Source: a candidate division WOR-3 bacterium (GTDB taxonomy: Bacteria; Hydrothermota; Tepidihabitantia; Tepidihabitantales; Tepidihabitantaceae). Taken from it: 64,000 nt of DNA. Location: NCBI GenBank assembly GCA_965649295.1, contig CBFGKH010000001.1, positions 288,001-352,000 of the forward strand. Direction: 5' to 3'. Numbering within the stretch: the first letter of the stretch is position 1; each line of letters opens with the position of its first letter. The notes beneath the pieces were generated by a model that had not been told where the DNA came from, ran no database searches, and worked only from the letters and a program-made list of their open reading frames with translations. Positions 1 through 64,000 of the stretch are shown in pieces. A program made the translations under genes and the position numbers.

Positions 1-2990
1 CGTTCGATTGGATGTGGGAGACTACCATGCCGCCTTTGGGGTGGACGATCACCTTTACCGGTGACACTTCTTCTAACGACTGGCACCGAGCGCGCGAACG
101 TTCCCAGCCTTGGACCGCCAATACCACTGCCTACCCGCTGATCGACTCGGCTGGGCCCGAAGAAGGTACCGATTCGCTTATCTCGCCGCCCTTTAGTTGC
201 GCTGGCTACAACCAAATCACTCTTCGCTGCTCAACCTACTTCGCTGGTGCCGGCAACACCGCCTACAGCGCTCAACTACTTGGTTCTGTCGGTGGCGGGC
301 CGTTTGACCAGCTCATCTTCGACTATACTGGCCAGAACATCGGTCCGACACTTCAGGTCATCGAGTTACCTTGGGCAGCTGGCCAACCCAACGTCCGCAT
401 CGCCTGGGTATTTACTGGACTTTCCTCCGATTTTTCCTATTGGGCAATCGACAATTTCTCGGTACTCGGAACGCCGGTCAACAACGATGTCGCCTGCACT
501 GGCATCTCGGTCCCGCCAGCAGTGATTGACTCTGGCACGGAGGTAGCTCCACGAATTGCCGTGACCAACCGCGGCATCAATACGGCCAGCTTTCTTGCCT
601 ATTTCTCCATTGCCCGCTTTGGTGAGTCAGAGTACTTCGATTCGCTTATTGTCAGTGATCTGGCCCCCGGCGCTACCCGCAACCTCGACTTCACTCGGTG
701 GACAGCCGGCGCTCGCGGCATTCGAACCGCAACCGCTTACGTTGTCATGGCAGGTGACGAGAATCCGGCCAATGATACCACCCGCATGAATTTCCGGGTC
801 CGAGTCCTCGACGCTAGCGTCCGCCGGATTATTGCGCCTGCCGATACGGTTGACTCGGGCCTTGTCATCACGCCCCAAGCACTGATCGCCAACTATAGTT
901 CTGATTCAGCAACATTCTTTGTTTTCTGCCAGATTGATACCCGTCGCGACAGCGCCCTTGTTACTGCACTTCCTCCCAATGAAAGCACTGTGGTTGACTT
1001 TGCTCCCTGGGTCGCGGACCGTGTCGGCCAACATTCAATCCGCTGCACCACCGCTCTTGCCAACGACCTCTTTCCGGCCAACAATGCTCTCAGTCGGGTG
1101 TTCTATGTCGAACGCGACGAGTTCCGCGATGCTGCCGCGATTTCAATTCGGGCGCCAACCGGGACCGTCCCTGAGAGCGCTTGGGTGACTCCGGCCGGCG
1201 TAGTCACCTACACCGGCCCGCGGCCTGCCACTACCAAGGTCCGCCTAGCGCTACTGCGCAACAGCACGATTGTCTATTACGAATCAACCTCGGTCGTGCT
1301 CCAACCCGGTGTTATTGATACTGTGACGTTCCCGCAGTGGTTCGCCACGCCAATCGGCTCCTACACCGCTGAACTACTGGTCCAGACCGCTGGCGACGAC
1401 GACCCGGCCAACAATTTTGTCGCTGACTCCTTTGCGGTCGGTGCTGCCCAGAGCGACGTCGGCGCCACGACGATCCTCGCTCCGACCGGCCGCTTCTACG
1501 TGACGACGGTCACACCCAAGGCGGTTGTCCGCAACTTCGGCAGTCGCGTCGCTACCTTCTGGTCCCGCTTCTCAATCACCAGCGGCTCGGTCCTGCTTTA
1601 CCGCGACTCGGCCCGGGCCGTCTCACTGGCGCCAGGAGAGAGTCTTGTCCTAACCTTCCGTCCCTGGAACGCGATTGCCGGTACGTTCACTGCCCGCTGC
1701 TCGACCCGCCTGCCCGGCGATGCCGTCAATGCCAACGACCGGGTAACAACAACCTTCACAGTTGACACCTTCAGCTTCCCTCGCGGCTGGCATGAAGTAA
1801 GCCAAGTACCTTTCGCGCCCAGTTCCAAGGACGTCAGCGGTGGTGGTAGCCTCGTCTATCTTGCGGCCAACGGTTACATCTATGCCCTGAAAGGCAACAA
1901 GACCTGCGACTTCTTTGCCTACGATCCGCTGCGCGACAGTTGGCTGACCCTGCCGTCAGTGCCCACCGCGCCATCGGGCAAGCCGGTTGCCAATGGCGGC
2001 GCCCTGACCACCGACGGCAACCGCTACATCTACGCCACCAAGGGCAACAACACGACGAATTTCTACCGTTTCGATATTGTGACCAATACCTGGACCACGC
2101 TCGACAGCGTACCGCTCGGTCTCTCCCGCAAAAAGGTAAAAGGCGGCACCAGCGCGGCCTTTGTCGCCGGTGCTGATGGTGACTATGTCTATCTGCTCAA
2201 GGGCTACAAGAACGAGTTCTACCGCTACCGGATTGCCGACGATTCCTGGCAGACACTCGACCCGGCTCCGGCCACAGCCAGCGACAAGTACGACAAAGGT
2301 TCATTCATTGTGACCGACGGCAGCGCAACCATTTATTGCCACCAGGCCAAGCTCCACAAGTTCTATGCCTTCGATATCGCCACCCAGCGCTGGCGGACCG
2401 CTCCGCTCGATTCAATGCCAATTGTCAACGGCCGCGGCAAGGCCAAGAAATCGAAAGATGGTGCAGCAGCAGTCTGGAGCACCGGCTTCATCTACGCCCT
2501 GAAGGGTGGTAATACGAACGAGTTCTGGCGCTACTCGCCGACCCTCGACACCTGGCGCGAGCTCGACACCATCCCCGGCGTTGGCTCAAGCCAGCGCAAG
2601 AAGTATGTCAAGTCCGGCGGTGCCATTGCTTCCTTTAGCAGCGACATCTTCTTCATCCTCAAGGGCGGCAAGACCCACGAATGCTGGCGCTACCGATTCG
2701 GTGGCCCGACCGCTGTCACCGAACCGGCCTTAGCACCGGTCAATCGAAGCTATGATCGGCTCCGGCTCTGGCCCAATCCGGCTCGTGGTCTGGTCACTAT
2801 CAGTCTCTCACCGACAATCGTGGCCAGACCAAGACCGCTGCTCCGAGTTTACGACAGTCGTGGCGCATTACGGCTCGAGCAACCAGCCACCACCGGCCTG
2901 GTCCGCCTTGACTGCCGTTCCTTGACTGCAGGAGTCTATTTCGTTCGACTGGTCGGCACTGACCAGTCTGCCCAACTGATTCTGGAATAA
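1..2990 (+). CDS. Large secreted protein with CARDB/Ig-like repeats, a Kelch-like beta-propeller and a T9SS-type C-terminal domain (5' end truncated by the window)
   Basis: Frame is open to the window edge. Repeated 'D..a..I.AP...P...v.N.G...D.NP.ND' modules; Kelch-like 'YIYALKGNKTCDFFAYD' repeats; C-terminal 'WPNP...GVYFVRL...LILE'. Confidence 0.8.
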   Translation, partial: FDWMWETTMPPLGWTITFTGDTSSNDWHRARERSQPWTANTTAYPLIDSAGPEEGTDSLISPPFSCAGYNQITLRCSTYFAGAGNTAYSAQLLGSVGGGPFDQLIFDYTGQNIGPTLQVIELPWAAGQPNVRIAWVFTGLSSDFSYWAIDNFSVLGTPVNNDVACTGISVPPAVIDSGTEVAPRIAVTNRGINTASFLAYFSIARFGESEYFDSLIVSDLAPGATRNLDFTRWTAGARGIRTATAYVVMAGDENPANDTTRMNFRVRVLDASVRRIIAPADTVDSGLVITPQALIANYSSDSATFFVFCQIDTRRDSALVTALPPNESTVVDFAPWVADRVGQHSIRCTTALANDLFPANNALSRVFYVERDEFRDAAAISIRAPTGTVPESAWVTPAGVVTYTGPRPATTKVRLALLRNSTIVYYESTSVVLQPGVIDTVTFPQWFATPIGSYTAELLVQTAGDDDPANNFVADSFAVGAAQSDVGATTILAPTGRFYVTTVTPKAVVRNFGSRVATFWSRFSITSGSVLLYRDSARAVSLAPGESLVLTFRPWNAIAGTFTARCSTRLPGDAVNANDRVTTTFTVDTFSFPRGWHEVSQVPFAPSSKDVSGGGSLVYLAANGYIYALKGNKTCDFFAYDPLRDSWLTLPSVPTAPSGKPVANGGALTTDGNRYIYATKGNNTTNFYRFDIVTNTWTTLDSVPLGLSRKKVKGGTSAAFVAGADGDYVYLLKGYKNEFYRYRIADDSWQTLDPAPATASDKYDKGSFIVTDGSATIYCHQAKLHKFYAFDIATQRWRTAPLDSMPIVNGRGKAKKSKDGAAAVWSTGFIYALKGGNTNEFWRYSPTLDTWRELDTIPGVGSSQRKKYVKSGGAIASFSSDIFFILKGGKTHECWRYRFGGPTAVTEPALAPVNRSYDRLRLWPNPARGLVTISLSPTIVARPRPLLRVYDSRGALRLEQPATTGLVRLDCRSLTAGVYFVRLVGTDQSAQLILE

Positions 2991-3002
2991 CCACACTAAG
3001 AC

Positions 3003-3860
3003 CTAGGGCAGGTCCCAGTGATAGACCAGGCCGAGCCGCAATGCCTTGATAACGGCTGTTGCCCGGCCAAACTCGCTCACGTCACCGGTCCGCGCTGGCT
3101 GGAGAGCACCACAACGCGGACAGTTGTCATAGCGCACCTCATAGCTGCCGCGCAGGGCCCAGCCCTCAGCAATCACCGCGCTGCTCCCTGGTTCCAGCAC
3201 CCGGAGAAACTCAAGCCCTGGTATTGAGATTTGACTGACACCGACTCGGGCCACACAGCCAGAGCAATCCCGCGGGCAGCGTAGCTCAATCTCAAGTCGG
3301 GCCTTACGTTCAATCTCCTCAGCCAACCAGTAGTCCGGGTATAGCCGGACAATCTCAGTCACTCCTGCTGGGTTGACACCCACCCCAGTGAGAAGCCAGG
3401 TTCGTTCCAGCTCAGGGTTCCCATCATGCACCTCTCTGGTCCGCCGCTTTCGCTCCGCCCCTGTGACAAGCTCCTCCTCGCGCCGGCGCTCGAGATCAGA
3501 CTGGTCGAGATACCACTTTGTTACCCATTGCCGCTGCCGTCGCTCAGCAACATAGCTCTGCAAGTCCTCGTTGGTCGTCCGCTCATGGGGATTGAGATAA
3601 AGCAAGAGCATCTTGATACGGTAGAGGGCTGAACGATCGAAGTAGAAAATCGCCGGCCAGGCTACAAGGTAGGCGAGCCCCCGCAGCACGCTCACAAAGA
3701 TGTCGAGAGCAAGCTGTTCGCGCTGCCGAAACTCGCCATCAAACACGTAGAGACTGATGTGATAGCCAATACCGATTAGTAACCCGACAAGTAGCCAGAG
3801 AGCACCGGCTGACAGCACGAAGACTGCAAAACCTAATACTGGGTTGGAAGCCACACTCAC
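3003..3860 (-). CDS. Hypothetical membrane protein with a Cys-rich (zinc-ribbon-like) C-terminus
   Basis: 285-aa ORF with two N-terminal hydrophobic segments and CPRDCSGC/CPRC motifs; TTGACG-N17-TATTAT upstream at ~3928-3956. Confidence 0.65.
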   Translation of the reverse strand: MSVASNPVLGFAVFVLSAGALWLLVGLLIGIGYHISLYVFDGEFRQREQLALDIFVSVLRGLAYLVAWPAIFYFDRSALYRIKMLLLYLNPHERTTNEDLQSYVAERRQRQWVTKWYLDQSDLERRREEELVTGAERKRRTREVHDGNPELERTWLLTGVGVNPAGVTEIVRLYPDYWLAEEIERKARLEIELRCPRDCSGCVARVGVSQISIPGLEFLRVLEPGSSAVIAEGWALRGSYEVRYDNCPRCGALQPARTGDVSEFGRATAVIKALRLGLVYHWDLP

Positions 3861-3963
3861 AGGACGACACCATCTCCTTGTCCGTCGCTACCTGCCCAGC
3901 TTAGTTGCACTGGCTGTTCCTTGACCGATAATAGACCCACAGTCCAGTGACGTCAACCCCCAA

Positions 3964-4003
3964 TAGAAAGAGCCCGGCCGCGGCATAGCAGCCACGACCG
4001 GGC
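3964..4003 (-). terminator. Intrinsic terminator
   Basis: Minus strand reads GCCCGGTCGTGGC-tgctat-GCCGCGGCCGGGC followed by TCTTTCTATT. Confidence 0.7.
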
Positions 4004-4059
4004 ACGACAGAACCCCTCAGACTACGGTCCGGAACCAAGCCTGTCGGTCATTGCCTGGG

Positions 4060-4254
4060 TCAATGTACCGACATCGGCAGACCTGCCCGGCTCGCCGAGC
4101 GACGCCGGTGCCGATGGGTCTGCTGATGCTGAACAGCCGCGACAAGCGCTGGCCTCAGCAGGGCCGGCCTGACCTCCCCCATCTTGAACAGTAGCGACAG
4201 CGATTCGTTGCTTTCGCGTCGCCGCAAGAGCCTCCGCAAAAACGCAAGCCTCAT
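4060..4254 (-). CDS. Possible small basic protein (64 aa)
   Basis: ATG preceded by GGAGGGG; lies between a sigma54-type promoter and a terminator; no recognisable domain. Confidence 0.35.
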   Translation of the reverse strand: MRLAFLRRLLRRRESNESLSLLFKMGEVRPALLRPALVAAVQHQQTHRHRRRSASRAGLPMSVH

Positions 4255-4462
4255 GTCCCCTCCGCCATCTCAACCCCTCGCTTCTTTGCCTCAGATGCAT
4301 AGGGTCAGCCGCTGCCTCTACGGCTGAACCCCATAAATAGCATCGGCTGAGCCCCTGCAGTCCGCTTTTCTCGTTCGGCCGTTTCCCGACAAGGCCTACC
4401 GAGAAAACCCCACCAAAACCCCCGGACACCCCTCGACTCAGTCTTTAGCCGACCATTTCGAT

Positions 4463-4479
4463 TGCATCAGTCGTGCCAA
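4463..4479 (-). promoter_or_regulatory. Sigma54 (-24/-12) promoter
   Basis: TTGGCACGACTGATGCA, one mismatch to YTGGCACGRNNNTTGCW. Confidence 0.65.
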
Positions 4480-4760
4480 ACCTGTCGCAGACCTGACCAG
4501 TTAGCTAACGCTCAATTTTCTTAAAGGTTATGACGGTCGCGCGCAACAGGCAGTGCGACAATCCGCCACAAACCGCCGCAGGATTCGGCGTCTTGCTGCA
4601 GCATTTGGCTACATTCATTCTCTCGGCCAGGTACAGGACATCGGTCAAAGACTGCTGACATCCATCAGCAGCTTAGCGTGACTCAACTCTGCAAGCGCCG
4701 AGTCCATAACTCCTTGTGCCCCGGGATTGGCAACAAGAATGCCACTGACAGTCATTGCTG

Positions 4761-4788
4761 TTGACAGTGTCCCAAGCCAGGCTATACT
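4761..4788 (+). promoter_or_regulatory. Sigma70-type promoter
   Basis: TTGACA-N16-TATACT. Confidence 0.65.
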
Positions 4789-4807
4789 GCCCATGGCCGC
4801 TCTAAGT

Positions 4808-5491
4808 ATGCGAATATTCTCAGTTATCCTGCTGTTCGTTGGTATTGTCGCGGCTCAGGACTCGCCCGAAGCCTGGCTTGTCCCATTCGCCGCAGGCTAC
4901 GCGCCGACAAATCTTCCCGCCTTCAACAGCCGGTTTGCCGGCACCACTCCTCTATTGCCCGAGCGTCAGTTTGGCTGGGGCATTGAGCTGCGAGCACTCG
5001 TTTCGAATCTACTCGTCGGCCCGCTCTATCTGCGGACGTCGTCAGAAGCGACCGGGACTGGCCGCCGTGTTCGCTCAGACGCAACCGCCATTTTCGGCAC
5101 CGCCGGCTTGAAGATTTCGCCGTTCTCATTCCTGACGCTGGTCCCGGCCATCGGCATTGGCGGTCTGAATCAGTCGTTTGCCATTCATGAACTTTCTGGC
5201 GACACTAGTCTCGACTCGTTGCTTCGTAGTCCCGGCCGGAGTATCAGTTTTTCACCCGGCACACAGCTCGCCGGCCTGGCCGCTCTCGAACTTTGTTTTG
5301 TGGTCAACACGACTGCTGGCCGCTACGGCCTCGATCTGCGCGGCGGCTACCTCTACTCTCCCTTCAATCTCACCTGGCGACTATCAAGCGGCGGGCACTT
5401 GACCGGTGTTCCCCAAACCCATCTCGGCGGCCCGTTTGCTAGCGTCGGTATTGCCCTACTGCCAGCCCCGGTCACCGAACCGGCACGCTGA
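4808..5491 (+). CDS. Exported hypothetical protein, probable outer-membrane beta-barrel
   Basis: Signal peptide MRIFSVILLFVGIVAA followed by Gly/aromatic alternating strands; start codon uncertain (4793 or 4808). Confidence 0.6.
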   Translation: MRIFSVILLFVGIVAAQDSPEAWLVPFAAGYAPTNLPAFNSRFAGTTPLLPERQFGWGIELRALVSNLLVGPLYLRTSSEATGTGRRVRSDATAIFGTAGLKISPFSFLTLVPAIGIGGLNQSFAIHELSGDTSLDSLLRSPGRSISFSPGTQLAGLAALELCFVVNTTAGRYGLDLRGGYLYSPFNLTWRLSSGGHLTGVPQTHLGGPFASVGIALLPAPVTEPAR

Positions 5492-6321
5492 TGTCAATTC
5501 GCAACACTGCTGGCCTCGGGCTACTGTTCGCTACTACTGCTATTCTGCTACTCCTTGGCTGCATCTACACCCATCGCTTCGATGATACCACGACCCGCTC
5601 CTTTACGGCAGTTGGGCTGTCCCGGCTGAGCGCTACGACAACGAACGGCGCCATTACGGTTACTGCCGTCACCGACACCGCCATAACCACTACTATCACT
5701 CGGTTCGCCTATGGCCGGTCCCGCGATGATGCCCAGCGGGCGATTATCAATGTCCAGGTTCAGGATACAATCGTCGGCTCAGAACTGCGCATCTGGTCAA
5801 GCCAGCCGGCGGCCGGCACTCGGCCTTATGGTGCATCCTACGCAATAACGTCACCCCCCAACCTGAGCCTGCAGCTCAGCACTACCAACGGAAGCATCAA
5901 CGTGACCGGATTCAATAGCACCGTCACCGCCACCACTACCAACGGAACCATCAGTCTGGCCGACAACCGTGGTCCAGCCGTAATCAGTACAACCAACAGT
6001 GCCATTGATATCAGCGGCCAAGTTGGCCCGGTCAGTGCCAGTACCACCAATGGCCGAATCCGCTGCGACATCGCTGGCCTGACCACTGCTCAGGCCGTAC
6101 TTCTCGAAACGACCAACGGCGATATCACCCTCTTTCTGCCGGCCGACGTGTCGGCAACGATTGATGCCCGCAACACCAACGGCACCATTGCCTTCTACGA
6201 CTTCAACTTCACCTTTGACAGCCTGCCGACCGAACACCATGTCCGGGCAATAATCGGTTCCGGCAGCTCACCCATCAACCTGCGCACCACTGATGGCAAT
6301 ATTACCGTTCGCCGGCGCTAG
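5491..6321 (+). CDS. DUF4097/adhesin-like beta-strand repeat lipoprotein
   Basis: Lipobox LLGC; many 'TTNG.I' repeats. Confidence 0.85.
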   Translation: MSIRNTAGLGLLFATTAILLLLGCIYTHRFDDTTTRSFTAVGLSRLSATTTNGAITVTAVTDTAITTTITRFAYGRSRDDAQRAIINVQVQDTIVGSELRIWSSQPAAGTRPYGASYAITSPPNLSLQLSTTNGSINVTGFNSTVTATTTNGTISLADNRGPAVISTTNSAIDISGQVGPVSASTTNGRIRCDIAGLTTAQAVLLETTNGDITLFLPADVSATIDARNTNGTIAFYDFNFTFDSLPTEHHVRAIIGSGSSPINLRTTDGNITVRRR

Positions 6322-6365
6322 CTGCTTGCAACTGAATCGAAGACGAGAATTGGACCGTCAAATAT

Positions 6366-6665
6366 ATGAATAAATTAATAACCAATGCCGATGCCGACGA
6401 GCTAGAGAAGGTTTTCAAAGCACTGGGCCACCGCCTCCGGTTGCAGATTGTGTTTGGTTTGCTCGACCAGGAATGTAACGTCAAGAACATGACCGAATGT
6501 CTGCGTACGGCTCAGGCTACCGTCTCTCAGCAACTGGCAGTGTTGCGCGCTGCTGGTGTTGTTGATTGCACTCGGCGCGGTAACCAGGTCTGTTATCGGG
6601 TAACCAAACCGTGGATTCGTAGGCTGGTGCGGACTATTGTCCGCAGCCGAGAAAAGGAGCGTTAG
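6366..6665 (+). CDS. ArsR/SmtB-family transcriptional regulator
   Basis: 'FKALGH.LRLQI...TVSQQLAVLR.AGVV...R.G..V.Y'. Confidence 0.9.
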   Translation: MNKLITNADADELEKVFKALGHRLRLQIVFGLLDQECNVKNMTECLRTAQATVSQQLAVLRAAGVVDCTRRGNQVCYRVTKPWIRRLVRTIVRSREKER

Positions 6666-6666
6666 C

Positions 6667-6993
6667 ATGGCCGACCTGAAACAGGTAAATGATGCAACCT
6701 TCAAGTCCGAGGTAATTGATAGCGAGCTACCGGTGCTCGTTGACTTCTGGGCACCGTGGTGTGGCCCGTGCCGAATGATTGCCCCGATAGTCGAAGGCAT
6801 TGCCGCCAAATATGCCGGCAAGCTCAAGGTGGTCAAGCTCAACACCGACGAAAGTCCCGATATACCCGGCCGCTACAACATCAGCGGCATTCCCACCCTG
6901 ATTGTCTTCAAGGCCGGCAAAGAAGTCGAGCGCCACGTTGGCTACGCACCGGAGTCGGTCCTGATTGAGAAGATTACCCCCCATCTCGCCTAG
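6667..6993 (+). CDS. trxA: Thioredoxin
   Basis: WCGPC active site; AGGAG RBS. Confidence 0.95.
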   Translation: MADLKQVNDATFKSEVIDSELPVLVDFWAPWCGPCRMIAPIVEGIAAKYAGKLKVVKLNTDESPDIPGRYNISGIPTLIVFKAGKEVERHVGYAPESVLIEKITPHLA

Positions 6994-7071
6994 CGCCAGC
7001 GACCATCGCCAAAGCACGGAGCGAACGCTCCGTGCTTTGTCTTTGTCTTCGCTTAGGGTAAAATCGGACCT

Positions 7072-8479
7072 GTGCGCTACCGCCAATTGACTGACTTAGC
7101 GCTAGCCGAGCTACGACGGCTGACCGCAGCCGAACGCGTCATTACCGACCCGGCTGCCATCGTTGACTACAGCCACGACGAGAGCGTTGCCCCACCCTGC
7201 CTGCCCGAAGCTGTCGTCAAACCCATAACCGTCGAAGAAACCGCGGCGGTCGTCCGGTGCTGTGCCCAAGAGCGGATTCCGATCACTCCCCGCGGTCTAG
7301 GCACTGGTCTCTCCGGCGGCGCAGTGCCCAGCTATGGTGGCATCGTCCTATCACTCGAATTGTTCCGCCGGCTCGAAGTTGATCCCCCTAACCTCACCCT
7401 GCGCACCGGCCCCGGCAATACCACTGCCCGGGTCCAGCAGGCTGCTGCCGAATACGGCCTCTACTACCCAGTTGATCCGGCCTCGCTCGAAGACTGCTCA
7501 ATCGGCGGCAATGTCGCCGAGAACGCTGGCGGCGCGCGCGCCTTCAAGTATGGCGTGACCGGCGAACTACCTGCGCGGCATCGAGGCAGTGCTCGCCGAC
7601 GGCTCAGTTGTCCGCTGGGGCGGCGACCTGCACAAGAACGTCACCGGCTACGACCTCTGCCGCCTGCTCACCGGCTCGGAAGGCACGCTCGCCATCATCA
7701 CGAACATCACCCTCAAGCTCATCCCCAAACCGCGCTATACAGTTGACCTGCTCATACCCTTTGCCCGCATGGGCCAAGGTCTTGAACTTGTCAACCGGAT
7801 GGTTCATGACCAGCGACTCGTACCGGCGGTTGTCGAGTTCATCGAACGCAAGGGCATCTGCGCCTGCAATCAAGTTCTCGGCTCGGCCCTGCCGTTCGCT
7901 GATGCCGAAGTCCAAGTACTAGTCGAACTCGACGGTAACGACCGGACCCGGGTCCTCGAAGAATCAGTCCAGGTCGGGGAACTAGCAATGAACCTTGGCG
8001 CACGCGAACCACTGGTCGCCGACAACCCAACCGACCAAGAACGACTCTGGCACGCCCGACGCGAGCTGCACAATGTCCTCAAGCAGACATACGCTGGCCT
8101 CGCCACTGAGGATATCGTCGTGCCCCTGAGTCGGATTCCTGAACTGATTACGGCTCTGGCCGAACTGGAGCAACATCACTCTGTGCCGATCGTGCCCTGG
8201 GGCCACATCGGCGACGGCAACATCCACGTCGGCATGTGCCGCAGCAACGGCTACACCGATGACCAGTGGCAGCAGAAGAAGAGAGCAATTGTTGACGACC
8301 TGACTGGCCACGTACTTCGGCTCGGTGGCCAGATATCAGCCGAGCACGGCATCGGCATAACTAAGAAGCGACTGCTGAAACGCGCCATCGGCCCGGCTGA
8401 ACTAGAGCTGATGGCCCGGCTCAAGCAGAACCTCGACCCAGACCATATCCTCAACCCCGGCAAGATTCTACCCGACTGA
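7072..8479 (+). pseudogene. FAD-linked oxidase (GlcD/D-lactate dehydrogenase family), split by a +1 frameshift near 7561
   Basis: N-half has RGLGTGLSGG and IGGNVAENAGG...KYGVT; C-half in another frame has GSEGTL, GHIGDGNIH, SAEHGIG, LNPGK. Removing one base restores GVT-x-NYLRGIEAV. Confidence 0.85.
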
Positions 8480-8866
8480 GGGTCGAGGACTCCTCGCCGC
8501 TGCCCACCAATCAGTACCCCAAACTATCCGCCATACCAACTGATAGGTTGACCGGCGAGCACTGTTCCCGACGCTCGAGCCAACAGACCGCCTCGCTGCC
8601 CAGGCAACCCACGACCAAATGGCATAACCAGTAGCTTCCGCCAGGGCCTGGCCGACTGCTGTGACAAGAGTTCGATAGGTAACAGGCAGAGCCATCTCCC
8701 CGACAACCCCAGCCACAATCGGCATGGCTGCCCCGGGGACGCCCTGGGGTAGATTGGTTGGTTTGACATTAGTTATTGACCAGCAGCAAGTTAGCCTCTC
8801 CATCAACAGTCCGGCTCTGTGTACTAACTTTATACTTTCCCGCGTTCATCAGTTTCTTCCCTGCCC

Positions 8867-8902
8867 AAAAAGCAGCGGCGGGGATAGCCATCCCCGCCGC
8901 TG
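8867..8902 (-). terminator. Intrinsic terminator
   Basis: CAGCGGCGGGGAT-ggct-ATCCCCGCCGCTG followed by CTTTTT, just after the stop at 8918. Confidence 0.85.
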
Positions 8903-8917
8903 AACCACAACCACTGA

Positions 8918-10732
8918 CTAATGGGACAGTATCAGCTTCGTGACCGGCGACTCGCTACCCGCCACACGGGCAAAGTAGATGCCACTGGCCAGCTTGTCAG
9001 CATCAAGCCGAGCCTCGCCCCGCACTAGGTCAAGTCGGCGCACGATACTGCCGCAAGCGTCATAGACCTCAATCGCCCGCTCGCCACCACGCGGATTAGC
9101 GAGCCGCAGCCATGTGACGCTGCCAAATGGATTCGGACTAGCTGTGACTCGCACCGGCACTGGCACTGGCAGCGGAGCAAGCTCTTCCTCGACGCCGACC
9201 GTGCCGCGGACAACCGCGCTGATACAGACATCCCGTGCCGAAGCATCACGGCCTGGTGCCCAGACACCGGTGAACTCCCAGCCCATGTTCGAGAGCGGTG
9301 GCACTGAGTCCATCCCGAACGAGACCGTCGAATCGGGTGAGACGATGCCAACGAAGAACGTTCCGTCTTCAATGACCACCGGCGTCGGCAACGCCTGCTG
9401 GTACCACTGGCCAAGAGTAATCCTGATGGTCGTCTGATACAGCGTGTCACCGGGCCCGCCGCCGATACCGTTGTCATCATAGAGGCCGAATACGCAGTTC
9501 TGGCCACTAGCCGACTGAGCCCAGGCCCGGATTGCAGTCACGGTGCACGGATAGACCGGTGGAATGAACCGGTTACCAAACCCACCAAACCCGTTCCAGT
9601 ACATTGCGCTGTAGGCCGAATCGGTGTAAGTCAGTGTTCCGGGCAGGGTGAGTACCCGCACTTCGATGTTGCAGGTATCGTTCGTCCGGGCCATGTCACC
9701 AGTCAGATTGGTGATGAATCGGGCGATATAGGTACCAGTCGTGGTCGGTGTCCAGGCCGCGAAATTGAGCGACTCTTCCTGCCCCGGGGTCAGGGGCGAG
9801 CTCCAGGCCGAGTCGGTAAAGACCACGCTACCGTTCTGCCGCAGGATTCGAGCATACACCTTGAACGAAGCCTCAGGCTGGTTGCCAAAGTTCTTCACCT
9901 TGGCCCAGAGCCGCAACGGTCGATTGTTCGGCTGGAACACACCGCCGCGATACTCGTTCATCGCCACATCAACACCGACGTCATGAGCCTGATAGGTTGT
10001 TGACTCGGGCGGGAAGAATCGGACTGCCAGGTCTGCGTGGTACATGTTGCCGGGTGGAGTCACGCCGGAAAGGTAGTTCAGTCCGACCGCACCGGAGACG
10101 TTCTCGATACCGGTCTGGTTATTTGTCGGCGACCAGCCGTTGTAGGGCGCGCCCGACTGCTCCTTATACTGGAAGGTAATCGAGGAATCAGGCCGGCTGA
10201 GGATAACCTGGAAGGTGTTGTTGCCGCCGGTATTCCAGAACCGAACGCTGTCATACTGAACAATGAAGGTGTCCTGCGCCGGATTGGTCCAATACCAGAC
10301 CGACCCGTTTGGCGAACCGGTCGGGCTGCAGTCAATATCGGACATCAGGATCGCCAAGGTGTTGTTCGACCGGTTAACCGACGGAATCCGCTGGAACGGC
10401 GAGGCATTCATCGTGTTGTCGTGGAACGCGATGTAGCCGTTCGAACCGATGTAGCAGGACGTCACCTGATACCAGTAATACGGGAACGAAAAGCCGAGCG
10501 GGAAAGGCCCGACAACATTGTCGTCGCCAAGACCGGTAACTCTGGTGCCGATGCCCTTGATGTTAATCCAGTTGAACGTCGGGGCACCAGGACAGACCGT
10601 GTCCGAATCAAGATAGCGATACCCATAGGCATCAGGCCCGCCGCCGCCGAGCAGTGTCGGTTCAGCGGGTGGAGCCTGGATACCGGCTGGGGTCATCGCC
10701 ACCAGCACGGCTGCAAGAATGGTTACGAGCAT
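8918..10732 (-). CDS. Secreted protein with a CARDB-like domain and T9SS-type C-terminal domain
   Basis: Signal peptide, GGPDAYGY motif, C-terminal 'PNPF...SGIYFARV...KLIL'; AGGAGG RBS. Confidence 0.8.
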   Translation of the reverse strand: MLVTILAAVLVAMTPAGIQAPPAEPTLLGGGGPDAYGYRYLDSDTVCPGAPTFNWINIKGIGTRVTGLGDDNVVGPFPLGFSFPYYWYQVTSCYIGSNGYIAFHDNTMNASPFQRIPSVNRSNNTLAILMSDIDCSPTGSPNGSVWYWTNPAQDTFIVQYDSVRFWNTGGNNTFQVILSRPDSSITFQYKEQSGAPYNGWSPTNNQTGIENVSGAVGLNYLSGVTPPGNMYHADLAVRFFPPESTTYQAHDVGVDVAMNEYRGGVFQPNNRPLRLWAKVKNFGNQPEASFKVYARILRQNGSVVFTDSAWSSPLTPGQEESLNFAAWTPTTTGTYIARFITNLTGDMARTNDTCNIEVRVLTLPGTLTYTDSAYSAMYWNGFGGFGNRFIPPVYPCTVTAIRAWAQSASGQNCVFGLYDDNGIGGGPGDTLYQTTIRITLGQWYQQALPTPVVIEDGTFFVGIVSPDSTVSFGMDSVPPLSNMGWEFTGVWAPGRDASARDVCISAVVRGTVGVEEELAPLPVPVPVRVTASPNPFGSVTWLRLANPRGGERAIEVYDACGSIVRRLDLVRGEARLDADKLASGIYFARVAGSESPVTKLILSH

Positions 10733-10906
10733 TGGTCCTCCTTTAGGTCCTGCCAGTGCAGCGACCTCTCAATTGTTGCAAGTACTGCAATACTGACAGC
10801 AACTGTGCTGCCAGCATCACTATAGACAGAGACCCCCGGATGTCAAGCTACCGTAATCGCCCTGTTGGTTTGACGCAAGCTCTGTTGGCGCTAGATTGCT
10901 ATCCAG

Positions 10907-11953
10907 ATGAACCTGCTCGCCCTGCTCGTCTTCGCTACCAGCCTTGGCACGAATGACGCCCTCACAGCGGTTGACCAGGCCCGGTCTCGCCTCATTCTCG
11001 AACAGCTTCCTCTTGCCTTGAGCTGGCACGGTACCGCGGCTCTCCTCTATTCAGAACCGGACGCACTGCCAGACAAGATTGGCGTCTATTTTGCGGGTGC
11101 CACGCTCGGCTATTCCGGCACCCTGCTGGCCACCGGCTGGTTACCCCTGAACGAGTCTCAAGCCCATCTCGCCACTGCTCTCGCCTACCGTGGCATCCTC
11201 GCTGGCCACTCGCTCGATTCCTGGGTGAAGTTCCAGCCCTGGTCACGACGCGTACTCGTAATGTGGCTCGGCAGTATCACTGCCCAGGCCGTCGGCCTCG
11301 TCAGCGGCCGCTGCCTGAACCCTGGCCAGGCCGAGCTACTCCTCACCGCCACCGACCTCGGTGCGCTTCAGGGCATCGGCATCGGCACAATCCTAAACGA
11401 CGTAGTATTCCACGATTCGCTCTGGCATTCCTCACCCTCAACCGGCATCCTACCCGGCCAGGTCATCGGTGCGATTGCCGGCCTCGCTATGCTTCAGAGT
11501 TGGCACCGCACCGAAGGCCAGACGCAGCTAATTCGGGCCGGCGGGTTGGTCGGCGGAGCAATTACAACCGCTACCTGTCTCGTTCTGGCTGGCAATGCCA
11601 GCCTACGGACCCAGAGCATTGCCGCTGGAGCCGGTATGGCCGGCTCGCTTGTTGGTGCCCTACTCACTGCTCAGGCTGTGCGCAATTGCGAATTCGGTGT
11701 CGGCAACGGCTGGCGGCTGGCGGCCGCTGGTACCAGCGGCCTGTTGGCTGGCGCCGCCGCCGGCTGGGCATTTCGCGGTACCCGTGGCGCCCTTGGTGCC
11801 GGCTTGGCCGGCCTCGGGACCCGACTGACGACCGAACTTCTCCTTGCTAGCAGACAACAAAAGGCAGGTTGGACTGCTCGCCTGACACCGTTGGCAGCCA
11901 GTTCTTCTCGAATCGACCACCACTGGACAATCGGTCTCGGCATTCGCTTCTAG
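10907..11953 (+). CDS. Hypothetical Gly/Ala-rich membrane protein
   Basis: 348-aa hydrophobic ORF ending in F; TTGACG-N16-TAGATT upstream. Confidence 0.6.
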   Translation: MNLLALLVFATSLGTNDALTAVDQARSRLILEQLPLALSWHGTAALLYSEPDALPDKIGVYFAGATLGYSGTLLATGWLPLNESQAHLATALAYRGILAGHSLDSWVKFQPWSRRVLVMWLGSITAQAVGLVSGRCLNPGQAELLLTATDLGALQGIGIGTILNDVVFHDSLWHSSPSTGILPGQVIGAIAGLAMLQSWHRTEGQTQLIRAGGLVGGAITTATCLVLAGNASLRTQSIAAGAGMAGSLVGALLTAQAVRNCEFGVGNGWRLAAAGTSGLLAGAAAGWAFRGTRGALGAGLAGLGTRLTTELLLASRQQKAGWTARLTPLAASSSRIDHHWTIGLGIRF

Positions 11954-12025
11954 CCGACTATCGTCTGCCCGCGGTTGACAGGATTGGTCAGCCGACTAGA
12001 ATACGACACCGAGGAGGTCCAAGCC

Positions 12026-12709
12026 ATGTCCCCAAAGCCTGCTGGTATCGCTCGCTATATCGATCACACGCTGCTCAAGCCGGATGCAACCCCGGCCGAG
12101 ATTGAGCAGCTCTGCCGCGAGGCGATTGAGCACGGATTTGCCGCAGTCTGCGTCAATTCCTGCTACGTTGCCATCTGCCGAAGGCTGATCGGCGAGAAGG
12201 GCCCAATCCGGGTCTGCTCGGTTGTCGGCTTCCCGCTGGGCGCAATGGTGGTGGAGGCTAAGCAAGCCGAAGCCGAACAGGCCATCTTCCGCGGTGCTGA
12301 TGAGCTGGACATGGTTGCCAACGTCGGCTGGCTTAAAGCCAAAGAGGATCGCCGCTACTTGGCCGACATCAAGGCAGTCGTGACTGCGGCCCGCGGACGG
12401 ACTGTCAAGGTCATACTCGAGACCTGCCTGCTGACTGACGAAGAGAAGGAACGGGCCACCCGCCTCGCCATCGAAGCCGGCGCAACGTTTGTCAAGACCT
12501 CGACCGGCTTTGCCAGCGGCGGCGCAACCGTTGCCGACGTGGCCCTGCTTGTCCGGGTTGCGGCGGACCGAATCAAGGTGAAGGCCAGCGGAGGAATTCG
12601 CGACTACGGTACGGCCATGGCAATGATTCAGGCCGGAGCAGCACGAATCGGCACCAGTGCCGGAGTCGCCATTGTCGAACAAGAGCGAGCGCAGCGCTCG
12701 CAAGGATGA
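12026..12709 (+). CDS. deoC: Deoxyribose-phosphate aldolase
   Basis: IDHTLLKP, VGFPLG, FVKTSTGF, KASGGIR; GAGGAGG RBS; TTGACA-N16-TAGAAT at 11975-12002. Confidence 0.95.
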   Translation: MSPKPAGIARYIDHTLLKPDATPAEIEQLCREAIEHGFAAVCVNSCYVAICRRLIGEKGPIRVCSVVGFPLGAMVVEAKQAEAEQAIFRGADELDMVANVGWLKAKEDRRYLADIKAVVTAARGRTVKVILETCLLTDEEKERATRLAIEAGATFVKTSTGFASGGATVADVALLVRVAADRIKVKASGGIRDYGTAMAMIQAGAARIGTSAGVAIVEQERAQRSQG

Positions 12710-12732
12710 ACAAAAGCAATCGGAGGAACTGA

Positions 12733-13977
12733 ATGGCGTATGGTAAGATGAAAGAGTTTCTGCAGGCTGAACTCAAGAGCGTTCAGGAAGCAGGGCTCTA
12801 CAAGCAGGAACGTTACATTCACGGCCCGCAGGGCGCGGATATCAAGGTCGAGTTTCCGGCCGGTTCGCCCCAGAAGGACGTGCTCAACTTCTGTGCGAAC
12901 AACTACCTCGGACTGTCCAGTCATCCCGAGGTAATGAAGGCGGCAAAGGAAGGCCTTGACAAGTGGGGCTACGGCATGTCCTCGGTGCGATTCATCTGCG
13001 GCACCCAGGACCTGCACCGCACCCTCGAAAAGAAGATTGCTGACTTCCTCGGCATGGAAGATGCTATTCTCTATTCTTCCTGCTTCGACGCCAACGGCGG
13101 TCTGTTTGAGTGCACCCTGACCGATCAGGATGCGGTCATCTCTGACGCCCTCAATCATGCCTCAATAATTGACGGCATTCGCCTCTGCAAGGCCGAGCGT
13201 CACCGCTACGAGCACGCCAATATGGCCGACCTCGAAGAGAAGCTGAAAGCAACCCAGGGCAAGCGTTTCCGGATGATTGCCACCGACGGCGCGTTCTCGA
13301 TGGACGGCGACGTCGCCAAGCTTCCTGAAATCTGCGACTTGGCCGAGAAGTATGACGCGCTGGTAATGATTGATGACTCGCACGCAACCGGGTTCATGGG
13401 CAAGCATGGCCGGGGTACCCATGAGCACCACAACGTGATGGACCGCGTCGATATCATCACGACGACATTCGGTAAGGCGATGGGCGGTGCCTCCGGCGGC
13501 GTCACTGCTGCTCGCAAGGAGATCGTCGAGATTTTGCGCCAGCGCTCACGGCCCTATCTCTTCTCGAACTCACTCGCGCCGGTTGTCGCTGCCGCTACGG
13601 TCAAGGTAATTGACCTACTGAGCTCCACCACCGAGCGCCGCGACAAGCTCGAGCGCAATACAATGTATTTCCGCAAGGCGATGACCGAGGCCGGCTTCGA
13701 CATCAAGCCGGGGGTCCACCCAATCGTGCCGATAATGCTATACAACGCCAAGCTTGCCCAGGACTTTGCCCGCGACCTCTACTTTGAGGGCATCTACGTC
13801 ATCGGCTTCTTCTATCCGGTCGTGCCCAAGGGCCAGGCCCGAATCCGTGTCCAGCTCTCTGCCGCGCACGAGACCGAGCACATTGACCGGGCAATCGCTG
13901 CCTTCAAGAAGGTTGGCGAGAAATACGGTATCCTCGGCAAGACCCGCGAGCAGATCATCGAGAAATACGGCCTCTAG
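12733..13977 (+). CDS. kbl: Glycine C-acetyltransferase (2-amino-3-ketobutyrate CoA ligase)
   Basis: [43 protein letters not shown]. Confidence 0.95.
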
Positions 13978-14052
13978 TTCGCCACAGCCACTAGTAGTGC
14001 GTCCCGCCCAGTCTGGGCGGGACGCCAGTTTTGGCCCACCATAATCAGAACC

Positions 14053-14913
14053 TCAGAGTGGCCCTGCCCGGCCGGCCTGCTGGTAACCGTTAGCAGACCG
14101 GCTCCTCCGCGTCCAAAGCGGCCGCACGCCCAGGCCGCGCACCTCAACTTGGGAACGGACAAACCCGAACCCCGCCATCTCGGCTGCGCCAAGCGCCGGT
14201 CGCAGCGGATTGTTCTCAACAACAAAGATGTTAGGAATTGAAAGAAGCGGCTCGAACGAACAAGCGCTAACAGCGGTCGGTAGCGAGAACGAACCAAGTA
14301 GAGCAACGTCAGCAACCGGGCCGGATTGAGTCATCATTAGTTCGGCCGGGTCGAGGATGCGGAGTCGGCGCACTCGCTCTTTTGCCGCCTTAGCCTCAAG
14401 ATACCGGCGCAACAGAGGCAGCGGTTCCAGGACAATTACACCAGCCGACTTACGCAAGCGGGGCAGGATGACACTTGTGCCGTCGCCAGCCAGCAGCCAG
14501 CGGGTACGCCAGAGTGGAAACTGGCGCAGAATCGGCTCAAACTTCCACTCATTCCAAGGCAGGGCATCCCAGAGCGGCGGTGCCTTGGCCCGCAACAGCT
14601 CAAATGCGCAGCGCCGCACCAGCTTGGCCTTAGCCTGATCTATTCGAGCCAGTGTCAGTTCGCCTTCTGGCCACGCATAGTAAGCTGGGTCCAGACCAGC
14701 GAGCTCAATCTTGAGGTGACAGAGTACGTGCGGCGCGTTGGTCAGCGCAACTGTCCAGCAATCTTGCCAGTCAGCCGACGGTAACTGACGATTGGCCGCG
14801 AAAACCGCCGCCAGTGTCTGACTGTCGAGAAGACAAAAATCGTCGAACCCGAGCTGGCCCAGTTGGACGAGCCACCCGCCAAGGTCGGTCTGCTCCGTGC
14901 CTGCCGCCGCCAT
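14053..14913 (-). CDS. Hypothetical protein
   Basis: 286-aa ORF at the end of the tal-tkt-aminotransferase run; no family recognised. Confidence 0.55.
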   Translation of the reverse strand: MAAAGTEQTDLGGWLVQLGQLGFDDFCLLDSQTLAAVFAANRQLPSADWQDCWTVALTNAPHVLCHLKIELAGLDPAYYAWPEGELTLARIDQAKAKLVRRCAFELLRAKAPPLWDALPWNEWKFEPILRQFPLWRTRWLLAGDGTSVILPRLRKSAGVIVLEPLPLLRRYLEAKAAKERVRRLRILDPAELMMTQSGPVADVALLGSFSLPTAVSACSFEPLLSIPNIFVVENNPLRPALGAAEMAGFGFVRSQVEVRGLGVRPLWTRRSRSANGYQQAGRAGPL

Positions 14914-14950
14914 CTTGGTGGCCTAGCTCGGCACTGCTGACAGCCAGCCG

Positions 14951-16111
14951 CTAGCGATTGGCCAACAGCCGGCCAATCTTCTCCAGGGCGCGGCCGATGT
15001 TCGCAACTGAATTGGCGTAGCTGAAACGCAGAAACCCGTCGCCATACTTGCCGAAGCAGGTACCAGCGAGACAGGCCACGCCCTGCTCCTCGAGGAGTCG
15101 GTTGGCGAGCACCTGACAGTCAATCCCTGTGCCCTCGACATTGGGGAAAACATAGAAGGCACCCTGCGGAGTGGCACAACGGAATCCCCGCAACTGATTC
15201 AACCCCGCAACGATGAAATCCCGCCGTCGCCGAAACTCCGCAATCATCGCCTCGACCTCATCGCGCGGCCCAGTCAAGGCGCCGAGACAGGCTCGCTGGC
15301 TGAACGTCGCCGTGCAGGAGTTGAGATTGGTCTGAATCCTGGCCAGTTGCTCAGCCATCAGAGTGGGCATTATTCCGTATCCGACCCGCCAGCCAGTCAT
15401 CGCGTAGGTCTTGGAGAAACCGTCGACCACTATCAGCCGATTCTCCAACTCTGGAAACTGGCTAATACTCACAAACCTGCCGTCGTAGATAATCTCGCTA
15501 TACACCTCATCCGCCAGCACCCAGACATCATGTTCGACCGCGGTTCTGGCAATGAGCGCTAGGTCCTCGCGCGTCAGCATCCCGCCGGTCGGATTGTGAG
15601 GTGAGTTGATGACAATCAACTTGGTACGAGGATTGACCAGGCTAGCAAGCTCCTCGGCGTCGAGCCGAAACTGCCGCTCCTCACGCAGTCGGATGGGAAC
15701 CGCATGTCCCCCGAGGAAGTTGATCATTGACTCGTAAATCGGGTACCCCGGATTAGGATAGATTACCTCATCGCCGGGCTCGACCAGCGCCAGCATCGCA
15801 AACGACATTATCGGCTTGGCACCAGGTGCAACTACTACCTGGTCAGGCGTGAACTTGACCCCCCGAAACCGGCCCGCATATTCGGCAATCGCCTCCCGCA
15901 GCTCCGGCAGCCCGGCGGCCGGGCCATAGTGAGTGTAACCCTGGTCCAGTGCCTGCTTGGCTGCTTCCCGAATGTGTGCGGGCGTCGTGAAATCCGGTTC
16001 GCCAATTTCGAGATGGATGACCTCCATCTTGCACTCAAGGGCCCGCGCTCGGCAGAGACAGTCAAACGCAGTCTCGGTTCCCAACTGATTCATCCGACTG
16101 GCAAGTCGCAT
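14951..16111 (-). CDS. PLP-dependent aminotransferase class I/II (aspartate aminotransferase-like)
   Basis: GEPDF, NSPHNPTG, DEVY, GFSKTYAMTGWRVG. Confidence 0.92.
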   Translation of the reverse strand: MRLASRMNQLGTETAFDCLCRARALECKMEVIHLEIGEPDFTTPAHIREAAKQALDQGYTHYGPAAGLPELREAIAEYAGRFRGVKFTPDQVVVAPGAKPIMSFAMLALVEPGDEVIYPNPGYPIYESMINFLGGHAVPIRLREERQFRLDAEELASLVNPRTKLIVINSPHNPTGGMLTREDLALIARTAVEHDVWVLADEVYSEIIYDGRFVSISQFPELENRLIVVDGFSKTYAMTGWRVGYGIMPTLMAEQLARIQTNLNSCTATFSQRACLGALTGPRDEVEAMIAEFRRRRDFIVAGLNQLRGFRCATPQGAFYVFPNVEGTGIDCQVLANRLLEEQGVACLAGTCFGKYGDGFLRFSYANSVANIGRALEKIGRLLANR

Positions 16112-18259
16112 CTACTTGGCCTCACTCTTCGGCTTGCGGCCAGGACGACGGCCGGGCTTCTTGACCGGCTCCTCGCCGCTGGCCGCGGTCTCCTTGACCG
16201 GCTCGGTCTTGACCGCCTTCGGCTTCCTGCCCTTGACTACCTTCTGCTCCCGCGTCATATCGTAGAGTGCCTTGGCCCTGGCCGCGATGTGCTCGGCCGA
16301 TACCTCGAACTCCCACATCAGTTCCCAAGGCTGGCCCGACTCGCCGAACCGATCCTTCACCCCAATCGCGTCAAACGCCACCGGTACGCCATAAAGCTCC
16401 GGTGCCCGGTGCAGTGCCAGCGAGACCCAGTTGGCCAAACCACCAATCTGATGCTCCTCAGCCGTCAGAATGATGCCCGTATCAAGTGCCGCCGCAATAA
16501 TCGCCTGCGGGTTGAAGGGCTTCAATGTATGCTGATTGATGACGCGCGTCTGTAGCCCATATTCGGCCCGCAGAATCCAGGCGGCCCGCAGTGCCTCGGG
16601 TACCATCGGCCCGCAGGCAACGATTGCCAGGTCTTCCTTTTCGTTCTTGTACTCCGTCGCCAGTACGCAGTCGAAGGCGTCAAGCAGATACTCCTTCTCC
16701 TCACGCAAGCGGTAGACGTTCGCAATCCCCCACTCATACGGTGAGGTGGGCCGCGTAACAACCGGTGTCGCCTCGCGGGCGAAGCGGATGTACTTAGGCC
16801 CCTTGACCTGAAACAGCATGTATTCGGTCGCCCGCTCGGTCTCCAGCGCATCGCAGGGCACGGCTACACTCATGTTGGGCAAGCCGCAAATCTGGAACAG
16901 GTCCTCCAGTGCCTGATGGGTCGCACCATCTGGCCCAACCGAGACACCGCCGTGAGCACCGGCAATCAGCACGTCGAAGTTACCGTAGCAGACAGTTGTG
17001 CGGAGCTGGTCGAGGTTCCGACCAGCCGCAAAAACGCCATAGGTGCCGAATATCGGCAGCTTGCCTTCCTTGGCCAGACCGGCCGCCACACAGGTACCGG
17101 ACTGCTCAGCAATGCCCACCGAAATCCACCGCTCGCAGCGGTCAGCGTCACACTCGTAGAACTTGGCGATGGCAATTGACCCCGAGATATCCGCGCCAAT
17201 CGCAACTGTCCGCCGATCAGCCCCGGCCCGGGCTAGAGCCTCGCCGAATCCGAAACGGGTCGGCTTCATCTCCACCTTCATCACCGGCTGCCGGTTCCAG
17301 AAGTAGTCCCGACTGAACTTCGGCACCTTGGCCAAAAGCTTCTCGGTCACCGCTGCCTGATAATCCTCAGCCTTCTTGAGAAGTTTCTTATAGTCAAGCC
17401 GGAAGTCGAGGCCAAGCTGCTTCAGCCCTTGCACCATCTGCTCATGATCCGGCGCCTTGCCGTGCCAGCCCGCCACGTTCTCCATGAAGTCAACGCCCTT
17501 GCCTTTGGTAGTGTTGGCGACAATCAAGGTGGGCTGGCCCTTGTGCTGGGCCGCTTTCTCAAAAGCCTTGACAATCTGCTGCATGTTGTGGCCATCAATC
17601 TCGGTCACGTTCCAGCCAAACGCCCGATACTTGTCAGCAATTGGATCAATCGGCATCACGTCCTTTACCCAGCCGTCAATCTGCAACCGGTTCTTGTCGA
17701 GAATGCAGCAGAGATTGTCCAGCCCCCAAGCTCCGGCCTCCATCACCGCCTCCCAAATCTGACCTTCCTGGTGCTCGCCGTCACCAGTGATGCAGTAGAT
17801 GCGATGGGTCTTGCGGTCCATCTTCGCTGCCTTTGCCATCCCCACTGCCACCGACAGACCCTGGCCGAGCGAACCGGAGGATATCTCCACTCCCGGCAGC
17901 TTGAGCCAGTGAGGATGACCCTGAAACGGCGAATAGAGTTTACGCAGCAATACCACGTCTTCGATCGGGAAGTAACCAGCCATCCCCAGCCCCAGATAGA
18001 GAGCCGGCGCCTTGTGGCCGCACGACCAGATGATGCGGTCGCGGTCTGGCCAGTTCGGGTTCTGCGGGTCGTGACGAGCAACCTGCAAATAGAGCGCGGC
18101 AGTGATGTCCATGATCGACATCGTTCCGCCAGCATGACCAGACCCAGCCGCACAGAGCGCAATCAGATTGTAGCCGCGCATCAGATTGGCGGCCTGGGTC
18201 AGCTCCGCCAAACCGTGGCTCTTTCTCACCTGCCCGGTTGCAGAATCAACAAGCGGCAT
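16112..18259 (-). CDS. tkt: Transketolase, single chain resembling fused split-type N- and C-subunits
   Basis: SGHAGG, GSLGQG, GDGE..EGQIWEA (TPP motif), GIAEQ, VGPDGATHQ, FGESG. Confidence 0.92.
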   Translation of the reverse strand: MPLVDSATGQVRKSHGLAELTQAANLMRGYNLIALCAAGSGHAGGTMSIMDITAALYLQVARHDPQNPNWPDRDRIIWSCGHKAPALYLGLGMAGYFPIEDVVLLRKLYSPFQGHPHWLKLPGVEISSGSLGQGLSVAVGMAKAAKMDRKTHRIYCITGDGEHQEGQIWEAVMEAGAWGLDNLCCILDKNRLQIDGWVKDVMPIDPIADKYRAFGWNVTEIDGHNMQQIVKAFEKAAQHKGQPTLIVANTTKGKGVDFMENVAGWHGKAPDHEQMVQGLKQLGLDFRLDYKKLLKKAEDYQAAVTEKLLAKVPKFSRDYFWNRQPVMKVEMKPTRFGFGEALARAGADRRTVAIGADISGSIAIAKFYECDADRCERWISVGIAEQSGTCVAAGLAKEGKLPIFGTYGVFAAGRNLDQLRTTVCYGNFDVLIAGAHGGVSVGPDGATHQALEDLFQICGLPNMSVAVPCDALETERATEYMLFQVKGPKYIRFAREATPVVTRPTSPYEWGIANVYRLREEKEYLLDAFDCVLATEYKNEKEDLAIVACGPMVPEALRAAWILRAEYGLQTRVINQHTLKPFNPQAIIAAALDTGIILTAEEHQIGGLANWVSLALHRAPELYGVPVAFDAIGVKDRFGESGQPWELMWEFEVSAEHIAARAKALYDMTREQKVVKGRKPKAVKTEPVKETAASGEEPVKKPGRRPGRKPKSEAK

Positions 18260-18271
18260 CTTACCTCCCTG

Positions 18272-18922
18272 CTAGCTCCGCGGAATCTTCTGGTAGTCCT
18301 CGAAGAACTTCTTGATGCCCGCGTCGGTCAACGGATGCTGAACCATCTTCTTTAGAACATCAAAAGGAACGGTGGCGATGTGGGCGCGCGCCCGCAGTGA
18401 CTCAACGACGTGCAGCGGATGCCGAACACTGGCAGCAATAACCTCTGTCTCAAACCCATAAGCATCAACCATTTCAACAATATCCGCCACCAACGCCATT
18501 CCGTCATGCGCGATATCATCGAGCCGTCCAACAAACGGCGAGACGAACGTCGCGCCGGCCCGACAGGCAAGTAGCGCCTGGGTCACCGAGAAAACCAGGG
18601 TCACGTTTGTCTTAATCTCGCGCTCCGCCAGCCCGCGCACCGCCTTCAGCCCCTCAACCGTCAACGGAATCTTGATCGTTATCTTCTCGGCGTTGAGCCG
18701 AGCCCATTCTTCACCCTCGCGAATCATGCCGGTTGCATCACTCGCAATCGCTTCTACCGACACCGGGCCATTGACCACCCCGAGAATCTCCTGAACGCAT
18801 TCCTTCAAAGGCCGATTCGTCTTTGCCACCAGTGACGGATTGGTCGTAACTCCATCCAAAATGCCCCAGCTGGCAACTTCCCTAATCTCAACGATATCGG
18901 CAGAATCAAGAAATAGCTTCAC
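18272..18922 (-). CDS. tal: Transaldolase/fructose-6-phosphate aldolase family
   Basis: [33 protein letters not shown]. Confidence 0.93.
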
Positions 18923-19073
18923 CTAAGCCTCCTGTGGGTTGGATTGATTGCGGTTCGTCGCCGCGCCGCGGCTGATTATTGATTATGTGCAAGGGCCGTA
19001 GTATAGCATTACTATTGCCAAGGGCAAGACCGGGCTGCTTGACTTTGGTCAGGCCCAGAGAAGAATATTGCCG

Positions 19074-20336
19074 ATGGACAAACTCCTCATTCACGGCGGT
19101 CGCCGACTGACTGGCCGGGTTACTACCGCCAGCGCCAAGAACGCCACCTTGCCCCTACTCGCAGCCTGCCTCCTCACTGACGAGCCCTGTACTATCCGCC
19201 ATATCCCGCTGCTCGAAGACGTGAGCACGATGATCCGGCTGCTCCGTTCGATGGGCGTGACAATCCAACAGCGCGGCCGCTCCCTGACGATTACTGCCAG
19301 CAGCCGCATCGACCGCACCGCACCCTACGACATCGTCCGGAAGATGCGTGCCAGTTACTACGTTCTCGGCCCACTGCTTGCCCGCTTTGGTGACGCCCGC
19401 GTATCTCTGCCTGGCGGCTGCGCTATTGGCCCACGACCGGTTGATCTCCACCTCAAAGGAATCACCGCCCTCGGTGCCAATGTCGGCATCGAGCACGGCT
19501 ACATCCATGCCAAAGCCAGGCCGCTGCGTGGCAGCACCGTCCTGCTCGAGGGGCCGGCCGGGCCATCAGTCGGTGCCACTGCCAACACCATGATGGCTGC
19601 CACGCTTGCCCGCGGCGAGACGGTCATCGAGGGCGCAGCCTGCGAACCCGAAATTGTTGACCTTGCTAACATGCTCAACTCGATGGGTGCAAAGATTACT
19701 GGCCACGGCACACCCCTCATCCGCATCCGTGGAGTAAGAAGCCTTCACGCTGTCGAGTACCGCCCGATACCCGACCGGATCGAGGCTGGTACTCTGGCAG
19801 TTGCCGCTGCCATAACCCGTGGCCGAGTTGAGGTCACTGGCTGCGAACCCGACCACCTCACCGCGGTCATCACCAAGCTCCGCCAGGCTGGCATCACTGT
19901 CGAACCCGGCCGCCGCACCATCGTCGTTGCTGCCGACACCCGACCTGCGCCAATTACAATCTCCACTGCCCCCCATCCTGGTTTCCCTACTGACCTTCAG
20001 GCCCAGTTCACCGCCCTGCTCACCATCGGTCGCGGCACTAGCGTCGTAACCGAGAACATCTTCGAATCCCGCTTCCTTCACGCCCTCGAACTGAACCGGA
20101 TGGGAGCCCGTATCGACATCAACGGCAACATGGCCATAATCCAGGGCGTTGACCACCTGACTTCAGCCCAGGTAATGGCATCTGACCTGCGCGCCTCAGC
20201 TGCCTTGGTCCTGGCCGGGCTAGTAGCAAAGGGTACTACCGAGCTACTACGCATCTACCACCTCGACCGCGGCTACGAAAGACTCGAAAAGAAACTAGGC
20301 GCCCTCGGCGCTCGCATCGAGCGCCAGACCTACTAG
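19074..20336 (+). CDS. murA: UDP-N-acetylglucosamine 1-carboxyvinyltransferase
   Basis: AKNA, LPGGCAIGPRPVDLH, DRIEAGT, GFPTDLQ, DLRA. Confidence 0.97.
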   Translation: MDKLLIHGGRRLTGRVTTASAKNATLPLLAACLLTDEPCTIRHIPLLEDVSTMIRLLRSMGVTIQQRGRSLTITASSRIDRTAPYDIVRKMRASYYVLGPLLARFGDARVSLPGGCAIGPRPVDLHLKGITALGANVGIEHGYIHAKARPLRGSTVLLEGPAGPSVGATANTMMAATLARGETVIEGAACEPEIVDLANMLNSMGAKITGHGTPLIRIRGVRSLHAVEYRPIPDRIEAGTLAVAAAITRGRVEVTGCEPDHLTAVITKLRQAGITVEPGRRTIVVAADTRPAPITISTAPHPGFPTDLQAQFTALLTIGRGTSVVTENIFESRFLHALELNRMGARIDINGNMAIIQGVDHLTSAQVMASDLRASAALVLAGLVAKGTTELLRIYHLDRGYERLEKKLGALGARIERQTY

Positions 20337-21395
20337 ATGAAGTCCGGCTCCAGCAAGCTCGCCGTTCGTATCGGTTCGCTCACAGTCGGCGGCGGCGCTC
20401 CTGTAGCAGTCCAGTCAATGACCAATACCCGCACCGACGATGTCGCGGCCACCGTACGGCAAGTGCGCCGACTAGTCCGTGCTGGCTGTGAGCTCGTCCG
20501 CATCGCTGTTCCCAATGAGACTGCAGCCCACGCCCTGCCTGAAATCCGCCGTCGCGTTGGGGTTGGGACACCCCTTTGCGCCGATATCCACTTCGACCAC
20601 CGCCTAGCCTTGGCCGCTTTGCGAGCCGGATTCGACAAAGTACGCATCAATCCTGGCAACATTGGCACAAAGGCCAAGGTGAAAGAAATAATCCGACTGG
20701 CAGCCGATTGTGGCGCAGCAATCCGCATCGGCGTCAACTCCGGTTCGATTCACCGCTCAATCCTTAGCCGCCACCATCACCCAACGCCAGCAGCGATGGC
20801 CGAAAGCATGGCCCGCTGTCTCGAACCTTTTGAGGAACTCGATTTCCGCAACATCGTCCTTTCGGCCAAAGGTACCGACGTACTCCAGACGATTGAGGTC
20901 AATCGCGAACTGGCCCGGCGCTGGCCTTATCCCCTTCACCTCGGCCTCACCGAGGCCGGCTTGCTCATCCCCGGTGTCATCCGTTCAGCCGCCGCCCTCA
21001 GTGTACTGCTCCTGGAGGGTATCGGCGATACCATTCGGTTCTCACTTACTGCCGATCCAGTCCTGGAGGTTCGGGCCGCCTGGCACCTGTTGACTGCCCT
21101 CGGTCTGCGTCGGCGCGGACCGCAAATCTACTCCTGCCCCACTTGTGGTCGCACGCAGATTGACGTTGCCCGACTAGCCCGGCAGGTCGAGCAAGCACTT
21201 GCCGACACCCAAGCTCCGGTCAAGATTGCGGTTATGGGCTGTGTAGTCAACGGACCGGGTGAGGCACGGGAGGCCGATTTCGGTATCGCCGGTGGTCGCG
21301 GCCGGGGCGTACTCTTTGCTCGTGGCAGGCCCATCAAGACCTGCCCGGAGTCACAACTCGTCCAGGAACTAGTAGCGCTCGTCAGCTGCGATTGA
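20337..21395 (+). CDS. ispG: 4-hydroxy-3-methylbut-2-en-1-yl diphosphate synthase
   Basis: VQSMTNT, ADIHFD, RINPGN, SCPTCGR, MGCVVNGPGE. Confidence 0.97.
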   Translation: MKSGSSKLAVRIGSLTVGGGAPVAVQSMTNTRTDDVAATVRQVRRLVRAGCELVRIAVPNETAAHALPEIRRRVGVGTPLCADIHFDHRLALAALRAGFDKVRINPGNIGTKAKVKEIIRLAADCGAAIRIGVNSGSIHRSILSRHHHPTPAAMAESMARCLEPFEELDFRNIVLSAKGTDVLQTIEVNRELARRWPYPLHLGLTEAGLLIPGVIRSAAALSVLLLEGIGDTIRFSLTADPVLEVRAAWHLLTALGLRRRGPQIYSCPTCGRTQIDVARLARQVEQALADTQAPVKIAVMGCVVNGPGEAREADFGIAGGRGRGVLFARGRPIKTCPESQLVQELVALVSCD

Positions 21396-22828
21396 TGCGA
21401 CCGTTGCTCTTCTCGCTAGCACTGACCGGTCTGGCAGCAGCCTGCACTGTCGGTGTCTTCGCTCCCAGCGCCACAGTTTGCGGTCGCCCACTCCTCTGGA
21501 AAAACCGGGACGTGGATAACGACAATCAGGAAGCTGCCTGGCGTCGTGGTTCACGATATGCCTATGTGACCAACGTCTATGGTTCTGGCGATACGCTTGG
21601 GGCCTGGGGTGGCATCAATGAAGTCGGCTTTGCAATCATGAACTCGAACTCCTACAACCTTTCCGGACTTCGTGACGCCGACGACGGCGCCATAATGGCC
21701 GAGGCGCTTGGGTCATGTGCCACGATTGAAGACTTTGCACGGATTCTCGACTCGACCGGCATCATTGGCCGCACCCAGCCAGCAAACTTTGGTGTCTTTG
21801 ACGCCACTGGTCGCGCGGTCTTCTTCGAAGCAGCGAACACGTTCGACACCATGTTCGAAGCCAACACCGACTCACTGGGATTCCTCCTGCGTGCCAACTA
21901 TTCGATGTCAGGTGACACCATCCGCCTACGGGGCAAAAACCGCTATGAACGAGCAATGCAACTAGTACTGCCAGCCCGGCAGGCCAATCGGATTGACGTA
22001 CCATTCCTTGTTCAGACTCTCTCCCGCGACATGGGACAGACAGACTTTGACCCCTATCCGCTTCCCTTCCGTGACTCGCTCCCTAGCTACCGGTTCGGCT
22101 ATATCCCGGCTGATTCAACCATCTGCCGTCGAACCACACGGTCGGTCGAGATAATGGTCGGGCCAGAGCCAGGCGGACCGGCCAGCCGCGGCATGATGTG
22201 GATTCTGCTCGGCGCGCCCGAAGCAGCCTTACCCATTCCACTATGGGTTCAGGGTGGCCCGGTTCCTGAGGCAATGAATGGCCAGTTGCGCTCGCAGATT
22301 TGCGACGCGGCAATACGCGTCCGCGACTTCATTCGCTCTGACCCGCAGCGGCCGACTGCTGTAAACACATTTCGTCTCCATCTTATCCGTTCCAAGCTGG
22401 CGCCGGTGGAGTCAACGCTATTGAGAATGGTCGCCGATTCTGAAGCAGTCTGGCCTTACGGTCCCAGCGCTGACCAAGCCCGGCGTCTCACCGCCACTGC
22501 CTGTGAGCTAGTACTTCAGGCCTATATTGACCTCTGGGATACCCTCAGCCGCTACGAATGGGGTGACAGCTCGTTCCGAGCTGCTCGGCAGACGCCACCA
22601 CCACCGGTCATCGTCCGTAACCTAGTTCAACTGACTTTGCCCGGAGCTGATTGGCAAGGCTCGGTTCGAGTTGCCGATGCGTTCGGTCGTACAGTTGCCG
22701 TTTTCCCAGACTGTCAGGCAGGCTCGACAATCAACTGGGAAACAGCAAGCATCAGCACCGGTAACTACTTCTTCATCTTTCCTACCAAGGCCCGAGTTCC
22801 GACCCACCGCATAACTATAGTTCGCTGA
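21395..22828 (+). CDS. Secreted Ntn-hydrolase (peptidase C45/acyltransferase-like) with a T9SS-like C-terminal domain
   Basis: Signal peptide then 'CT...GRPLLWKNRD' (N-terminal Cys nucleophile) and 'GINEVGFAIMNS'. Confidence 0.8.
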   Translation: MRPLLFSLALTGLAAACTVGVFAPSATVCGRPLLWKNRDVDNDNQEAAWRRGSRYAYVTNVYGSGDTLGAWGGINEVGFAIMNSNSYNLSGLRDADDGAIMAEALGSCATIEDFARILDSTGIIGRTQPANFGVFDATGRAVFFEAANTFDTMFEANTDSLGFLLRANYSMSGDTIRLRGKNRYERAMQLVLPARQANRIDVPFLVQTLSRDMGQTDFDPYPLPFRDSLPSYRFGYIPADSTICRRTTRSVEIMVGPEPGGPASRGMMWILLGAPEAALPIPLWVQGGPVPEAMNGQLRSQICDAAIRVRDFIRSDPQRPTAVNTFRLHLIRSKLAPVESTLLRMVADSEAVWPYGPSADQARRLTATACELVLQAYIDLWDTLSRYEWGDSSFRAARQTPPPPVIVRNLVQLTLPGADWQGSVRVADAFGRTVAVFPDCQAGSTINWETASISTGNYFFIFPTKARVPTHRITIVR

Positions 22829-23585
22829 ACAAGGCCGCGCCCAGCGCTGCCGACAGCAGTGGCTGCTCCGCCGCAGTCACGGGCAGACCGAACGCTGACT
22901 CCAGCTCGGCGCGCATTGCCGGATTCTGCGCCACCCCGCCGGTGAAGACCACCGGCGGCTCGACATGCAACCGAGCTGCCATGTTGGCTATGCGCCGGGC
23001 CAGGGCTGCGTGCAGACCCGCAATGATATCGCCAACCGGCGTATCCGCGGCCAGCAGCGAGAGTATCTCCGACTCGGCCATCACGACACAAAGGCTCGAT
23101 ATCGGCACTGGCCGTTGCGAATCAAGCGCCAACCGACCGAAATCGGCAAGCGGCACCGCCAAGGTCCTCGCCATGACTGACAGGAACTGTCCGGTACCGG
23201 CTGCGCAGCGGTCATTCATTACAAAGTCGCGCACCCGACCATTTTCATCCAGCACCAACACCTTTGAGTCCTGACCGCCAATGTCAACTATTGTCCGACA
23301 CTCCGGATACAGAAACCTGATACCCAGTGCTGCGGCCTTGATCTCGGTTATCGTTCTAGTGGCAGCATAAACAGTATTCCGGGCGTAGCCGGTGGCAACA
23401 ACCATCCCAATCCTGTCGGCCAGTTCGGGATGCTCGACCCGACACCGCTCTTGCAACCGGGCAGCGGTCTCACGCGGTCGTGGTCCGGTTGGCTCTACCA
23501 GCGTACAGATGGTTTGACCGGTCTGGCGGTCAAGGACGACAAGCTTGGTGTTTACCGAACCAACATCAATTCCGGCAACTATCAT
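22815..23585 (-). CDS. ATP-dependent Fe-S activator (HgdC/BadG/benzoyl-CoA reductase activase family)
   Basis: GIDVGS..TK, TGY, DIGGQDSK, MNDRCAAGTGQFL, SSLCVVMAESE, GGVA.N. Confidence 0.93.
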   Translation of the reverse strand: MIVAGIDVGSVNTKLVVLDRQTGQTICTLVEPTGPRPRETAARLQERCRVEHPELADRIGMVVATGYARNTVYAATRTITEIKAAALGIRFLYPECRTIVDIGGQDSKVLVLDENGRVRDFVMNDRCAAGTGQFLSVMARTLAVPLADFGRLALDSQRPVPISSLCVVMAESEILSLLAADTPVGDIIAGLHAALARRIANMAARLHVEPPVVFTGGVAQNPAMRAELESAFGLPVTAAEQPLLSAALGAALFSEL

Positions 23586-24646
23586 CGTTGACCTCCGACC
23601 TTCCTCCAACCCGGCCAAGCATCGTTCCGACCGACCTCTTTCGCGACGGCAACAAATGCCTGAACGTTCTCGAACGGAGTGTCAATCGGCACTTCGCAGC
23701 CAGTCGCAGCCACGAACCCTTTCGGACACCTTTGTCCCTGCTCAACCATCTCCGCAACCGCAGTTCCTATCTCCTGCTCTGTCCCCAGCAGGATGTCGCT
23801 CGTGCTCAGATTGCCGACAATCCGCACCCGTTCGCCAACGAGGGCAACTGCTTCCGAGATTTGGAGCCGGTCAATACTCACTAGGTCAGCCCCGGTATCA
23901 GGCATCAGCGCGACTATCGAGCCGGTATCACCGCAGATATGAAGCACGATGTCAAGGTCGTAACGGTGAAGATAGTTGATAACTTGCTTCTCCCAGGGCA
24001 GAGCAAACTCCCGATACTGCTCAGCCGAGATGACGCTACCAGAGGCCAGCGGGTCAACCAGCACCGGCAATCCTCCCGCGCCGATTATCGCCCGACAGAG
24101 ACTGATGCATGACTTGCTCGCGTAGGCAAGTAGCTCGTGCACCTGTTCGGGCATGGTCAGCAAGCCGGTAAGAAACGCCTCTTGGTCCACCAACTGCTGG
24201 GCGGTGGTGAATGGTGCCGGCACGTAGGCGACGATCGGTACCGTATCGCCACGAGCCTCATAGGCATAGCTGATGGCATCGAGATAGACACGCAGGCGGC
24301 CATCGTGCCATGGATCAACTACCGCGTCATCAGCATTTCCGAGATCGTTCCACTTCGGCCGGTCGAGTAGCGGCAGGTCGTCATCAGGATAGTAGTATCT
24401 AGAACCCAATGCTTCAGCGACAAGTCCGACCTCGGAAAAGAACGTAATGAAGTCAATGCCGTATCGCTCTTGGGCCAAAAGCTGACAACGTGCCATCACA
24501 TCGCCCTGGGTATAGTAGTCGCGGATGGGCGTACCGGCAACGCGGGCGGCGTGAGCGGTGACCAGCGGATAGACCGGCACCCGGTCCTGCGGCTCGTCAA
24601 TTACCAGCAGGCCGAAGCGCTCGCGGGGAGTCAATGGCTCACGCAT
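23582..24646 (-). CDS. UroD-fold methylcobamide methyltransferase (MtaA/CmuA-like)
   Basis: DRVPVYP, EALG, LHICG zinc motif, C-terminal GCE. Confidence 0.85.
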   Translation of the reverse strand: MREPLTPRERFGLLVIDEPQDRVPVYPLVTAHAARVAGTPIRDYYTQGDVMARCQLLAQERYGIDFITFFSEVGLVAEALGSRYYYPDDDLPLLDRPKWNDLGNADDAVVDPWHDGRLRVYLDAISYAYEARGDTVPIVAYVPAPFTTAQQLVDQEAFLTGLLTMPEQVHELLAYASKSCISLCRAIIGAGGLPVLVDPLASGSVISAEQYREFALPWEKQVINYLHRYDLDIVLHICGDTGSIVALMPDTGADLVSIDRLQISEAVALVGERVRIVGNLSTSDILLGTEQEIGTAVAEMVEQGQRCPKGFVAATGCEVPIDTPFENVQAFVAVAKEVGRNDAWPGWRKVGGQR

Positions 24647-24649
24647 CTC

Positions 24650-26044
24650 TCACCTCCGGCTTCTCAAGACCTCCAGAAACGCATCAATCCTCGTCTGCAA
24701 TTGGCGGTCAACCTCCCGGGCTGGCGGCGCGACATCAAACTCGAGAACCGGCAGACCGAGTTCCTGCTTTACCTGTTCGGCAATCAGGCCTGACTCCATC
24801 GCACAATGCGACCCGCCAAAGACATTGGCGATGATCACGCCCTCGGCTCGATTCTCTCGCGCCTGTTCGATAATCCGGGATGTGCGCTGTCGCGAAGTAC
24901 CGATAAGCGACGCCTGCATAAACGACTCAGCAATCGCTGGCAGGGGTGGCTTTGTCTCGTCGATAATCGCCAGCGCCTGATTAATGACATACTCGGTGCC
25001 GACTACCCGCGCGCCGGCATCCTCCACATAGGTCAATAGCAGAGGTTCGGCCGGTGGCGTAACCCAGACAAGCCGCAACGCATCAGGCGAGAGCGGCCGC
25101 TGCCCCGTCCTGACTCTTTCCTCGGCAGTTGCCACTAGGTGCTCGAGCACACTGGACCACTCACCGATGTCGGAGTAGTAGTGGAGGTTACCAAACTCAA
25201 TGACCATCATCTCGAGCGCTGGCAGCGCCGCATTGCGGTAACCAAGCTCTCGCAATCGAGAGACAAGTCGGCGCACACGGTTAGCTCGACGTACGCCCGC
25301 TCGCAGCTCATCCTGAGTCAACCGATGACAGGTTAGCTCCTCAAGCCGAGTAATAACACGCTCGTACTCTGCCACCAGCAACCTGACCGCTGCCTCGGTA
25401 TCAGCCTGCGCTTCGCCTGTCGCAATCCGACATTCCCGCCGCATCGGCTCCTCAACCCACACGACTTCGCTAGCAATGTCCGCCACCAGTTGCTCGACGC
25501 CAGAAAAGTCATCACAGGACGCACCCGTCGAGGCAATCACCAGTTCGGGGTCTGGGAAATAGGCATGCTTAGCAAAGGCTCCCAGCGCAGCCCGCGAGAA
25601 ACAGGTTCCCTCGCCGATGCCAAGTTCAGCCGCCGCATCGAACAGCACCTTCGACTCCATTACAAACGGAGTCCACCAAATGCAGTCAGGGTAGAACGCT
25701 ACACAATCGGGAAATGAGTTCACGATAACCGGCAATGCCCCAAGATCACCCATCGTTGCAATGACCCGGCGGCCAAGCTGCCTGGCCCGAAACAACCGCT
25801 CTGTCTCATTCTGAACAAATCCCCACAGCCGCAGCGCCGCCAGGGAATTATCGAACCGAAGCCGCCGCAGGTGCCGCATACCGTAGATGGCAAAAGTTTG
25901 GGGTGGAAATAGATACTTAGAGAATCCTTCCTGGTTCGGAGGAAAGTAGTGGTAACGCTCAATCAGCTCATCCGGCACTCGCTCAAATAGCTCCTGCCAT
26001 TCAGCAAACCCAATTCGCTTCGGCTCTGGATCTATCCAGCCCAT
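24650..26044 (-). CDS. 2-hydroxyacyl-CoA dehydratase/double-cubane reductase-like Fe-S subunit
   Basis: ASCDD; C-terminal 'EGVI...SHC...LPVLEFD...QLQTRIDAFLE'. Confidence 0.8.
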   Translation of the reverse strand: MGWIDPEPKRIGFAEWQELFERVPDELIERYHYFPPNQEGFSKYLFPPQTFAIYGMRHLRRLRFDNSLAALRLWGFVQNETERLFRARQLGRRVIATMGDLGALPVIVNSFPDCVAFYPDCIWWTPFVMESKVLFDAAAELGIGEGTCFSRAALGAFAKHAYFPDPELVIASTGASCDDFSGVEQLVADIASEVVWVEEPMRRECRIATGEAQADTEAAVRLLVAEYERVITRLEELTCHRLTQDELRAGVRRANRVRRLVSRLRELGYRNAALPALEMMVIEFGNLHYYSDIGEWSSVLEHLVATAEERVRTGQRPLSPDALRLVWVTPPAEPLLLTYVEDAGARVVGTEYVINQALAIIDETKPPLPAIAESFMQASLIGTSRQRTSRIIEQARENRAEGVIIANVFGGSHCAMESGLIAEQVKQELGLPVLEFDVAPPAREVDRQLQTRIDAFLEVLRSRR

Positions 26045-26060
26045 CAGGTCCTACCCTTGC

Positions 26061-27149
26061 TCACAACATCTCCAGAAATGCCTCAACCCGGGTGCGCACC
26101 TGCTCCCGGTTCTCCTGCGAGTAGTCAGTATCGAGGTGGAGCACGGGCAGACCGACAGCAGTCTTCAACCGCTTCGCCTCGAAGTTCCAAGGGTCGCAGT
26201 AAAGCAGAGTCTTGTACACAATCCCCAGTACCTGCCGCGCCCGGGCCAGCCGACGGATATAGTCGTAAAGGCCGTCGTTCGGCCGACGGAAAGCACAAGG
26301 AACCCGGCAGTAGTAACCAGCGGCCAGACCCTCCATTGGGTCCGGCGTAATCGGAACGTCATCGGCATACGAACGACTGCCGGTGCAGAGGAAGTCGGCA
26401 ACGATATTCGCCTGCTGTTCGATCAATTCCAGTAGCCAGCGATCCTCAACGGCGAGGATGCTACCGCCGATCATCAGCCGCGGCACGTGTCCAAACAAAA
26501 CCCGCTGCTCGCTCGGCAGGGCCTTCAACATCTCAACCGCCCGTTCTGGCGCTAGTAGCCAAGCCAGAGCTACAAGGTCAAGCAAACGGCGCTGACTTGG
26601 CCCGGTCACAACTGACCGTCGCTCGTCAAGTTCCCGTAGCACTGCCCGCAGTTGATTGTAACTGACCGTCGCGGCTCGGATTGACTCATCACTTGCCCGG
26701 ATGCCGGTGAGGCTAGCCAGCTCAAGCCGTAGCTGTTCGAGCTGACGCCGAAACTCAGCCAGCCGCTGGGGCAGCGGCTCACTCGTGCGTGGCAGATAGA
26801 CCTGCAGCACCGGCCGGCCGAAATAGCGCTCGATTGACTCTGGCAGTCGCCGCATCATGTCGCAGGTATTGACAGCAACGACCGCATCGGTCAATCGGTA
26901 CAGCGGATCGAGCTCAAATCCACCCAAACAGCTCTTGCAAAAAGAACACGCATCAGCTCGCAGGTATTTGCTGCCGACCAGTTCTGCGGAGTAGCTACCA
27001 TGTTCAAGTCGCACCGGTATTGCGCCGGCCGCCGCAATCAACTCCACCGGCGCGTAGTTGCACAGATAGCCGATGACCTTCCCTCCCTGGCCGCGCGACC
27101 CTTCAATCTCAGCCAATCGCTGAGTTCGCAACTCGACTAGTCTGTCCAT
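26061..27149 (-). CDS. 2-hydroxyacyl-CoA dehydratase/double-cubane reductase-like Fe-S subunit
   Basis: GYLCNYAPVELIAAAG, CSFCK, TCD, CTG, PCA, YCD, TRVEAFLE. Confidence 0.87.
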   Translation of the reverse strand: MDRLVELRTQRLAEIEGSRGQGGKVIGYLCNYAPVELIAAAGAIPVRLEHGSYSAELVGSKYLRADACSFCKSCLGGFELDPLYRLTDAVVAVNTCDMMRRLPESIERYFGRPVLQVYLPRTSEPLPQRLAEFRRQLEQLRLELASLTGIRASDESIRAATVSYNQLRAVLRELDERRSVVTGPSQRRLLDLVALAWLLAPERAVEMLKALPSEQRVLFGHVPRLMIGGSILAVEDRWLLELIEQQANIVADFLCTGSRSYADDVPITPDPMEGLAAGYYCRVPCAFRRPNDGLYDYIRRLARARQVLGIVYKTLLYCDPWNFEAKRLKTAVGLPVLHLDTDYSQENREQVRTRVEAFLEML

Positions 27150-28522
27150 GGCTCCAGACTCATTCCATCAACAAACACCGTCTCAAACCTAGGGTCCTCC
27201 GCTAGTAACAACTCGCTGCACTGCTCGGCCAGCCTCTCGCTCAGCTGTAACCGGTCTGGACTGAGCGCTGCCTGCACCGCCCCGCGCAGAGCCAAGTTCC
27301 CATGCTGCCGCACTCGGTCAAGCGACAGAGTCGGCAGCAGGCCAATTGCCATTGCCGAACGCGGATTCAGCGCCGCTCCAAACTTGCCGGTGACATGCAG
27401 CCGGTAGATATCTGCCACCCGCGCACCCCACTCTCGAAGGAGCAACCGGACAGCAGCCATAATCGCGCCCTTAGCCAGTTGCACCGCCCGCAAATCATCC
27501 TGACTCAAGAAGACATGCCGGCCCAGTTCGAGTCGGCCGGCCCTGACTCTGCCTGATCGGTTAATCAGTCCCAAGCGCAGCCCACAGGCCACTGCATCGA
27601 CCACCCCTGAACCGCAGATGCTCCTGGGCTCGCTCTGACCGACAACACTAGCTACCAGTCGCCCCCCTCGTATCGCTACCGCCCTGATTGCTCCGCGTAT
27701 AGCAAGACTGCCGCACGCAAGCGTTGCCCCCTCAAATGCCGGCCCGGCCGCCGTCGAGCAGACAAGCAACCGCTCACAATTGCCTATTACCACCTCACCG
27801 TTGGTGCCGGCATCAATAAGCAATCCCAGTCGCCGACTACGCCAGATTCCTGATGCCAGTATTGCCGCAGTGCAGTCGCTGCCCACAAAGCTGCCCAGCA
27901 AAGGCAGTATCCGCAGCCGCAGACCACCGGCCGCAAACCGCAGCACTCTTTTGAGTGGCAGTCTTGAGCGATAAGGGTACTCGCCGAGGCTCGCCGGACT
28001 CTTCCGGGCGAGAAAATGCGCCATCACCGTGTTCCCAACCGCGACCAGCTCCTGTCTGCGGCTCACCCCATGACCTTCGGCAAATCCGGCGATCAACTTA
28101 TGCAGCCCGGCTTTCATCGCCCTAGCCCCGGCCCTAATCCGGCTCATCACATCTGCTCCGAATGGTAACTGAGGGTTGAGAGCATCCTGCCGGGCAACAA
28201 TCCTACCCGACTCACTATCTACGACCGCAAGAGCGACCGTCGTCGTGCCGACATCAGCGACAAGCTTGCGCGACACACCCGCGTATTGGCGTCTTGACTG
28301 TCGTGTCCTAGTGTTGGCGACGGCTGGTCTCACCCCGCTGACTTTCACCACTTCTGTCGGGACGTACCGGCACGCGAACACTCGGCGAGTGCCAGTCGAA
28401 TCGGTGACAGTGACGCGGCACTTGCCACAAGTACCGGCGCCACCGCAGTCCGACGTAACGCGCACACCCCGTTCCTGCAGCAGCCGCAGCAACGTCTGCC
28501 TGGCCCTCGGCACAATCCTCAC
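27137..28522 (-). CDS. Corrinoid reductive activator (RACo/RamA-like ASKHA protein with a 2Fe-2S domain)
   Basis: CGGAGTCGKC, DVGTTT, NPQ..FGADVMSR, DAGTNGE, AAGPAFEG, ICGSG, QLAKGA. Confidence 0.9.
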   Translation of the reverse strand: MRIVPRARQTLLRLLQERGVRVTSDCGGAGTCGKCRVTVTDSTGTRRVFACRYVPTEVVKVSGVRPAVANTRTRQSRRQYAGVSRKLVADVGTTTVALAVVDSESGRIVARQDALNPQLPFGADVMSRIRAGARAMKAGLHKLIAGFAEGHGVSRRQELVAVGNTVMAHFLARKSPASLGEYPYRSRLPLKRVLRFAAGGLRLRILPLLGSFVGSDCTAAILASGIWRSRRLGLLIDAGTNGEVVIGNCERLLVCSTAAGPAFEGATLACGSLAIRGAIRAVAIRGGRLVASVVGQSEPRSICGSGVVDAVACGLRLGLINRSGRVRAGRLELGRHVFLSQDDLRAVQLAKGAIMAAVRLLLREWGARVADIYRLHVTGKFGAALNPRSAMAIGLLPTLSLDRVRQHGNLALRGAVQAALSPDRLQLSERLAEQCSELLLAEDPRFETVFVDGMSLEPWTD

Positions 28523-29541
28523 TGCACCGTCTGCCCTTTGTTACCTTCGGACTGCTCCTCCCGCCCTGCCGCCACAACCGCCTGCACGTTCTCCTTCGGC
28601 GTGTCCGGCGGCACGTCGCAGCTCGTCGAGAGCAACAGGTTCGGCCCGCCAGTGGCAAGACACAGCCGAGCCGCGGCGGTCACTTGGTCGGCACTGCCCT
28701 GTAGCAACAGGTGAGTGGAGACATTACCCATCAGAACAATACCTGGGCCGACTTCAGCCCGGACCCATTCCAGGTCCATCTCATCCAGACTCAGTAGGTC
28801 GGCTCGCGTCGCGACCATTTGCTTCAGGATGTGCCGAGTTTCACCACAGATGTGCAGGCCACAGCGACTGCCGTTCTCGTGGATAGCAGCAACGAGCTGG
28901 GCAAGACCAGGCTGGGCGAACTCACGGAAAATGCTCGAACCGACCATGCTACCAGAAGCCACCGGATCACCGATAAATGGCACACCACCGGCTTTGATGA
29001 TTGCCTCAGCGTAGCGCACCTGGTTCTCAAGCGCCAGCCGGAGAAACTCCCGGGCCCGCTCCGGATTGTCAATCAAATCCGCAAGAAAGCCCTCAATACC
29101 ACGCAGAAAAGACGCAAGCGAGAACGGGCCCTTGAGCGATACCAGCACCGGTGCCTCACCGTTGAGCAGTTTCGTTAGCCGACGCGTCGTCTCGAGCACC
29201 ACTGGCATGCGGCCATCCTTTTCTGGCTCGGCCGGCTCCAGCTTCGACACGCGGGGCGGTTCGAGCAGAAACGGGTCGTCGTCTTCGGGGATGATTATCT
29301 GGGCACCCATCGCCTCAGCCTCGACCATTGTGTCGGTAAAGACCATCACCAGGTCGTAGCCATAGTACCGATACGCTGCATAGAGCACCCGGCTCAGTAC
29401 GTCCGCGTCCGTCACCGCTTCCGCTATTGAGTAACCTTCAAGCCGTGCCGCATGATTAGCCACGACCATCGGAAACACAACCGGTGCATCCGGCTTCTCG
29501 CCGCGCAACAGTTGGGCAAACCGCTTTGCCTTGTCCTTCAT
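28519..29541 (-). CDS. UroD-fold methylcobamide methyltransferase (MtaA/CmuA-like)
   Basis: VEAEAMGA, GPFSLA, LHICG, C-terminal SCD. Confidence 0.87.
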   Translation of the reverse strand: MKDKAKRFAQLLRGEKPDAPVVFPMVVANHAARLEGYSIAEAVTDADVLSRVLYAAYRYYGYDLVMVFTDTMVEAEAMGAQIIIPEDDDPFLLEPPRVSKLEPAEPEKDGRMPVVLETTRRLTKLLNGEAPVLVSLKGPFSLASFLRGIEGFLADLIDNPERAREFLRLALENQVRYAEAIIKAGGVPFIGDPVASGSMVGSSIFREFAQPGLAQLVAAIHENGSRCGLHICGETRHILKQMVATRADLLSLDEMDLEWVRAEVGPGIVLMGNVSTHLLLQGSADQVTAAARLCLATGGPNLLLSTSCDVPPDTPKENVQAVVAAGREEQSEGNKGQTVQ

Positions 29542-29658
29542 CAGCCTCGTGACCTTGTAACGGCTCTCATCTTTGTATCTTGGTGCTCGTGACAGTTCTT
29601 CCTTTGCCCGAACCCACCAGCGCCCTTCTTCGTGCCCTCGTCTCCTTCGTGATTTGTC

Positions 29659-30306
29659 CTAAGTCTCGCTGACCAGACGTTCGACTTCCCGCACTGCCGC
29701 GTAGGCATCGGCTGCATAGCCATCAGCACCAATCCGGCGAGCAAACTCAGCCGTGACTGGCGCACCGCCGACAATCACCCGCACCTGCTGCCGCAACCCG
29801 GCTTTGTCCAGCAGTTCGATGACCTTCCCCATCTTTGGCATCGTCGTTGTCATCAGCGACGACATCCCCAGCACCGCTGCACCGTACTCGCTAGCTGCCT
29901 TCACAAAACCATCGAGAAACACGTTGCGACCAAGGTCAATGACCTCAAACCCGGCTGCCTGCACCATCACCTTGACGATATTCTTGCCAATATCGTGGAT
30001 ATCGCCCTGCACCACACCCAGAATTACCCGGCCCCGGCTCTGAGGAAGCGCGCCGATATGCTCTTTCAGGATGTCGAACCCGGCGTACATCGCCCGCGAT
30101 GCAAGCAATACTTCCGGCACAAAACACTCCTTCGCCGCGTAGCGCTCACCCATTCGGCGCATTCCAACAGCAAGGCCATTAGTGATGGCATCCTGCGGCG
30201 ATAGCCCCAGTTGAATTACCCGGTGGGCAAGTTCGACCACTCGCTCGGGCTTCATCGCCACCACTGCCTCGGCCAGTTGCCCAAATAGGGGATGATTCTC
30301 ACTCAT
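29659..30306 (-). CDS. Corrinoid (B12-binding) protein, MtaC/MttC-like
   Basis: FVPEVL, GDIHDIGKNIV (DxHxxG), SSLMTTT, GGAP. Confidence 0.93.
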   Translation of the reverse strand: MSENHPLFGQLAEAVVAMKPERVVELAHRVIQLGLSPQDAITNGLAVGMRRMGERYAAKECFVPEVLLASRAMYAGFDILKEHIGALPQSRGRVILGVVQGDIHDIGKNIVKVMVQAAGFEVIDLGRNVFLDGFVKAASEYGAAVLGMSSLMTTTMPKMGKVIELLDKAGLRQQVRVIVGGAPVTAEFARRIGADGYAADAYAAVREVERLVSET

Positions 30307-30351
30307 TGCTAGAGGATAGCGCAGCCACCAGCCTGAGCAAATCTAGTCCAA

Positions 30352-31386
30352 CTAGCAAACCTGTAGCCGCCCATTGCCCACAACCACCTCACCGATGACA
30401 GTCGCCGCCTCAACTCCCCTGGTCAGCAGTCGGTCTAGCAACCTGTCCTTACGTTCAGCAGCCACTGCCATCAATAGCCCGCCCGCAGTCTGCGCGTCAC
30501 AGAGCAGTAGGCGTAGCTCTTCGGTAACCCCAGCAGCGAAATCTGCCCGCTCACGAATAAAACTGTAGTTCTTCAGCGACCCGACTGGAAAGAGACTCTG
30601 CCTGGCCAGCTCAATTGCTTCGGCAATAATCGGGACCCGGTCAGCATGAATGAGAATATCTATCCCTCCGCTCTGAGCCATCTCCCAGGCATGACCAAGG
30701 AGACCGAATCCGGTAACATCGGTGGCGGCGTTCACGCCGACCTCAACCATTACAGCCGCGGCAGTACGATTGAGCTGAGACATCACCCGGTTGGCCGCGG
30801 CTACCGCTTCTCGCGAAGCCAGGTTCGCCCGTAGCGCAGTTGTAATAATGCCAATGCCGAGCGGTTTGGTAAGGATGAGGACGTCCCCAGGGTTTGCCCC
30901 AACGTTCCGGACAACCCGGTCGGGGTGCACCAGCCCGGTCACTGCCAGACCGCACTTCACCTCCGAGTCCTTTAGAGTATGGCCGCCGGCAATCACCGCC
31001 CCAGCCTCGCGCACCTTGTCCCTCACGCCAGCAAGAATGGCACGGATAGTCTCGTGCCCAATCTCACCGACCGGAAAGGCAATGATGTTCAAGGCAACAA
31101 CTGGCCTGCCGCCCATCGCATAGACGTCAGAAAGCGAGTTCGCCGCCGCAATCTGACCGAAGACGTAAGGATCGTCGGCAATCGGCGTCAACACGTCCAC
31201 AGTGAGCACCAGTGCCAATTCGTCGGCAACCCGATAGACCCCGGCGTCATCTGCTGTCTCGCCGCCAACCAGCAGCCGCGGGTCAGTGAACTCAGGAAGC
31301 TGCTGCAGTACCTGCATCAGGTCTTCCTGACAGACCTTGGCCGCTCAGCCGGCAGCCCGCGCATAGTCAATAAGGCGACGCTTCAT
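30352..31386 (-). CDS. selD: Selenophosphate synthetase, itself a selenoprotein (Sec at UGA 31345-31347)
   Basis: ATG 31386 reads MKRRLIDYARAAG-U-AAK in frame with the 321-aa ORF. Also DDAGVY, ANSLSDVYAMGG, TDVTGFGLLGH. Confidence 0.95.
31319..31337 (-). promoter_or_regulatory. Candidate SECIS hairpin of selD
   Basis: AGGTCT-GTCAGGA-AGACCT starting 7 nt after the UGA. Confidence 0.7.
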
Positions 31387-31417
31387 TGCGCTCCTCTTCC
31401 CTCTGCCGCCGCGATTA

Positions 31418-32017
31418 CTAGAGTACGACGAGCTGTTCGCCAGCTAGTAGCGTCCCGGCCAACTCATACATATTGGAGACCGTGCCAACTCGAACCCGCT
31501 CCTTTGCTCCGAAGTAGTCAAGGCACGTCCCGCACGCCTTGATTGTCACACCGGCAGCTTCAAGAGTCTGCAGAGACTGCAGTTGGTCCGAGCCATCCAA
31601 GGCCAACTTCACGCCGCTATTTATGAGCAGCAGGTACGCTGGCCGCGTCGGTAGTTCGTTCAATGTCCGCAAGAATAGCGTCATCAGCAGACGGCCAAGT
31701 TCACGATCGCCCCGACCAAACTCGTCTGAGCTGATAACCAGCACGCGACCCTTGCGCTCCGCTGACTGCTGCTGGCTCGCACCCGGGCAGATGCTGACAA
31801 CATAACAGCCCGGCTCGCGCTCTGACCACGAAACCTGGCACCCGGCACCTTGGGCAAAGCGTACGATGTTGTCCCGTGACTCCGGACTGTCAGTCAGCAC
31901 GGCGATTGTCTCACCCTTGTGCGCTGCCAGTGCCCGCTTCGTCAGCACGATCGGTTCTGGGCAGACGAGTCCGCGAACGTCAACCTCGATTGTGACCACG
32001 GTAGCATCCTCGTCCAT
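31418..32017 (-). CDS. yedF: Selenium metabolism protein YedF-like (TusA/SirA + DsrE domains)
   Basis: DVRGLVCPEP; G.GD.ELG..LM; NSGVKL; ACGTCLDYF; VSNMYE. Start is 32017 or a GTG near 31999. Confidence 0.88.
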   Translation of the reverse strand: MDEDATVVTIEVDVRGLVCPEPIVLTKRALAAHKGETIAVLTDSPESRDNIVRFAQGAGCQVSWSEREPGCYVVSICPGASQQQSAERKGRVLVISSDEFGRGDRELGRLLMTLFLRTLNELPTRPAYLLLINSGVKLALDGSDQLQSLQTLEAAGVTIKACGTCLDYFGAKERVRVGTVSNMYELAGTLLAGEQLVVL

Positions 32018-32319
32018 CACCGCCGGTAGAGGACTGCAGCGGCAGGCCCGGCGTAGGGCAGCACCTCGACTGGTTCGATTCGCTGGGACGAAAGGATCGA
32101 GAGTGCTCGAGCGACCGAACCCGATTCGACGAGCAGCAGAACGCCACAACCCGCAGCCCGCCGCGGAACCACCAGCACTTCCAGACCTGCCTGCTTCAGG
32201 ACCTCGCCAGCCTGCAGCAGGAGGAGGACTGACGAGAAAGCGAGGGCCCAGCCAAGCGCCTCTTTGCATTGGTCGGCGACGAAGACGCTGTTGCCACTAT
32301 TCCCTTCGCTCAAAGCCAC
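32017..32319 (-). CDS. DUF3343-like putative Se/S carrier protein
   Basis: 'FSS.......E.LK..G.....VP.....CG' pattern next to yedF and selD; stop overlaps the yedF ATG; start uncertain. Confidence 0.7.
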   Translation of the reverse strand: MALSEGNSGNSVFVADQCKEALGWALAFSSVLLLLQAGEVLKQAGLEVLVVPRRAAGCGVLLLVESGSVARALSILSSQRIEPVEVLPYAGPAAAVLYRR

Positions 32320-32346
32320 CTCACAACCTTACGATTCGTCTGAGTC

Positions 32347-32366
32347 GGGCCTATTTCCCGAGGCCC
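32347..32366 (-). promoter_or_regulatory. Candidate SECIS hairpin of the microprotein
   Basis: GGGCCT-CGGGAAAT-AGGCCC starting 11 nt after the UGA. Confidence 0.7.
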
Positions 32367-32488
32367 ATGCACGGTATTCATATCCCGGAACTGACCTGAT
32401 GCACCGTCGCCCACTGGTCACGGACGGTTCCCAAAACCAGCAAAGCCAGCCCGGCAGCCAGCAAGAACACAAAGGCCAGCCGCCTCAT
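32351..32488 (-). CDS. 45-aa membrane-anchored selenoprotein with a UxxC motif (not in the ORF track)
   Basis: MRRLAFVFLLAAGLALLVLGTVRDQWATVHQVSSGI-U-IPCMGLGK*, UGA at 32378-32380, downstream hairpin. Confidence 0.8.
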
Positions 32489-32498
32489 TGCTAGCTGT

Positions 32499-33155
32499 TC
32501 AGGGTATGATGATTCGCTCACTACGGTTCACTCCGTCGGCTCCGAAGCTGACCACATAGACACCCGGTTGGATAGCCAGTGGCAACCGCCACTGTCCGCC
32601 TTGGCTGATTCCGCGAACAACCAGTCGGCCAGTGACATCGTGCAGGCTGACTAGTCCGTCCACTCGCAGCAACGTACCCGGCCAGACCAAGCCTGACAGA
32701 ACCGGCTCCGGCCGTGGCAGCGCCGCCGGCTGCTCAGCAATCCCAACACCGGCCAGCACGTGCACAGTAATCGAGTCGGCCAAAGTCGGTGCTTGCTGCG
32801 ACCGCACATGCAGCTCAACAACCGCCTCTCCAACATTGGCATTTGTGAAAGCGTCAATGACCGGGGTCGTGTCGGTTGCGCCCGGTGCTAGCGAATCATA
32901 CATCACGGTTCCTGGCTCAACACAGCGCCCGCGGACGCAGTAGGCGATGGCCCAGTTCGGTGGGTTCTGCCGAACGCGGCAGTCAAAGGCATAGACGTCG
33001 CTAGCGGTGCCGGTATTGGTGAGTGCGAAATGAAAGTAGGCCGGCTCTCCGGGTGCAACCCGCGCCACAGTGTCGTCGCGGCACACAAACCGAAACGAGT
33101 AGTCGGCCCAGGCCGCGTTCATCACCAACCCCAGTATCACAACATAACGTATCAT
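32499..33155 (-). CDS. Secreted Ig-like protein with a T9SS-type C-terminal domain
   Basis: Signal peptide, CVRGRC loop, C-terminal 'DVTGRLV...PGVYVV'. Confidence 0.7.
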   Translation of the reverse strand: MIRYVVILGLVMNAAWADYSFRFVCRDDTVARVAPGEPAYFHFALTNTGTASDVYAFDCRVRQNPPNWAIAYCVRGRCVEPGTVMYDSLAPGATDTTPVIDAFTNANVGEAVVELHVRSQQAPTLADSITVHVLAGVGIAEQPAALPRPEPVLSGLVWPGTLLRVDGLVSLHDVTGRLVVRGISQGGQWRLPLAIQPGVYVVSFGADGVNRSERIIIP

Positions 33156-33928
33156 TGCTTTCTCCCTGTTATCAGACGGGGAACACGTGCCGCCTGCAAA
33201 ACTCGTCGGTTCGAAGGCTGCTGAACAAAGACCACCAGTCCGAGCTGCTCCCGCCGCCAGTGCGGCAGCAACGTGAAGTGCTCGGTAACGAGTGTCGAAT
33301 CGCGCACAGGCACCAGAATCGGCCTGCCCGTGTAGTCAGGCAGCATCGCCCGCATCACCCGGTTGAAGATGGAATCAGTTGCGCCAGCCAGCGTTGCCGG
33401 CACCCTGTCCTCGATCAGGACCGTGAACAGCCGGAGCGTCTCGCCCGGAGTTGAATCCACTCCGGCGACGACAATACTCGCCGAACCGGCTGTCGAATCG
33501 AGACTCGTCTCGACCCGCAACTGAACTTTGGGGGTCACGCTCCGCGCTCCGAGTATCTGATTACGAAAGACCGCCAGGTTCTGCTCCGGGCCGGATGTCC
33601 TCACCGGCGGACCACCGTCGAATACGGTCGCCGGCTCTCCACCGCTTGTGTAGTAATACTCACATCGGTTCTCAGCATATGCCGGCGATAGGGTATCGCC
33701 CAGTGTCCGGCGATGGTAAGCGATGATGGCAACGCTGTCAGCAAACTCGGTCGCCAGGCTTTCGAGAGCATGAGCCGCATAAGGACAGTAACTGCAGCGC
33801 TGCCAGGTGAACAGCTCAGCCAGTACCACCCGATTCGTCGGTATCAACGGAATGACGGGCGCATCCGAGCAGCCAGCGGCCAGGCCAGCAAGAATCAACG
33901 CAGCCGCCAGCAGAAACAGCTCCGGCAC
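33152..33928 (-). CDS. Omp28-like thioredoxin-fold lipoprotein (CxxC)
   Basis: GTG start just after the upstream stop; lipobox LAAGC; ELFTWQRCSYCP; VVFVQ. Confidence 0.8.
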   Translation of the reverse strand: MPELFLLAAALILAGLAAGCSDAPVIPLIPTNRVVLAELFTWQRCSYCPYAAHALESLATEFADSVAIIAYHRRTLGDTLSPAYAENRCEYYYTSGGEPATVFDGGPPVRTSGPEQNLAVFRNQILGARSVTPKVQLRVETSLDSTAGSASIVVAGVDSTPGETLRLFTVLIEDRVPATLAGATDSIFNRVMRAMLPDYTGRPILVPVRDSTLVTEHFTLLPHWRREQLGLVVFVQQPSNRRVLQAARVPRLITGRKQ

Positions 33929-33929
33929 T

Positions 33930-35726
33930 CTAGCGTGAGACAACAACCTTGAGTACACGAACTTCAGTTCCGGTTCGCAGACAAGCAAAGTAGGTTCCAG
34001 CTCCGACCCGCTGACCGTCAGCGTCCGCAAGCGGCCAGACCGCACGCCCAGTGCCACTGAGACCCTGCCCGAGACTCTGCACCAGTCGGCCACCAGCATC
34101 GAAGATAGCAATCTCACCAACAACGCCGTCCGGCAATGAGTAGGCAACTGTTGCCCTTTGGTTGGTAATCGTCCCGCAGATGCGCAACTTTGCTGGTTGT
34201 GCTGCTGGCCGCTCGGCGATGCCGCCTACATACGGCGTCACCAGCAGGTCGTCAACATACCAGCCATCAGCATTGACGCTATTGTCAGAGATGAAGCGGA
34301 ATCCGACGCGCAGGGTCTGGCCAGCATACCGGCTGATGTCGAACGTCGGCTGCAGCCAACCGCTGCCCGTGCCGTCATAGCTCGCAATGGGATACCAGAA
34401 CGGCGAGCCGTTGTTCAACTCCACATACGCGAAGTCATAGCCAGCCTCAGTCGCATACCAATGGTAGAACGAAAGCTGCGCTCCATCGCCAACCGTGAAG
34501 TAGGGCGAGATTAGCCGCATGTCGGTCTCGACGTTGTATTGGTGGCTCGCGTCTGAACCGCAGTACCACGAACTCATCGGCGTATGACTACGGTAGGTAG
34601 TCAGATGCCAGGCGTCCCTAATGCCAGAATGCCACCAGTTGCCGACAGCATCCATATTGTCGGATATGCCCGAGCCGGTGGTGATGTTCACCGGCACACT
34701 CAACGTGTCCAGAATCTCATCACTCCCTGCCACTACCAGAGTGAGCGTGGCGACATGCGGGTCCGGACAGCCGGCCGCCACTCGGATGGCAAAAGGCGTG
34801 GTCGAATAGCCGACCTCACCCACTGCCAGCGTCGGGAATGCGGCTGTCGGCTGGGTGACAGTCACGTAAGGGTTAGTGCTCAGCAGTGTGCCAGTCAGGC
34901 CGCTTGCTCTTCCCAGCCCCATATTGCGCAATGCGATGGTCAGGTTCGTCTCCTGCCCTGGTGCCGGTCGCGCTGACTGATAACCGTAATAGACTACCTT
35001 CGCCTTAGGAATGACTGCTGTCCGGGCGCCCTGGAACATCTGCTTGGTAGCGTTGTTCTGGACAAAGACAACGATCTCGCAGTTACTGGCCACCCAAGCC
35101 GCGTTCAACGTGTAATCTCGAGTCGCAGTCAGCGAATCATTCGCCGGCACCGTCACTGCCACGCCGGTTCCGTTCGGCAGCATATCACGCACCACGTATT
35201 GCAGACTCTCCATTCCCTGCCACGGATGGTAGATGTGATTCTGGATTATGGCAACGTGAAGCTGGCCGCTCACTGCTGTGCCGGTCGTGTTCCGAAGCAG
35301 GATATCGAGATGCCCCTGCCTAGTAAGCGTGTCATACGTATTCGACAGCTCAATCTCCAGCGGACTGGCGACAAGTTTGCGGGTGTCAAAGAACTGCCGG
35401 TAGGTCGGATACATAGTACCGGTATGAACGCCACCGACGACACTGTAATCGCCGTCAAGCCGAACCGTCGGATAGCCGCTGACGCCGTAGTAGTTCATTC
35501 GTGTCACCGATACCGTGTTGTAGTAGGGATCGCTCGTTGAGGGGTGATAGGCCAGCGGCACAACAGTGTCGAACGCGTTGAAGTCGAGTTCTTCGATGCC
35601 ACGGGCCGCTCCTGGACAGTAGGTACACCAAGTCGCAGTAAAGTCCTCAATCACGACTATTCGCTGACTTGCGGTCAACAGCGCCGGAATGCAAAGTACC
35701 AGCGCCAAGAACATACCTCTACTCAT
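33930..35726 (-). CDS. Omp28-like CxxC protein with a beta-sandwich domain and T9SS/FlgD-type C-terminus
   Basis: EDFTATWCTYCP, GYPT, VVFVQ, GWYVDD; GGAGG RBS. Confidence 0.82.
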   Translation of the reverse strand: MSRGMFLALVLCIPALLTASQRIVVIEDFTATWCTYCPGAARGIEELDFNAFDTVVPLAYHPSTSDPYYNTVSVTRMNYYGVSGYPTVRLDGDYSVVGGVHTGTMYPTYRQFFDTRKLVASPLEIELSNTYDTLTRQGHLDILLRNTTGTAVSGQLHVAIIQNHIYHPWQGMESLQYVVRDMLPNGTGVAVTVPANDSLTATRDYTLNAAWVASNCEIVVFVQNNATKQMFQGARTAVIPKAKVVYYGYQSARPAPGQETNLTIALRNMGLGRASGLTGTLLSTNPYVTVTQPTAAFPTLAVGEVGYSTTPFAIRVAAGCPDPHVATLTLVVAGSDEILDTLSVPVNITTGSGISDNMDAVGNWWHSGIRDAWHLTTYRSHTPMSSWYCGSDASHQYNVETDMRLISPYFTVGDGAQLSFYHWYATEAGYDFAYVELNNGSPFWYPIASYDGTGSGWLQPTFDISRYAGQTLRVGFRFISDNSVNADGWYVDDLLVTPYVGGIAERPAAQPAKLRICGTITNQRATVAYSLPDGVVGEIAIFDAGGRLVQSLGQGLSGTGRAVWPLADADGQRVGAGTYFACLRTGTEVRVLKVVVSR

Positions 35727-35888
35727 GGTTCCTCCATTGGTTTGTCTTCTGGGTATCGAGAAAGTGGGATTAGTTGCAGAATGGTCCTTCTCGACGGCAG
35801 CCTGGCGTCAGCACACTTGTTAGTCACGAGTTCCACCTGCGGCCGAGTCGAAGTAGATTACTCACAGTGCTGCTCAATGGCCGCCGTA

Positions 35889-35918
35889 GCTGTGGGCGGA
35901 ATGAAGACCGCCCACAGC
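35889..35918 (-). terminator. Stem-loop after the FTR-like gene
   Basis: GCTGTGGGCGG...CCGCCCACAGC perfect 11-bp stem; no clear U-tract. Confidence 0.5.
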
Positions 35919-35941
35919 ATTTCGGCTGATTCTATGAATCA

Positions 35942-36229
35942 TCAGGGCTTGACCGCCGCTGGTGCGAAGAAAAGTCGGCAGAAGCAGTGCCCTTCCTTGG
36001 CGACTTCCTCGTGCACTGTCGGACACGGACAGAGCACATCCTTGTCCGGATTGAGCGGATGTGACTGCTTGCACGGACAGTAATACTTGCCGTATTCAGC
36101 AAAGTTGCGTGCCAGCAAGTTTGCGACCCTCAGCGTCCGTTCCATATCCGGGTTGAGGACATAGCCAAGCTCCTCGCCGACCTTCCGCACCCGCTCGATA
36201 TTGGCGCGATCGCTCGCACTCAGTTCCAT
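35942..36229 (-). CDS. Ferredoxin:thioredoxin reductase catalytic-subunit-like protein
   Basis: CPC...CPC...HCFC.LF motifs. Confidence 0.9.
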   Translation of the reverse strand: MELSASDRANIERVRKVGEELGYVLNPDMERTLRVANLLARNFAEYGKYYCPCKQSHPLNPDKDVLCPCPTVHEEVAKEGHCFCRLFFAPAAVKP

Positions 36230-36231
36230 AG

Positions 36232-37083
36232 CTACTTCTTCTCCGGTGCAATGACCCAAAAGTCTAGTCCAGCAGTGAACGGTGCAATCTGACCACCGCG
36301 CGAGATGAACTGCAGCGGCAGCCCGGCCTTGGGCCGAATCGAGAGCATCGGCACCGGTTTCACTACCAGCCCCAGTTGGGCAACGTGCCGGTCCTGCTCG
36401 GTCTTCTCCTTGGCAGTGCCATTGATCTCGGTCCGGGCCTGCATCGTGCCGACGAGCGATGCCCAGACCTGGAACTTCTTCGTAAAGTCGTAATCGAACT
36501 TGGCCACGTATTCAAACATGTTGCCGACCCTGGTCGTATCATTCGTCTTGCCGTTAAGCCAGTAGGCTGCGCGCAGGTGCGCCACTGCCTTGCCCAGCGG
36601 CTTGGTTGTAGCAATCAGCCCGACTGCGCCTGCCCACTTGCCATCGCCGATTTTCGGCTGCGCGTTCTTATCCGCGGTTGGAAATGCCACTGCAGCTGCC
36701 GCCGTCACCTTGACCGGCGCTGCCCAGCCTCTCACCACGGCATAGCGGGTCTGCAGTTCGACGTCGCCGACGCCGAACGAACTCTTCGAACCCTGGCTCC
36801 TGCTGGCCAGCGGTGCCTGCACCAGCAACTCCAGGTTCTTCACTGGAGCGAAACCGGCGATAACGGTTGCGCTGATGGTCGTGGTCTTGAGCGTGTCAGC
36901 CAGCGCGTCCCACTTGCTGTCGGTCCAGTTGTACTTGCTTCCTGTCCGAGCGTAGCCAAAGTCAATCTCGCCGAGAAACTGCATCGGCTTCAGTGTACCT
37001 GCGCCCCGCCCGATCAGCGGCGTGGCTACTGCGCTGCTAGCGACCGCAGCAACTAGTGCTGCGACTACTGCGACTCTCTTCAT
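36232..37083 (-). CDS. Outer-membrane beta-barrel channel (MetA-pathway/SphA-like transporter family)
   Basis: Signal peptide, 'GVGDV.L..RY', 'FPT' and amphipathic strands; GGAGG RBS. Confidence 0.65.
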   Translation of the reverse strand: MKRVAVVAALVAAVASSAVATPLIGRGAGTLKPMQFLGEIDFGYARTGSKYNWTDSKWDALADTLKTTTISATVIAGFAPVKNLELLVQAPLASRSQGSKSSFGVGDVELQTRYAVVRGWAAPVKVTAAAAVAFPTADKNAQPKIGDGKWAGAVGLIATTKPLGKAVAHLRAAYWLNGKTNDTTRVGNMFEYVAKFDYDFTKKFQVWASLVGTMQARTEINGTAKEKTEQDRHVAQLGLVVKPVPMLSIRPKAGLPLQFISRGGQIAPFTAGLDFWVIAPEKK

Positions 37084-37885
37084 TCGAACCTCCTTTTGTC
37101 TTGTCGGTCCCGTCGTTGCCTTCGACAATTACGGACAAGGCCTGCTCCAGCAGGTCCCGAACCTGCAGCAGCACGCCATCGAACTCTGGGCCGAACCGCG
37201 GCCGCGGCCGACCCATCCTGACTGTTACCTCACCGATAATGCGACCCGGCCGGTCAGCCATCACCACGACCCGGTCCCCCAAATAGACCGCCTCATCAAC
37301 GTTGTGCGTGACAAAAACCACCGTCTTACCGGTCTGCTGCCAAATCGCCAGCAGTTCATCTTGAAGCCGGTGACGGGTTCGCTCATCGAGCGCTCCGAAC
37401 GGCTCGTCAGCCAGCAGCACTGCTGGGTCAGTGGCCAGCGCCCGAGCAATGGCTGCGCGTTGCTGCATGCCGCCCGAAAGCTCGTGCGGTCGGCTGCGCT
37501 CGAACCCAGCCAGTCCCACCATCCGTATCAGCTCCTGTGCCTTGGCCCGCCGCTCGACCCGACCGACACCGGCCAGCTCCAGACCGAAAGCAACATTGTC
37601 AAGCACGCTCCGCCACGGCAGCAGGGCATATTGCTGAAAAACGAGTCCAACCTCGCGCCGCGGCCCGAGGACCTCCTGGCCGGCGACTCGAACCGCACCG
37701 CTATCCGGCCGCTCCAGCCCAGCCGCGACCCGCAGCAGCGTCGTCTTGCCACAGCCAGTCGGCCCGACCACCGTGACAAACGAACCCGGTGCGACCCTGA
37801 GCGTAACCCGGTCAAGAGCGACCACACTGGCACCAGCGCCGATGTAGCGGCGGGTTACACCTTCGAACTCCAGCCCGGCTGCCAT
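37037..37885 (-). CDS. ABC transporter ATP-binding protein (SsuB/TauB type)
   Basis: GPTGCGKTT, LSGGMQQR, DEPFGALD, VTH. Confidence 0.93.
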   Translation of the reverse strand: MAAGLEFEGVTRRYIGAGASVVALDRVTLRVAPGSFVTVVGPTGCGKTTLLRVAAGLERPDSGAVRVAGQEVLGPRREVGLVFQQYALLPWRSVLDNVAFGLELAGVGRVERRAKAQELIRMVGLAGFERSRPHELSGGMQQRAAIARALATDPAVLLADEPFGALDERTRHRLQDELLAIWQQTGKTVVFVTHNVDEAVYLGDRVVVMADRPGRIIGEVTVRMGRPRPRFGPEFDGVLLQVRDLLEQALSVIVEGNDGTDKTKGGSNEESRSSRSTSCCGR

Positions 37886-38727
37886 CACCGTGCCTTTGCC
37901 TGCCAGCTCGTAAACGGCCGGCCGACGGTGCTGACGACCCACGACAGCAGAGCACCGACCAGGCCGATGAGGATCATCCCGGTCACGAGCACGTCCATCT
38001 CGGCAAGCTGGTACGCGTAGATCATCAGATAGCCGATTCCCGAGCTTGAACCGGGCAACATCTCCGCTGCCACAATCACCATCCAAGCCGTACCCAGCCC
38101 AATCCGCAGACCAGTGAAGATAGCCGGCAGTGCTGCCGGCAGCACGACCTTGCGAAAGACCTGGCCGCGAGTTGCCCCGAGCACCAATGCCGACTCCACA
38201 TACGAGTCCCGAACACCAAGCACGCCATCAACTGTATTCAGAAGAATCGGAAAGAACGCCCCATAGAAAAGGATGAAGAGCATTCCCACCTGCACCGTGT
38301 CGAAGATGGTGTGGGAATAGCGCACACCGAACAGATTGACAATCGTGTAGGTCTTGAAGATGGCCATCGCAAACGGTATCCAGGCAATTGGACAGAGCGG
38401 CCGAAACATCTCGACAAACGGGCCGACCAGCCGTCGCACCAGCCCAATCCGGCCCATCAACAACCCGAGCGGTACTGCCGCGACCATTGCCAGAACAAAA
38501 CCCATGAGCACCCGCAATCCCGAGACCGCAATGTTGTGCAGCAGTGAACCGGTTTCGAGCACATTCGCACCCGGCCGTAGCAACCGCCGAACCACTGCTT
38601 CGACCCGTGGCACCAGCCAAGGGTTGTTCATCCGCACCGCGGCTAACTCCCATACGGCAAGAAAGAGCAGCGGCAGGGCCGCACCAAGCAGTAACCGACC
38701 AAGCCGAGTGCGAAACAGTTGGGACAC
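37885..38727 (-). CDS. ABC transporter permease (SsuC/TauC type)
   Basis: RPLCPIAWIP, EAA-like loop, WMVIVAAEM. Confidence 0.92.
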   Translation of the reverse strand: MSQLFRTRLGRLLLGAALPLLFLAVWELAAVRMNNPWLVPRVEAVVRRLLRPGANVLETGSLLHNIAVSGLRVLMGFVLAMVAAVPLGLLMGRIGLVRRLVGPFVEMFRPLCPIAWIPFAMAIFKTYTIVNLFGVRYSHTIFDTVQVGMLFILFYGAFFPILLNTVDGVLGVRDSYVESALVLGATRGQVFRKVVLPAALPAIFTGLRIGLGTAWMVIVAAEMLPGSSSGIGYLMIYAYQLAEMDVLVTGMILIGLVGALLSWVVSTVGRPFTSWQAKAR

Positions 38728-38730
38728 GTG

Positions 38731-39855
38731 CTACTTCTTCTTTGCTATCCTTGCCCGCGCTCCGGCCAGGGCCGGTTCGAGAAGTGAGAAGTCGTAGGAC
38801 ATGGCCTCAAACTCCGGCCGCGTCTTATCCTTGAGCGCGTTCGTAATCTTGCCCAGCCCGACCATTTCCTGATACCAGGTCCACATTCCATCCCGGAACG
38901 CAGCATCCGGCTCCATCGAGTAACCTGAGGTAGCCATCGAAACCATCTCAACTTGCGGCGTCGTGCCAATCCATTGCGCAACATAGTTTGCTGCCTGCTC
39001 ACGATTGGTATTGATGTAGTGCGTGGCAACCGCCATCAGTTCGAGGAACTTCTGAATCTGCGGCCCCAGCTTGGCAACCGCCGCCGTATTGGCAGCAATC
39101 GCGCAGCAAGGATGGTCCTTGAACATCCCGGGCGGCAGGTCGTGCAGCTCGGCCACGCAGCGACCGATCCCTTTCGATTCTGCCACCGCACACCAAGGGT
39201 TGTTCGACACATAGGCGTCAATCTGATTGGACTGGATGCCAGCGTTGAGATTCGCCTCATCCTTCATATTCACCATCAATATCTCGGCCTTAGTGTCAGC
39301 TACGTCGCTGGTGAACGAGATGCCCTCTTCCTGTAGTGCCCGCTTGAAGATTAGCTCGGCGACCGCCACCGGATTTTTGAAACCGACGCGAATCTGGGTC
39401 GGTTCGCGCTTCACCCAGTCAATGAAATCCCGCCACGAGTTCACCTCGACGCCGTTCTTCACCACCAGCATATCGCCTTTGGCGTGGAGCGGCGCGATAA
39501 TCTTCATCGGCGAGCCTTTGTCCACGAAGAACTCGATAGCCGCGACTCCGCCGAACCCGACATCAAACGCGCCCTGACTCATCATCGTCGGCATCTCGGC
39601 CCCGCCGCCAGCCTTGTACAACTCGATTTCGGCCACGGCCTTCTTGCCGTCCCGCAGCTCATAGAGCTCTTTGGGGCGCAGCTCCTTGAGCCAGATGCCG
39701 TACTCTTTCTGGAACTTCTCACCGGCCAGCGCTGCGACATACAACGCTGAGTGATGGTCGTGGCCAACATGGCCGACCCGCACAACCGGCAGCTTGGCTG
39801 CCAGCATCGCACTTGCGAACGCCAGCAGCAGTAGCATCGTCACTATCCTCTTCAT
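38731..39855 (-). CDS. ABC transporter substrate-binding protein (SsuA/NMT1-like) with HDHH and HPCC motifs
   Basis: Signal peptide, GHVGHDHHSAL, DHPCC. Confidence 0.85.
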   Translation of the reverse strand: MKRIVTMLLLLAFASAMLAAKLPVVRVGHVGHDHHSALYVAALAGEKFQKEYGIWLKELRPKELYELRDGKKAVAEIELYKAGGGAEMPTMMSQGAFDVGFGGVAAIEFFVDKGSPMKIIAPLHAKGDMLVVKNGVEVNSWRDFIDWVKREPTQIRVGFKNPVAVAELIFKRALQEEGISFTSDVADTKAEILMVNMKDEANLNAGIQSNQIDAYVSNNPWCAVAESKGIGRCVAELHDLPPGMFKDHPCCAIAANTAAVAKLGPQIQKFLELMAVATHYINTNREQAANYVAQWIGTTPQVEMVSMATSGYSMEPDAAFRDGMWTWYQEMVGLGKITNALKDKTRPEFEAMSYDFSLLEPALAGARARIAKKK

Positions 39856-40011
39856 CTCCCACTCCTCTTGCCATTTGCCGTTATACTGCCAAGGCAGCAA
39901 CTCTACGCTTGCTGCTCTTTTCGGCTCCGAGCCAGTCGCTCTCCGTCTCTTAGGCGACCGTCCTACCGCGGGTTCAGGACTCCTTTGCCAGACTCAGGAT
40001 GCCCCTGCTGC

Positions 40012-40803
40012 TCATTTCTCCGCTTCGTACCAACCGCGGCCAACCTGATGCCGATGGGCCGCGTCGCGCCAGAGATTGACCAGCCCTTCAGCAAAAGCAT
40101 AAAGCTCGTTACCGAAGTTCTTGATGATGCTCGGCTTCAGCTCGACCTCAACCTTGTGTTTGTACTCGTCAAAACACTTCGCAAACTCGTGGGTCTGGTC
40201 CTGCACGACGATATTCTTGAACCCGGCCGCCTTCAGCACATCGGCCCAGCCGTTCAAGGTCTCCATATATGGAAACGCCATCGACTCATACAGCTTGGCC
40301 AGAAGCGGCTCATCAATCTCGCCGGTGATAACCCAGTCAGTGAAGATGATTTTGCCGCCCGGCTTCAGCACTCGATAGGCCTCGCGGGCCAGCTCATCCT
40401 TGTTCGTGACATAACACCAAGCTTCCTGGCCCCAGACTACATCAAAGGTCTCCTTCTTGAACGGCATGTCCATCGCGTTCCCCTCGACAAAAGTCACCAA
40501 ACTCTCAAGGCCGGCTTCCCGGGTTCGCTGCCGCGCCTTTTCGAGCATCGTCTTGGTGAAGTCAAGGCCGGTTACGCGTACGCCATAGGTCTTGGCCAGC
40601 ACGCGTGCCGGTGCGCCGAGCGCCGAACAGACATCGAGGACATGCATGCCCGGCTTCAGGCCCACTGCCTTGGCCATGCGGTGGGTGATTTCGTCACCGC
40701 CGGAATGAATCTGCTCTGACATCACGGCTTCCCAGAGCAAGCCACCCGGCCCATCATAGACATCCTGAACATCCTTACCGGTGTAGTCGTAACGCTTCTG
40801 CAT
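40012..40803 (-). CDS. Class I SAM-dependent methyltransferase (sarcosine/dimethylglycine N-methyltransferase-like)
   Basis: QIHSGG, VLDVCSALG, FDVVWGQEAWC, RVLKPGG; AGGAGG RBS. Confidence 0.88.
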   Translation of the reverse strand: MQKRYDYTGKDVQDVYDGPGGLLWEAVMSEQIHSGGDEITHRMAKAVGLKPGMHVLDVCSALGAPARVLAKTYGVRVTGLDFTKTMLEKARQRTREAGLESLVTFVEGNAMDMPFKKETFDVVWGQEAWCYVTNKDELAREAYRVLKPGGKIIFTDWVITGEIDEPLLAKLYESMAFPYMETLNGWADVLKAAGFKNIVVQDQTHEFAKCFDEYKHKVEVELKPSIIKNFGNELYAFAEGLVNLWRDAAHRHQVGRGWYEAEK

Positions 40804-41124
40804 TATGCCTCCTTTTGGCAGGGTAAGTCCGCAACCACCGAGCCACTGGCTCGACCTGATTGCCGACAGTTGTAGTTTATAGAATCACCAGCCGGCAGCC
40901 CGCCGGCGCCGCATGAAAACCTCACCGCTGCCTCGGGTCTGCTGCTTGCTGGTGCTGAAAATTGGTGAGTTTTGCTTGGTATGGAGAGTTCGGAACTGCC
41001 AATTCATCAATCGGCAGTCTCAGTTGGCACATCGGTCGGCAGGGCGCCCGGCCCTGACAAAGGCCACCAGTCACGGCACACGCCTCCGGCCGCGGCCAAA
41101 CAGCACACTCACCGTCACGCACCC

Positions 41125-41152
41125 ATCATAGCCACCCCCCAGTAGCTGTCAA
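41125..41152 (-). promoter_or_regulatory. Sigma70-type promoter upstream of the methyltransferase/ABC operon
   Basis: TTGACA-N16-TATGAT. Confidence 0.6.
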
Positions 41153-41713
41153 TGCCGGTCAGCAACGCCCTGCTGCCGACCCCAGACCAGCAAGAGATGA
41201 CCTTCATCTCACGGGAGAAAACAATAGCAGAATGTGTACTTCAAGATACACAGCCGTCCGGAGGGGGGACTTGGTCGCAAGTTACAGCTAGTCCGAATCT
41301 TAACCATCTGGGCCGCTTTCTATCACCCCATCCCCCGGACTGTCCCGGGAATGGTCTCCAAAACTGGTTGCAAGTGTGCTCCCCAAGCTTCTGCCATCAC
41401 TGTCCTAGTACGAGTTCTGGGTTGGGTCAGGCAAGTCCCTCTGGCTGCTCCTTGCGAGAAGGCTCGTGCAACCCCTCGAGTTTAGGTCTGTTGTTGGGTG
41501 CCCTGACTTCTGCCAGTTTGGGTCGCCGAACCAGCCCGACGACCCCTCTCGGCCCGAGCGCGAAACCCCGCTTGCTGTTCTGTCCTCGCCTACGTTACTG
41601 GATTGGCCTCATCCTATCGCCCTGTTGTTGCCGGTCAGCAGCCGGCTTGACTCCCGAAACAGACCGGGCTAGACTGCGCTTCAGGCTGCCGAAACCGACC
41701 AAGGACAAGCGCG

Positions 41714-43339
41714 ATGAGCGACATACTCGATTTCTTTATCAAACAGTTCGAGGCCCAGTCCTGTCAGCCGGCTGGCTCGGCTGATTACTGCCGGCCCCGG
41801 CCCTATCGCAACGCAGCGGTTCGTTTCCGTCCCTGCTCAATTGGTGACTATGCCGAGCGGCGCGAACTACTAGCACAGGCTGGACTCAATCCCTTTCTCT
41901 TTCCTGCTCACAAGATTCCCGGCTGTGACCTGCTCTCGGATTCCGGGACCACGACGATGACAATGGAGCAGTGGTCCCAACTGCTGCTCGGCGACGAAGC
42001 TTACGGTTCAAACGAAGGCTACTACGAGCTGCGGGCAACATTCGCCGCTGTTTTCGGGCCGGATTGGATTGATGAAAACCCGCACCGGGACAACTTTTTC
42101 ATCTTCCATCAGGGCCGGGCTGCTGAGCATGCCCTGGCCACGGTCTTTGCTACCGAACTGCTGCCACAAATTGACGCAGCCCGGGCGAAGGCACAGGTTT
42201 CCCGTCTCGACGCGGACCTGCGCAACCGTGTTAGTAAGAAAATCAACCGCCCTGACCGCCCGTTCCTGATAGTCCCGAGCAACTCCCACTTTGATACTAC
42301 TGAGGGCAACTTTGCCGCGGCCAACATCGTGCCTCTGAATCTGCCCTGCCGCGAACACCGCGAGAAAGACACCCACTTCGGTTTCCGCGGCAATATGGAC
42401 ACCGCTGCTCTCACCGAATTGCTCAACAAATGCCGCGAGCTGGTACCGCTCGTCTATCTGACAATCACCAACAACACTGCCGGCGGCCAGCCGGTCTCGC
42501 TGGCCAACATCCGGCTCGTGCGCGAGCTGTGCGACCGCTACGACCTGCCCCTCTTTTTTGATGCCTGTCGGTTTGCTGAGAACAGCTGGTTCATCAAGAA
42601 ACGCGAGCCCGGTTATGCCGAGCAACCGATTCCGGCCATTGTTCACGAAATCTTCCGCTACGGTGACGGCTTCCATATCAGTCTGAAAAAGGACGGGCTG
42701 GCCAACATCGGCGGCGCGCTGGTGGTCAGACCCGACGGCCGCTTTGCCCGCCGTTTTCCCGAACTGCTCGAACGACTTACCGACCACCAGATAATGGTCG
42801 AGGGCCACCCGACCTATGGCGGGCTGGCGGGCCGCGACCTCAAGGCGATTGCCCAAGGCCTGCGCACCGTTCTGGACGAACGCTATCTCGGCTATCGGAT
42901 TGAACAGGTGGCCCGCTTCGGCGCGAAGCTGGTCGAAAAAGGCGTCCCTATCATCGAGCCGGTCGGCGGCAGCGCGGTCTATATTGACCTCGACGAGTTC
43001 TTCGCCGGTACCGACGTCCGCGACGACGAGTTCCGTGGCATCGCTTTCACCGCGCTGCTGCTTTTGGCCGGCCACCGCCTCTGCGAGCTTGGCACCTATG
43101 CCTTTGGTCAGTACCGCAACGGCCGGGAGATTGGCCCTGACCCGCGCGTCAACAATGTGCGGGCCGCAGTCCCCCGACTGACCTACGAAGACCAGGACCT
43201 CTGCTCTTGCGCTGCCGCGATTGGCGTACTGAAGGAATACCGCGAGCTGATTCCGCCGGTCGAAGTGGTCTATGGCCGCGAGCTGAGCCTGCGCCACTTC
43301 AAGAGCCGGTTCCGCTTCCGCGAGCGTCCCGGTCGCTAG
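41714..43339 (+). CDS. Tryptophanase/tyrosine phenol-lyase-family PLP beta-eliminating lyase
   Basis: DLLSDSGT, GDEAY, HQGRAAE, HFDTT, TNN..GGQPVS, DACRFAEN, SLKKDG, TYGGLAGRD; TTGACT-N17-TAGACT upstream. Confidence 0.88.
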   Translation: MSDILDFFIKQFEAQSCQPAGSADYCRPRPYRNAAVRFRPCSIGDYAERRELLAQAGLNPFLFPAHKIPGCDLLSDSGTTTMTMEQWSQLLLGDEAYGSNEGYYELRATFAAVFGPDWIDENPHRDNFFIFHQGRAAEHALATVFATELLPQIDAARAKAQVSRLDADLRNRVSKKINRPDRPFLIVPSNSHFDTTEGNFAAANIVPLNLPCREHREKDTHFGFRGNMDTAALTELLNKCRELVPLVYLTITNNTAGGQPVSLANIRLVRELCDRYDLPLFFDACRFAENSWFIKKREPGYAEQPIPAIVHEIFRYGDGFHISLKKDGLANIGGALVVRPDGRFARRFPELLERLTDHQIMVEGHPTYGGLAGRDLKAIAQGLRTVLDERYLGYRIEQVARFGAKLVEKGVPIIEPVGGSAVYIDLDEFFAGTDVRDDEFRGIAFTALLLLAGHRLCELGTYAFGQYRNGREIGPDPRVNNVRAAVPRLTYEDQDLCSCAAAIGVLKEYRELIPPVEVVYGRELSLRHFKSRFRFRERPGR

Positions 43340-46086
43340 TCAGTGCGGCGGCCGATCACCGTGACCGTGCCGGCCAGATAGTTCGCGCTGTACACCCGCC
43401 GCGCTCGGCCGTTCCAGAGTAAAGCTGTCGGGCCGGAGCCAACCGTCAGGGTGCGATTGATGGCATTGGTGATGCCGTCCACCACCACCACCGAGTTGCC
43501 GGCGTAATTGGCAACATAGACCTTGTTCGTATAGGTCGCCCAGACCACTGCGCGCGGTTGATTGCCGACAGTAATCGTCGTCGCCACCTGCCGCGTGTCG
43601 GTGTTGATAACGTCAAGCTTGCTGGCCACATTGGCGACCGAATAGACCTTGTTGTTCTGCGGATTGAACGCCAGCGCCCAGGGCCGCAACGAGACATTGA
43701 TTGTCGTGCTTGGCACATTCAGGCTGTCAATCACCGTCACCGTATTGCCGGTGCTGTTGGCGACATACATCGCCTTATGCTCATCGTCGGCCACAATTGC
43801 CACCGGCCCGCTGCCGACGCTAATCGTCTGCCGCACCGAATCAAGCTGACCGTCAATCACCGAGACATTGGCTGAGCCGTTGTTGGCAACATAGACCCAG
43901 CCCCGGTCCGGCCTTACGCACAAGGCAACCGGGTTAGCTCGCACCCGCACTGTCCGCAGCACCTGACCGGTGCTGCCGGCGATAATCGTCACTGTCGAGT
44001 CAGCCTTGTTCGCAACATAGACCTTGTTCCGGTCCGGGTGCCAGAGCACGGCGGTTGGCTGCTGTCCGACCGGAATCGTGCCCACCACCGTCATCGTCGC
44101 GCAGTCAATCACCGACAGGCTGTTCGAGTTCTGATTCGCAACATAAACCCGGCCATTGGCTCGGTTCCAGGCTGCTGCCACCGGCATCGCTCCGACCCGC
44201 AGACTGGCCACAACCTGATTAGTACTGCAACTGATAACCGTCACCGTGCCCGAATCAATACCGTTCACCACATACAGCCGGTTATTGGCCGAGTCGAGAG
44301 CAAGCGCCACTGGCGACTGCCCGGCATTGATACTGACCAGCACCGTGTCCGGATAGCCGGCATCGGTTGTCCGGAAAGCCGCGCTGCGACCGCTGACAAC
44401 CGGATGAGCAGCGCAGTAAGAACGCACCTCAACCATCGCCAGATTCGAGGCCGGCCCACTCACTGCCCACGAATAACGGCCGGCAGTGTAAGTGCGGCCC
44501 TGCCGGGTCCAGGTTCGGCCCGAATCCGCCGAGTAGTAGATGACAATCGAATCATAGCCGTCCACCCCTCCCCGCCAGACGATGTTCTGGGTCGAGCCGA
44601 CTGGCCAGACCGATGTCGCGGTGGGCGTGTCAACAACAATCGCATTCGGGCGCAGCGAGTCGTAGATAGTGAACGGTGCGCTGGTGCCGATCGCCGTATC
44701 GCCGGCGAAGAACTGCCGCACCTGCACCCTTGCCTGACTTGTCGTTGTCGGCCCCGGCACCTGCCAGAAGTACAAGCCGGGATTGGGCGCTACGCCGAGT
44801 CTTGTCCACGCCACGCCGTTATTGAGGGAAAGATAGACCACTGTCGAATCCGCAGCCAAGCTGGCAAGCGGCCGGCCACTCAAAACCTTCCTTCCCCATT
44901 CCCTAGCCTGCCCACTGTGAGCTATCCTCTCCTCGCCCGTCACCGGTCTCATCACCTTCGCGTCATCTCCCTGACCGTCGCTCCCCAGCCCAGCCATAAC
45001 CGTCCGCCGCTCACCAAACCGCCGGCTCATCACCGACCCACCATACCAGATAATCGTGTCCCACTGCCCAAACCGCCGCCGGGTCGCGGAATCTGGTGCC
45101 ATAATCGTAATCGGACTCATCGTCGAGAAAGTCCAGGTATCACTTGTTGACCGAGAGCCGAACTGGTCACTCGCTCGCACAAACCAGCGGTAGTCGGTGC
45201 CGTAGCTCAGTCGCGGCAGGGTGTAACTTGTTCCCAGCAGCCCGCCGGCAACAAGCGTAACCTGCCCCACCGGGCCAAAATAGAGTTCGTAGCGGACAGT
45301 ATCGCCCGGGTCAGGGTCACCACCTGACCAACGCAGGGTCTGCGTCAAGGCCAGCCCGGTGCTTCCCGATGCCGGACTTGGATTGTAGGGCGTTACCGGC
45401 GGATTGTTCGTCCGGGTTGAAAACGTCCAGGTGTCGCCAAAAGTTACGCCGCCGCGCTGGTCCCGCGCAATAACCTGCCAGTAATAGACGCTGTCCGGCC
45501 AGAGCCGGGGCAGCACATAACTCGACTCGCGACTGCCCAGACGCAACGGCAAGAGAGTGCGGCTGTTGCCAAAGTAAAGGTCATACCTTACCGTATCGAG
45601 CGAGTCCGGATCGCCACCGCGCCAGCTCAAAGTCTGCTGCAACCCCAGTCCGGCACTGCCCGAACTCGGCTGCGGGCTATAAGGCTGCCGGGGCGCAGTG
45701 TTGCGATGAATCGTCGTGAAAGTCCAAACCGGCCCGGCAGTAGTCTCGCCCCGACCATCGTGGGCCCGCACCTGCCAAGAGTAACGGGTCAAATACCTAA
45801 GCCCACTCGCAGGAAAGAACGTGTCCAACCGGCCCGAATCGGCAACAATCAGCGAATCCTCGCGACCGAGATATACGACATAACGAACCGTATCACCGGC
45901 ATCCGGGTCAGTAGCAGGCCGCCACACTAGTCGCAGCGCCGTGTCCTGACGAACTGCGCCCGATTCTGGCGCGACATAAACCGGCGCGGTTGGTGGTCGG
46001 TCCCCGGTCGGGTCATAGGGGTTGTTCCACTTGCGACAGACGAGCAGCGCCAGCAGAAAGAACAGGACGATAGCGGGCCTTCTCAC
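43336..46086 (-). CDS. Exported protein with FN3-like repeats, two Ig-like repeats and a YVTN/YncE beta-propeller
   Basis: Three 'P.P.SG...L.W...DPD.GD.V.Y...Y.W.V.A.D...W.F.T' repeats and multiple VYVAN blades; probable GTG start at 46086. Confidence 0.8.
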   Translation of the reverse strand: MRRPAIVLFFLLALLVCRKWNNPYDPTGDRPPTAPVYVAPESGAVRQDTALRLVWRPATDPDAGDTVRYVVYLGREDSLIVADSGRLDTFFPASGLRYLTRYSWQVRAHDGRGETTAGPVWTFTTIHRNTAPRQPYSPQPSSGSAGLGLQQTLSWRGGDPDSLDTVRYDLYFGNSRTLLPLRLGSRESSYVLPRLWPDSVYYWQVIARDQRGGVTFGDTWTFSTRTNNPPVTPYNPSPASGSTGLALTQTLRWSGGDPDPGDTVRYELYFGPVGQVTLVAGGLLGTSYTLPRLSYGTDYRWFVRASDQFGSRSTSDTWTFSTMSPITIMAPDSATRRRFGQWDTIIWYGGSVMSRRFGERRTVMAGLGSDGQGDDAKVMRPVTGEERIAHSGQAREWGRKVLSGRPLASLAADSTVVYLSLNNGVAWTRLGVAPNPGLYFWQVPGPTTTSQARVQVRQFFAGDTAIGTSAPFTIYDSLRPNAIVVDTPTATSVWPVGSTQNIVWRGGVDGYDSIVIYYSADSGRTWTRQGRTYTAGRYSWAVSGPASNLAMVEVRSYCAAHPVVSGRSAAFRTTDAGYPDTVLVSINAGQSPVALALDSANNRLYVVNGIDSGTVTVISCSTNQVVASLRVGAMPVAAAWNRANGRVYVANQNSNSLSVIDCATMTVVGTIPVGQQPTAVLWHPDRNKVYVANKADSTVTIIAGSTGQVLRTVRVRANPVALCVRPDRGWVYVANNGSANVSVIDGQLDSVRQTISVGSGPVAIVADDEHKAMYVANSTGNTVTVIDSLNVPSTTINVSLRPWALAFNPQNNKVYSVANVASKLDVINTDTRQVATTITVGNQPRAVVWATYTNKVYVANYAGNSVVVVDGITNAINRTLTVGSGPTALLWNGRARRVYSANYLAGTVTVIGRRTD

Positions 46087-46144
46087 CTTGTCATTCCCAG
46101 GGCTGCTCTTGCCCGCGGAATCGCCGAGAACGGCCCTGTCTTGA

Positions 46145-47164
46145 CTAGAAACGGAAGATGACATAAGAACCTGCCAAAACCACAGTTGCCGCAATCCCGA
46201 CATTGCGAATCATGTCCCAACGCTCGGTTGCCTGCCGGTACCGCAGCACCTCGGCCGGGTCCCGCGCTGCTCGGTATTGCGAGTATTGGCCCTCGCCCAG
46301 CACTGCTGCTGCGGTCGTGCCAGCCAGGGCCAGACCGCCCAGCCCCAGCAGAATCGGGCTGCGCTGCTTGATACGCTCCAAATCGGCCAGCACAAAAACA
46401 GTCTCGGCATACTGAACATCAGCATAGCCCACCCAGTCAAAATAGCCACGCCGCGCAACCGTCACCAGATAACGTTTCGGCGCCAGCTCGCAAAGTAGCG
46501 GTGTCACCCCCAGTTGTCGGTTCTCCACGATCACCTCGCCGCCGCTCGGCTGCGAACGGACCGACAAAAACCCCTTGCCCCAGCCGAGCCGAAAATTGAC
46601 CGCCACCGGCCCTGGCGACTTCAAATCAATCGTCTTCGTCACATCCTCATAACCGGCCAGCCGGGCAGTAATCACCCGCGTGCCATACTGAACCCGGGAA
46701 ATCACCAGCCCGCCTTCACCGGCCCGGCCCCGCGACTGACCGTCAACAAAAATCTCCGCGCCCACCGGGTCACTCGTCACCACAACCGTGCCGGTCTGCG
46801 TGCTGACGGTAAAGCTCGTGCTATACTCGCGATAGCCATCGCGGGTCAGCAGCAGTTCGTGCCGACCCAAACTGAGGTCCCCGAGTTCAAGCGGCGTCGT
46901 GCCCCGAACCCGACCATCAACCGTCACTGTCGCGCCACTCGGCTCCGAAGTTATGAACACGGTCGTTCCCGAAACGCTAACCTGACCAACAAGCCTTGGC
47001 CGCGCCGGCTGGCTTGGTTCCGGACTGACAAGCCTTGTGCCGCAGCTCTTACAAAACCGGGCCGCATCACTATTCTCAGTCCCGCAGTTCGGACACACCC
47101 TGACCGCCATTGCCAAACTGCACAACAACAACACCACCAGCAGCACTTTTCCACCCCGTCCCAT
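46145..47164 (-). CDS. Zinc-ribbon + PEGA-domain protein
   Basis: CPNCG...FCKSCG; three 'S.P.GA.V.VDG...G.TP' PEGA repeats. Confidence 0.87.
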   Translation of the reverse strand: MGRGGKVLLVVLLLCSLAMAVRVCPNCGTENSDAARFCKSCGTRLVSPEPSQPARPRLVGQVSVSGTTVFITSEPSGATVTVDGRVRGTTPLELGDLSLGRHELLLTRDGYREYSTSFTVSTQTGTVVVTSDPVGAEIFVDGQSRGRAGEGGLVISRVQYGTRVITARLAGYEDVTKTIDLKSPGPVAVNFRLGWGKGFLSVRSQPSGGEVIVENRQLGVTPLLCELAPKRYLVTVARRGYFDWVGYADVQYAETVFVLADLERIKQRSPILLGLGGLALAGTTAAAVLGEGQYSQYRAARDPAEVLRYRQATERWDMIRNVGIAATVVLAGSYVIFRF

Positions 47165-47217
47165 ACCGACTCCCCTTCGTAGCCTGATAACTAAGCCTGG
47201 CACCTGCTTGCAACTCC

Positions 47218-48459
47218 TCACTGCAGAAAACGATACCCGCACCGCGTACAAAACCGGGCATCCGGCTCACGGACGGCGCCACACTGCGGACAGACCGGCC
47301 GCCGAGTCGCAACCACCAGTGCAACTTCAGCACCGCGCTTCAGTCGGGTTCCGGCTGGCGGATAGGTTCCTGCGACCATGCCCGGCGCATAGCCACCGCT
47401 GAACGTCTCCTCAACCCGACCAGGCTTCAGCCCGGCCGCATTCAAACTGGCCTTCGCCTGATCCAGAGCTACGCCCACCAGTGGCGGCACTTGTGCCATA
47501 CCAGTGCTAATACTCAGCTGGACCCGACCACCCCGCCGCAACCGCTGCTCGGCTGGTGGACTCTGGGCCACAACCACCCCTGCTTCCTCCGGGCCATCCG
47601 CCTCGACAAGAACCACCTCCAGGCCAAGCGAATCGAGCAGCGCCTGCGCCGCTGCCTGACCAAGCCCAACCAGATTCGGCACTGGTTTGCCCCCAAGCAT
47701 CGGCCGCAGTATCACCACCCCGCCGGCGACCAACCCAATCACGAGCAACAGCACCACAACCGGCACCACCCGTGGTCGGGGCCGGCTAACCGGCACCGGT
47801 GCCGGCTCAAAAACCGCTGTTGGCGGCCGCTCCAACTCCTCTTCAACCCCTGACTCGGCCCGAGGCCCAATTACCTGCTGCAGACGATGACGCTTGGCCA
47901 TCGCTTCCAGCGCCTGCTTGAACTCGCGAGCGGTCTGGAACCGACCCTGCGGATTCTTTGTCAGGGCTCGCAGAATGATTCGCTCCAGCTCAACCGAAAT
48001 CTCGGGTCGTATCGAACGCGGCGGTGGCGGTGGCTGGGTGGCATGAGCTTGGAGCAGCTCGTGCTTGAGCTGGCTGTCAAACGGGACCTTACCGGTTGCC
48101 GCCTCATACAAGCAGACACCCAACGAATAGGTATCACTGCGGCCATCAACTGTCCGGCCCTGGCCCCGCTCCGGCGACATATACCGAACAGCTCCCAGTC
48201 CGGTCCCGCCGTAATCAACGAGCTTCCAACTCTTACCCTCACGGACAATCTTCTTCGGACTGATGTTGCGATGAATCATCGCCTGACCGTGCGCCTGTTC
48301 CAAGTCATCGAGGACCTCGATGAAGATGCGAAGCAGTTCAGGCTCAGGCAGTGGCCCACGTTCGGCCAAGAGCTTTTCCAGTGTCATAGCGGTGGCAGCA
48401 CTGCCCCCCGGCCCAGGCTGGTCAGTCGGCGGCGTTGGTAGCGAATCTGTCATTGTCAC
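47218..48459 (-). CDS. Ser/Thr kinase-like (probable pseudokinase)-TM-PASTA-zinc ribbon protein
   Basis: HRN, DYG, YMSPE, D.YSLG; TM segment; two PASTA domains; CPQCG...FCTRCG. Confidence 0.85.
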   Translation of the reverse strand: MTMTDSLPTPPTDQPGPGGSAATAMTLEKLLAERGPLPEPELLRIFIEVLDDLEQAHGQAMIHRNISPKKIVREGKSWKLVDYGGTGLGAVRYMSPERGQGRTVDGRSDTYSLGVCLYEAATGKVPFDSQLKHELLQAHATQPPPPPRSIRPEISVELERIILRALTKNPQGRFQTAREFKQALEAMAKRHRLQQVIGPRAESGVEEELERPPTAVFEPAPVPVSRPRPRVVPVVVLLLVIGLVAGGVVILRPMLGGKPVPNLVGLGQAAAQALLDSLGLEVVLVEADGPEEAGVVVAQSPPAEQRLRRGGRVQLSISTGMAQVPPLVGVALDQAKASLNAAGLKPGRVEETFSGGYAPGMVAGTYPPAGTRLKRGAEVALVVATRRPVCPQCGAVREPDARFCTRCGYRFLQ

Positions 48460-48712
48460 CAGTCAATCCCGGCTGGTCGCAACCAAACCCGGCATTGCAT
48501 ATCGCTGCGATAGCGCACCTTAGCTAATTCTAGCCGCAGCCGAGACAGATTACAAGTGCAACGCTCAATCTCTATCTACTATGTGCCTTCGTCTGCAACC
48601 CTCTCCTTGTCGAAACCGCCCTCCCCGTCCCCGCCTCTCCACTCTGCACTCTAGCTTCTGCCCTCTAGCTTCTCCACTCTCGCCCCTCGCCTCCGCTCGG
48701 GGCAGGCCCAGC

Positions 48713-50332
48713 TCAGCGAACGTCGCCCGCCTGGCTGGCACTTCGAGACAAAAGGTCTCTGGCTACTGGAGCATAGGCTGAACCTGGGTAATCAATCACG
48801 AGCTGTTGCAAGGCAGCACGATAGCGGCTATCGTCCGCGAGCACCGTCCGATAGACCTGCGCCTGCTCAAACCTAGCCCGCGGTGCCAGCGGACTGGCCG
48901 GTGCGGAACGAATAAAGTCTTCATAGACGAGCAGCGCCTCACGGGCCCGTCCCAGCCGTCCAAGACAGGCAGCAGCGACAAAGTGCGCTTGCTCCGCCAC
49001 CTGACCGTTACCCTTCATCAACGACTGGGCCTGGGTTAGGGCCTGATCGTATCGGCCACGGGCAAAATCAAGCATAACCCGCCCCAGCTCTGCCGCTCTA
49101 TCACCACTACCAGCCACCAGCGCCAGTTCCAGCCCGTCATTCACAAGCAGACTCGCCGGGAAACGGGACGCCAACTCGGCAACCGCTGAACGCACCGAAT
49201 CTAGCTTGCCCTCGTAGAGAAACGTCTGGGCGACCAATAGTAACAACCGGTCACTTGGTGCTGCTGCCTTACGCGCCTCGCTCCGAGCAGCAGCCGGTCT
49301 GCCCTGAGCCACGAGACTGGTAGCAAGACCGAATCGGGCCGGTTCACTCGCCGACTCCAGCCGCAGCGCCTGGCCAAACGCCTGTTCTGCCGCCTCGTAG
49401 TTACCCGCCTCCAGTTCCAGCTCGCCCAACTCGACGAACGCCGCGGCTGTATTCGACCGCCCCAGCTCAACCCTTGCTTCAGCCACTCTGCCCATACGCC
49501 GCAGCACCCGTCCGGCATCAACTGTCCGACCGTTTGCCTGATATGCTGCCAGCGCGGCCTGCAGGTAACCTGCTGCTTCACACTCCCGAGCGAAGCGGTC
49601 AAGTGTTGGCCGGTCAACAACCTCTTGCACTGCCCGCACCGCCTCCGCCTGCTGATTGGCAGCCAGCAACACAGTAGCTGCTGCCAGTCCTTTTATGTCG
49701 GGCGCGGTCAGACCGCCAACCTCAGTCAGCAACTGCCGATATCCGGTCCGCGTCGCATAGGCGCGCAGTTTCTGACGATAGCTGTCAAAGGCCTTGGGAT
49801 TGCGGTTTAGCAACATTACAATCTCGCGCACCGCTGCTATCAACTGCCCCTGCTTCTCGTATAGCTCGATCAACGCGTCGGCATGAGCATAAGGGTCTCC
49901 TGAACGCTCGCGAATCTGCCGATACACCGAAGTCGCCTCTGCCCACTGCTCCGTACGAACCAGTAGGGCAGCCAGCGCCGGCAACTCTTCTGGCCACTTG
50001 CGGCCAATCCGCCGCGCCTCCTGCAATCCCTCCGCTGTCCGGCCCTGACCAAGCAATCCCTCAGCCAGCGCCAAGGCAAACCTCGCCTCCTCGGGCTGCG
50101 CCGCCACCAGTCGCCGACTGACAGCTACCAGCGAATCATAGCGACCCAAGGCCCGACTGACCCGCAAAAGCCCCTGCAACGCACCGACGTCGTTACTGTT
50201 CTTGCTCAACTGCCGACAGTACTCGACAAGGGCAGGCTCAAGCTGACCAGCCTGTTCGAGCACCAGCCCGGTCTGGGCCAATGCCGCCCCGACGAGCACC
50301 AGCCCGACTAACCAGCACCGCACCACAAACAC
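48713..50332 (-). CDS. Exported tetratricopeptide-repeat protein
   Basis: Signal peptide, Ala/Leu helical TPR repeats, terminal YPGS motif. Confidence 0.8.
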   Translation of the reverse strand: MFVVRCWLVGLVLVGAALAQTGLVLEQAGQLEPALVEYCRQLSKNSNDVGALQGLLRVSRALGRYDSLVAVSRRLVAAQPEEARFALALAEGLLGQGRTAEGLQEARRIGRKWPEELPALAALLVRTEQWAEATSVYRQIRERSGDPYAHADALIELYEKQGQLIAAVREIVMLLNRNPKAFDSYRQKLRAYATRTGYRQLLTEVGGLTAPDIKGLAAATVLLAANQQAEAVRAVQEVVDRPTLDRFARECEAAGYLQAALAAYQANGRTVDAGRVLRRMGRVAEARVELGRSNTAAAFVELGELELEAGNYEAAEQAFGQALRLESASEPARFGLATSLVAQGRPAAARSEARKAAAPSDRLLLLVAQTFLYEGKLDSVRSAVAELASRFPASLLVNDGLELALVAGSGDRAAELGRVMLDFARGRYDQALTQAQSLMKGNGQVAEQAHFVAAACLGRLGRAREALLVYEDFIRSAPASPLAPRARFEQAQVYRTVLADDSRYRAALQQLVIDYPGSAYAPVARDLLSRSASQAGDVR

Positions 50333-53300
50333 CTACTCATTCAGCAGCCTATCAAAGTAGGCCCGAATCATCTCCTCATACTCCGCTGGATAACCCTGTT
50401 TCAGGGCCCGCATCAGTTCCTCGCGGAGCAACCGGTTCCGCTCGCCGGCATCAACCGGCAGTCGCGGCCGCTCCCGAATCTCAAACGGCCGACCGGTCTC
50501 ACTCTCCCGCTCCTCTTTGAATCCCTGCTGCCGGATGCTCCGCTGGGCATCAAGCAGATGAGAAAGGATGCTCTCCTGTCGCTGGACCAGTTCCCGTGTC
50601 ACGTTCAGTTCAGCCAGGTCGCGTTCTACCTGCCGCATCTCGTCCAACACCCCGTCAAGAGCCGAAGTGAGGCCAGGCCGATCGCCACCCATCGATTGCA
50701 GCATCTGCTCCAGTTGCTGCCGAATCGCGCTCTGTTTGGCCAGAATCCGGGCCAGCGCCTGCAGCTGGGCCTCGGATAGCCCGCCGGGCAGCGGAATCGG
50801 CATCCCGCCCATCTCGGAGTTGATTCCCATCTGGCCCGATGCCATCTGCGACAACTGTTCGAGCAGGTCCTCCATACCGCCGGACAGGCCACCGCCCTGC
50901 TCGGCATTGGCCGCTGCTTCGAGCAAGCTCTGGGCGATTCGATTCAGCCCTTGTCTCGCTCCGGCCATTAGCTGACCGGCCGAGCCGCCACGATTCTCAA
51001 CCAGTGCCTGTGCTGCCTGCTGCATCGTGTTCATCACCCGTGCCAACTCTGCCCCAGCCTGCGGTGGAATGCTCAGGCTCTGGCCGGCAAGTGACGCAAG
51101 ACTTTCGGCAACAATCCGGGTTGCGTCGTGCATACCCATCTGGGTTGGGGCCAGTTCGCTGAGGTCGGGTTGGGCGGCGAGCGAAGTTTCGAGCGCCTCT
51201 TGCTGGCGTGAGAGCATGAGGATATCACCCGCAGCGGCGGTCAGTTTGCGAGCCACGTCTTGCGAGCGCTTCTGCTTCAGCCGGTCCGACAGGGCCTGTA
51301 GTCCCTGCCCCAGTTCGGCCAGCTCCTCGGCCAGTTCCTGACTCGGCCCCTGCGCCGGCTTGGTCTGACCCTGTTGCAACTGTTCGGCTATGCGCCCGGC
51401 CCGGGCTGAGAGCTGCCGTCCTTCGGCTGCTTCAGCAAGTTGGCCCAAGGCCTGGGCCAGCTCGCTGTCCGAGAGCGAATCAGCCAGCCGCTTCATCTGT
51501 CCGAGTAGGCTATCCAGTCCGGCTTTGATGTCCTGTTGCCGGGCAGCTGCTGCCTCATTCGGCTCCCGGCCGAGCTTTGATGTCAATTCTTCCTGCCGCT
51601 CGGCTAGCTCAGCTGCCTTGCGGGCGAGCTCGGCCAAACGCTGCTCCTCGGCAATCCGGCGCAGCAGTTCCAAGGCCCGCTCGATCCCGGCCCGTAGCTT
51701 TTCCTGGTCGAGCTGGAACCGTTCGAGTGCCTGCCGGATATCTGGTGCCTGCTGTTCGAGCTGCTCCCGTAGCCGGGCCAGCGACTGCTGAAGTTCCCGC
51801 GGCAGCATCTGCGAGAGCAGCTCCTGCAACTGTCCCAGCCGATTCATCGTCTCCCGGTCAAAGCTCAGTCCCTGGCTCAGTTCTTCTTTGAGCTGCTGGA
51901 TCTCGGCCTGCAAATCGGCAATCTGGTCTAGCAGCTCCTGCTGCCCGTCGAGGGTTTTAGCCAGGGCCTGTTTTTCGGGCCAGCCGAGTTCACGATTGCG
52001 CTTCAGTTCGTCGCTAATCCGGGCGAGGTCGGCGCTGAGTTGCTCTTGTTCGGTCTGCATCGGGCCAAGTTCCTGCGTTGTCCGCTCAGTCTGGCGCACT
52101 GCTGCCGAGTGTATCTCGGCGAGCGTGGGGAAGCGGACTGCGTATGTCTCGCTTTGGCCTAATTTTGGCCCGCGGACAGCGTCGTTGTCCGCGACAGTGA
52201 CATAGTAGTGCATCACCTCGCCCGGCAATAGACCGACATCGGCAAGGTCCCAGACATAGAAAGTGGTGTCCTCGCGCCGTCCGCCAAGGTTCCTAATCCG
52301 AATCCGCTGAGCAAACGACTCTGCTCGGGGCAGGCCTGGTGGTTCGTCCTCTCCTCGTCCGAATTCCTCCGGGGTCTCTTTGGCAAAGTGGAGCACCAGC
52401 TCCCCGAGTCCAAAGTCATCAATCGCATTGATTCCCAGCGGAATCTGCATCGAGGCCGGCAGGTCAACATCCCGGCCCGGCAAGAACAGCCGCACAAACG
52501 GCGGCTCATCGCCCAGAACCCTGACCCGGAGTCCAACTGCTGGTCGGGCCGGCCCGTCACTGGTCCCGGCCAGCTCAATCCCGCCGCTCGCGTCGCTCTT
52601 GGCGACAAACCGACCGCGAAAGCGGCTGGGCACCGCCGCGTCAATCTCAATGCCGAGCGTCTCGCTTCCCAAGACCAACTGTGCCTGACCGATTGCCCGG
52701 TCTGCCTCACCCTCGAACTCGACGACTGTTCCGCGCAGCACGCTGATATCCGGATTCGACGAACGCACCGGCGCAAGACCGGTGTAGGGGGGGTAGTTGT
52801 AACTGAACACTAGCCGCGTAATGCCGAGCGGCTCCAGCACCCGCACCCGGTGTTCGGCTGATACTGCCGACAATGCCCGGAACCGATACCAAAACCCTTT
52901 CTCTGCCGGTATGCGCACTGCACAAGAGTCCCCGACGAGCCGCACCCGCCGCCGCTGCAGTCTCTGCCGGCCAGCACCGTCACTTTTGGTCTCGAGCCAG
53001 ACCCCACGCAGCGGTAGCTGTTCTCTGGCCGCGCTGCCCTCTTGCAGGACCAGCCGGCAGCGCAGTACTGCTGTTCCATTTGGCATCACCGTGGTATCGC
53101 CCGGCGCAACGATGAGCGACACCGGCAACCGACTTGGCGCAAAACCGTTGAGGAAACCGAGTTGCATCCGCTCGGTCAGGAACAGACCGAGCAGGCCGAC
53201 AATAGCGACTACTCCAACCAGCCCGGCCCCGGCCCAGAACAGCCGGCCACGGTGGTCCAGCCGGCCCAGGGGTAGCGGTGAGAGCGCCTGCTCGGCCTGG

Positions 53301-53653
53301 GCCACTGCCGCATCGAGCAACTCGACCGAGTAGCCCTCCCTGCTCTTCTCATCGTACCGGCAGAGTTCGAGCGCTGCCCGCAGCCTGCCCCGCACAGCCG
53401 GAAAGGTCTCTTCCACTTCGGTCACGACCGGTGCGAGCCGGTCCTGAGCAAGCCAGCGCCACGCCACGACCGCCACCAACACGACGGCTCCAAGCAGCAG
53501 CCAGCCGCTCCAGAAAAACAAAGAGACCAGCGCGCCAATGCCCACAAGGAGCGCAAGCAGCACTACTAGCAGGGCAGCGAGGTCAAACCCGAGCCGCGCT
53601 CGATACAACCGGCCAAGCCGGGTGCTGATTAGTCGGCCGCGCTGGGTATTCAC
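50333..53653 (-). CDS. DUF4175-like membrane-anchored coiled-coil protein
   Basis: N-terminal TMs, PPYTG, DDFGL, Y.V...DND, Gln-rich coiled coil, terminal Y...I.AYF. Confidence 0.8.
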   Translation of the reverse strand: MNTQRGRLISTRLGRLYRARLGFDLAALLVVLLALLVGIGALVSLFFWSGWLLLGAVVLVAVVAWRWLAQDRLAPVVTEVEETFPAVRGRLRAALELCRYDEKSREGYSVELLDAAVAQAEQALSPLPLGRLDHRGRLFWAGAGLVGVVAIVGLLGLFLTERMQLGFLNGFAPSRLPVSLIVAPGDTTVMPNGTAVLRCRLVLQEGSAAREQLPLRGVWLETKSDGAGRQRLQRRRVRLVGDSCAVRIPAEKGFWYRFRALSAVSAEHRVRVLEPLGITRLVFSYNYPPYTGLAPVRSSNPDISVLRGTVVEFEGEADRAIGQAQLVLGSETLGIEIDAAVPSRFRGRFVAKSDASGGIELAGTSDGPARPAVGLRVRVLGDEPPFVRLFLPGRDVDLPASMQIPLGINAIDDFGLGELVLHFAKETPEEFGRGEDEPPGLPRAESFAQRIRIRNLGGRREDTTFYVWDLADVGLLPGEVMHYYVTVADNDAVRGPKLGQSETYAVRFPTLAEIHSAAVRQTERTTQELGPMQTEQEQLSADLARISDELKRNRELGWPEKQALAKTLDGQQELLDQIADLQAEIQQLKEELSQGLSFDRETMNRLGQLQELLSQMLPRELQQSLARLREQLEQQAPDIRQALERFQLDQEKLRAGIERALELLRRIAEEQRLAELARKAAELAERQEELTSKLGREPNEAAAARQQDIKAGLDSLLGQMKRLADSLSDSELAQALGQLAEAAEGRQLSARAGRIAEQLQQGQTKPAQGPSQELAEELAELGQGLQALSDRLKQKRSQDVARKLTAAAGDILMLSRQQEALETSLAAQPDLSELAPTQMGMHDATRIVAESLASLAGQSLSIPPQAGAELARVMNTMQQAAQALVENRGGSAGQLMAGARQGLNRIAQSLLEAAANAEQGGGLSGGMEDLLEQLSQMASGQMGINSEMGGMPIPLPGGLSEAQLQALARILAKQSAIRQQLEQMLQSMGGDRPGLTSALDGVLDEMRQVERDLAELNVTRELVQRQESILSHLLDAQRSIRQQGFKEERESETGRPFEIRERPRLPVDAGERNRLLREELMRALKQGYPAEYEEMIRAYFDRLLNE

Positions 53654-53767
53654 TTTTCGGTTGCTAGGTTAGTCGGGACCGCTTGATTATAGAGCGAGCC
53701 GGTGCTGGCCACAACTGCTGTCATCAGGGTATTGACGGCCAAGCTTCCGGTTCGTTGGCCAGTTCGG

Positions 53768-54970
53768 CTAGTCGGCTTCGAATCGCAGCACCAGCTCTTC
53801 GAGCTGCTCGCCAAGCCAACGGGCCTGGACGCGCCGGTTGTAGCGATCGCGGTTGCCGCCAACGAATCGGCCGGGGTTGGCCTGTAGCTCGGCCAGCACC
53901 GTCCGCAACCGGTTCGGGTCGCCGTCGCAGCCCAGCCCGGCTTGGGCGTTGGTCACGATCGCCAGCGCCTCGGCCGCATCACCCCAGACGATAATCGGCC
54001 GGTTCGCGCCAAGGTACTCATACAGCTTGATGCCCACCGGCTGGTTGGGCTTGTTGATGTAGAGCAGGCAATCAGCCCCTTTCATGATGGCACAGGCCCG
54101 GCGGTGCGGCACCGTGCCGAGCAACTCCACCTGCTGGTTTCTGGCCAGTTCCTGCCGGAGCGGTTCGCCAACCCCGCCCACAAGATACAGTCTCGCTTCT
54201 GGTACCGCGCCCAGCGCCTGCACAAACGAACGCACCAGTCCCTCGTTCTGCCAGAGGTTACCGACATGGACGACGCTGTAGCCGGCAAGGCGCTCGGCCT
54301 CGGCCTCAAACTCGGTCGGGTCGAATCCGTTGTCCAGCACCCTGACACCGCTACCCACCTGCCGCGCTGTCCCTTCGTTCACCGCCAGCGTCAGGTCAGC
54401 GTGTTCGACAATGTAGCGCCGCAGTCGGCGCAGCGCTGCCCGCTGGTGTCGCGGCGGCTCGGCAAATCCGGTCGGCCAGGGGTCGCGAAAGTCGCAAACG
54501 AGCGGCACCCGCGCGTGGGCCTTCAGCCTGACACCGAGGAGCAGGGCCGTGAACGGCGGCGAAGTGGCAAAAATCGCTGCCGGCTTCTCGGCGTCAATGA
54601 TATGCCGGCCGACTGCTGACCCGAATGGAAACCAGCCAATCTTTGAGTCGGGAAAGAGCAAGTAGTTGAGCAACCGCGGCCCTAGTCCCCCGACTTTCTT
54701 TAGCGCCGGCTGAAGCCGCTTGGCCCGCGCCCGCAGTAGCTGCAGCAGTCGGTTCGGGTCAACTGTCTCGGTGCGGTAGAGCCTCGCCTCTTTCAGGTCG
54801 GCGAGCAGCTCCGGGTCATACGAGTAGTAGGCGACAGGCTTTACCGTGAGGATGAGCGGCCGCCAGCCTGCTTCGGGCAAGAACTTGCAGAGCTTTGTCA
54901 CCCGCATCACGCCCGAAAGCCCAAGCGGCGGAGTGTAGTAGGCTATCACCAGCAGTCGTCGGAGTGTCAT
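53768..54970 (-). CDS. Glycosyltransferase (GT-B, family 4-like)
   Basis: YY.PP...GV.R, TSPP, DFRDPW, NGFD, KLYEYL. Confidence 0.87.
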   Translation of the reverse strand: MTLRRLLVIAYYTPPLGLSGVMRVTKLCKFLPEAGWRPLILTVKPVAYYSYDPELLADLKEARLYRTETVDPNRLLQLLRARAKRLQPALKKVGGLGPRLLNYLLFPDSKIGWFPFGSAVGRHIIDAEKPAAIFATSPPFTALLLGVRLKAHARVPLVCDFRDPWPTGFAEPPRHQRAALRRLRRYIVEHADLTLAVNEGTARQVGSGVRVLDNGFDPTEFEAEAERLAGYSVVHVGNLWQNEGLVRSFVQALGAVPEARLYLVGGVGEPLRQELARNQQVELLGTVPHRRACAIMKGADCLLYINKPNQPVGIKLYEYLGANRPIIVWGDAAEALAIVTNAQAGLGCDGDPNRLRTVLAELQANPGRFVGGNRDRYNRRVQARWLGEQLEELVLRFEAD

Positions 54971-57090
54971 CGCGTTACCGGTGACAGCCTAGCGCCGCCA
55001 TCCATCTTCGCAAGCCGCTTCCCACTAGCCCCCCCACTAGCCGGCCCACAAATCCTCCTCATCGCCTCCGTCACCTCCTCTGGCGACAGCTCGACTAGCT
55101 CGATTTCCGAAAGGAACCGAAGCAACCCGCTAATGTCGAGCGACAGCAGGTGGTCTTCAACCTGCAACTCATCGGGCAGGAAACGAAAGAACGCGCCCGA
55201 GCCAAGACTGTCTTCGAGTCGGGCCAGCGCCCCGCGGACGACCTCGCGGATGCTCCCAAGGTCCGGTGCCAAAAACCGTTGCAGCTTGGGAGCAGAACCA
55301 GCCCCGCTAAGCAGTAACAGCTTGCCGTGCATATCCGCCACCTCCCTACCCCGAAGAGCCAGCGCCTCAGCGAGGATATAGCCGTAGGTCTGGCCCAAAA
55401 GATGGACCAGCACTGTCTCATTACGGTCGCGGAAGTAGGGAAACTGCTGTTCAGCCAGGTTCGGAAAGAGCCGCTGTTTCAGCACCGTGGCCAGCCGATA
55501 GTAGTAGCCGCCGGTGCCGGTGCCTTCAAAAATCTGAGTGTTGGTTGTGACTGCTGCCAGCGGCCGCACCAGCAGCCGCCGCCGTTTCTCATCGCGCTCG
55601 ACCAGCTCCCAGCTTCGGCCTGCCAGCACGAAGTGGCGATAGACGAAAAAGACCGTGCCGATGTGCTGGTTGCTCGTCACATCGCGGACCTCATACTCGC
55701 CAAACGACTTGTCCTGAATGTTGGAATGAATCTTCCCTGACTCCACCTGCCGCTCGACCGCGGTGCCGGTGTGATAGATGCCCTCTTGGCTTGAGACGAG
55801 CGCGCCGGTCTCGACCAGATGCCGAAACGCCCGGTCAAACTGCCGCTCGTCGGTCACCAGCGGTACCAGCGCGCGCCGACACGACTCCCGCGTCATCCCG
55901 ACCCGGCGGCGCTGAAACGCGTAGGAGAGGATTTGCTGGGGCAGCACCGCCAGCGAGGGCGTGTAGCGCTTCTCGTAGAGCCGACCGGTTCGAGCGCACT
56001 CGAAGAACGTCTCAAAGAGCATCCGCTCCCAGGCGTTGGCATAGAGGGCAATCACCGGCAGCGGCAGCCGGCTGCGCCGATTGCCCCGACCCAGCCGTTG
56101 CAGCAGCGAGGAAACACTGAACGGCGGCCGCACCAGCACCACCGCGTCAATGTCGCCGATGTCAATGCCCAGTTCGAGCGTCGAAGTGCAGCAGAGCAGG
56201 CCGGTTCGCTCCCGGTTCATCGCCTGTTCGACTGTCTCCCGCACAGCCTTGTTCAACGACCCGTGATGCACCCAGCAGCGGCCCGCGAACGGCGGTCGGT
56301 CCAGAAGCTTCACCGCCTTCTCCGCTGCCGAGCGGGCGTTGAAAAAACAAAGCACCTTCCGGCAACCTTTGCGCCTTAGAGTGGCGAGCAGCTCACCCTC
56401 CCAGTTATCGTCCAGCGCCGCATACTCGACACTAATCTCCCGCTGCGCCGGTACCGCCACAACGGTTGGGTTCGAAAAGTAACGTTGGCCAATCTCAAGG
56501 TCGTCAATCGTTGCCGACAACGCATGGAAGGTGAGGTTCGGGTTCACCAGCCGCAGCCGCTGAAGCAGCACCCGCAACTGGTCCCCCCGCGGCGTGTTGT
56601 CAAGAAGATGCAGCTCATCTAGAATCACCGTCGCCAGTTGCCGAAATATGGCAGTGTGCCGACAGAGCAAAGAGTCGAACGACTCCGGTGTCGTCAGAAG
56701 CAGAAACGGCAACCGCCTCTCGTCAATGTCAGGATGATCACCAGTCTTGCGGCTGACCGTAAGTCCCAAATATTCCATCGGCTCGACCAGACGGCGATAA
56801 AGGTCGTTTACCAGCGCCCGCGTCGGACTGACATAGAGCACAGCCAGACCCTGTTGGCCACTCCTCTCCGCTGTAGCGCCAGCTCCGCCAAGGAGCCGCT
56901 CTACAACCGGGGCCACCACCCCATCGGTTTTGCCCGAAGCGGCCGGTGAGATGACCACCAGATTCTCGCCTGCCAGTATCCTCGGAATCGTCTGGACCTG
57001 AATGTCGGTGAGCTGGCCGAAGCGTGAAAAAAACGGCACCCACGTGCGGCGCAACGCCTGACGAATCGAGGCTACTGCTGCCGATGTCAT
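54967..57090 (-). CDS. Lhr-like DEAD/DEAH-box helicase (SngC/BrxHI-like)
   Basis: Q motif LTDIQ, ASGKT, PTRAL, TTPES, DELH, SAT, HHGSL, TSTLELGIDIG, QRLGR. Confidence 0.9.
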   Translation of the reverse strand: MTSAAVASIRQALRRTWVPFFSRFGQLTDIQVQTIPRILAGENLVVISPAASGKTDGVVAPVVERLLGGAGATAERSGQQGLAVLYVSPTRALVNDLYRRLVEPMEYLGLTVSRKTGDHPDIDERRLPFLLLTTPESFDSLLCRHTAIFRQLATVILDELHLLDNTPRGDQLRVLLQRLRLVNPNLTFHALSATIDDLEIGQRYFSNPTVVAVPAQREISVEYAALDDNWEGELLATLRRKGCRKVLCFFNARSAAEKAVKLLDRPPFAGRCWVHHGSLNKAVRETVEQAMNRERTGLLCCTSTLELGIDIGDIDAVVLVRPPFSVSSLLQRLGRGNRRSRLPLPVIALYANAWERMLFETFFECARTGRLYEKRYTPSLAVLPQQILSYAFQRRRVGMTRESCRRALVPLVTDERQFDRAFRHLVETGALVSSQEGIYHTGTAVERQVESGKIHSNIQDKSFGEYEVRDVTSNQHIGTVFFVYRHFVLAGRSWELVERDEKRRRLLVRPLAAVTTNTQIFEGTGTGGYYYRLATVLKQRLFPNLAEQQFPYFRDRNETVLVHLLGQTYGYILAEALALRGREVADMHGKLLLLSGAGSAPKLQRFLAPDLGSIREVVRGALARLEDSLGSGAFFRFLPDELQVEDHLLSLDISGLLRFLSEIELVELSPEEVTEAMRRICGPASGGASGKRLAKMDGGARLSPVTR

Positions 57091-57109
57091 CGTTGGGTGT
57101 GACTAGCCA

Positions 57110-58468
57110 TCAGGGGGTCTGGGACTGACGGCTGCTGATTTGAGCCCAGCGCCGCGCGTCCAGTGCCTCAACCGAGTACTTGATGAAAGCACGGATACCC
57201 TCGATGTTTCGCTTCGCGGCCTCACGGAGCAACTGTTTCTGTTCAAGCTCAGTAATCTCAAACTGGGGATAGGCCTGACGGTATAGCATGACCATTGTCG
57301 AGAAAGCATCCATTAGCGCCTTGTCCGACAACTGTTCCAGCTCAATCCGGTGCCGGATGCGGTTGGCCAGCTTGATGTAGGCATAGTCGTATGGGCTAGG
57401 CGTGGTCGCAAAAACCAAGAGGATGTGGGGGTCGCGGTAGATGTAGGGCACCGGCTTGACCCGATTGTGAATCATCCGGTCGTTCACACGCCGCAGCTCC
57501 GGGTCGTTCTGGGCGGTGCGCACGAGTCCGTCCATGAAGTTCACACTCTTGGTGAGATAGATAATATCCCAGAGGTGCGTGACCGTCTCGGCCTCGTCAA
57601 TCAAGAGCACAAGCCCCTTCATGCCGAGCTGCCAGGCAATCCACGACAGGCCTGACAGGATGTTGCAATACAGGTCAGCCGCAGTCGAGAAATCGTAGAG
57701 CGCCGGAATCCGCTGCCCGCCCCGTACCCGATACGGACTCCGAAGCTCGGTTGCGTATTCCTTGGTGCTCTCCCCCTCAATCCATTGCCAGAAAACCTCA
57801 GAGCCGAGCTGGCCGCGGTCAAGCCGCCGCAGCTTCTCAAGTACCGGCCCCCAGAAGACATGGTCACGCAAGTCGAGCTCACCTGCCGCAAGCAACAGGT
57901 CGCGAAAGCCGTGTTCCCGGCTGTCCTTGATGTAGCGCAGGTTGTGGACGATTTCACGATAGACCCGCTTGGGCCGATGCGGGGCCACCTCCTGCGGGTC
58001 AAACTGCACCAGACTCGTCGCCATACCGGCGCCAAGGGCCCGGTGGTGGATGTACTCCAGAATGTGAGTCTTGCCCGTGCCGTACTCGCCCTCGACCATA
58101 AAGACATCGCCCTTGCCCTTAGCCAGCGCCGCCAGAGCCGCATCTACTATCCCGACCTGTTTCTCACGACCAAAAGTGAACTTCTCGACGTCCTGATGCG
58201 GCACAATCCCAAGCCGAAATGCCTCAACCATCCGCCGCGCCTGCACCTTATCAATCGTGCCGAGGGCCGGGCTGGCATCGCCGATGTCAATGTCAATACC
58301 GGTCAGCAGCCGTACCCGCTGCGTAGGCAGCCAGAGCCGCAGACCGCTGGTGAACTGAACGAGCAGTTCGGTGCCGTGCCAACGCGAGTCGAGTACCTCG
58401 CCTTCCCCAAAAACTGGGTGGCTTACGAGCCGCCGCCTTACCCCCTTCATCGGTTCAACGCCAGCCAT
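57110..58468 (-). CDS. DUF2791/BrxD-like P-loop ATPase with an N-terminal Tudor-like domain
   Basis: VSHPVFGEGEV; EAFRLGIVP; GEYGTGKTH; GLVLLIDEAE. Confidence 0.8.
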   Translation of the reverse strand: MAGVEPMKGVRRRLVSHPVFGEGEVLDSRWHGTELLVQFTSGLRLWLPTQRVRLLTGIDIDIGDASPALGTIDKVQARRMVEAFRLGIVPHQDVEKFTFGREKQVGIVDAALAALAKGKGDVFMVEGEYGTGKTHILEYIHHRALGAGMATSLVQFDPQEVAPHRPKRVYREIVHNLRYIKDSREHGFRDLLLAAGELDLRDHVFWGPVLEKLRRLDRGQLGSEVFWQWIEGESTKEYATELRSPYRVRGGQRIPALYDFSTAADLYCNILSGLSWIAWQLGMKGLVLLIDEAETVTHLWDIIYLTKSVNFMDGLVRTAQNDPELRRVNDRMIHNRVKPVPYIYRDPHILLVFATTPSPYDYAYIKLANRIRHRIELEQLSDKALMDAFSTMVMLYRQAYPQFEITELEQKQLLREAAKRNIEGIRAFIKYSVEALDARRWAQISSRQSQTP

Positions 58469-58533
58469 CTGCTCCCAAAGTCCCTAGCCCAACACCAAAC
58501 CAGAAAAACAATTGGTGGCTCGTCCGTCCGGCG

Positions 58534-59805
58534 CTAGAACTCCTGGCTTTCGACCTCGGCCTTGCCGGCGGCCTCAAGCCTCTGCGTCGTGACGCGCAGC
58601 AGCTTCTCGGCATCCTTCCGTTCGAACTGTAGCGAAGGATTCGCCCGCAATTGGTGCAGGGCTTCGACCATCGCCACCACAAACAGGCGCCGGTACCCGA
58701 CGTCGAATGCAAAAGCCGATACTGCCAGTTCGGCCAACGTCCTCGTGACCCCGTCGCGCCGCGCCTCGGGCAGCTTCAGCTCATAGGCAGTCTCGAACAG
58801 CCGCACGAGCCTGTCCCCCAGCCGGTGCAGAAACTCGACAGGCTCGATTCCCAGGTCTTCGAGGTTGATGCGCACGCCGACCGGGTTCGTCTGGCTGAAT
58901 GGACTGCGCAGCCGCTGTTTGAGCGCTTCATAGACCCCGCCCGAGCCTTCGAGCAACAGATTCTCGTCCGGCACGGCGTAGAAGAACATCGCCCCCGGCA
59001 GTCGCGAATTGCCGCATTCATCTACTATCTGCCGCAGGTTGTCCAGCGCCCGCCGCTTGTCTCGCGACGACGATATTGACATTCCCCGCTCGGCCTCGTC
59101 AAAGAGAAAGACGAGACCGGAGTAGCCGATAGAGTGAACCCATTGGATTAGCGAGCGCAGCATCCGAAACGCAGTCGCCTTGTCTATCCGCTCGGAGATA
59201 CGGTACTGGGCCCGCACGTCCTTGGCAACCTCCTCACCCTCGAGCCACTGACAGAGCTCGCTGAACCCTTCGCTATCCTCAGCAAGTGACGCCCCAAACG
59301 CACCCCGCACCGCATTACTGAAGCTGGTGCTCTCGGTCACCGGCAGGGTCTCGAGGTAACTGCGCAGTGAATCCACCCGGTCCTGCTGCCGTCGCTGCTC
59401 TGCGACCCAACGTTTGATTACGTTTTCGATACCTTTGTCGGCGAAGCGGGCCGGTGTGTCAGTCGGGCCAGGACTCGTCAGATTGGCCGCAATGCCCTTA
59501 TAGACGAGTTCGAGCTTGTCGAACGGACACTCGGTTGGATTCAGACTGACATAGGCGACACAGTAGTTGTGCCGGAACGCTAGGTCCCGGACAGCAAAAA
59601 GAAAGTGAGTCTTGCCGCCACCGTAGTTGCCGGTCACAAGCTTGAAACTCGAAAGATTGTACTTAAGAATCCCGTTTAGGTATTCTTCTTCAATCACTTG
59701 TAAGTAGCGCTCCAGTCCCACCGTGAACTGGTCAATCCCAAACTCCGGCGGCGTGCCGGTTGAGCCGAGCTTCATCAGAATCGCCTGCGCCAGTTGCCTG
59801 TCCAT
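58534..59805 (-). CDS. DUF2791/BrxD-like P-loop ATPase
   Basis: G.PP, FKLVTGNYGGGKTH, GYSGLVFLFDEAE, NLRQIVD, YEALKQRL. Confidence 0.85.
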   Translation of the reverse strand: MDRQLAQAILMKLGSTGTPPEFGIDQFTVGLERYLQVIEEEYLNGILKYNLSSFKLVTGNYGGGKTHFLFAVRDLAFRHNYCVAYVSLNPTECPFDKLELVYKGIAANLTSPGPTDTPARFADKGIENVIKRWVAEQRRQQDRVDSLRSYLETLPVTESTSFSNAVRGAFGASLAEDSEGFSELCQWLEGEEVAKDVRAQYRISERIDKATAFRMLRSLIQWVHSIGYSGLVFLFDEAERGMSISSSRDKRRALDNLRQIVDECGNSRLPGAMFFYAVPDENLLLEGSGGVYEALKQRLRSPFSQTNPVGVRINLEDLGIEPVEFLHRLGDRLVRLFETAYELKLPEARRDGVTRTLAELAVSAFAFDVGYRRLFVVAMVEALHQLRANPSLQFERKDAEKLLRVTTQRLEAAGKAEVESQEF

Positions 59806-59808
59806 CAA

Positions 59809-60657
59809 CTACTCCACGACGGTGAATGAGACATAAGAATAGTGCGTTCCGTCGCCGGCATCGTTGTCCGGCACCCAGAGCGCCTTTGCCTTTTCGGTTG
59901 TCGCGTCGAAATTGGCCACATGCAACTTCAGTCGCCGCCCGCCGGTGACAAACTGCCCAGCCTGCTTCAGCCGATAGAGGTCATAGCTGAAACGAATCCG
60001 GGGATAGTCAACAAACTTCTCCTGCGTCGGATTGAGCCGAAAGCTCGCCGGCTGCAGCAGCAGCACGAGCTCCGACAAAAGGTCAACGAGAAAGACCCGA
60101 CTGCCGACACTCTGGCCATTGAGAAGGCAGTAGCGCTCGTAGGCAGTCGCAAGCTGCCCGAGCAATCGCTCCGGCGGAATCGCCCGCGCGGTCAGGCGCT
60201 CCCCAAAGCTGCGCACGGTCTTGGCCAAACTCAGCGGCTCAAGCCTGATTCCCGACTTTAGCTTCTCGATCTCCGGCCCCCAAAAGACGGTCGCGGCGCC
60301 GGCCGCGAAATCGGCCTTGATTGTGAACAGGCCCACCCGCAACAAGGGCAACTGGCCGCGCACCGTCATCCCTGAGCCTTCCAGCGCCGCCAGCAACTGC
60401 CGGCCAAACTGGAACCGGAACTCGGCCTTGGCTCCTTCAATTTCGGCCCGCTCCCCGGCAATCCACTCCTCGAGGTTCGCCCGTACCTCAGCCGGCGGCA
60501 GGGTCGCAGCCTGCTTGGTAATCTCGGCCAAAAGCTGCTCTCGTTTGTGGACGTTGTTGACTGGAGCCGACAGCAGGGACCGGTAGTCGCCGAGCCTCTT
60601 GGCCAGCCCGAGCGCGGTAGCACTCAGGCTACGCAGGGAGAGAATCAGCCCTTCCAT
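59809..60657 (-). CDS. Hypothetical protein leading the ATPase-ATPase-helicase operon
   Basis: 282-aa ORF abutting the next gene; TTGACA-N18-TATACT immediately upstream. Confidence 0.75.
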   Translation of the reverse strand: MEGLILSLRSLSATALGLAKRLGDYRSLLSAPVNNVHKREQLLAEITKQAATLPPAEVRANLEEWIAGERAEIEGAKAEFRFQFGRQLLAALEGSGMTVRGQLPLLRVGLFTIKADFAAGAATVFWGPEIEKLKSGIRLEPLSLAKTVRSFGERLTARAIPPERLLGQLATAYERYCLLNGQSVGSRVFLVDLLSELVLLLQPASFRLNPTQEKFVDYPRIRFSYDLYRLKQAGQFVTGGRRLKLHVANFDATTEKAKALWVPDNDAGDGTHYSYVSFTVVE

Positions 60658-60761
60658 AATCGCCAGTATAGCCCCTGGCCGCGGCAGCTGTCAATGCTGG
60701 TGATTGCGTCCGCCAGAGAAGTCGGCTTGACTCATCCCGCCAAGCTCCTAGACTCCTGCTC

Positions 60762-61934
60762 ATGTGGAACGTCATCGTGACTGGCATAACCAGCTTCTTT
60801 ACCGACCTTTCGACCGAGATGGTCTATCCGCTGGTGCCGCTCTATCTTACGAGTCTCGGCACTCCACCCGCCCTGCTCGGCCTGATTGAGGGTCTGGCCG
60901 AAAGCACTGCTTCGATTCTGAAAGTCTTTGCTGGCCGTTTCTCGGACAAGCTCCGTCAGCGCAAACCGGTCACGATTGCCGGCTACTCCGGCTCGCTATT
61001 CGGCAAGCTCCTGCTCTACCTTTCTACTGGCTGGGTAATGGTCCTTGCTGGCCGGCTAGTGGACCGCTTTGGCAAAGGCATCCGTACCGCTCCTCGCGAC
61101 GCCCTGATTGCCGACTCGACCCCTGCTGGCCGGCGGGGCGCTGCTTATGGCCTCCACCGCGCGATGGACACCCTCGGCGCTGCTGCCGGTGTGATTGTGG
61201 CGATAATCCTCGTGCAAACTCTGCCGAGTGGCCTCGGCCGCCACGATTACCAGCGCATCTTTCTTTTCTCGCTCATTCCCGCTGCCGTCGGCGTCCTCGC
61301 CCTGTTCCTCATCCGGGAGCGAACTGCCAGACCAACCACCACTCTGCCGCCACTTACCTTCCGAGCTATTCCGGCCCGGCTGCGCTGGTTTCTTCTGGTC
61401 GTGTTCGTCTTTGCGCTTGGCAACTCGTCGAACACGTTTCTGATTCTGCGGGCCAAGAATCTCGGCCTGCCGGTCGCGGCTGTGCTCGCCGCCTACCTCC
61501 TCTATAACCTCATCTATGGCGTGGTCTCCTATCCGGCTGGCCGGCTGGCTGACCGGATGGGTCGCAAAAAACTGCTCATTGCTGGCTACTCGTTCTACGG
61601 CCTGGTCTATCTCGGCTTTGCCCTCGCTGGCCGGCCTGCCCTCGTCTGGCCCCTCTTCGCCAGCTACGGCCTGTACAGCGCCCTGACCGAGGGCCTGGAA
61701 AAGGCGCTGGTGGCCGACATCGCGCCGGCTGAGCAACGGGCCACCTTCATCGGCCTGCACGCAACGCTAGTCGGAATCGGGCTCCTGCCCGCGTCGCTGA
61801 TTGCTGGCGCGCTCTGGAGCCTCTGGGGCCCGCGCGCGCCGTTTATTTTCGGCGGCTGCCTTGGTCTCGGGGCCGCGCTCGGCCTGGCCCTAGTGCTCGA
61901 ATCGGACCGAGGGCGTCTTTCCCAGCCATCTTGA
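60762..61934 (+). CDS. MFS transporter
   Basis: SFFTD.STEM, DRFGKGIRTAPRDALIADS, GRLADRMGRK; about 12 TMs. Confidence 0.92.
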   Translation: MWNVIVTGITSFFTDLSTEMVYPLVPLYLTSLGTPPALLGLIEGLAESTASILKVFAGRFSDKLRQRKPVTIAGYSGSLFGKLLLYLSTGWVMVLAGRLVDRFGKGIRTAPRDALIADSTPAGRRGAAYGLHRAMDTLGAAAGVIVAIILVQTLPSGLGRHDYQRIFLFSLIPAAVGVLALFLIRERTARPTTTLPPLTFRAIPARLRWFLLVVFVFALGNSSNTFLILRAKNLGLPVAAVLAAYLLYNLIYGVVSYPAGRLADRMGRKKLLIAGYSFYGLVYLGFALAGRPALVWPLFASYGLYSALTEGLEKALVADIAPAEQRATFIGLHATLVGIGLLPASLIAGALWSLWGPRAPFIFGGCLGLGAALGLALVLESDRGRLSQPS

Positions 61935-62135
61935 CACCCGCCAATTGCGGCCGATAATCTATCCTACCATGTCCCTCCTCGGCCCAAAGGCCAACTAGTT
62001 CAACACCAAGACAATGCGCCTGGCGCTATGTAACCCTCTTTGTGCCGGCAGGTTAGCCTGCGTTCCGCCCTCCTCCTGCCCCTTGCCTTTTAGCTTTTGG
62101 CTTTTCGCCTTTGCCTCTCACCACTCTAACCCTAT

Positions 62136-63875
62136 ATGCCGCTGCCCCGTCGCTTCTCGATAATCCGTTCTGACCGGCCGCTGCCAGCCTGGCTTGGCCG
62201 CTACCAGCTCGCTGTCACCGTTGTTGTCGCCGTCTCCCTGCTCCTAGTTCTGCTCCGGTCCGGCTATCTGCTTCCGGTTCTAGTGCAGGCAAGCTGGCTG
62301 CCCAAACTGCTGACAGTCGTTGCCTCAATTCTGGTCCTTACTGACATCGTTCTCGGCTTTATCCATACCCCGACTTTTCGCGAGTACCTCCGTTCGCGCT
62401 GGTTCGACCTGCTACTCTTTCTGCCCATCCTGCTCCTGCTCCTCCGCGGCGGCCCGGGCCTCGTAGTCATCGCAATCCGCCAGCTAATGGTCGTCTTTCA
62501 GGTCTTCTCCCGCTCGCGCCGCTTTGCCACAGTTATCGAAAGACTCCGCCGTCAGCCGGTCCAGATGCTGGCGCTCAGTTTCCTCGGCCTGATTGCCGCC
62601 GGCACAGTCCTGCTCACCTTGCCGATTGCCGCCGCGAGCGGCCGCGGCCCGGGCCTGCTCGACGCCCTCTTCACCGCTACCTCCGCGGTCTGCGTCACCG
62701 GCCTGACCGTCCGCGACACTGCCACCTTCTTCTCGCCCTTTGGCCAACTCGTCATCCTCATCCTGATTCAGCTTGGCGGCCTCGGCATCATGACCTTCTC
62801 CGCGAGCATCGTTGCTGCCTTTGGCCGCCGGCTCGGCCTTGGCCAGCGCAGCACCTTCACCACGATGATTGAGCAGACCCGCGACATTGATATTCTCCGC
62901 ACCCTCCGCTACATCTTCCTTTTGACCGTCACGGTCGAAGCGGGCGGCGCGGCTCTGCTCTTTCTCCACTGGCGGGCCCAATTCCCCAGCGCCGGCACCA
63001 CCCTGATGGCCGCGGTCTTTCACTCGGTCTCGGCCTTCTGCAACGCCGGCTTCGCCCTCTTCTCCGATTCGCTCGTGCGGTTCCGCGGCGACATCATCAC
63101 CAATCTTGTCATCATCGGCCTGATTATCACTGGCGGGCTCGGCTTCAGCGTTGTCCACGAGCTGCTCAACCGCCAGACCTTCCGCCGGCCCCTTGCGGTC
63201 CTGCGCCGGCTCACGGTCCACGCCCGGCTGGTGCTCGTCACCTCGGGCCTACTCATCCTCGGCGGCACCATCTTTTTCTTCTTCTTCGAATACGACAATG
63301 CTCTCGCACCCCTGCCGCTCGGCACCAAACTGCTCGCCGCCCTCTTTCAAGCCGTCACTCCCCGCACCGCCGGCTTCAACACCGTCCCTTTTGACAACCT
63401 CCGGCCGGTCACCCTGCTCGCTTGGGTGATACTGATGTTCATCGGCGCGTCACCCGGCGGCACCGGCGGCGGCATCAAGACCTCAACCCTGGCCGTGCTC
63501 TTTCTCTCGGTGCGGAGCCGCATCCGCGGCGAGGAAGAAATCGCGGTTGCCGGTCGGTCAATCCCCCACGACGTTGTCTATCGCGCCACTGCCATCACTG
63601 CTGTCTCCGGCCTCATCGTCGCCGGCTTCTTTGCCCTACTGCTCGTCACCGAACCGGCGCCATTTGCCAACATTCTTTTTGAGACGGTTTCCGCCTTCGG
63701 CACGGTCGGCCTCTCAACCGGCCTGACCCCGGCCCTGTCGCCGCCGGGCAAGCTGGCGGTCACCGCCCTGATGTACATCGGCCGCATCGGCCCGCTCACC
63801 CTCACCCTGGCGATGAGCAGCCGGCGCGCGGCCCTGCCGATTCGCTATCCGGACGCCCGGATAATGGTCGGATAA
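62136..63875 (+). CDS. trkH: Trk/Ktr potassium uptake permease
   Basis: FTATSAVCVTGL, SAFCNAGF, RTAGFN, GGTGGGIK, SAFGTVGLS. Confidence 0.93.
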   Translation: MPLPRRFSIIRSDRPLPAWLGRYQLAVTVVVAVSLLLVLLRSGYLLPVLVQASWLPKLLTVVASILVLTDIVLGFIHTPTFREYLRSRWFDLLLFLPILLLLLRGGPGLVVIAIRQLMVVFQVFSRSRRFATVIERLRRQPVQMLALSFLGLIAAGTVLLTLPIAAASGRGPGLLDALFTATSAVCVTGLTVRDTATFFSPFGQLVILILIQLGGLGIMTFSASIVAAFGRRLGLGQRSTFTTMIEQTRDIDILRTLRYIFLLTVTVEAGGAALLFLHWRAQFPSAGTTLMAAVFHSVSAFCNAGFALFSDSLVRFRGDIITNLVIIGLIITGGLGFSVVHELLNRQTFRRPLAVLRRLTVHARLVLVTSGLLILGGTIFFFFFEYDNALAPLPLGTKLLAALFQAVTPRTAGFNTVPFDNLRPVTLLAWVILMFIGASPGGTGGGIKTSTLAVLFLSVRSRIRGEEEIAVAGRSIPHDVVYRATAITAVSGLIVAGFFALLLVTEPAPFANILFETVSAFGTVGLSTGLTPALSPPGKLAVTALMYIGRIGPLTLTLAMSSRRAALPIRYPDARIMVG

Positions 63876-63884
63876 GGAGAAAGT

Positions 63885-64000
63885 ATGAAGCAATTTGCAG
63901 TAATCGGCCTTGGCACTTTTGGCGGCCGGGTCGCTCGCACCCTGGTCGAAAAAGGCGCCGAGGTCATCGGCATTGACTCTGACCCCAAACGGGTCGAATC
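63885..64000 (+). CDS. trkA: TrkA/KtrA regulatory subunit (3' truncated)
   Basis: MKQFAVIGLGTFG Rossmann motif; AAGGAG RBS. Confidence 0.9.
   Translation, partial: MKQFAVIGLGTFGGRVARTLVEKGAEVIGIDSDPKRVE

Follow-up and report, generated by a model that had tools for sequence, protein, structure and literature searches.

Directly upstream of a DUF3343 gene in a candidate division WOR-3 bacterium lies an apparent gap between genes, in which a very small membrane protein reading frame is interrupted by TGA. Is this codon a stop, or does it encode selenocysteine (Sec) in a protein that gene callers overlook? We examined the question in a window of 64,000 nucleotides (60% G+C) from contig CBFGKH010000001.1, numbering positions from its first letter; the genes described below lie on the minus strand. 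An earlier note on this DNA had proposed a Sec-form microprotein at the site, and the homologue, SECIS and Sec-machinery checks reported here all came out in favor of that proposal. The in-frame UGA is almost certainly read as selenocysteine. We explain the locus as a 45-residue selenoprotein gene with Sec at UGA-37, whose U-x-x-C motif would act in redox or chalcogen transfer with partners from the same gene cluster, and we put the probability of this reading at roughly 0.85.

The micro gene begins at an ATG (32488-32486) and runs through 36 sense codons, MRRLAFVFLLAAGLALLVLGTVRDQWATVHQVSSGI, up to a TGA (32380-32378). Another eight sense codons, I-P-C-M-G-L-G-K, separate this TGA from a TAG (32353-32351). 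The coding sequence, placed at 32354..32488 on the minus strand from its translation, hydropathy and homologues, contains 45 codons, and the UGA at 32378..32380 is codon 37. The translated minus strand has the frame that the note described. The note's span of 32347..32488 is correct at the start; its other end, 32347, is the end of a hairpin, and the true stop (32351..32353) ends at 32351. An alternative GTG start at 32521 was rejected because it would overlap the upstream gene and because homologues start with M-(R/K)-R. The predicted protein begins M-R-R, and its only strongly hydrophobic stretch spans residues 4-22 (mean Kyte-Doolittle value 2.66). The residues just before the UGA are ...V-S-S-G-I, U-I-P-C occupies residues 37-40 of 45, and the C-terminus reads U-I-P-C-M-G-L-G-K.

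A UGA in place of the first Cys of a CxxC pair was the core of the original proposal, and this is what homologues reveal. When whole genomes of relatives were searched with the peptide (U replaced by C), 34 of 41 had a match (E<=1), and a 30-member family profile (alignment A1) matched 200 of the 272 genomes of the phylum (E<=0.001). Among 150 listed of the 235 profile matches, a hand count found a single TGA inside the match in 62 and no TGA in 88. From the returned loci we extracted 49 distinct copies and compared them at the UGA column, where 32 have TGA and 17 have a Cys codon, TGC or TGT; these sequences are kin, and the counts are not independent events. The tail is kept throughout, with x-x-C-(M/I)-G following the column in 49/49 copies and a stop three to five codons on. 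With U aligned as C, A1 shows no variation at C37 (the U column), C40 or G42. The bacterium's own genome holds a second copy on another contig (G000:C6:48346-48480), which reads ...A-A-Q-I-U-L-S-C-M-G-L-V and has TGA at the U column.

Sec insertion in bacteria depends on a SECIS element, and the note had pointed to a GGGCCT/AGGCCC stem 11 nt after the UGA. The stem is there. Eleven nucleotides (32377-32367) separate the TGA from the 5' arm GGGCCT (32366-32361), which is followed by the loop CGGGAAAT (32360-32353) and the 3' arm AGGCCC (32352-32347). The spacing of 11 nt is that of the minimal E. coli fdhF SECIS. We found an additional U.G pair (32367/32346) that lengthens the stem to 7 bp, so that the SECIS-type hairpin as a whole covers 32346..32367 on the minus strand, with the 8-nt loop CGGGAAAU at 32353-32360 and a folding energy of -10.8 kcal/mol. 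Published constraints on bacterial SECIS elements call for a loop of 3-9 nt and a stem of 4-16 bp (PMC13188914, Fig. 2 legend), and the same figure gives a G within the first two loop bases, a distance of 16-37 nt from UGA to loop and an MFE <= -7.5 kcal/mol. The window hairpin falls within all of these limits (7 bp, 8-nt loop with G at position 2, 17-nt spacing, -10.8 kcal/mol), as do those of 28 of the 32 TGA forms by simple enumeration. The four misses (L001, L019, L033 and L058) all fall short of the -7.5 kcal/mol limit in this enumeration and include the paralogue in the same genome, whose hairpin reaches -6.4 kcal/mol.

By itself, the window hairpin folds no better than shuffled sequence (z = -0.48; 55/200 shuffles fold at least as well); the case for it rests on comparison with relatives. 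Single-sequence folding was also not significant for the paralogue (z = +0.91) or for SelD (z = -1.56), and an Rfam scan of positions 30000-36500 returned one chance-level match (ilvB-OMG, E 0.39). Across 31 TGA forms, 95.1% of the cells of the six-pair stem are paired, and sliding the 3' partner by one to three columns brings the figure to at most 64%. Stem covariation is 0.273 vs 0.095 for shuffles, a level that 0/500 shuffles reach, with the qualification that the shuffles ignore kinship. The wobble position of the Gly codon and the nucleotide right after the stop change in concert (GC 16, CG 10, UA 3, UG 1). The lone unpaired cell at this pair belongs to the window row, which is misaligned and was counted as unpaired because the MAFFT alignment has no gap to accommodate the 3 extra nucleotides of the window's loop. 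Over 45 nt, the mean MFE is -16.2 kcal/mol in TGA forms and -7.2 kcal/mol in Cys forms, and the Cys forms lack the SECIS structure. With both the published constraints and covariation among relatives behind it, the description of the hairpin as SECIS-like is well founded.

The hairpin also contains the real stop codon, as had been noticed. The TAG contributes its T as the final loop base, and its AG opens the 3' arm, forming the first two pairs. The stop is TAG in 32/32 TGA forms, whereas the 17 Cys forms use TAA (5), TGA (6) and TAG (6), which argues that the stem holds the identity of the UAG. The family thereby offers a clean natural case in which RNA structure constrains the choice of stop codon.

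The genome encodes the machinery for making and inserting Sec. We found selA (575.6 bits), selB (345.3 bits) and the selC product, a tRNA-SeC with anticodon TCA (72.9 bits), in addition to selD, which lies about 1 kb downstream in the same gene run (31386-30352), as the note had stated. SelD (30352..31386, minus strand; TIGR00476, E 4.3e-103, 344.8 bits) is itself predicted to contain Sec: read from ATG 31386 with TGA as U, its frame includes G-U-A-A-K, with the UGA at 31347-31345. Across the phylum, selA occurs in 122/272 genomes, and among the matches listed it occurs in 45/47 genomes with a TGA form, the two in which it was not detected being G022 (92% complete) and G223 (74% complete). Families that lack selA have only Cys forms among the matches listed. 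Genome-wide reassignment of UGA was rejected, since TGA is the stop of 20/48 window ORFs of at least 250 aa. Readthrough of the UGA without Sec, by near-cognate insertion of Trp or Cys or by SelB-independent local recoding, is barely credible: sequence cannot name the inserted residue and Cys serves at that position in many relatives, but the genome has the complete Sec machinery, a covarying SECIS-type hairpin sits at canonical spacing and is missing in Cys forms, TGA serves as a normal stop in the rest of the window, and the SelD of the same operon uses the same device.

Could the UGA instead be a true stop? The product would then be a 36-residue membrane peptide, the hairpin a terminator or regulatory stem, and the tail untranslated. 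Gene callers do stop at the UGA, dozens of 37-aa database entries are the outcome, and the energy of the window hairpin is, as described above, unexceptional. Against this stand the Cys-codon homologues, which carry the same tail in frame, and the near confinement of TGA forms to genomes with selA. The stem is also not followed by a T run, which speaks against a terminator. The sequence after the UGA also varies as a coding sequence does. Across 29 TGA forms, a set that leaves out the window and L020 because of a 3-nt indel in their rows, the entropies at the first, second and third positions of the seven codons after the TGA are 0.13, 0.11 and 1.105 bits, and the third position is variable in 7/7 codons. 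Past the hairpin, the entropy of TGA forms rises to 1.82 bits. Variation concentrated at third positions, followed by free sequence beyond the hairpin, indicates that coding runs through the UGA to the UAG, and we regard a true stop at codon 37 as very unlikely.

The database entries that seem to favor a stop are better read as products of annotation. A profile search of 5.8 billion proteins gave 160 matches, and 'hypothetical protein' is the only name among the entries listed, several of which come from candidate division WOR-3 records. Most of the listed protein matches are 37-aa fragments that end in ...A-A-Q-I at the UGA, whereas the full-length entries are Cys forms. The expectation that standard gene callers miss or cut the gene is thus confirmed by the many entries that end just before the UGA. 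An exhaustive comparison of the clade profile with 1.84 billion cluster representatives yielded 384 matches (E<=0.001), and by hand count the Sec column is the exact end of the sequence in 29 of the best 150 of these 384. Annotation pipelines systematically cut this selenoprotein family at the UGA. Adding it would correct selenoproteome counts for the whole candidate phylum and offer curators a simple model, with a transmembrane helix, the motif [U/C]xx[C/U] and the UAG stop enclosed in the SECIS. Two other explanations of so small a reading frame were rejected: a pseudogene, given the conservation of the gene in 47 genomes, and a RiPP precursor, because of the hydrophobic N-terminal helix and because no maturase neighbor was seen.

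In a distant family of the phylum, the position of Sec within the motif varies. Two genomes (L081 and L082) encode C-L-S-U, in which the UGA takes the place of the second Cys and the frame closes with TAA, and a third (L083) encodes U-L-S-C, which suggests that Sec has replaced either Cys of the pair. Each of the three has its own hairpin shortly after the UGA, with single-sequence folding z values of +0.52 for the CxxU form L081 and -3.16 for L083. Judged from these sequences, the appearance of Sec at either Cys is as expected for a reactive dithiol center. Part of the interest of the family lies here: Sec has apparently arisen at either Cys of a membrane-tethered peptide only 45 residues long.

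To place the protein in context, we examined the genes around it and around its relatives. Two types of neighborhood emerged, and the window copy belongs to the one we call type B, a cluster made up, in order, of a protein resembling the catalytic subunit of ferredoxin-thioredoxin reductase (FTR-B-like), the micro gene, two Omp28-like proteins, a protein with a T9SS tail, DUF3343, YedF and SelD. At the head of the conserved cluster is the FTR catalytic-subunit-like gene (35942..36259, minus strand; NF041072, E 3.1e-12). It is followed by an Omp28-like protein of 598 aa (33930..35726, minus strand) that combines a WCTYCP motif with a MAM-like domain and a T9SS tail and is a Cys-form relative of NF045500. 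The next gene encodes an Omp28-like protein with a thioredoxin-like RCSYCP motif, identified from profile matches, its translation and orthologs (33152..34147, minus strand); its true start is probably near 33947, since orthologs have 264 aa. Against NF045500, these two neighbors (33152-35726) give E values of 1.9e-20 and 2.4e-8, with neither reaching the cut-off of 200, and type B Omp28-like proteins have thioredoxin-like WCxxCP motifs. Directly upstream of the micro gene is a 218-aa protein with a T9SS C-terminal sorting domain (32499..33155, minus strand; TIGR04183, E 3.7e-5), which corresponds to the 'Ig-like gene' of the earlier note. Farther upstream, the same gene run includes an ABC transporter and a methyltransferase.

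Directly downstream of the micro gene is the DUF3343, or Se/S carrier-like, gene (32017..32319, minus strand, start uncertain). It matches PF11823 with E 1.9e-4 and 21.3 bits, under the cut-off of 25, and its ortholog in L077 scores 30.1 bits. YedF, with TusA and DsrE-like domains (31418..32017, minus strand; TIGR03527, E 6.8e-54), has a likely ATG at 32017 that overlaps the DUF3343 stop, and SelD follows. We fetched 16 kb around the gene in four relatives (L077-L080), and in 4/4 the micro gene occurs together with one or more Omp28-like genes and SelD. The remaining members are less constant: FTR-B-like (FeThRed_B) was detected in three (L077, L078 and L080), YedF in two, DUF3343 in one and the T9SS tail in one. 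An Omp28-like gene directly follows the micro gene in 9/11 type B loci. In the window, the micro gene comes after the T9SS-tail gene and directly before DUF3343, unlike in the four relatives, where it precedes the Omp28-like genes, and this weakens a strict argument from operon order.

The second type, type A, is represented by the copy on contig 6 of the same genome, which lies between a DUF6029 outer-membrane-like protein and a NapH/MauN-like Fer4_5 protein. This partner, a polytopic Fe-S membrane protein with weak CcoG and HgcB-like matches, is directly downstream of the micro gene in 16/16 loci, and DUF6029 is upstream in 14/16. In L032, the micro gene and the Fe-S gene overlap by ATGA. 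Proteins of the NapH/MauN/CcoG type therefore adjoin type A copies, whereas the window's type B copy has no such neighbor. We know of no NapH or CcoG partner that is a CxxC or UxxC microprotein.

We modelled the complex of the Cys-form type A peptide with its NapH-like partner from L032, a paralogue type in another genome rather than the window copy. The pair scored 0.58 and the best of three controls 0.00; the runs agreed in at least 99% of contacts, and the pLDDT of the partner was at least 77. The mark for such predictions is reached by 116/157 solved complexes and by 2/215 mismatched pairs, and it is reached at values of at most 0.60 by only 18/157 solved complexes and by both of the mismatched pairs that pass. 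The prediction lends weak support to the pairing of type A with its partner. Combined with the conserved adjacency of the two genes, it gives modest support to a subunit relationship, and we propose that the type A paralogue is probably a small subunit of the NapH-like Fe-S membrane protein.

How might the window protein be made, and what might it do? Translation would start at ATG 32488 and proceed to UGA-37, where the hairpin 11 nt past the UGA would recruit SelB with Sec-tRNA(Sec) and Sec would be inserted at codon 37. Eight further codons would then be read before termination at the UAG inside the hairpin. The recoding part of this account is well supported. The predicted product has a short, positively charged N-terminus, one membrane helix and a tail of about 23 residues, in which U-x-x-C stands eight residues before the C-terminus. 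From the positive-inside rule and the N-terminal Arg residues, we infer an N-in/C-out anchor that leaves the tail in the periplasm; alternatively, the N-terminal region may be a signal peptide that is cleaved off. In the anchored form, U-x-x-C would sit just outside the inner membrane, where it may exchange electrons, sulfur or selenium with the exported Omp28-like proteins, and the type B peptide may also be linked to the route through YedF, DUF3343 and SelD. The micro-selenoprotein is probably an outward-facing, membrane-tethered UxxC relay for redox equivalents or chalcogen.

A different role for the selenoprotein deserves to be weighed. Its U-x-x-C could be a metal site, for instance for copper or mercury, or a site for delivering a cofactor to a membrane complex, by analogy with the small CcoS-type partners of CcoG-like Fe-S membrane proteins. 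CcoG is a cupric reductase and CcoS is its small partner. The Fer4_5 identity of the type A partner and its weak matches to CcoG and HgcB-like proteins are in keeping with this proposal, as is the suggestion, made for several transport-linked families, that Sec may be a metal ligand (PMC13188914). The window copy, however, keeps company with thioredoxin-fold CxxC proteins, an FTR-like protein, YedF, DUF3343 and SelD, not with metal transporters, and the occurrence of Sec at either CxxC position is typical of redox pairs, though not exclusive to them. We consider a metal or cofactor role possible but, on this evidence, unlikely, and we favor the redox or chalcogen relay.

A more specific version of the relay, which we regard as decidedly doubtful, would make the microprotein the missing membrane step of a dedicated route for acquiring selenium. 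Exported Omp28-like thioredoxin-fold proteins would capture or reduce external selenium (or sulfur) species, the outward-facing U-x-x-C peptide would hold the element at the inner membrane as an adduct (selenenyl-sulfide or selenide) and would be kept reduced by the NapH-like Fe-S protein from the paralogous cassette, and the element would be handed on to YedF, DUF3343 and SelD. If this were so, a selenoprotein would feed the cell's own synthesis of selenoproteins. Type B is fixed in a cluster that ends in YedF and SelD, which makes delivery of selenium to SelD testable in this lineage.

The resemblance to CD1871A-like proteins to which the note had pointed is real and weak at once. NF040920, the CD1871A family CXXC motif-containing protein, matches the window peptide over model positions 2-38 of 38 with 20.7 bits (E 2.7e-4), which misses the curated cut-off of 32 bits, and it matches 11/30 members of the clade alignment (E<=0.01). 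Intermediate sequences bridge the gap: of 142 wider homologues scanned from the 384 matches of the clade profile, 102 match NF040920 at E<=0.01, the best at 5.1e-17. The score below the cut-off and the bridging homologues together place the window family as a divergent branch of NF040920 rather than a member by the curated threshold. Members of the NF040920 family are small proteins that combine a hydrophobic stretch at the N-terminus with a CxxC close to the C-terminus. The window peptide shares these features and a similar length (about 40-45 aa, for a model of 38 positions) and differs in that its first Cys is Sec. Because of its U-I-P-C we also considered HUIPC and other listed Sec families, and these were rejected when an NCBIfam scan at E<=1 gave only NF040920.

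We found no record of Sec forms of the CD1871A/NF040920 family in the literature searched, where no paper names CD1871A. Neither NF040920 nor the window family appears among the 119 prokaryotic selenoprotein families and subfamilies in Table 1 of PMC13188914 (2026), with the reservation that the supplementary tables of that paper and of PMC13326102 might list them, and a term search of the available text of the Haft and Gwadz preprint gave no mention of the family. Other resources were equally quiet: a word-based homologue search with the single protein had no match where the profile search found homologues, the Protein Atlas gave unnamed clusters only (scores <=0.86), and a search of sequencing runs listed two DNA runs (shares 0.08 and 0.06) and no RNA run. 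What the sequence points to is a genuine, unannotated selenoprotein gene that adds a Sec-containing member to a known family of small CxxC proteins, without amounting to a system of a new kind. At 45 residues, its product would be among the shortest genetically encoded selenoproteins known.

Some described selenoproteins share individual features with it. The UXX-star and KCU-star families in Table 1 of PMC13188914 have Sec close to the C-terminus, and like the window peptide, with Sec a few residues before the stop, they are easily cut by gene callers. With Sec so near the end, the SECIS has to be placed at the stop codon or past it, and the names of these two families suggest that theirs lies beyond it. 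They differ from the window peptide in being soluble, with other folds and motifs, and the window family stands apart in having its stop inside the stem, with UAG in 32/32. The Omp28-related selenoprotein NF045500 ('hypothetical protein GOS_C', UxxC), whose Cys-form relatives lie near the micro gene, is likewise an extracytoplasmic CxxC/UxxC protein; unlike the microprotein, it has several hundred residues and a thioredoxin-like fold, which makes it a candidate partner and not a homologue. Eukaryotic SelS-like selenoproteins have one transmembrane helix and a Sec near the C-terminus that is believed to pair with a neighboring Cys as a selenenylsulfide (PMC3628699). This layout, a single helix with Sec close to the end, is that of the micro-selenoprotein, but SelS is unrelated in sequence, has 189 aa and a 3'-UTR SECIS, and carries its tail in the cytosol.

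The genome from which the window derives encodes a second micro-selenoprotein, on the plus strand of contig 6 (G000:C6:48346-48480; positions 1480-1617 of the extracted locus L001). Its predicted product ends in ...A-A-Q-I-U-L-S-C-M-G-L-V before a TAG stop, and one neighbour of the gene encodes a DUF6029 barrel-like protein, the other a 419-aa NapH-like Fe-S membrane protein. The hairpin of this copy is weaker, with 5 bp and -6.4 kcal/mol.

In a distantly related family of the phylum, two genomes of a single genus (G251 and G253; loci L081, UGA at 1618-1620, and L082) carry the UGA at the second Cys (C-L-S-U) and a TAA stop. Their congener G252 (L083) reads U-L-S-C, and the pattern suggests that Cys changed to Sec independently at each position. 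Two genomes hold a Cys form and a Sec form in tandem on the same strand, about 930 nt apart (L056, 1477-1524 and 2410-2457; L058, 547-594 and 1477-1524). At locus L039, where a T9SS-tail gene precedes the micro gene as it does in the window, the Cys form (1591-1638; TGT, TAA stop) retains a 6-bp hairpin in SECIS register, GGUUUG-GUU-UAAACC, possibly the remnant of a recent Sec-to-Cys change.

SelD in the window (30352-31386, minus strand) is itself a predicted selenoprotein. With its in-frame UGA (31345-31347) read as U, the N-terminus becomes M-K-R-R-L-I-D-Y-A-R-A-A-G-U-A-A-K..., and the standard-code ORF (30352-31317) misses this N-terminal active-site loop. Downstream of SelD, minus-strand genes at 26061-30306 encode a corrinoid (B12-binding) protein, a URO-D-like methyltransferase, a RACo-type corrinoid activase and an HGD-D-like protein; likewise, HGD-D and BcrAD genes flank the micro genes of the window's kind (type B) in relatives (L020, L021, L023 and L039).

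Two minus-strand Omp28-like ORFs, 33152-34147 and 33930-35726, apparently overlap by 218 nt. Because orthologs of the former are 264 aa long, its true start probably lies near 33947, and the overlap is probably an artefact of the first-start rule. An FtrB-like gene (35942-36259, minus strand) heads the conserved cluster in the window genome and in three of the four relatives examined. Its product is a Cys-form relative of the "FtrB family double-selenoprotein" (NF041072, E = 3.1e-12, below the cut-off), with Cys rather than Sec throughout the C-P-C and C-x-C motifs. The upstream run on the same strand (36232-40803) contains a MetA-like outer-membrane channel and an ABC transporter with an ATPase (37037-38086), a permease (37885-38727) and an NMT1-like binding protein (38731-39900). 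It also contains a methyltransferase (40012-40803) of a type that immediately precedes type B micro genes in another genus (L028, L030 and L035).

Follow-up and report, generated by a model that had tools for sequence, protein, structure and literature searches.

A four-gene cassette of two ORC/Cdc6-type ATPases and an Lhr/Ski2-like helicase forms a third lineage beside BrxD-BrxHI and SngB-SngC

Shango consists of three genes: SngA, which is TerB-like, the ATPase SngB and the DEAD/DEAH helicase SngC. The set is reported to protect 10-100-fold against phages (bioRxiv 10.1101/2022.11.11.516204). BREX type 2 has PglZ, PglX, BrxC and PglW at its core, and it also closely links an ORC/Cdc6-type AAA+ protein, BrxD, to a Ski2/Lhr-like helicase, BrxHI. 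BrxD has been put forward as an ORC/Cdc6-type loader of BrxHI (PMC12839542).

The cassette described here shares that link. It lies in a stretch of 64,000 nucleotides, called the window below, whose lineage is probably the candidate phylum WOR-3. Going by the ORF list and the sequence, it is made up of four ORFs, all on the minus strand. These are gene 1 (59809-60657, 282 aa), of an unnamed family; ATPase A (58534-59808, 424 aa); ATPase B (57110-58468, 452 aa), a divergent paralogue of A; and a DExH helicase of the BrxHI / SngC kind (54967-57090, 707 aa). Consecutive genes are 0, 65 and 19 nt apart. ATPase A starts with TTG, and an invariant ATG follows one codon further in.

A reading made from the sequence alone had described this as a tight four-gene unit with its own promoter. 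The four ORFs are there, and so is a candidate sigma-70-like promoter on the minus strand (TTGACA-18-TATACT, 60694 to 60665), which matches the consensus at 11 of 12 positions. The scan that located it found 5 promoter-like sites, where shuffled sequence leads one to expect 1.1. The -10 element ends 8 nt upstream of the gene 1 ATG, so the mRNA would be almost leaderless. What did not stand is the limit of four genes. The start of a GT4 glycosyltransferase gene (53768-54970, minus strand, 400 aa) overlaps the stop of the helicase gene by 4 nt (ATGA), and in all 13 related loci that extend past the helicase, GT4 comes next on the same strand. It is probably co-transcribed with the cassette in this lineage. 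GT4 diverges faster than the ATPases and is missing after the cassette on both plasmids discussed below. It is a lineage-specific neighbour, outside the core cassette.

Both ATPases exceed the gathering cut-off (22.2 bits) of the Pfam family BrxC_BrxD (PF10923). ATPase A does so over its full length (161.5 bits, E 4e-47), ATPase B only over profile positions 1-122 of 414 (88.7 bits, E 5e-25). Here the BrxD profile covers just the N-terminal AAA+ part. BrxD is the best PADLOC model for both proteins, at 3e-41 for A and 3e-27 for B, ahead of SngB at 1e-19 and 3e-9. On the NCBIfam BrxD model (NF033438) they reach 140.7 and 92.8 bits, far under the cut-off of 350. The Walker A and B motifs are intact, as had been claimed: GNYGGGKT and LVFLFDE in A, GEYGTGKT and LVLLIDE in B. 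ATPase A also has an invariant Arg-rich segment (residues 247-260), in which R249, R252 and R253 are the same in 16 of 16 sequences.

The AF2 model of ATPase B is of moderate confidence (pLDDT 70.8), and by this model the protein has an ORC/Cdc6-like fold. Of the 39 matches that Foldseek finds in the PDB (E<=1e-3), those to ORC/Cdc6 chains rank highest; sequence identity to the matched chains is 8-13%. The closest are 7jgr_A (4e-5) and 2qby_A (9e-5), the latter a chain of the Cdc6/Orc1 heterodimer of S. solfataricus bound to origin DNA. A and B are two deeply diverged ORC/Cdc6-type AAA+ ATPases, in line with the two divergent BrxD-like paralogues noted before.

The helicase is an Lhr/Ski2-like SF2 DExH protein with a DEAD (2.6e-28) and Helicase_C (1.2e-15) core in Pfam. 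Of the helicase motifs, all of which had been reported as present, four were checked and are there: I in a variant form (SPAASGKT), II (DELH), III (SAT) and VI (QRLGRGNR). SngC is its best PADLOC model (1.2e-70), followed by BrxHI (2e-68). NCBIfam models of the Lhr type match the core only and under their cut-offs, DEXH_lig_assoc for example at 1.3e-60. For the winged-helix and C-terminal domains of the Lhr type, the one trace is a weak match to a SelB wing (E 0.0063), also under the cut-off.

Gene 1 had been called unrecognised, and it has no family match in Pfam, NCBIfam, PADLOC or PHROGs. Pfam gives nothing even at E<=10, and PADLOC nothing at E<=0.01. It is a real gene all the same, with 145 homologues at E<=1e-3, a family profile that picks up 783 cluster representatives and a confident AF2 model (pLDDT 91.3). 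The model predicts a three-helix part at the N-terminus and then an alpha/beta part; Foldseek finds nothing like it in PDB or BFVD at E<=1e-3. Invariance across 38 diverse members is limited to Q202, P210 and G270, none of them catalytic in appearance. Four longer relatives, out of 15 scanned, carry a Rho_N/SAP-like N-terminal domain, and one of these passes the Pfam cut-off. A TerB-like identity was considered and rejected: there is no TerB domain in Pfam, and hhalign gives the family a probability of 1.4% and 0.1% against two TerB-N proteins, so they are unrelated. We propose that gene 1 encodes an adaptor or sensor subunit.

Those two proteins come from Shango-type loci, which were examined as a comparison. 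As in the cassette, Shango has a BrxC_BrxD-family ATPase immediately upstream of an Lhr-like DExH helicase, and a first gene that is non-enzymatic. But Shango has one ATPase where the cassette has two diverged ones, and its first gene is TerB-like. In the ATPase tree, A and the first ATPases of two plasmid cassettes form one clade (SH-aLRT 90), outside the BrxD (99) and SngB (100) clades. In the helicase tree, the helicases of the cassette and of the plasmid cassettes likewise group together (99), and BrxHI (99) and SngC (84) are clades of their own. The ATPase tree as drawn separates the B proteins of WOR-3-like loci from those of the plasmids; despite this, they may have a single origin.

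The 50 ORFs of the window give no match to TerB, PglX, PglZ, BrxC or PglW in Pfam and PADLOC, with the proviso that 40 of them were scanned at Pfam E<=1e-8 and PADLOC E<=1e-5, so that weak matches may escape. The reported lack of TerB, PglX and PglZ is hereby borne out. A kinase ORF did hit PglW (PADLOC 7e-9), which is a generic kinase match.

It could be asked if the cassette is merely a divergent member of Shango or BREX type 2. The PADLOC models at the top of the list, BrxD and SngB for the ATPases and SngC and BrxHI for the helicase, would suit this. Against it are the unrelatedness of gene 1 to TerB, the missing BREX core, BrxD scores well short of 350, the second ATPase and the separate clades. 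The idea is largely refuted, and we give it next to no weight. No named system matches the cassette, which is a third lineage next to BrxD-BrxHI of BREX type 2 and SngB-SngC of Shango. The suggestion of an undescribed relative of these systems has therefore held up.

The cassette was compared across 17 related loci, probably from WOR-3. Its gene order is broken in none of these, and gene 1, A, B and the helicase follow each other in all 15 that reach the helicase. Flank synteny is shared within subclades. The flanking genes are of the housekeeping kind, with PilB/PilC, GyrB, Gln/Glu-tRNA synthetase, RND efflux, sugar epimerases and a MurA-like gene. Only 1 of 113 flank ORFs matches a PADLOC defence model (E<=1e-8); the model is mad3, which picks up an ordinary ABC ATPase of the window as well. 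The flanks hold no element genes. Within the window, the Pfam matches include no integrase or transposase and there is no GC anomaly. There was no sign of a nuclease or other effector.

Conservation of the cassette proteins is about that of GyrB, GlnRS and AcrB. Between L006 and L008, it is 87% for GlnRS, 79% for A, 78% for AcrB, 77% for B, 76% for the helicase and 69% for gene 1. We infer that the cassette is chromosomally fixed and vertically inherited in this lineage; its four genes are inherited together. Unlike Shango, it is here chromosomal, conserved in order and outside a defence hotspot. The housekeeping setting described earlier is therefore confirmed, and this context speaks against a mobile defence island. 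It also weakens the anti-phage reading within this lineage. Vertical conservation, which the sequence-only reading had itself named as counting against its proposal, is seen here.

This leads to a rival explanation, in which the cassette serves housekeeping genome maintenance in this lineage, and not immunity. A and B would load the helicase where DNA is damaged, where R-loops form or where transcription and replication conflict, and a Tudor domain on B would tether them to RNA polymerase, as in UvrD/PcrA. The intact order, the shared synteny, the flanks and the GyrB-like conservation all fit, as does the resemblance of the helicase to Lhr-type repair models, even if under cut-off. The other side is that all characterised relatives of the ATPase-helicase pair belong to defence systems.

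There is also evidence from plasmids. The identical four-gene order, without GT4, is found on two of them, from Aulosira and Desulfomonile (n=2 for contexts outside this lineage). Remote homology links their first genes to gene 1 (hhalign probability 97%; E 1e-11 and 2e-11). On the Aulosira plasmid the cassette adjoins a BREX-2-like trio of PglZ, BrxD and a helicase, as separate units side by side. On the Desulfomonile plasmid it is close to AbiE genes. This copy is also near ParA, where no link to replication is seen. The plasmid contexts count against the housekeeping explanation.

The Tudor part of that explanation concerns residues 14-55 of ATPase B (58304-58429, minus strand), a small predicted beta-barrel that is weakly UvrD-Tudor-like. 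The model has five strands here, at a block pLDDT of 54-78, and 19 positions are invariant among 14 sequences. An hhalign comparison with the C-terminal 70 aa of E. coli UvrD gives E 0.002 and a score of 20.1, over 41 columns at 32% identity but with a weak probability of 13-16%. The 23 control segments scored 6.4-13.1, and none of 200 shuffled sequences came up to the observed value. Pfam has no match for the domain, and a search of PDB sequences yields a single match, to a Tudor domain (E 1.2). In UvrD, the C-terminal Tudor domain is described as binding RNA polymerase (PMC5397179, PMC8318588). In UvrD/PcrA it ends an SF1 helicase, whereas here it would begin an AAA+ ATPase. Only WOR-3-like copies of B have it; the plasmid B proteins lack it and start at the position of residue 72-74. 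A resemblance to a domain that binds RNA polymerase favours the maintenance role, and the faintness of that resemblance detracts from it. Overall we consider this role a serious candidate, though it is probably not the right one.

A and B are predicted to bind each other, as the idea of a heteromeric ATPase had supposed. The complex prediction scores 0.76 (runs of 0.75, 0.77 and 0.76), and the best of 3 controls scores 0.00. Of 157 solved complexes, 116 reach the mark for pairing, as do 2 of 215 mismatched pairs; these counts are only approximate here, since our own alignments were fed to the prediction. At least 85% of contacts are common to the runs, and partner pLDDT is at least 77. The predicted interface includes residues 249 and 252 of A and residue 292 of B, and would take in the invariant Arg-rich segment of ATPase A together with the Walker B glutamate of ATPase B. 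The high score may mirror a resemblance to solved AAA+/ORC complexes.

Two paralogues that are predicted to pair are reminiscent of Orc1/Cdc6, and it is conceivable that this pair and its helicase initiate or restart replication, of the chromosome or of an integrated element. The structural closeness of B to ORC/Cdc6 initiators and the conserved chromosomal position agree with this. The partner of Orc1/Cdc6 is MCM however, and that of the cassette an SF2 helicase of the Lhr/Ski2 type, not a ring-shaped replicative one. The flanks have no genes of an element, and the Desulfomonile copy is near ParA yet has no visible tie to replication. A replication role is very unlikely.

The explanation we favour, at roughly even chances, is an ATP-gated surveillance module that loads a helicase, directed against mobile DNA in the family as a whole and constitutive in this lineage. 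The A/B heteromer would be an ATP-gated switch for binding DNA. By analogy with how Orc1/Cdc6 license a helicase, it may recruit or load the Lhr/Ski2-like DExH helicase on target DNA. Gene 1, with its novel fold and no catalytic-looking invariants, would stand where Shango has its TerB protein, or BREX its core. The cassette encodes no nuclease; the helicase itself might unwind or strip foreign or aberrant DNA, or hand it over to host nucleases.

For the cassette family, a role as a module against mobile DNA is most likely; this defence activity is proposed by analogy, from its relatives and the plasmid contexts. In the lineage of this window, probably WOR-3, ATPase B would have acquired its UvrD-like Tudor domain. 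Fixed as it is amid housekeeping genes, the cassette may here guard the genome rather than be a mobile defence island. Its vertical fixation in the chromosome, together with the gain of the Tudor domain in B, suggests surveillance of a constitutive kind, perhaps at RNA polymerase.

The cassette lies on the minus strand of the window and consists of four open reading frames: gene 1 (59809-60657, 282 aa), ATPase A (58534-59808, 424 aa), ATPase B (57110-58468, 452 aa) and an Lhr/Ski2-like helicase (54967-57090, 707 aa). Upstream, on the same strand, there is a near-consensus promoter-like sequence at 60665-60694, TTGACA-18-TATACT, matching at 11 of 12 positions. Its -10 element ends 8 nt from the ATG of gene 1. 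This means that there is no space for a Shine-Dalgarno sequence before the gene (60657-60694, minus strand), and the mRNA may be leaderless. No convincing terminator-like site was found inside the unit, with 8 candidates against 6.9 expected. The sequence-only reading had described a four-gene unit with its own promoter. The reading frames and the promoter-like site bear this out, but the unit does not stop at four genes: a fifth, for a GT4 glycosyltransferase (53768-54970, minus strand), overlaps the helicase stop by 4 nt.

Just downstream of GT4, on the minus strand (48713-53653), are genes for a 1106-aa DUF4175 protein and a 539-aa TPR protein; a tblastn search of 17 related loci matched neither. 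Further along the same strand (47218-48459) is a PASTA-domain 'kinase' that is pseudokinase-like. Its frame begins at about position 84-92 of kinase profiles, with the N-lobe in no upstream frame. It reads HRN in place of HRD, the usual kinase motif, and has a zinc ribbon at its end.

ATPase A exceeds the Pfam BrxC_BrxD cut-off over its full length (E 4e-47). ATPase B also exceeds it, with its N-terminal AAA+ part only (E 5e-25). Among the defence models, taken from PADLOC-DB v2.0.0 of 2023, both ATPases match BrxD first and SngB second, while the helicase matches SngC (1.2e-70) and BrxHI (2e-68). Walker A and Walker B are intact in both ATPases, as are motifs I, II, III and VI in the helicase, just as had been read from the sequence.

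In its working, the cassette might be likened to both the BrxD-BrxHI pair of BREX-2 and the SngB-SngC pair of Shango. It differs from Shango in having no TerB protein, and from BREX-2 in having no BREX core and in ATPases that stay far below the NCBIfam BrxD equivalog cut-off (140.7 and 92.8 bits versus 350). Family scans of 50 window ORFs found no TerB and no BREX core, as first noted. Unlike either pair, the cassette also has two ATPases and forms its own clades in trees. Taken together, these differences place it in neither system. The four-gene cassette is not described in the literature searched, a search that leaves out most subscription journals and supplements; within that scope the earlier view of an undescribed system stands.

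The ATPase tree contains the window, 10 of the 16 related loci with a full A, 9 of the 15 with a full B, and as outside sequences 2 plasmid cassettes, 4 BrxD and 4 SngB-type proteins. The helicase tree combines the window and 9 of 13 loci with the outside sets of the ATPase tree, as far as these include a helicase. Omitted loci were dropped for brevity, ahead of seeing any tree. Both are quick IQ-TREE trees with SH-aLRT support only, and the program gave a long-branch warning.

The A proteins of the WOR-3-like loci group with those of the plasmids in a single clade (SH-aLRT 90); BrxD (99) and SngB (100) form separate clades. The cassette helicases also form one clade (99), separate from BrxHI (99) and SngC (84). 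With A and helicase each in a distinct clade, the cassette represents a third lineage alongside BrxD-BrxHI and SngB-SngC. The B proteins of the WOR-3-like loci and those of the plasmids sit on long branches and are not joined in the tree; the two groups may share a single origin. The A/B duplication predates the spread of the cassette across phyla.

Gene 1 is real, with 145 homologues (E<=1e-3) steady in length at about 280 aa. Those with a name are labelled 'candidate division WOR-3 bacterium' or simply 'bacterium', and the placing of the window in WOR-3 rests on these labels. It had been called unrecognised, and it stays so against Pfam (even at E<=10), NCBIfam, PADLOC and PHROGs. The family is large: a profile built from 29 of the 145 homologues matches, among representatives of 50%-identity clusters, 783 at E<=1e-3, of which 539 reach E<=1e-10 and 198 reach E<=1e-30. 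A profile of 38 diverse members finds mostly the same WOR-3 set again, with one Cloacimonetes-named match. Among the Atlas look-alike clusters (0.96-0.98) the commonest phyla are Acidobacteriota, Chloroflexota and Planctomycetota, and the Atlas holds no named cluster for gene 1.

The AlphaFold model of gene 1 is confident (pLDDT 91.3, pTM 0.81). With Foldseek it has 0 matches at E<=1e-3 in the PDB, where the best E is 0.19, and 0 in BFVD at the same threshold. Only Q202, P210 and G270 are invariant across the 38 diverse members, and for this reason the protein is read as probably non-catalytic. A nuclease function was set aside, since the candidate D/E/K residues that never vary among close homologues are not conserved across the 38. 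A BrxA- or BrxB-like protein was also rejected: PADLOC and Pfam give no match, and the 50 PDB matches listed include neither. In 4 of 15 distant members scanned, the longer ones, there is a Rho_N/SAP-like N-terminal domain, which passes the Pfam cut-off in 1 of the 4. This domain hints that the family touches nucleic acid.

One scan of species-representative genomes delivered the 17 related loci, probably from the WOR-3 lineage. By tblastn, the order gene 1, A, B, helicase is present in all 15 that reach the helicase and broken in none; the other two end earlier. The synteny proposed as a thing to look for thus exists in this lineage, and also on two plasmids. GT4 follows the helicase on the same strand in 13 of the 13 loci that extend past it (tblastn). 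Across the 17 loci, A is 64-80% identical to its window counterpart and B 59-79%; the helicase is at 59-71%, GT4 at 48-71% and gene 1 at 43-69%. In two loci a small ORF sits between helicase and GT4 (L005:15665-16105 and L017:5396-5773). The first matches the 23S rRNA-intervening-sequence protein family (PF05635, 1.3e-13), and the second clusters with it by BLAST. The junction can thus take up insertions.

Flank ORFs of the related loci come from a crude greedy longest-ORF call, and some are antisense artefacts. Flanks are common to members of a subclade and different between subclades, and the subclades in the A, B and helicase trees are the groups with common flanks. The 15 recurrent flank families that were annotated are all housekeeping or transport. 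They include PilB, PilC, GyrB, an M42 peptidase, RND efflux with TetR, Gln/Glu-tRNA synthetase, GT2, epimerases, MscL and a MurA-like enzyme. A PADLOC match (E<=1e-8) occurs in 1 of 113 non-cassette flank ORFs, to the model mad3 (L005:1964-3367, 1.1e-24). In the window, mad3 matches an ordinary ABC-transporter ATPase at 37037-38086 on the minus strand (2.6e-28), which seems to be a generic ATPase hit and no sign of a defence gene. The impression of a housekeeping setting with no obvious defence island has held.

The window itself contains metabolic genes; its Pfam matches include neither an integrase nor a transposase, and its GC content shows no anomaly. One minus-strand cluster (22815-30306) encodes two URO-D-like methyltransferases, a B12-binding protein, a RACo-like activase, two proteins of the HGD-D family (2-hydroxyglutaryl-CoA dehydratase D-component) and a BcrAD/BadFG-family ATPase. 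The cluster resembles a corrinoid-dependent methyl-transfer system.

Over 10 locus pairs, conservation of the cassette proteins is roughly on a par with that of nearby housekeeping genes. Between related loci L004 and L005, GyrB is 91% identical, B 86% and the helicase 86%. For L006 and L008 the values are GlnRS 87%, A 79%, AcrB 78%, B 77%, helicase 76%, gene 1 69% and GT4 53%. The pattern is one of in-place vertical inheritance, unlike a mobile defence island. Strict vertical conservation with no phage phenotype had been named beforehand as an outcome that speaks against a defence system, and within this lineage a vertical pattern is what was found. Together with the housekeeping flanks, the level of conservation and a Tudor-like domain added to B, it points to a fixed chromosomal function for the window copy. 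That its role is purely housekeeping, whether in repair or in conflicts between transcription and replication, we rate as somewhat improbable. On the other side, the relatives of the cassette and its two plasmid contexts point to immunity against mobile DNA for the family.

A tblastn search with ATPase A against 72,556 plasmids gave 636 records. The four-gene order is present in the strongest match and in one of the next two strongest, with proteins of about 279 aa, 420-430 aa, 397-398 aa and about 700 aa. In both, the first gene is remotely homologous to gene 1 (hhalign probability 97%, E 1e-11 and 2e-11), and GT4 is absent after the cassette. On Aulosira laxa NIES-50 plasmid3 (L018 1-11554), an alkaline-phosphatase-domain (PglZ-like) protein, a BrxD-like ATPase and a helicase are directly followed by the cassette. 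These tandem ATPase-helicase modules indicate that two kinds coexist, and that they are not redundant copies. On Desulfomonile tiedjei pDESTI.01, AbiEi/AbiEii and ParA genes are close to the cassette; as a query, its first gene finds 2 plasmid records only, and 19 protein clusters.

Gene 1 from the window has no tblastn match in the 72,556 plasmids, and neither gene 1 nor ATPase A has one in 50,697 phage records. The other ATPase A plasmid matches that were opened are Shango-type loci (TerB-N protein, ATPase, and helicase where present) and BREX-2 loci. An Azospirillum match was rejected as a cassette, its arrangement being BREX-2-like as judged by ORF layout alone.

The ATPase B model is of moderate confidence (pLDDT 70.8), with 39 structure matches at E<=1e-3. 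It most resembles ORC/Cdc6 AAA+ proteins (7jgr_A, 4e-5; 2qby_A, 9e-5), of which 2qby_A is an archaeal Cdc6/Orc1 heterodimer on origin DNA; a BrxC chain comes next at 1.2e-3. Heteromeric ATPases had been suggested, and complex prediction favours them: A and B are predicted to bind with a score of 0.76, versus 0.00 for the best of 3 controls. Of 157 solved complexes 116 reach the pass mark used, as do 2 of 215 mismatched pairs. Contact agreement between runs is at least 85%, with partner pLDDT at least 77. The pass may stem from resemblance to solved AAA+ complexes. The predicted interface includes A residues 249 and 252, which lie within an Arg-rich segment invariant in 16 of 16 sequences, and on B the Walker B glutamate 292 and a conserved helix, 75-92. 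We infer an AAA+-style interface in which A would supply an arginine finger to the ATP site of B.

About 45 residues at the N-terminus of ATPase B are strongly conserved, 19 positions being invariant in 14 sequences, and are modelled as five beta-strands. With hhalign, the profile of this N-terminus and the C-terminal 70 residues of E. coli UvrD align over 41 columns (32% identity, E 0.002, score 20.1, probability 13-16%). For comparison, 23 other UvrD and YigB windows score 6.4-13.1, and 0 of 200 shuffles reach 20.1 (mean 9.6, sd 2.2, maximum 16.6). The domain has no Pfam match, and its sole PDB sequence match is another Tudor domain at E 1.2. The likeness to the C-terminal Tudor domain of UvrD appears to be a real signal, but a weak one. 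Plasmid B proteins are without this domain. According to PMC5397179 and PMC8318588, the Tudor domain of UvrD/PcrA binds RNA polymerase. A tether of B to RNA polymerase is a lead and not a result.

The cassette encodes no nuclease. On the best reading, the A/B heteromer would bind DNA as an ATP-gated switch and load or license the Lhr/Ski2-like helicase, with gene 1 as a possible adaptor or sensor. This reading draws on PMC12839542, where BrxD is proposed as a loader, and the new systems presented there centre on DUF499, not on this four-gene cassette. Shango is experimentally validated (bioRxiv 10.1101/2022.11.11.516204). That the cassette is a surveillance module of defence descent, working as proposed, we consider an evenly balanced judgement.

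Few parts of BREX-2 and Shango are as poorly understood as the pair of BrxD/SngB ATPase and BrxHI/SngC helicase. The cassette is a minimal version of it, without methylase, phosphatase, kinase or TerB protein, and with two specialised ATPase paralogues. With this make-up, the idea that an ORC-like protein loads an SF2 helicase can be tested directly. The cassette further defines a sizeable unannotated protein family, the 783 representatives of gene 1 at 50% clustering, without a Pfam model or structural match.

The fullest version of the idea is a Shango/BREX-2-like defence module that became domesticated, throughout a bacterial lineage that is probably WOR-3, as a fixed chromosomal machine with a UvrD-like Tudor tether to RNA polymerase and a fourth subunit of new fold. 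We think this unlikely. If true, it would be a new kind of transcription-coupled genome surveillance, namely a bacterial 'ORC-like loader plus SF2 helicase' system. The cassette may exemplify a defence-type module turned into a fixed, housekeeping-like trait of a lineage.
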